Of a stretch of 20,563 nucleotides of DNA, positions 1 through 20,563 are shown one piece after another. Position 1 is the first letter of the stretch. Each line of letters opens with the position of its first letter. Below the pieces are notes generated by a model, which saw only the letters and a program-made list of their open reading frames with translations, did not search any database and had not been told where the DNA came from. Both the position numbers and the translations under genes were made by a program. Source of the DNA: Promethearchaeota archaeon (lineage in GTDB: Archaea; Asgardarchaeota; Lokiarchaeia; Sigyniarchaeales; SOKP01); the NCBI GenBank assembly GCA_016926735.1, contig JAFGOA010000024.1, forward strand, positions 1-20,563. Reading direction: 5' to 3'.

Positions 1-200
1 GATATTTAATCTATCTAATAATTTGCGATGATAGTAATCATATAATTTTGCTAAAACTATCATCGACAAAATATTACAGTAATTCTTGTATTAAAAATTT
101 TATGGTATAAATCTAGAAAATTAAATATTTCTTACAAAAAATACATGATTATTAATACAAATAATGATGAAGGATTAAAAGAGAATTCTTTGTAACATTT

Positions 201-461
201 TTATATTTTTTTATTCAAGTTCTGAAGATATTGTTTTATAAAATATCTTTGACTTTTACAATATTCAGATTTTTGTTCATTTGTTAAATTAGAACAATTT
301 TTTAAAATATTTTGTAAATCTTTTGCAATTTCAAAATATTCAATAGTATCTTCCGCAAAATCGTTGATGTTATTGTTCTTAATAATAATATTTTGAAGAT
401 CAGAGTTTTGACCTTTATTTGATTCTAATCTTTCTTTGGATAATTTTGATTGTGAGCTCAT
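201..461 (-). CDS. hypothetical protein (86 aa)
   Basis: ATG-started ORF with a helical-looking C-terminal half (FAEDTIEYFEIAKDLQNILKNC...); no recognisable motif. Confidence 0.5.
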   Translation of the reverse strand: MSSQSKLSKERLESNKGQNSDLQNIIIKNNNINDFAEDTIEYFEIAKDLQNILKNCSNLTNEQKSEYCKSQRYFIKQYLQNLNKKI

Positions 462-851
462 GATTGGTAAAATTAATTTTAATTAGACATATTATTCTAA
501 TTGATATATCAAGAATATCTCTGTAACATTTTTTTACATATGTATTATCTATATATTATATTTGATATAAATCAGAATAAGACAAGGTTTTATGCTAATA
601 TCTATTAGCATTGATCTATTTAAAGATGATTATTAATCTAAAAATTTAAATAATAGTTCATAAGTTGAAAAGAAATATTGTAATTTTTGAAATGAAATAA
701 GCAATTTAGTTTTTATATTATAAATACAGATTAAAATCTAAAAAAAATAAGGGATTTTTTTTATAATAAAAAATTTTAATCGAACATTCGAATATCAATT
801 TTAATTATATATCTAATTAAATGTATTATATTAAAAAAAATCTTTTTAATA

Positions 852-2018
852 TTAATTTCTTCGTTTAGATTTTGGATATATTGCTGAATTTGATCTAACT
901 TCATTTTGTAAAAGTTTAAACGCTGAACTAGAAGATGAAAAGGTTTTAGCATTATATCTACTAATTAAATTTACTAATTCCTCATCAAATATTCTTACAT
1001 AAACCTCGATATTGGGGAATCTTAGATTCAATTTTGAGGTTAAATATAGAGAATCATCAAATTCAGAATCTCGTTTCCAACATATAAAAACCTGAGTAAT
1101 TTCTTCTAAATTCACGTGATCTTTTAAATCACTGAGAAAGCATGCGCATTTATTTATTATGTGTAATTGTGGATTCTCTGGAAAAACAATTCCATCAGAT
1201 TCATCATTAAAGAAATATACTTCTCTTTCAGCTTGTAATGATATATGATAAGCAATACTTTGAGTAAGATAATCACGTCCAATAACAATTGCTTTTCCTT
1301 TTTTATTTTCAGTCCATTTAATCACTTGATTCATAGACCATTTTGAAATGGAAAATGGATGAGCGTTAAGTGGGGGTTCTCTAATATATTCTTGAATATG
1401 ATCTTCAAAAATTCTTACATATATTGGACAATTTTTATTTAATTCTCTTATTTTTTCAGTACAAATAATAGCAATTCTAACATTGTTTATACAAATAAAT
1501 ACTTCTTTCACGTGTTCTATATTTGCAAATTTTAAATTAGATGTTTCAGTTGCATCTCCAATAACTACAGGATGACCACTACTGATTAAATCTTCAACGA
1601 GTTCTTCATCATCTTCTAAAACTACAAATTTATGATGATTTTCAATACAATGTTCAATAATTCTTTCTGAAAGATGTTGGTATCCTATTATTAATGTATG
1701 ATTGTATTGATGCTTTGAAAGTATTTTACATGTAATATTTGGATTATATTTTTCTAATAATTCACCAATAATAAAACCAAAAACAATCACTTCCAAGAGT
1801 ATTGGCCACATTAATGAATAAAATCCAGCAAAATCCCCTCCCTTTATAGAACTGCGTATTCCTAAAGAAATTAGAAAAATACTAAGAAAATTTTCTGTAG
1901 TTTCAGTAAAGAAAAAAGTTATAAATCCCATGAACCAAAATAAGAAAAGAAAGTAAAAAGCTGCTTTATATTCTCTTATTTTTAAATGTATATCAATTAA
2001 CAAACGAATTATATTCAT
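852..2018 (-). CDS. 2-TM + tandem RCK/TrkA-N domain protein (potassium-channel-like), paralog 2
   Basis: Two N-terminal hydrophobic helices flank a pore-helix-like segment. These are followed by Rossmann-type RCK motifs (NHTLIIGY...VVLEDDEELVE...VVIGDATETSNLKFANIEHVKEVFI) and a second RCK (KAIVIGRD...VYVRIFDEE). Confidence 0.85.
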   Translation of the reverse strand: MNIIRLLIDIHLKIREYKAAFYFLFLFWFMGFITFFFTETTENFLSIFLISLGIRSSIKGGDFAGFYSLMWPILLEVIVFGFIIGELLEKYNPNITCKILSKHQYNHTLIIGYQHLSERIIEHCIENHHKFVVLEDDEELVEDLISSGHPVVIGDATETSNLKFANIEHVKEVFICINNVRIAIICTEKIRELNKNCPIYVRIFEDHIQEYIREPPLNAHPFSISKWSMNQVIKWTENKKGKAIVIGRDYLTQSIAYHISLQAEREVYFFNDESDGIVFPENPQLHIINKCACFLSDLKDHVNLEEITQVFICWKRDSEFDDSLYLTSKLNLRFPNIEVYVRIFDEELVNLISRYNAKTFSSSSSAFKLLQNEVRSNSAIYPKSKRRN

Positions 2019-2085
2019 AATTATATAGTTATAATTTTTAAAATTAAAAAGTTTTTAAAAAAATCAAAATTATGAGTTTTATAAA

Positions 2086-3240
2086 TTATCTCTGTAAATA
2101 TATCGCAGAATTTGGTTTTACTTCTTTTTGCAGTAAATTAAAAACTGATTTAGATGACGAAAAAGTTTTTGCATTATACCTTTCTACTAAATTAATTAAT
2201 TCCTCATCATATATTCTTACAATAATCTCAATATGAGGAAATAGTAGATGTAATTTAGAGGTTAAGTAAAGAGATTTATCAAATTCTGAATCATCTTTCC
2301 AACAAATAAATACTTGGACTACATCTTTTAGATCTAAATGTGGTTTAAAATCACTAATAAAGCAAGCACATTCATTTATAATATGTAATTGGGAATTTTC
2401 TGCAAATACAATCCCATCATGTTCATCATCAAAAAAATATACTTCATGTTTTGGTTGTAATGAAATATAATGAGCAATTCTTTGTGCTAAATGATCACGT
2501 CCTATTACAATTATTTTACCTTTTTTATTTTTTGTCCAATTTTTAATGTTATTCATTGCCAATTCTGAAGTAGAGAATGAAAAAGCATTAAGAGGAGGTT
2601 GCTTTAGATATTCTTTAACATGATCTTCAAAAGCTCTAACATAGATAGAACAATCATTATTCAGAGATCTAATGTTTTCAGAGCAAATTATTGCACTTCT
2701 TGCGTCGTTTACACAAATAAATATCTCTTTTGCATATTTTACATTAGCAAATTCAAGATTAGGAGGTCTTGTGGCATCTCCAACTACTACAGGATACCCC
2801 CCAGAAATTAAATCTTCAACTAACTCCTCATCATCCTCTATAATAACGAATGGTTGCTTGATTTCCATACAATGCTCGATAATCCTTAATGCAAGATGTT
2901 GATATCCAATTATTATAGTGTGATTACGTTGGTGTTTTGAAAGTATTTTACATGTAATTATTGGATTATATTTTTCTAATAATTCACCAATAATAAAACC
3001 AAAAACAATTACTTCTAATAGTATTGGCCACATCAACGAATAAAATCCAGCAAAATCACTGCCACTTAAAGAGTTTCGTATACCTAATGAAATTAGAAAA
3101 ATATTCAGAAAATTTTTATTGGGTTCAATAAAAAAGTAAGTAATGAATCCAATGAACCAAAATAAGAAAAGAAAACAAAAAGCAGCTTTATATTCTCTTA
3201 TTTTTAAATGTATATCAATTAATGAACGGATTATATTCAT
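2086..3240 (-). CDS. 2-TM + tandem RCK/TrkA-N domain protein (potassium-channel-like), paralog 1
   Basis: Same architecture, colinear with 852..2018 along its whole length (e.g. identical DFAGFYSLMWPILLEVIVFGFIIGELLEKYNP); GDAT motif present. Confidence 0.85.
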   Translation of the reverse strand: MNIIRSLIDIHLKIREYKAAFCFLFLFWFIGFITYFFIEPNKNFLNIFLISLGIRNSLSGSDFAGFYSLMWPILLEVIVFGFIIGELLEKYNPIITCKILSKHQRNHTIIIGYQHLALRIIEHCMEIKQPFVIIEDDEELVEDLISGGYPVVVGDATRPPNLEFANVKYAKEIFICVNDARSAIICSENIRSLNNDCSIYVRAFEDHVKEYLKQPPLNAFSFSTSELAMNNIKNWTKNKKGKIIVIGRDHLAQRIAHYISLQPKHEVYFFDDEHDGIVFAENSQLHIINECACFISDFKPHLDLKDVVQVFICWKDDSEFDKSLYLTSKLHLLFPHIEIIVRIYDEELINLVERYNAKTFSSSKSVFNLLQKEVKPNSAIYLQR

Positions 3241-3377
3241 AGATATATAGTTATGATATGTTAGATTAAAATTTTTTCAAATTTAAAAAAAAAGATTGTT
3301 TTTTATTAAAATTTTTATATAAGCTCTTATGTACAAAATTCATAGCATTAAGTAGAATCAGAAAAATACTCTATTTT

Positions 3378-4232
3378 ATGGTGATATTTTATTCATCAAT
3401 AATTGGAGTAACTATCTTTAGAATTGTATCAGGATCCATATAAGGTGGTGATCAATTAGTATCTTATCTTCCAATTGGTAATTCTGTTATTGAATATTTA
3501 ATTGTAATTTTTGTTTTTTACCCTCTTTGTATGATCATTGGTTGTATTTTTGGATTATATGTAATGTATCCTTTCTATCTTTTTATTTACAAAAATATTA
3601 TTGGAAAAAACATGGAATATGGAATATATAATCATCTAAAAGATAAAGAATATAAAAATAAATATGATTTTTTTATTCCTTCTCTTATCGCAGTTAATTT
3701 TTCATTATAACTTGTGAATACAATCCCAGAAACAATCAAAGATATATTTTTATCTCGGGGTACTATAGATGAGGGTTTTACAATCATTAATACATTTTTA
3801 GCTGGTTTTGTGCTTACTCTTTTCCTTGCTTTATTTTTATATTCTCCTGTATGGTATTTTTTGAATTCAGGAATTGTTTTTTCCAATAAAAAGAAGGTTG
3901 ATGATTTTGTTGATTCTATAGAAATTAGAAGTATAAGGAATTGGTATAGAGCAATACTTAGAGGTTATGCCGGAATTGGGCTTGTAATAACATATCTTCA
4001 ATTTTTAGTAACTACCTTTAATAAGTTTGATGATGCAGATTTAGCAGAACAAATTATTTTATTAGTTTTTATAATTCCATTTCTTATCATAGTGGTGTTT
4101 TCCGGATTACCTGTAATTCTCTTTTTAGAATATACTAAAGAAATAAGATTTAAATATATCAATAAAATAACAGAGAAATTTAAAAGTTCTAATAAAGTGA
4201 ATCTAATAATGGATAAAATAGATAAAAAATAA
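3378..4232 (+). pseudogene. polytopic membrane protein gene disrupted by two in-frame TAA codons
   Basis: The frame of ORF 3714..4232 continues upstream as protein-like hydrophobic sequence: MVIFYSSIIGVTIFRIVSGSI*GGDQLVSYLPIGNSVIEYLIVIFVFYPLCMIIGCIFGLYVMYPFYLFIYKNIIGKNMEYGI...FFIPSLIAVNFSL*LVNTIPE. TAA codons lie at 3441-3443 and 3708-3710. The true start is uncertain. Confidence 0.75.
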
Positions 4233-4235
4233 ATT

Positions 4236-4883
4236 TTAAAAATTTTTGTCTATCCAATCCTTCATTTTTATTTTCCTTAGTTGTTCAGCCCAAAATATTT
4301 TAATATTTGGAATATCTGGTAGAATTTTTTCTTGTTTTAAATATTTATATAGCTTATCAACCGATTTTTCAATTAATATGGATAAGATATTAATATCCAT
4401 GTTTACATTAAAATTAAAATCTTTATCCATTTCATCTTTAATCTCTTTTATAATTATTGCCCATTTATTAATAAATTTTAAAATATATTCATCAAGTTTG
4501 ATATTATCATCATAATCAAGTATAGGAACTAAGGATTCATATTTATTTTTAGTTTTTTTAATCAAACCATACCATTCAAGATTTAATAAATGGTTTTCAA
4601 GTGTTTGCTTACCCCACTGATATTTTACATTTGATTTATATTCATCCTCAGATATTATTAAGGGTTTTGGAATAAAATTAAGCATATCATATAATTCCTC
4701 AAAGTTTAATGATGAATGAGATAATATTATTAAAATTTGTCTTCGCACTTTATTATCAATTACCCAAGGAATTTCAGGACTATCCCAGGGTTTATTTGTT
4801 GCAAAATCATACCATGGTTGAATATCATCTAATATAATTTTACCTAAAAATCTATATTCATTAAATTTTGAACTTTCTTTCAT
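4236..4883 (-). CDS. winged-helix (ArsR-like) domain protein, third gene of the suf operon
   Basis: IDNKVRRQILIILSHSSLNFEELYDML...KQTLENHLLNLEWYGLIKK resembles ArsR-type wHTH helices with an insertion. The gene starts 24 bp after the sufB stop on the same strand. Confidence 0.6.
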   Translation of the reverse strand: MKESSKFNEYRFLGKIILDDIQPWYDFATNKPWDSPEIPWVIDNKVRRQILIILSHSSLNFEELYDMLNFIPKPLIISEDEYKSNVKYQWGKQTLENHLLNLEWYGLIKKTKNKYESLVPILDYDDNIKLDEYILKFINKWAIIIKEIKDEMDKDFNFNVNMDINILSILIEKSVDKLYKYLKQEKILPDIPNIKIFWAEQLRKIKMKDWIDKNF

Positions 4884-4907
4884 TTTTTTTTCTCCAAATA
4901 TTTTTTT

Positions 4908-5867
4908 TTATTCCCCTAACATTGCTTCTATAAGAATTTGTATTGCCTCTTCTTCTGTTAATCCTTTTGCTTTTAATTCATCAAGCCACTTTTGAGGAAA
5001 TCTACCAAGGCTTGCCTCATGACTCACACTCGCTTCTGGATCTGTAGCTCTAATAAAAGGTCTTGCTCTACATATAGAACCTCTTCCTAATACAATTTCA
5101 TTGCATTCTACATGTCCATTGCATTTAGGAGCATTTCCTTCAGTTACACCATACATTAATACTTCACCTCCATTCTGAGCTGCAGCCTTCATTTTTAATA
5201 CACTTCTAGCATTCTCCCCTTCAAGAAAAATTGAATCTCTAATTCTAACGGAATCATTTTTTGTTCTTCCAAAAGCCTTTACAGTAGAACGGATTGTAGA
5301 ATCCTTCATAGCATAAATATCTAATAATATCTTAACTTTACCTACAGTACCTCGTGTAAGAGTAAAATTATTCTCAAAGATGGAGTTCTCTCCAATATAT
5401 ATTTGGGCTACAGGAGCAACTATAGCACCACTCTTTTCACCATGATAATGAGTCTCAGTATAGTTAAATTTACAATTCTTTCCAATATAAAAATGACTAT
5501 ACATTTTATGTATTAAACCGGTAGCGTTGGGAAAGCTACAATGTGCCTGTATAGTAACTTCAGAGTTGTCTTCAGCTATAATTCTTGGAAAAATCTCTTG
5601 AACTCCTGTTTCTTTATTTACACCGAAACATAAATGAACAGGATCTTCTAATTTAACACCTTCTTTTATAATAATATCTGCAATTATACCATTTTGTATT
5701 TCTTTTCCTTTTAGAATTACACCTTCAATTTCTTCCATTCCTTTAATTTTATTAAAATCCAATAATAATTTGGCTCCTTTTCCATGTCCGGGAAGAAAAT
5801 CCTTAATATTAATATTGTATTCTTCAAGACTTTTCAAAATTTCTTTGGGATATTCAATATTGCTCAT
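4908..5867 (-). CDS. sufB: Fe-S cluster assembly scaffold SufB/SufD family (short SmsB type)
   Basis: PVHLCFG, AHCSFP, ETHYHG, GHVECNEIV and VSHEASLG...L.AKGLTEEEAIQILI are motifs typical of short archaeal SufBD; ATGA overlap with sufC. Confidence 0.92.
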   Translation of the reverse strand: MSNIEYPKEILKSLEEYNINIKDFLPGHGKGAKLLLDFNKIKGMEEIEGVILKGKEIQNGIIADIIIKEGVKLEDPVHLCFGVNKETGVQEIFPRIIAEDNSEVTIQAHCSFPNATGLIHKMYSHFYIGKNCKFNYTETHYHGEKSGAIVAPVAQIYIGENSIFENNFTLTRGTVGKVKILLDIYAMKDSTIRSTVKAFGRTKNDSVRIRDSIFLEGENARSVLKMKAAAQNGGEVLMYGVTEGNAPKCNGHVECNEIVLGRGSICRARPFIRATDPEASVSHEASLGRFPQKWLDELKAKGLTEEEAIQILIEAMLGE

Positions 5868-6664
5868 TTAGATTCCTCCTCTCGAAAAATTCTGTCTATA
5901 TAATCCGAATCGAAACAACCAGTCTTTTCACCTTGAAACACTGTCCTTTTACAATACTCTTTTAGTCCTGCTTTTGCACAATATCTTATCATAACTTCAG
6001 GAAAAGTTGATGTTATGATTTCATCTCCTCTCCAGAGGAGTGTAGCATAATCAGAAACCATTCCAATATCCTCCCTGTGGGTAATTAGGAGAATTGTCAT
6101 ATTAAGTTCCTTTATTCTATTGAAAATATTTAAGAAATCTTCAATAACAATAAGGTCCAATCCTGCTGTAGGTTCATCAAGAATTATAAGTCGAGGTTTC
6201 ATAGCTATAGTTGCTGCTAATTCGATTCTTTTCCTTTCTCCACCACTCAGAGTCTCATCAATATACCTGTTTAAATATCTCTCAGGTTCTAAATTAACAG
6301 TTTTTAAAGCTTTAATAACATTTTCTTTTTGATTCGATTTATCTTTAATACCCAGTGATACGTACTTAAATACAGTTAAACCATCAATTCTTGCAGGCTC
6401 TTGCCAAGCTAATGTTATTCCCAATTTTGCTCTTTCTGTTATATTCATATTTGTAATATCTTGTCCATCAAAAAGGATCTGACCTTTGCTAATTTTATAT
6501 GTTGGTAATCCCATAATTGAATAGGCTAGAGTTGATTTACCAGAACCATTAGGTCCAATAATACTATGAATAGATTTCTCTTTTACGCTAAAACTGATAT
6601 TGTTTACTATGTTACATTTTTGATCAAATGTAGGGATAGTAACTCCTTTTAATTCTAACAGCAT
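5864..6664 (-). CDS. sufC: Fe-S cluster assembly ABC-type ATPase SufC (SmsC type)
   Basis: Walker A GPNGSGKST, LAWQEPAR Q-loop, LSGGERKRIE signature, Walker B IILDEP, ITH H-loop; translationally coupled to sufB. Confidence 0.93.
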   Translation of the reverse strand: MLLELKGVTIPTFDQKCNIVNNISFSVKEKSIHSIIGPNGSGKSTLAYSIMGLPTYKISKGQILFDGQDITNMNITERAKLGITLAWQEPARIDGLTVFKYVSLGIKDKSNQKENVIKALKTVNLEPERYLNRYIDETLSGGERKRIELAATIAMKPRLIILDEPTAGLDLIVIEDFLNIFNRIKELNMTILLITHREDIGMVSDYATLLWRGDEIITSTFPEVMIRYCAKAGLKEYCKRTVFQGEKTGCFDSDYIDRIFREEESK

Positions 6665-6865
6665 TTATATACTAAAAATAGTTATATTAGGTTAAATTTA
6701 AAAATATATAGTAAATAATAACTTTTTTCAATATTATCGATTCTTAGTGCTAAAAATAAAGATATCAGGAAATATCAAAAAACACAGAATCAATTAATAT
6801 AAATACAAAAAGGATTAGGGTTCTTGTATTAGAACCACAATTAAAATTTATTTTGCTAAGTTATG

Positions 6866-6952
6866 TTAATCAACTTTAGCTTTGCAATTAGAACATATAT
6901 GATTATTATTTTTGATTACTTCTCCACAAATTTTACATATTTTTACTTTCAT
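6866..6952 (-). CDS. 28-aa zinc-ribbon micro-ORF (or 5' remnant of a decayed zinc-ribbon gene)
   Basis: Manual translation gives MKVKICKICGEVIKNNNHICSNCKAKVD* (CxxC-x10-CxxC). A purine-rich AGAGGA lies 12 nt upstream (6965-6970, minus strand). Not in the ORF track. Confidence 0.55.
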   Translation of the reverse strand: MKVKICKICGEVIKNNNHICSNCKAKVD

Positions 6953-7119
6953 TTTGATATTTTATCCTCTTTTATATTCTTATATTAATTTAAAATTTTG
7001 AATAATATTTAAAACCCTTTGGAAAATAATTGAAATTTTAGAAATTGGTATTTGGATCTTGGTATAAAAAATTATTCCTAAAATTCTTAACCTGTTATAA
7101 TAAAATAGAAAAAATTATC

Positions 7120-7713
7120 TTATTTAATTTTAGGGATCAAAGCACCCGTTGTTTTTTTATATTCTCTATATTCATCTCCAAATCGTTTAATTAAATCATT
7201 TTCTTCAATATATATCATAAGTGGAATATAGATAATCAAAAAAATAAAAATAATCTCTAATATAAACCAAGAATTCAATAACAATCCTATAGATAGATAT
7301 ACTGGAATTTCGCCAGTAGATTGTGGATGACGAATATGTTTATAGATCCCACCATGCATTTTCCCCTCTCGAAGGGGAGTATAGGTCTCAGCACCAGCAT
7401 CCTTTACACCATTTATCATAATAATTGCTCCAAAAATAATTATTATTATTCCAATTATTAATCCTATCCAAAATACAGCAAACATATTCCATTTATTTAC
7501 AATTGGTAAAGGAAACCAAATCCATAATATAAGATTTATTACTGTCAGAATCTGTAAATATTGTGCAATTTCCCTAAGAGTTTTACTTTGATCCCATACT
7601 TTTATTCCATTTTTTTTTTCTCTTTTTGCAGGTTGTAGACTAATAAAATATAATGATGTCAATGCAATTGTAGAAATTAAAAATATTAAGGAATTTATTA
7701 TCTCAAAAACCAT
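7120..7713 (-). CDS. isoprenylcysteine carboxyl methyltransferase / PEMT family membrane methyltransferase
   Basis: Multiple TM helices, GGIYKHIRHPQSTG motif and C-terminal EENDLIKRFGDEYREYKKTT.ALIP motif. Confidence 0.88.
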   Translation of the reverse strand: MVFEIINSLIFLISTIALTSLYFISLQPAKREKKNGIKVWDQSKTLREIAQYLQILTVINLILWIWFPLPIVNKWNMFAVFWIGLIIGIIIIIFGAIIMINGVKDAGAETYTPLREGKMHGGIYKHIRHPQSTGEIPVYLSIGLLLNSWFILEIIFIFLIIYIPLMIYIEENDLIKRFGDEYREYKKTTGALIPKIK

Positions 7714-7939
7714 TATCTTATCGCTCTTTAATGTTATTCACAATATATTTAATATTTTTTAATATCGAAAAACAAAAATTACTATTTAAATATCTTTGAA
7801 AAAAAATAATTATTTTTTAGAAAATCTGTATAATACAAATTTTTTAATATTAATTTAATTGATATCGGATGTTAATTATATTATAATACTTAAATAAACT
7901 AAGAAATGTATTGATTAATTATCTATAACTCTATATAAA

Positions 7940-8791
7940 ATGAATGAATCAGAACTGAATAATAATTTATTTGGCTTGTTTAAATCTGAAAAACGCATTA
8001 AAATTTTAGAAAATCTGATTAAAAGTGATAAAAAATTAAATTTTAATAAGATTTCAAAAGATTTAGAGATAAAACCTTCAAATTTAGAATATCATTTAAA
8101 ACAACTAGAGGATCAAGGGATAATAACACATGTTAATAATAAATATGGTATTAATGCATATTCAAAAATAATATGGAATAATTTACAAAATCTGAGACAT
8201 TTAGAACCAAGTTTATCTTTTTTAAAAACCCATCAACTTCCGATAGATGATTCTGATTTACTTATAGAATTATTAACTTTAGAGATAACATATATACCTG
8301 ATTCGATATCATTGCTTACATTTATGAATCACTTAAAAATAAAAGATTTGTCAAAAATGAATATCGTGGGATTGTATAATCTAGAATTGGAAGAAAAACT
8401 AATAAAATTAGTAAATTATGAAAATAAAGATATTCAAATAACCAATACAGAATTAATTATGGATATTGATAATTATATTACTCTTGTATCCTATGATAAC
8501 TTTGATTATTATTTTAAAATGATTGATAGTGGTACTTTAAATGTATATATTTGTGAAAAATGTAATTTTTTTATAGGAATTACTAAAGAATTCGGTATAT
8601 TATGTCTACCAGATTTAGCGAATTTAATGGATTATCAACAATGTCTTGTTTTTTTAAAACCTAAAGCATTATCCTGGTTGAATAAATGGTATAATCAAAT
8701 TAAACAGAAAGCAAAGAGGATTCCCTTCTCTAAAAAGGTTTTTAAGAATAAAGAGGATATATTAGAATATCTCAACTCTTTAAAGGATTGA
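7940..8791 (+). CDS. ArsR-like winged-helix transcriptional regulator with C-terminal effector-type domain
   Basis: LFKSEKRIKILENL...LNFNKISKDLEIKPSNLEYHLKQLEDQGII is an archaeal wHTH. FLKTH..P and the C-terminal ALSWLNKWY resemble archaeal HTH regulators with a C-terminal domain. Divergent from the methyltransferase gene. Confidence 0.8.
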   Translation: MNESELNNNLFGLFKSEKRIKILENLIKSDKKLNFNKISKDLEIKPSNLEYHLKQLEDQGIITHVNNKYGINAYSKIIWNNLQNLRHLEPSLSFLKTHQLPIDDSDLLIELLTLEITYIPDSISLLTFMNHLKIKDLSKMNIVGLYNLELEEKLIKLVNYENKDIQITNTELIMDIDNYITLVSYDNFDYYFKMIDSGTLNVYICEKCNFFIGITKEFGILCLPDLANLMDYQQCLVFLKPKALSWLNKWYNQIKQKAKRIPFSKKVFKNKEDILEYLNSLKD

Positions 8792-8796
8792 TTTTA

Positions 8797-9360
8797 TTAT
8801 TTTAATTGTATTTTTTTTATAATTTTGCAAGGATTTCCTGCTGCTAATACATTATCAGGAATTTCTTTTGTTACAACACTCCCCGCTCCAATTATTGAGT
8901 TTTTTCCAATAATAACTCCGGGTAATATTATACTACCTCCCCCGATCCATGCATTTTCTCTAATATTAATTGGTAATGAAATTTCTATTCCCGATAATCG
9001 TTCAATAGGATCAATTGGATGTGTTACGGAATAAATTTGTACTGCTGGTCCAATCATTACATGATTTCCAATATTTACTCTATTTGCATCTAAAACTACA
9101 CAATTAACATTAAAATATACATAATCATCCAAGTAAATATTATATCCATAATCACATTGAAAGGGGGGTTCAATCCAACAATTTTTACCAAAATTTCCAA
9201 GAAAATCCTTCATAAATTCTATTTTCTTTTCTTCTTCTTCAATAGGAATTGTATTAAATTTTTGGAGCATAATTTTTGCTCTCTTTCTCTCATCCATTAA
9301 TTCTGGATTTAAGGGATAATAATATTTTCCTGCTAACATTTTTGCTTTTTCTGTTTTCAT
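8797..9360 (-). CDS. maa: sugar (maltose) O-acetyltransferase, hexapeptide-repeat family
   Basis: MKTEKAKMLAGKYY Mac domain, IEPPFQCDYGYNI, hexapeptide repeats WIGGGSIILPGVIIGKNSIIGAGSVVTKEIP and AAGNPCKIIK. Confidence 0.93.
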   Translation of the reverse strand: MKTEKAKMLAGKYYYPLNPELMDERKRAKIMLQKFNTIPIEEEEKKIEFMKDFLGNFGKNCWIEPPFQCDYGYNIYLDDYVYFNVNCVVLDANRVNIGNHVMIGPAVQIYSVTHPIDPIERLSGIEISLPINIRENAWIGGGSIILPGVIIGKNSIIGAGSVVTKEIPDNVLAAGNPCKIIKKIQLK

Positions 9361-9665
9361 AATAAAATTCTTTTTGTTTTTAGTTTTTAAAAAAAGATCT
9401 GATAATATTCTTTTTTCGTTATAGTATTAATTCTAGAAAATATTTGTATATAATCCTTGTTTTAAGAATTATTTTATCTACATTGATAAAAACAGTAATC
9501 AATCCAATATTTTTTCTCTAAGTAATTCTATCTCTATTCATAAAAATTTATATTTCTCTCAAAGTTGGAAATTTATTAACCAAAAATAAGATAGATTTAA
9601 AAATAGAAATTCTCATTATTGGTGTATTGATAGTTTCAATGAACATCAAAAAAAAATGATCTAAT

Positions 9666-12097
9666 ATGAGATTTTTAAGAATAAAAAAAAAGAAATTTCA
9701 GCCTTATTAGTAATTATTCCAATGTTATAAACAATAGATATTTTAATTCCAAATATACAAGCTGGATCATATGTTCCAGAAGGGCACCCTAACAATCAAT
9801 GGCATTGAGATGTAGATATAGGTGATCAATTATATCTTGAAGGAGAATTCATAGTTACCAATGACACAACAGGGGAAATTGAAATGATGTTTAGAGATAT
9901 TTGGATATACGATATTACATCAATTGAAAATGTTACATTGAATTGGTTAGGAACAAATATATTTTCTCAATTAAACGCGACTCAATGTTATTATAATACC
10001 ACTTTAGGTTTATTAGAAGTCTATGAGAATTCAAGAGAATTGGGTCTTTTTGGATATCATAACACGGATACAATACAACATAAATTACGAGCAGGTGAAA
10101 ATGGTGTTCCATTTATCCTTCCGATTAATGGAACAAAGGGACTTGAGGTCGATGTTATGGCAGATATTATTAATAGTTCATGTTATAGTCCAGAAGGAAA
10201 CCCAGGGATCAATTTATTTGATAGTTACTCCTCTGATACACTCTTAAATCGTATTTATTTTTCAAATTCAAGTGATGGTTATTTCTCAGATATATATTAT
10301 TATGAAAATGGAACACTTGATCATGCTTCTGTTGAATTAAGAATTTAAATGAGTGAAGGTCCTATGCTTATCGAAGCAACTATGAGACAAGTTAGTGATT
10401 ATAATATTACTGATGAGATTGAATGGGGTGTTTCTGTAGGTGAATCGTATACATATGATTATGCAGACGACGGTGAGGGTTTTGAAGAGGGATATGAATT
10501 ACGATTTGATATTGTTAAAATTAATGAAACACTATTTGAAAAATATAATAATGGATTTTCCAATGAATATCCAATATATATGACACATCAAACAGTATAT
10601 GCAGATTTATTTGTATGGAATGGTTCACATTTTCTATTAGATGACTCTAATATGATGATTGGTGCTGCAAATAATTTTTATCCTTAATTTTTTGATACTT
10701 CTGAACCCTCGCAGTTTAATATAATATATCCAAATAGTATGCAAGCAGAAGATCTTGCTTTTATGTGGAATAATAATACCCTTAAAATATATGGAACTCC
10801 ATTTGATGAGATCATAATTACTGAGAATGGAAATATTGAGAGTACTCTCAGAAACACAACAGGAAACTCGATTGCAAACAATATTGTTGAAAAATCATCA
10901 GGTATCGTCCAATCATTACTAATATCAGATGATAATGATTTTCAATACTATGTACTTAAGAAATTATCCTCGGCAGATATAACTTGGTCGGTTTCTCCAG
11001 GATATACAATATATTACAAAAATAACTTATTTGAAAAAACTAAAGCAGAAGTTAACGATATGAGAGCAATTGTTATTGGAACATATGTGTGCTTATTGAA
11101 CATGACAGCAATTATTCAAGAATATAATTCGATAGGCATACCAATAACATTAGCGCCTGATCAATTAGAATATCAATTCTTTAGTCATGTATATGCCGAT
11201 ATTCAATATTGGAATCATATCAGTGGAATTTGGGAACACATGAATAATGATTTTCTTGCAATAGCAAATGAATATTGGCCTATTTCACCTATTTCATTTC
11301 AAGAAATTAATGGTCCACCTCTTATTATGCCAACAGGAACTGAAAGTGCAGATTTACAGAATGTGTTTGATTTATTCGGTAGTATTTATGATTATATAGA
11401 CTATAGTCTAACAGAAAGTCATGTTATATTACGGAGTTCAACTATTAATGTAGAACTTAATTTTTATTTTGACCAAACAACAGGGAGAACTACAATGATG
11501 TATGGTTGGGCAAATACACCAGGACCTGATTGTGAATGGATGTATATTTCTTCTTATCCAAAATTCAATCAAGCATTATTAGTAGGGACAAATTCATTTA
11601 CATTTAGCAGTCATTTTCCATCAGATGCAACTATTACCATAGAATTTACTGTAGTAGTAACTGCAGCTCCTGGAATGTTTCTCCATAACAGTTTTAAAAT
11701 GAATCCTGTAAATACAACAATAATAAATGGCACAATTTTAATATATGTTGATATGCTTTTTACTAATCCCTCTGTTATTAATTCCAATATAACTATGACA
11801 ATACAACTTCCACCTAGTTTAGATTTAGATGATTTAGCAATCCTTTTTTGTGGATATAATATGAGTGGAAATCTTGAATGGGACTTAGCACCTATTGAAT
11901 TTTATTTTGATAATGTAACAAATTCGATAATAATTGAGATGGAACCTTGGAGAGGAGGGATGATTGGTGCTATAGCGTATATTGTAGCACCAGGGGCCGG
12001 AGGAATTCCTGGATATGATCTCTTAACAATTGTATTGACAATTATAATCATGTCAGGTTTAGCAGCGAGAAAAATAAAAATGAGAAACAAAAAATAA
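9666..12097 (+). pseudogene. large secreted/surface glycoprotein with three internal repeats and IPGY C-terminal sorting signal (Loki-CTERM-like), disrupted
   Basis: ORFs 9884..10348, 10349..10687 and 10739..12097 are all in one frame. That frame extends upstream to a signal-peptide-like KKKEISALLVIIPML*TIDILIPNIQA. In-frame stops: TAA 9728-9730, TGA 9806-9808, TAA 10346-10348, TAA 10685-10687. The ATG at 9666 needs a 1-nt frameshift in the T5/A9 tract. The C-terminus reads GGIPGYDLLTIVLTIIIMSGLAARKIKMRNKK, and there are many N-x-S/T sequons. Confidence 0.85.
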
Positions 12098-12112
12098 TAA
12101 ATATTAACATTA

Positions 12113-12124
12113 TTTTTTTTTTTT
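12113..12124 (+). terminator. oligo-T archaeal intrinsic terminator candidate
   Basis: T12 run 15 nt after the 12097 stop, between convergent genes. Confidence 0.45.
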
Positions 12125-12147
12125 AGTGAATTAATTAGATAAAATTA

Positions 12148-14586
12148 TCATTCTGATTCATTGGAATTATTTGATTTATCTAAAACCATCTTTTCCTCAT
12201 TATTTTCGGTTTTAATTTTAGTTTTTGGAATTCCAGAAAGAAGAATTTTCTGCTTTTTGATCTTTCTAACTTCAGCAAATATTTCTGCTAATTTTTCTAA
12301 AGTAAATATTTTTTCTTTATTAGATATACTCTTTTCATATTTATCTTTTAAGAATCTAAATCTTTTTCGCCATTCTGATTTTTTATCAATATTTTTATAA
12401 AGATTTTTAAAACATTTTTTTGAATCGTGGTTTTGGAAAGAAATCAGAAAATTAACCCAGAAAAATGTTCTTAATTCTTGACATTCATTTGGTCTAAATT
12501 CTTGAAGCAGATTATAAAGTTGTTTATCATATACTGGTATAAATCTAATGGTCTTATTTTTATCATCCTCAGGATTATCCATTAATTTTAACTCCATATC
12601 AGCTTTAGCTATATTTTCCAACAATATATATAGAAATCCTAAAGGAATTTTAGTTTTTATTCTTATTTTTTCACCAATTTCAGATATAGGAATATAAAAA
12701 TCTTGATATCTTGAAATATCTTGTATACGCGTTATATATTCTTTTTTAATAATATCGAGAACAGTTTTCTTCATTTCATCGTTAATTTCTTTAGCTTTAA
12801 ATGGAAAATCTTTTAATTTTTGTAATTTTTCTCGCCTTTCAATCTTATGTTGTTGTCTTTTATCAAATCTATTTGTGAGCGATGCAATAAATTGATCTGA
12901 TGCTTTATCTGATTTAAGGTCCTTTCCAAGCTTTCCCATCTCACTTTTTGTTTTTGAAGTAGTTTTAACTAATTCTTCTGATAGATATTTTTTTACTTTT
13001 TTTTCAGCAATATCTCGCTTTTCAAATTGCTCTGTTACGGAAATAAATTTTATCCATTGTACTTTATTTCCAAAATTATCATTAACCTCAGAAAGAAACA
13101 TATTTACATCTTTTTCTGCTAATCTCTTTATTAGAGAATAAATTACGGCTTTAGACAATTTTGTAGCTTTAATTAATTCCCTATCCATAATTTCAATTGG
13201 AAAAGCATCTCCTCTCCGGATATATTCACCCCTCAGAAGTTTATATACTATTTGCATACTTTCTTCTTCCTTATTGATAGTTTCTTTTTGTATTCTCATA
13301 AACATAGACGTTTGATGAGGTTTTATGTAATAAACAAGTAAAGTGATTCCCAAAAAAATAGTCATAAAAATTGAAATTATGTATTTATCTGATAAAAAGA
13401 CCTCCCCTAAAATAGTAATTTGTTGATTAGGTATATTATTTGCTAATGTAAATCTTGCTAAAGTTTGAGCTAAAACACATCCTAAAAAGAATAAAACTAA
13501 TCCATCTCTTTTAAAAAATAAGAATTGCCATCCATATGATTTTCCTAATTTAACTATAACACGATAAAGAAATAACATTGAAATAAAGAACTCAAATATA
13601 AAAACCGAAGTTAATGCTCCACTATTTGTCCCTAATGAAGATCTAATAGCTTCTAACGTTTCAGGTTGTAATAATAAATAAACACTAATTTGAAAAATCT
13701 GAAAAAAGAAAATAAAAAGAACAACTAATGAAAAAGTAAAATTGTCGAAGGTTCCAACTCTTTTTGTCTCAGCTCTTCTTCGCGTTGATATAAATTCAAC
13801 TATCAAAAAAATAATTACCATCACTAAATTAAAATAAATCATAGGCATTATCCACTTCATTTCTAAAGTATACATTCCAACAGCTGCATGAGGATTAGTA
13901 GGACCAAAAATATCTAAAGAAATATATACCAATAAAGTACGATATAACAAAGCAATAAATACTAGAATGATTGCTATTATAGTTGGTATAATCATTATAA
14001 TTAAATATCTTGATTTAGAATATTTTTCAAGAAAAGCATATTCTATTTTAGTCGCAAATTTTCTGGAGTAAATATAAAATCTACTACTTAGAAGAACAAT
14101 CCAAACAAAAGATAAAAATAAAAAATAACTAATCAGATTTATGTTGGTAGAAATAAAATTGAATAGTAAATAAAGACCAGCAAATATTAATCCAAAAATT
14201 AATATTTGTTTGGCGAAAGTAAAGCTTTCAAAAATATAGTTTCTTAATTTGTCATAGTTAAGTATTATTGATAGTATTAAAAAAAATACCAAAAGAGCTG
14301 TTCCAAAACTAAAAGGATTTCCAAATGCAAGATATTTTATAAAGATATTATTTGGATCGTTAATACCCCATAACAATATGAAAGAGTAGAATCCAAATAA
14401 GAAATATAAAATGAAAAATTTTTTACTAAAAGCATAGGATTTTGGAGACTCTTCACCTTTTAAATACACTTTTTTGTTGAAAATTTTATTTTTAATATTT
14501 GTAAATGTTATTCTGAGTTTATTACTTATTCCTTTTGCTTTGTTTTTTAATCCTTTTGAGGAATAATTCTTAAATTTCTTTCTCAT
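12148..14586 (-). CDS. uncharacterised polytopic membrane protein (about 10 TM) with cytoplasmic C-terminal region containing two winged-helix-like repeats
   Basis: About ten hydrophobic segments in aa 57-421, then a charged soluble region with an internal repeat (aa ~444-517 and ~605-685). Confidence 0.8.
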   Translation of the reverse strand: MRKKFKNYSSKGLKNKAKGISNKLRITFTNIKNKIFNKKVYLKGEESPKSYAFSKKFFILYFLFGFYSFILLWGINDPNNIFIKYLAFGNPFSFGTALLVFFLILSIILNYDKLRNYIFESFTFAKQILIFGLIFAGLYLLFNFISTNINLISYFLFLSFVWIVLLSSRFYIYSRKFATKIEYAFLEKYSKSRYLIIMIIPTIIAIILVFIALLYRTLLVYISLDIFGPTNPHAAVGMYTLEMKWIMPMIYFNLVMVIIFLIVEFISTRRRAETKRVGTFDNFTFSLVVLFIFFFQIFQISVYLLLQPETLEAIRSSLGTNSGALTSVFIFEFFISMLFLYRVIVKLGKSYGWQFLFFKRDGLVLFFLGCVLAQTLARFTLANNIPNQQITILGEVFLSDKYIISIFMTIFLGITLLVYYIKPHQTSMFMRIQKETINKEEESMQIVYKLLRGEYIRRGDAFPIEIMDRELIKATKLSKAVIYSLIKRLAEKDVNMFLSEVNDNFGNKVQWIKFISVTEQFEKRDIAEKKVKKYLSEELVKTTSKTKSEMGKLGKDLKSDKASDQFIASLTNRFDKRQQHKIERREKLQKLKDFPFKAKEINDEMKKTVLDIIKKEYITRIQDISRYQDFYIPISEIGEKIRIKTKIPLGFLYILLENIAKADMELKLMDNPEDDKNKTIRFIPVYDKQLYNLLQEFRPNECQELRTFFWVNFLISFQNHDSKKCFKNLYKNIDKKSEWRKRFRFLKDKYEKSISNKEKIFTLEKLAEIFAEVRKIKKQKILLSGIPKTKIKTENNEEKMVLDKSNNSNESE

Positions 14587-14809
14587 CTATTTTCTATTTC
14601 TCTTTTTTGTTATTTTAATACATCAAATTCTTATTATAAAAATATTCAGTTATTATTTTATATAATACAATTTTACTTTCATATTTTATTACTATAAATA
14701 TTTAATTATCTTTTTTAAGAAAGAAAATTGATTATTTTAATTGGAAAATTTTAAAAACTTCAAAAGATACAATTAAATATTACACTTTTTAAAATAAGAC
14801 TATATTACA

Positions 14810-15091
14810 ATGGAGAAAGAAAAGGATAAGTCAGAGATTAAGCTTGCTAAACTTATAAAAAAAGCTATTGAAATACTATGTGAAAAAAATTTCTCTGAAG
14901 TAGTTATATTATCATCTTATAAAATTTCTTCTATTTTAAATGATAATTTTGGAATTAATATTAAAGTAGATAAAATTGGTAGAATTCTAAGTAATTTAGC
15001 CAAACGAAATCAACTTAAAAGATTGAATACGAATATTCCAAAATATAGACTTCATATCTCTCATTTAACAAATCTTAAATTTCCCTTATAA
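14810..15091 (+). CDS. small basic winged-helix-like protein (93 aa)
   Basis: LIKKAIEIL...LSSYKISSILNDNFGINIKVDKIGRILSNLAKRNQLKRLNTNIPKYRL has the helix-helix-helix-wing pattern of wHTH domains; divergent from the 812-aa gene. Confidence 0.65.
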   Translation: MEKEKDKSEIKLAKLIKKAIEILCEKNFSEVVILSSYKISSILNDNFGINIKVDKIGRILSNLAKRNQLKRLNTNIPKYRLHISHLTNLKFPL

Positions 15092-15177
15092 TTGTTAAAT
15101 TTATCAGCGCAGGATAAAAAAAGTTTAAAAAAATGAGATTTTATTTGAAAAAGTTATTCAACTAAATATTTATTGAA

Positions 15178-16521
15178 TTATATTTTTTTTAAAGAATCAA
15201 TATTACTATCCAAATCTTTAACTTTTCTACTAATATCTGTAATAATTTTTTCAAAATTATCAATTTTTGATTTAACCAGATTTAATTCATTGATCTTTTT
15301 TGAATTATTTTCATCTATATCTTTTTTTAAAGTATCAGCAAAATTATTTATTTCGTTTTCGAATTTATTTTTTATATTCGTTATTTTTTCATTACTTTTA
15401 TCGATATCTACTTTACTATCATTTTGCATTGTCTTTAATTCATTTATTTTTCCTTCTAGTGATTGGATCTTAATTTTTAATAATTCTGAACTGTTTTTAA
15501 ACTGCTCAGAAACAATTTTAAGTGTTTTTTCTTCTATTTTATTTTTAATATCACTAATTTTTGATTCAAAATTTTTTTGTTCGGCTATATTTTTATTAAT
15601 AAGATCTTTTGCCGTTTCTTTTACGCGTTCTGTTAATCCGAGAATTTCACTCTTACTCCAGTTTTTTAAATTATTCATTCCTGAAGAGAGACCTTCATTA
15701 ATTTCATATAATAAATTTAATAATTTTGTACTTGCTTCTATAGTAATTTGATTTAAATTTACCATTATCTTTTTAATATCTTCATAAATTAACTCATTAG
15801 TATTATTTATTAAAGTAGTATAAGAAGACTGTAGCTTTTCTAAAGGAAGTGATTCAATCTCCATAAAATCATCAATAGGTGCAGTAGGTATTTCTTGGAG
15901 ATCTTTAGGGATTGTTTCTGAAACTTCTTTAACTTCACTTATTAAAATAGGATTATTTTTATAAAAATCCTCAACAAATTTCTGAATCCATTTAAAATAA
16001 TCCATTGTTTTTGGTTCTTCTATCTCAAAATCTATAGAATCATATTTGCCTTGTTCTCCCTTTTTATAATCTATGAATGAATATATTTTTAATCCAAAAT
16101 TATTCTCTTTTTTGAGAAGTTTATGATCAAAAACAATAGAGAAAGCTTTTGGCTTTTTATTAGTTTGAATATATAAATGATTTTTTCTATCTTGTTCATT
16201 CCATTCAATTCCTCCAGAAGGATGAGAAATATACCATCCGATAACTTTTAGATCTTGGTCTTTATAATTGTCTTCAATTTTTTTTAATAAATCTAAGTAG
16301 CTTTGAGAGATCCCAATTTGAATATCCTTTCCATGAGATATTGGAATCGCATTCATTAACATCATGTTATTATTCTCATCTTGTTTTCCAAGACAGAATC
16401 CAATAACCTCATATTTTGTATCTAATGAATCATCTGCAAATCTAAGTACGTGAGTAATCATATTCCTAAATGCTTCTTTGGTAATAAAAATAGGTCCTTC
16501 TTTGTTTTTTATATCATTCAT
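15178..16521 (-). CDS. MPN/JAB domain protein with degenerate JAMM motif (MPN-minus pseudo-isopeptidase) and long C-terminal coiled coil
   Basis: YEVIGFCLG...NAIPISHG...VIGWYISHPSGGIEWNEQD: the first Zn-ligand His is Ile and the oxyanion Ser is Asn. The C-terminal ~200 aa are heptad-rich K/E/N/I/L. Confidence 0.88.
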   Translation of the reverse strand: MNDIKNKEGPIFITKEAFRNMITHVLRFADDSLDTKYEVIGFCLGKQDENNNMMLMNAIPISHGKDIQIGISQSYLDLLKKIEDNYKDQDLKVIGWYISHPSGGIEWNEQDRKNHLYIQTNKKPKAFSIVFDHKLLKKENNFGLKIYSFIDYKKGEQGKYDSIDFEIEEPKTMDYFKWIQKFVEDFYKNNPILISEVKEVSETIPKDLQEIPTAPIDDFMEIESLPLEKLQSSYTTLINNTNELIYEDIKKIMVNLNQITIEASTKLLNLLYEINEGLSSGMNNLKNWSKSEILGLTERVKETAKDLINKNIAEQKNFESKISDIKNKIEEKTLKIVSEQFKNSSELLKIKIQSLEGKINELKTMQNDSKVDIDKSNEKITNIKNKFENEINNFADTLKKDIDENNSKKINELNLVKSKIDNFEKIITDISRKVKDLDSNIDSLKKI

Positions 16522-16529
16522 GCTCTATT

Positions 16530-17966
16530 TTACCCCCTTTTTTCCTCAATTTGATTTTTCAGTTTACTATTTTCTTCATTTAATGCTTTTATTTTGTTTT
16601 TTAAAATATTAGCTGAATTTTGATAGTTTGAGTTTAGATTATTTATTTCTAAAGTAATTGTCTGTAATTTCTTTTCAAATTGATCTAAAGATTCTTTGTT
16701 TTTTTCATTAATTTTATCAAATTCATCTGCTTGATTTCTATAATAATGATTAATATCTATTAAGAGCTTGCTTTGTATTTCGTTGATCAAAATATCTAAA
16801 TTTTTTAACATTTCATTTTGTTTATTTAAATCATCTTTTATTTTCTTATTTTCAGTAATAATATGTTCTATATTTTCAATTTTAGGATTAATCATAGAAT
16901 CTATTTCAATTTTTGATTTTGAAATAAAATCTTCAAAAGTATCTTTAATTTTATTAGTTATCATGTCCACTAATTGATTAGCAGAATCAACAATTTTTTG
17001 AAAATCCTTACTAATAACATCAAATCGATCATCGATATACATATCAAGATTGGTTAAATTATATTGTAAAGTAAAAAGAATTGTATTTTGTAACTGCTCT
17101 ATCTCTGTTATAAGGATATTTTTCAACTCTTTTAATGTATTTTTCATTAATAAATTGTTATTAATCATTCTTTCTCCCAAATTATGACTCCAATTGTTAA
17201 ACAATGAAAATATTGGATTCAAAATTGAACTAAATATTCCAGATATTCTATTTTGGATTGTATCAATTATTTTATTTTGATCAAGTTGAGGTATATCATA
17301 TTTAAATTGACTATCTGTAGGAATGTTTATATCATCAAAAATATTAAATTTTTCATTTAATTCCAATATAGGAGGTTCTCCACTATGGAATTTTTTAATT
17401 AGATCGATGATATTATCATAAAAATCAAGAGAATCTGGAATCTCAACAATTGTATTTACTTCATGATACCCTGATAGATCCCCTTTATTTGGATCATCTA
17501 GTCTGAATGTTCTAAATCCTAAATCACCTGGAGATTCTAAATATTCATGATCAAAAACAAGGCCAATTGCACTAGGATTTTGTGCTTGCCACCCTAATTG
17601 ATTTCGAATATCTGTACCAGAAAAAAAGATACTGAGCCCTGGATGACTATGATACCATCCAAGTGTAAACATATTCCTTTCAGCAGCTTCAAGATTAATA
17701 GGTTCAAATTTACCATAGTCTGATGCAGAAAAATCTACTTCTATCGATCCTCCATGAGATACTGGAACAGCATCTTCAATAATAACGTCTTTTATTTTCC
17801 CATTACCCTCGAGATGACCTATTATCATTCCCATAACTTCTTTAAATTTGTGGCGTGCTCTTGTTTTTGAACCATATCTTAAAATGTGTACTAACATTTT
17901 ATAATAGGCAATAGGCTTTATTTTTACAATTGAATCATCTTTATAATTAGAAAATCTTTCTCTCAA
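16530..17966 (-). CDS. MPN+/JAMM metalloprotease (Rpn11/CSN5-like) with long C-terminal coiled coil
   Basis: VKIKPIAYYKMLVH...KEVMGMIIG and LGWYHSHPGLSIFFSGTD give a complete E...HSH-x7-S-x2-D motif. TTG start preceded by AAGTGA; helical/coiled-coil C-terminal half. Confidence 0.92.
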   Translation of the reverse strand: MRERFSNYKDDSIVKIKPIAYYKMLVHILRYGSKTRARHKFKEVMGMIIGHLEGNGKIKDVIIEDAVPVSHGGSIEVDFSASDYGKFEPINLEAAERNMFTLGWYHSHPGLSIFFSGTDIRNQLGWQAQNPSAIGLVFDHEYLESPGDLGFRTFRLDDPNKGDLSGYHEVNTIVEIPDSLDFYDNIIDLIKKFHSGEPPILELNEKFNIFDDINIPTDSQFKYDIPQLDQNKIIDTIQNRISGIFSSILNPIFSLFNNWSHNLGERMINNNLLMKNTLKELKNILITEIEQLQNTILFTLQYNLTNLDMYIDDRFDVISKDFQKIVDSANQLVDMITNKIKDTFEDFISKSKIEIDSMINPKIENIEHIITENKKIKDDLNKQNEMLKNLDILINEIQSKLLIDINHYYRNQADEFDKINEKNKESLDQFEKKLQTITLEINNLNSNYQNSANILKNKIKALNEENSKLKNQIEEKRG

Positions 17967-18208
17967 TATTAATCACTTTTTTTAAAACTCTTTAACTTGC
18001 TTTTTTATACTCTTTTTCAACTTTTTTTCTTTTTAAAAAAAATCTTATTCAGATTTTTTTTAAGGCAATATTGTTAATAAAACTATATAATTATATATAT
18101 CATTTTCTACATTTGTTAACATTTATGTTTTATTGTCTTTATTTTTAAATAAGACTATGATAGCAAATATTGTTAAAATAAATTAAAAATAATTTCTTAA
18201 ATTCTTAT

Positions 18209-18874
18209 TTATGAGTGTGGTATAGGTTTTCCACAATGAGGACAGAATTTCCATTCCAGATCTTTTCCACAATGAGGACAATATTGTATTTCTACGGTTC
18301 CTTTTGAAACGCTAGGAGATTCAATCGAACTTGATTGTAAAACAGATGTACTTTCACCGGCACTAGGAATCGTTGGTAGATTTCTTCTACTATGAGTTGT
18401 TGAGCTTACGCTTGACGATTGGCTAAATCTCTCTTGAAATGCTTTCCGTTTGCTTTCTTCGTTCATAACACTAGGGGCTTCATTTTCAACCCATCCACTT
18501 ACTTTAGGACGCTTTAATTCAGCTTCAGGAACTTTCTCAAGCCCAATATCTTTACTCTCCGAAACAGGAGCCATTACTCGTTGTTTATCTTTGTTCTGTA
18601 TCGCTTGTTTTACCAAAACTTGAGTTGTTTTCATAACTTGGTGTGGGTTGATATTTGGGATTGCTACAGTTCTTAAAACCCAACCAACGACAAGATTCTG
18701 ATTAGGAAATCCCCCAACTGAATCCTCATCTTTATAGATATAAGAATCAATTATATCTTTTCCTTTTAATATTCGGCTTGCCCATTTTTCATTTATAAGA
18801 CCTAATTGAAGACGATATGACGTACCAGGTATTCCTAATTGGCTTGTTAAGGGCGCAAATCCTTTTTCTGTCAA
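18209..18874 (-). CDS. uncharacterised protein: N-terminal globular domain, Ser/Thr-rich linker, C-terminal zinc ribbon (CPHCGK x2)
   Basis: TTG start 6 nt after AGGTGA; C-terminal YCPHCGKDLEWKFCPHCGKPIPHS; visibly more GC-rich than its neighbours. Confidence 0.85.
   Translation of the reverse strand: MTEKGFAPLTSQLGIPGTSYRLQLGLINEKWASRILKGKDIIDSYIYKDEDSVGGFPNQNLVVGWVLRTVAIPNINPHQVMKTTQVLVKQAIQNKDKQRVMAPVSESKDIGLEKVPEAELKRPKVSGWVENEAPSVMNEESKRKAFQERFSQSSSVSSTTHSRRNLPTIPSAGESTSVLQSSSIESPSVSKGTVEIQYCPHCGKDLEWKFCPHCGKPIPHS
18227..18280. repeat. 18-bp exact direct repeat, period 36 (TTTTCCACAATGAGGACA x2)
   Basis: Identical copies at 18227-18244 and 18263-18280 encode the two CPHCGK knuckles. 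Confidence 0.9.
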
Positions 18875-18880
18875 AAAATT

Positions 18881-18886
18881 TCACCT
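18881..18886 (-). promoter_or_regulatory. Shine-Dalgarno AGGTGA
   Basis: The minus strand reads ttttAGGTGAaattttTTGaca; canonical archaeal SD and spacing support the TTG start at 18874. Confidence 0.7.
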
Positions 18887-19245
18887 AAAAAATAATTTTT
18901 TTATAATGATAAAGAATTACTTGATATAAATAGATTTTGCAAAAATTAACTATAGAATAGCTAAAATAAAACCAAATTCTCCATTTATTTTCTTTATCTT
19001 TTTAATAAATTCATAAATAATACTAAACAATCAAATTAGAGTTTTATTGAAGATAATAATAAATGTTGTCAAATGGAACATTCATTTTTTTAATTAAATT
19101 CTATGTAATAAAAATACTAACAAAAAATATTTCTTCAATTTCTTTATCATGATAATTCAAGAACACACCTTTCTTTAAAGGGATGATGAATTTTGCTTTA
19201 GAAAATCTTTAATCTTTAATCCTTTAAAAAAAAAAAGTATAAATA

Positions 19246-19261
19246 AAGAAACCTTTATTAA
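19246..19261 (+). promoter_or_regulatory. candidate BRE/TATA promoter for the third MPN gene
   Basis: AAGAAAcc-TTTATTAA ends 30 nt upstream of ATG 19292, with no SD. This fits a near-leaderless transcript, but the background is AT-rich. Confidence 0.35.
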
Positions 19262-19291
19262 CTATTTAAAAAATTCTCTCTTTTTAACAAT

Positions 19292-20242
19292 ATGACAGTA
19301 ATAATACCTAAAAAGGTCTATCAGACTATTGTTGCATGTTGTACTCGATTTGCAAACAAGAAAATATTTGAAGATGATTGGTTAGAAGTATATGGTGTTT
19401 TAATAGGAAAAAATGAGGGAAAAAATGTTCTTATATCGCAAGCATATCCAATCTGCCATCAAGAGAAAAATCCTGAGGATGTAATTGATAAAGTATATTG
19501 GAATGATGAAGATTATGAAAGCTTTAGTATTATTGATGATGAAGCATTTAATCGTGGAGAATTTACTGTAGGATGGTATCATAGTCATCCTGGTTTTAAG
19601 GTTATGATGTCTCAATTGGATGTAAAAACAACACTTTCCTACCAACAATTTAATCCTCAAGCAGTATCTTTAGTTTTCAATCCATCTCGTTTGGTAAGGC
19701 AAATAGAACTTCCTGATAAAAAAGGAAATCCTGTTATTCAACTAAAAAATGATCCTGGATTTAAAATTTATCGTCTTGATGATGTAAATAGAGGAATCGA
19801 AGCATCTTATCACGAAGTTGATTATGAAATTCAAGGATATGATAATATGGAACAATGTGTAAAATTAAATCAAAAATTTATTATAGATATCACAAATCTA
19901 TTGCCTCGTAATAATATAAATGAGTTTTATGATAAATTTGTGAATGAAAAAATAAATGATCTAAATTCCCGACTAGTAGGAACAGAAGAATATTTAAAAA
20001 CATTAGTTCGAAAAGGAGAAAAACAAAGAACTCAGGAGGTACTTGAAGAACAAATAAAAGAGATACGAAAATTCGCTGCTACAACTTATATGAATATTGA
20101 AATGATGAAAGAATTCTTAGATTATCTGGAATATAAAGAGAGAGAGATAATTATCCCAAAAGTAAAACAGATTCTATCAAAATGGGATGAAATGGCGACT
20201 AATTTAGAAAAAAAATTCCAAGAATTAGAAAATAAATTTTAA
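19292..20242 (+). CDS. MPN+/JAMM metalloprotease (Rpn11/CSN5-like) with helical C-terminal extension
   Basis: WLEVYGVLIG and TVGWYHSHPGFKVMMSQLDVKTTLSYQQFNPQAVSLVFNP closely follow the Rpn11 pattern VGWYHSHPGFGCWLS..D..TQ.SFEQLN.RAVAVV.DP; the JAMM motif is intact. Confidence 0.92.
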   Translation: MTVIIPKKVYQTIVACCTRFANKKIFEDDWLEVYGVLIGKNEGKNVLISQAYPICHQEKNPEDVIDKVYWNDEDYESFSIIDDEAFNRGEFTVGWYHSHPGFKVMMSQLDVKTTLSYQQFNPQAVSLVFNPSRLVRQIELPDKKGNPVIQLKNDPGFKIYRLDDVNRGIEASYHEVDYEIQGYDNMEQCVKLNQKFIIDITNLLPRNNINEFYDKFVNEKINDLNSRLVGTEEYLKTLVRKGEKQRTQEVLEEQIKEIRKFAATTYMNIEMMKEFLDYLEYKEREIIIPKVKQILSKWDEMATNLEKKFQELENKF

Positions 20243-20265
20243 ACTTATTTTAGATACTTAAATCC

Positions 20266-20433
20266 CTAACAATCATGTTCAGAATAACAAGCATCACAAA
20301 AATTTCTATTGCATTTTTCACACATTATAGCACATACATCACAAATCATATTTCCACATGTCTCACATGAGTATATTTCATCAAATTCTTCATTTTCTCC
20401 ACAATTGTTACATAATGTATATTTTTTATTCAT
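20266..20433 (-). CDS. 55-aa Cys-rich multi-zinc-finger microprotein (unannotated)
   Basis: Manual translation gives MNKKYTLCNNCGENEEFDEIYSCETCGNMICDVCAIMCEKCNRNFCDACYSEHDC*, with five CxxC plus a terminal HxC. An alternative in-frame ATG lies at 20445. Absent from the ORF track, probably because of its length. Confidence 0.85.
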   Translation of the reverse strand: MNKKYTLCNNCGENEEFDEIYSCETCGNMICDVCAIMCEKCNRNFCDACYSEHDC

Positions 20434-20563
20434 GTTCCAAATCATTATTTGTATAATTTAGGAGAAAATCATCCTTTTATTAATAAAAATATTTTTATTT
20501 TAAAATTAATAAATCTCCTTTAACTTTTTTTTTTAAAATCGAATATTAACATTAAAAAAAAAA

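What the first reader, a model, noticed from the sequence alone, without database searches (positions are those of the whole stretch)
15178..17966. Tandem active/inactive MPN (JAMM+ / JAMM-) pair with coiled-coil tails: candidate prokaryotic counterpart of Rpn11-Rpn8 / CSN5-CSN6 / BRCC36-Abraxas heterodimers
Seen: two same-strand genes only 8 bp apart. They are paralogs beyond the catalytic core (MLVHILRYG/MITHVLRFA, DAVPVSHG/NAIPISHG, GLVFDH/SIVFDH, VEIPDSLDFY/IEEPKTMDYF). The upstream gene keeps E...HSH-x7-S-x2-D. The downstream gene has I-S-H-x7-N-x2-D, so it should not bind catalytic zinc normally, yet it is full length and intact in a window where other genes are decaying. Both carry 200+ aa of heptad-rich helix. 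Established: the eukaryotic proteasome lid, COP9 signalosome and BRISC/BRCA1-A complexes are each built on an MPN+/MPN- heterodimer joined by C-terminal helices, whereas characterised archaeal JAMMs are small stand-alone enzymes. Inference: these two proteins form an enzyme/pseudoenzyme heterodimer acting on ubiquitin-like conjugates, either ancestral to or convergent with the eukaryotic arrangement.
Basis: partly seen in the sequence, partly recalled or inferred. Interest (0 to 1): 0.88.

Follow-up and report, generated by a model that had tools for sequence, protein, structure and literature searches.

The report
Archaeal active/inactive MPN protease pair
Two neighbouring genes of a Lokiarchaeial (Asgard) archaeon encode sister MPN proteins on long helical stalks, one a complete metalloprotease and one with a damaged zinc site, and they probably pair into an enzyme/pseudoenzyme dimer that arose independently of the similar pairs at the core of eukaryotic ubiquitin machines.

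Summary
Window 16530-17966(-) (P1, 478 aa) and 15178-16521(-) (P2, 447 aa) lie 8 bp apart. Both are eukaryote-type MPN/JAB proteins. Each is modelled as an MPN head, a linker and one unbroken helix of about 220-230 residues. P1 keeps E...HSH-x7-S-x2-D. P2 reads ISH-x7-N-x2-D.

The pair is not a strain oddity. Adjacent same-strand pairs occur in 25 of 30 related loci, across one Lokiarchaeial family and parts of its order. P1 orthologues keep all five catalytic residues in 66 of 66 sequences, P2 orthologues in 4 of 48. At least five changes of catalytic state are needed on the tree. P2 is still under purifying selection (dN/dS about 0.25), and its best-conserved residues fall on the predicted dimer interface.

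A complex prediction supports P1-P2 binding (0.63, best control 0.00). The interface is a parallel alpha1/alpha4 bundle plus an in-register coiled coil.

P2 is P1's own sister paralogue, not an Rpn8, CSN6 or Abraxas orthologue, and the pair is lineage-restricted. It is therefore parallel evolution, not the eukaryotic ancestor. Heterodimer versus homodimer, activity and substrate remain untested.

The parts
16530..17966 (-). P1: 478-aa MPN+ (JAMM-complete) protein with a long helical stalk; upstream gene of the pair
   Evidence: ORF and translation. PF01398 E 5.1e-12. E, H, H, S and D invariant in 66 of 66 orthologues. AF2 mean pLDDT 78.8. Foldseek hits to Rpn11, CSN5 and BRCC36 chains.
17382..17930 (-). 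P1 MPN domain (aa 13-195)
   Evidence: AF2 secondary structure; Pfam match to residues 14-130.
17610..17651 (-). P1 JAMM motif H106-S-H108-x7-S116-x2-D119; the catalytic Glu43 lies at 17838-17840
   Evidence: Translation; invariant columns.
16539..17237 (-). P1 stalk: a single predicted helix, aa 244-476, with a hydrophobic heptad pattern interrupted by register shifts
   Evidence: Residues 260-373 are in the confident predicted interface.
16522..16529 (-). 8-bp spacer between the P1 stop codon and the P2 start codon
   Evidence: In 18 of 19 loci the two genes are at most about 20 nt apart or overlap, using first-start-codon coordinates. The exception is L034, where about 6 kb is inserted.
15178..16521 (-). 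P2: 447-aa MPN protein with a degenerate zinc site and a long helical stalk; downstream gene of the pair
   Evidence: PF01398 E 3.4e-9. AF2 mean pLDDT 77.5. Foldseek to Rpn11 chain 4ocm_B, E 1.3e-9, TM-score on the target 0.67. dN/dS 0.245.
15964..16491 (-). P2 MPN domain (aa 11-186)
16189..16230 (-). P2 degenerate motif I98-S-H100-x7-N108-x2-D111 (first His replaced by Ile, Ser replaced by Asn)
   Evidence: Column make-up in 48 orthologues: the first-His position holds I 17, H 9, S 9, L 7, Y 2, C 2, R 1 and 1 gap.
15184..15834 (-). P2 stalk: a single predicted helix, aa 230-446
   Evidence: Residues 252-366 are in the confident predicted interface.
18209..18874 (-). Conserved upstream neighbour on the same strand (243 bp from P1): 221-aa protein with a C-terminal zinc ribbon and an unassigned N-terminal domain
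   Evidence: Pfam Zn_ribbon_3 E 3.1e-6, a hair below its cut-off (26.9 vs 27 bits), with two other zinc-ribbon models also below theirs. Cluster c2 is present in 15 of 19 loci. The Atlas lead is a Promethearchaeota-only zinc-ribbon cluster, score 0.88. No match among solved structures.
19292..20242 (+). P3: third MPN+ gene (316 aa, HSHPGFKVMMSQLD, shorter helical tail), transcribed divergently
   Evidence: PF01398 E 4.9e-17. Forms a separate clade, SH-aLRT 99. In 12 of 19 loci an AAA+/VWA gene (c4) lies nearby and directly follows P3 in most of them; an ATP-grasp gene (c5, 9 of 19) usually comes next.
14810..15091 (+). Conserved 93-aa convergent neighbour (cluster c1)
   Evidence: Present in 15 of 19 loci. 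Only a weak DUF5797 match, E 0.0014, below the cut-off.
12148..14586 (-). Conserved 812-aa downstream neighbour on the same strand (cluster c3); the N-terminal half looks multi-pass hydrophobic by eye
   Evidence: Present in 14 of 19 loci; no Pfam family.

Best explanation
P1 and P2 are a two-gene operon that arose by tandem duplication of an Rpn11-like MPN+ gene within Lokiarchaeia (Promethearchaeota). Each protein is an MPN head on a helix of about 220-230 residues.

I propose that they assemble into a parallel heterodimer. Helices alpha1 and alpha4 of the two MPN domains form a pseudo-symmetric four-helix bundle, and the stalks continue as an in-register parallel coiled coil over at least about 115 residues. 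P1 is the zinc isopeptidase that removes ubiquitin or a ubiquitin-like modifier. P2 can no longer hold the catalytic zinc in this genus, because the first His is Ile and the Ser is Asn. P2 would then act as the structural and regulatory partner.

Shown: paralogy, synteny, strict conservation of the P1 active site, recurrent decay of the P2 active site, and purifying selection on P2.

Predicted only: the dimer and its geometry.

Inferred: the isopeptidase activity, the substrate and the role of the stalk.
For: Both are MPN proteins and paralogues. P1 and P2 together form one clade apart from the genome's four other MPN genes (SH-aLRT 95). A single origin of the P2 group is not rejected (p-AU 0.53).

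An adjacent same-strand pair, always with the P1 type upstream, occurs in 25 of 30 loci and in 18 of 19 wider loci.

P1 keeps E, H, H, S and D in 66 of 66 sequences. P2 keeps them in 4 of 48. At least 5 changes of catalytic state are needed on the tree.

P2 is maintained. Its ORF is intact across genera, and dN/dS is 0.245 over 379 codons, against 0.208 for P1.

P2 positions conserved at 90% or more are enriched in the predicted MPN-MPN interface: 14 of 33 against 29 of 153, odds ratio 3.15, p 0.006. Its catalytic columns are only 35-90% conserved.

Complex prediction: ipSAE 0.63 (runs 0.64, 0.60, 0.63) against a best control of 0.00. That mark was reached by 58 of 80 solved complexes and 2 of 110 mismatched pairs. 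The runs agree in at least 69% of contacts, and the partner's pLDDT is at least 69.

Heptad register shifts fall at matching places in both stalks.

The genome encodes possible substrates and conjugation enzymes: ubiquitin-like genes, E1 and E2.

A parallel H1/H4 homodimer is described for the Caldiarchaeum Rpn11 homologue (passages of PMC6043591). That protein is also P1's best sequence match among solved structures (6fjv, E 1.2e-14).
Against: The tool itself warns that close cousins of a true partner also pass and that a pass may come from memory of solved MPN dimers.

The P1 interface residues are not more conserved than the rest of its MPN domain: 12 of 35 against 83 of 154, odds ratio 0.45.

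Stalk lengths do not co-vary. P2 is nearly constant while P1 varies from 352 to 473 residues after the motif (Spearman rho 0.008, p 0.98, n = 19).

Confident contacts end at P1 residue 373 and P2 residue 366, so the distal 80-100 residues of each stalk are unassigned.

Some genera keep all five catalytic residues in P2, so 'pseudoenzyme' does not describe the whole family.

The pair is not in a ubiquitin operon. The genome's ubiquitin/E1/E2 cluster on contig C237 has its own 264-aa MPN+ gene.

The dN/dS values rest on only 19 (P2) and 27 (P1) substitutions. The tree is a quick search without bootstraps.
Confidence: 0.55

Rival explanations
1. P1 and P2 do not pair with each other. Each forms its own parallel homodimeric coiled coil. 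P1-P1 is an active protease. P2-P2 is a non-catalytic binder of ubiquitin-like proteins or a competitor that regulates the same pathway.
For: The alpha1/alpha4 interface is inherited from a common ancestor. A homodimer of this kind is described for the Caldiarchaeum Rpn11 homologue (passages of PMC6043591). Stalk lengths of P1 and P2 are uncorrelated. The prediction tool states that close cousins of a true partner also pass.
Against: The genes sit within 0-20 nt of each other in 18 of 19 loci, which suits co-translation of stoichiometric partners. P2's strongest conservation lies on the interface predicted against P1. That would also hold for a P2 homodimer, so this point is weak.
Confidence: 0.2
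2. The pair is an MPN-headed coiled-coil scaffold whose main role is not deubiquitination. It could be a JAMM peptidase acting on another substrate (a SAMP/Urm1-type modifier or a precursor peptide), or a long tether attached to the membrane or another assembly through the stalk.
For: The pair is not in a ubiquitin operon. The conserved neighbours are an unassigned zinc-ribbon protein and an 812-aa protein of no known family that looks membrane-embedded by eye. The stalk profiles also match amphipathic apolipoprotein repeats (E 5.8e-8 and 4e-9). Those matches may be compositional.
Against: The P1 MPN domain matches ubiquitin-specific Rpn11, CSN5 and BRCC36 best. It matches the eukaryote-type JAB model better than the Prok-JAB model (46.1 against 31.3 bits). 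The NCBIfam desampylase model scores far below its cut-off (14.7 against 130 bits). There is no transmembrane segment in P1 or P2.
Confidence: 0.15
3. P2 is still catalytically active in this genus through a rebuilt metal site. One candidate replacement ligand is the invariant His63 of the P-I-S-H-G motif.
For: E38, H100 and D111 are retained. His63 is invariant in 48 of 48 P2 sequences, and the equivalent His71 is invariant in 66 of 66 P1 sequences.
Against: The first His is replaced by non-ligand residues (I, L, S, Y, C, R) in 38 of 48 sequences, and the Asp is lost in 26 of 48. That pattern points to relaxed constraint on the site, not a new fixed geometry.
Confidence: 0.06
4. P2 is a decaying pseudogene, or the His-to-Ile change is an assembly error.
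For: One other frame in the window carries in-frame stops.
Against: P2 is intact at full length in nearly every genome with the pair. ISH is shared by four genomes in two genera. dN/dS is 0.245.
Confidence: 0.02

Closest known systems
BRCC36-Abraxas / BRCC36-ABRO1(KIAA0157) heterodimer (BRCA1-A and BRISC cores)
   Same: An MPN+ enzyme is paired with an MPN- paralogue-like partner. Both carry helices C-terminal to the MPN domain that pair as a coiled coil (architecture recalled from established knowledge). BRCC36 chains are among the sequence and fold matches.
   Different: There is no orthology, since P2 is a recent sister of P1. The stalks here are about 220-230 residues, far longer. No partners of the BRCC45 or MERIT40 type were identified. 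P2 is still catalytically complete in some genera.
Rpn11-Rpn8 (proteasome lid) and CSN5-CSN6 heterodimers
   Same: Active/inactive MPN pairing. Rpn11 and CSN5 are the best eukaryotic sequence and fold matches for both proteins. Helices alpha1 and alpha4 are used in the predicted interface.
   Different: PMC6043591 (passages) describes the Rpn8-Rpn11 dimer as antiparallel, while the arrangement predicted here is parallel. No PCI-domain gene lies nearby. PCI-like winged-helix hits exist only on other contigs, and that model also rings in 4 of the 14 control genomes. Rpn8 or CSN6 appears in neither sequence-profile hit list; a few MPN- chains (9e77_F, 9efm_F, eIF3 3j8b_H, 5a5t_F) do appear among the fold matches. 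The pair is confined to one Lokiarchaeial family and a few neighbours.
CsRpn11, the Rpn11 homologue of Caldiarchaeum subterraneum (PDB 6fjv, 6fju)
   Same: It is the best sequence match to the P1 profile among solved structures (E 1.2e-14). Its crystal shows a parallel dimer through H1 and H4 (passages of PMC6043591). The predicted P1-P2 MPN contact uses the same elements.
   Different: The 6fju/6fjv chains are 228 and 155 residues, with no long stalk. It forms a homodimer, with no inactive partner, and it is encoded next to a ubiquitin/E1/E2/E3 operon. In this genome that role fits the 264-aa MPN+ gene on contig C237, not P1/P2.

Membership tests
JAMM/MPN+ metalloprotease (Pfam PF01398 JAB with E...HxH-x7-S-x2-D) | MPN fold / match to the family model above its cut-off | tested here: met
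   P1 scores 46.1 bits and P2 37.0 bits against a cut-off of 22.5. Foldseek matches both models to Rpn11, CSN5 and BRCC36 chains at E 1e-9 to 1e-6.
JAMM/MPN+ metalloprotease (Pfam PF01398 JAB with E...HxH-x7-S-x2-D) | Complete catalytic motif in P1 (Glu, two His, Ser, Asp) | tested here: met
   E43, H106, H108, S116 and D119, invariant in 66 of 66 orthologues.
JAMM/MPN+ metalloprotease (Pfam PF01398 JAB with E...HxH-x7-S-x2-D) | Complete catalytic motif in P2 | tested here: not met
   I98 replaces the first His and N108 replaces the Ser. Only 4 of 48 orthologues keep all five residues.
JAMM/MPN+ metalloprotease (Pfam PF01398 JAB with E...HxH-x7-S-x2-D) | Zinc-dependent isopeptidase activity | not testable with these tools
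   Needs metal analysis and cleavage assays.
Eukaryotic MPN+/MPN- heterodimers (Rpn11-Rpn8, CSN5-CSN6, BRCC36-Abraxas) | One catalytically complete and one incomplete MPN subunit | tested here: met
   Met in this genome and its near relatives. Not met in 6 of 19 pairs, where the downstream copy keeps all five residues.
Eukaryotic MPN+/MPN- heterodimers (Rpn11-Rpn8, CSN5-CSN6, BRCC36-Abraxas) | Physical heterodimer through the MPN domains and C-terminal helices | tested here: inconclusive
   The prediction passes (0.63 against a best control of 0.00). Homodimers were not tested, and a pass may reflect likeness to solved MPN dimers.
Eukaryotic MPN+/MPN- heterodimers (Rpn11-Rpn8, CSN5-CSN6, BRCC36-Abraxas) | Orthology of the inactive subunit to Rpn8, CSN6, eIF3f or Abraxas | tested here: not met
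   P2 groups with P1 (SH-aLRT 95). The P2 profile's sequence matches to solved MPN chains are all MPN+ (CSN5, Rpn11, BRCC36); a few MPN- chains appear among the fold matches. No named eukaryotic sequences could be placed in the tree.
Eukaryotic MPN+/MPN- heterodimers (Rpn11-Rpn8, CSN5-CSN6, BRCC36-Abraxas) | Embedding in a PCI-type or BRCC45/MERIT40-type larger complex | not tested
   None of the neighbours scanned gave a PCI-domain hit. PCI-like hits lie elsewhere in the genome. A VWA-containing AAA+ gene follows P3 in relatives, but no link to the pair was tested.
Archaeal ubiquitin-operon Rpn11-like JAMM (Caldiarchaeum/Asgard type) | Encoded beside ubiquitin, E1 and E2 genes | tested here: not met
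   Ubiquitin-like, E1 and E2 hits lie on contigs C237, C100 and C108, not on the window's contig C148. The C237 cluster has its own 264-aa MPN+ gene.

The most novel reading that the evidence does not exclude
Lokiarchaeia independently built an obligate MPN+/MPN- heterodimeric deubiquitinase mounted on a parallel coiled-coil stalk tens of nanometres long. The family preserves every stage of the change from enzyme to pseudoenzyme: MPN+/MPN+ pairs in some genera and at least five separate inactivations of the downstream copy in others. If so, the active/inactive MPN dimer is a recurrent solution that arises whenever an Rpn11-like dimer duplicates. That would give a living model of how the lid, CSN and BRISC cores originated.
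Probability: 0.4. Interest if true: 0.75.

Novelty: new variant of a known kind. Interest (0 to 1): 0.62.

Why it matters
Active/inactive MPN dimers form the catalytic core of the proteasome lid, the COP9 signalosome and BRISC/BRCA1-A. [quoted passage not shown] My five full-text searches found no later description.

This pair would be an archaeal example, in the Asgard lineage, that arose separately from the eukaryotic pairs. Different genera hold different stages of active-site loss. The family therefore offers a natural series for testing why a dead MPN partner is kept: dimer stability, regulation of the active site, or substrate positioning.

The very long stalk has no counterpart among the characterised JAMM enzymes that I know of. 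It points to an unexplored spatial role for ubiquitin-like signalling in Asgard cells.

Tried and rejected
Pseudogene or sequencing error for P2 is rejected.

'Ancestral to the eukaryotic pairs' is rejected on distribution and tree.

Stalk-length co-variation was tried as a test of heterodimerisation. It gave no correlation (rho 0.008, n = 19).

Interface conservation supports P2 but not P1.

Apolipoprotein, ZorA, SNARE and chemoreceptor matches to the stalks were read as periodic or compositional likeness of long amphipathic helices. They were not taken as homology.

Expression: no RNA holder was listed. The two metatranscriptome runs from the same study as the best DNA holder laid nothing on the stretch. 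This says nothing either way.

DNA contigs from two other runs cover parts of both genes, most of them at 95-99% likeness. I did not use them as evidence.

The upstream zinc-ribbon protein gave no match to solved structures. The Atlas gave only a lineage-restricted cluster, score 0.88. Its role stays open.

Literature: five full-text searches found no paper describing a tandem MPN+/MPN- pair in Asgard archaea. I read passages only of PMC10936438, bioRxiv 10.1101/2023.07.25.550441 and PMC6043591. For all other papers I saw only the search listings.

Supplementary Fig. 3 of PMC6043591 (dimer geometry) and the Asgard orthologue catalogues, which I recall but did not see, may already list these families.

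A tree with named eukaryotic MPN families could not be built, because no named eukaryotic sequences could be obtained.


Full report
THE OBSERVATION

The window is about 25% G+C. It carries two minus-strand ORFs 8 bp apart: 16530-17966 (P1, 478 aa) and 15178-16521 (P2, 447 aa).

P1 has E43 and H106-S-H108-x7-S116-x2-D119. P2 has E38 but I98-S-H100-x7-N108-x2-D111.

Both pass the eukaryote-type Pfam model PF01398 JAB (E 5.1e-12 and 3.4e-9, cut-off 22.5 bits). They align with each other over 448 columns at 24% identity (E 7e-27).

AlphaFold2 models built on alignments of 66 and 48 orthologues have mean pLDDT 78.8 and 77.5. Each shows an MPN domain (P1 13-195, P2 11-186), a linker that is low-confidence in P2 (residues 190-233 below pLDDT 50), and one uninterrupted helix (P1 244-476, P2 230-446).

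The helices carry a hydrophobic heptad pattern with register shifts. The shifts fall at corresponding places in the two proteins.

Foldseek matches both models to Rpn11, CSN5 and BRCC36 chains.

ORGANISM AND GENOMIC SETTING

The closest homologues are labelled by their sources as Candidatus Lokiarchaeota or Promethearchaeota archaeon.

The genome is 3.88 Mb in 238 contigs, with completeness 99.3%. It has six PF01398 genes.

Three of them lie in this window.

The other three are MPN+ proteins of 525, 264 and 394 aa.

The 264-aa gene sits in a cluster with E2, E1 and a ubiquitin-like gene on contig C237. A further ubiquitin hit and a ThiF hit lie on C100.

Possible substrates therefore exist, but P1/P2 is not part of a ubiquitin operon.

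CONSERVATION OF THE PAIR

A search of 40 relatives with P2 found full-length P2-type genes (E below 1e-30) in 22 of 24 other genomes of the same family. The two exceptions have hits at contig ends.

In 25 of the 30 loci returned, a P1-type gene lies directly upstream of a P2-type gene on the same strand. The five exceptions are:
- two loci cut by contig ends (L003, L029);
- one (L009) in which the P1-type gene lies outside the stretch fetched, about 6 kb away;
- two single-gene loci from another family (L028, L030).

In 19 wider loci the two genes are at most about 20 nt apart, or overlap, in 18. In the exception (L034) about 6 kb separates them.

The neighbourhood is also conserved within the family:
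- a 221-aa zinc-ribbon protein upstream, in 15 of 19 loci;
- a 93-aa convergent gene, in 15 of 19;
- an 812-aa protein of no known family, in 14 of 19;
- divergently, P3 (full-length in 11 of 19 loci), usually followed by an AAA+/VWA protein (12 of 19), an ATP-grasp protein (9 of 19) and a Roadblock/LC7 protein (7 of 19).

This wider synteny may be no more than shared ancestry within one family. Outside the family only the P1-P2 adjacency persists (L041, L042, L048).

In a sample of 251 genomes of the phylum, P1 matched at E 1e-12 or better in all 54 sampled genomes of the window's family. Full-length-scale matches outside it were seen in G030 (7e-66) and G256 (7e-42). Every other genome gave MPN-domain-level hits or none.

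THE TWO COPIES EVOLVE DIFFERENTLY

P1 orthologues keep E, H, H, S and D in 66 of 66 sequences. P2 orthologues keep them in 4 of 48. The first-His column in P2 holds I 17, H 9, S 9, L 7, Y 2, C 2, R 1 and 1 gap.

Across the 19 pairs, 18 of 19 upstream genes read EHHSD. The nineteenth has its Glu column masked. Of the downstream genes, 6 of 19 keep E, H, H, S/T and D, and 13 do not.

The His-to-Ile change of the window is shared by G002, G001 and G005, which span two genera. It is therefore neither an error nor a strain oddity.

On a quick maximum-likelihood tree of 52 MPN domains:
- P1-type and P2-type genes together form one clade (SH-aLRT 95), apart from P3 and the other paralogues;
- 17 P2-type genes group together (SH-aLRT 94);
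- the two out-of-family downstream genes with complete motifs sit at the base of the P1 group;
- holding all 19 downstream genes together is not rejected (p-AU 0.53);
- the catalytic state changes at least 5 times, or 3 times when only the zinc ligands are counted.

P2 is nevertheless maintained. Between G000 and G003, dN/dS is 0.245 for P2 (379 codons, 9 synonymous and 10 non-synonymous changes). For P1 it is 0.208 (478 codons, 14 and 13). These counts are small.

What P2 conserves is not the active site, whose columns are 35-90% conserved. It conserves helix alpha1, helix alpha4 and a linker motif.

DOES THE PAIR BIND?

I ran one full-length complex prediction with both alignments. It scored ipSAE 0.63 (runs 0.64, 0.60, 0.63) against 0.00 for the best of three controls.

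That mark was reached by 58 of 80 solved complexes and 2 of 110 mismatched pairs. The runs agree in at least 69% of contacts, and the partner's pLDDT is at least 69.

The confident interface has three parts:
- alpha1 of each MPN domain (P1 18-36, P2 18-33);
- alpha4 of each MPN domain (P1 174-199, P2 167-193);
- the stalks, P1 260-373 against P2 252-366.

The offset between the chains is a steady 7-8 residues in both alpha4 and the stalk. The arrangement is therefore parallel and in register.

Positions of P2 conserved at 90% or more are enriched in the MPN part of this interface: 14 of 33 against 29 of 153, odds ratio 3.15, p 0.006. For P1 the reverse holds (12 of 35 against 83 of 154), because its whole domain is conserved.

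Caveats:
- the pass may reflect the model's memory of solved MPN dimers;
- paralogues of a true partner also pass, by the tool's own statement;
- no homodimer job was possible;
- stalk lengths do not co-vary;
- the distal 80-100 residues of each stalk have no confident contacts.

COMPARISON WITH KNOWN SYSTEMS

Among solved structures, the P1 profile matches best the Caldiarchaeum Rpn11 homologue (6fjv, E 1.2e-14). Next come yeast Rpn11 (9.3e-12), BRCC36 (6.8e-10), CSN5 (9e-10) and AMSH-like proteases (about 1e-7).

The P2 profile matches CSN5 (1.1e-9) and Rpn11. No Rpn8, CSN6 or Abraxas chain appears in either profile hit list; a few MPN- chains (CSN6 and eIF3 subunits, by recalled chain assignment) do appear among the Foldseek matches.

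[quoted passage not shown] They also state that the Caldiarchaeum enzyme crystallises as a parallel homodimer through H1 and H4. The contact predicted here uses the same elements.

The simplest history is this. An Rpn11-like protein that already dimerised through alpha1 and alpha4, and had a coiled-coil tail, duplicated in tandem in a Lokiarchaeial ancestor. The homodimer became a heterodimer. After that the downstream copy lost catalytic residues repeatedly.

This mirrors the origin usually proposed for the eukaryotic MPN+/MPN- pairs, but it is a separate event. In architecture the nearest known system is BRCC36-Abraxas/ABRO1, which has MPN heads plus pairing C-terminal helices (recalled knowledge). 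The stalk here is several times longer.

VERDICT

The pseudoenzyme-partner reading is well supported by evolutionary evidence and by one controlled prediction. It lacks any test against homodimers and any biochemistry.

The claim of ancestry to the eukaryotic complexes is not supported. Parallel evolution is.

I rate it a new variant of a known kind. It is of real interest for pseudoenzyme evolution and for Asgard ubiquitin biology.

Noticed in passing
window 9884-12097 (+): This is one reading frame interrupted by two in-frame TAA stops (10346-10348 and 10685-10687). The product is rich in N-x-S/T sequons and ends in a hydrophobic segment followed by basic residues, like a surface protein. 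It is probably a pseudogene, or three separate ORFs. The Pfam scan of the 10739-12097 part gave no family; the two upstream parts were not scanned.
   Followed up: partly
window 19292-20242 (+), and L031:2986-7585: A third MPN+ gene (316 aa) is transcribed divergently from the pair. In most of the 12 relatives that carry the AAA+ (Mg-chelatase/MoxR-like)-VWA gene, that gene directly follows P3. An ATP-grasp gene is present in 9 of 19 loci and a Roadblock/LC7 gene in 7 of 19. The window's contig ends before these genes. MPN with VWA recalls Rpn11/Rpn10 and BRCC36/MERIT40, but I tested no link.
   Followed up: partly
L042 (G039:C41) 5446-9667: Four MPN-like ORFs lie in tandem on one strand (203, 246, 471 and 452 aa). 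The last two are the P1/P2-type pair, and both have complete JAMM motifs.
   Followed up: no
window 852-2018 and 2086-3240 (-): Two adjacent, highly similar TrkA-N domain membrane proteins (388 and 384 aa) look like a recent tandem duplication.
   Followed up: no
G000:C237:5594-8592: A compact ubiquitin-type cluster holds an MPN+ gene (264 aa), an E2, an E1 and a ubiquitin-like gene. It resembles the operon type described for Caldiarchaeum and Asgard archaea.
   Followed up: partly
P1 residues 197-216 and P2 residues 191-212 (window about 17319-17378 and 15886-15951, minus strand): Nearly invariant short motifs lie in the otherwise low-confidence linker between the MPN domain and the stalk (P1 E-P-P-I-L-E-x-N-E...F-G...P; P2 P-x-L-I-K-E...L-Q-x-I-P). 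They look like conserved docking motifs for an unknown partner.
   Followed up: no
P1 His71 and P2 His63 (P-I/V-S-H-G motif): This His is invariant in 66 of 66 P1 and 48 of 48 P2 sequences. It lies between the catalytic Glu and the HxH motif, roughly where Ins-1 sits in Rpn11 and CSN5 (position recalled, not measured). It could be a regulatory or alternative metal ligand.
   Followed up: no
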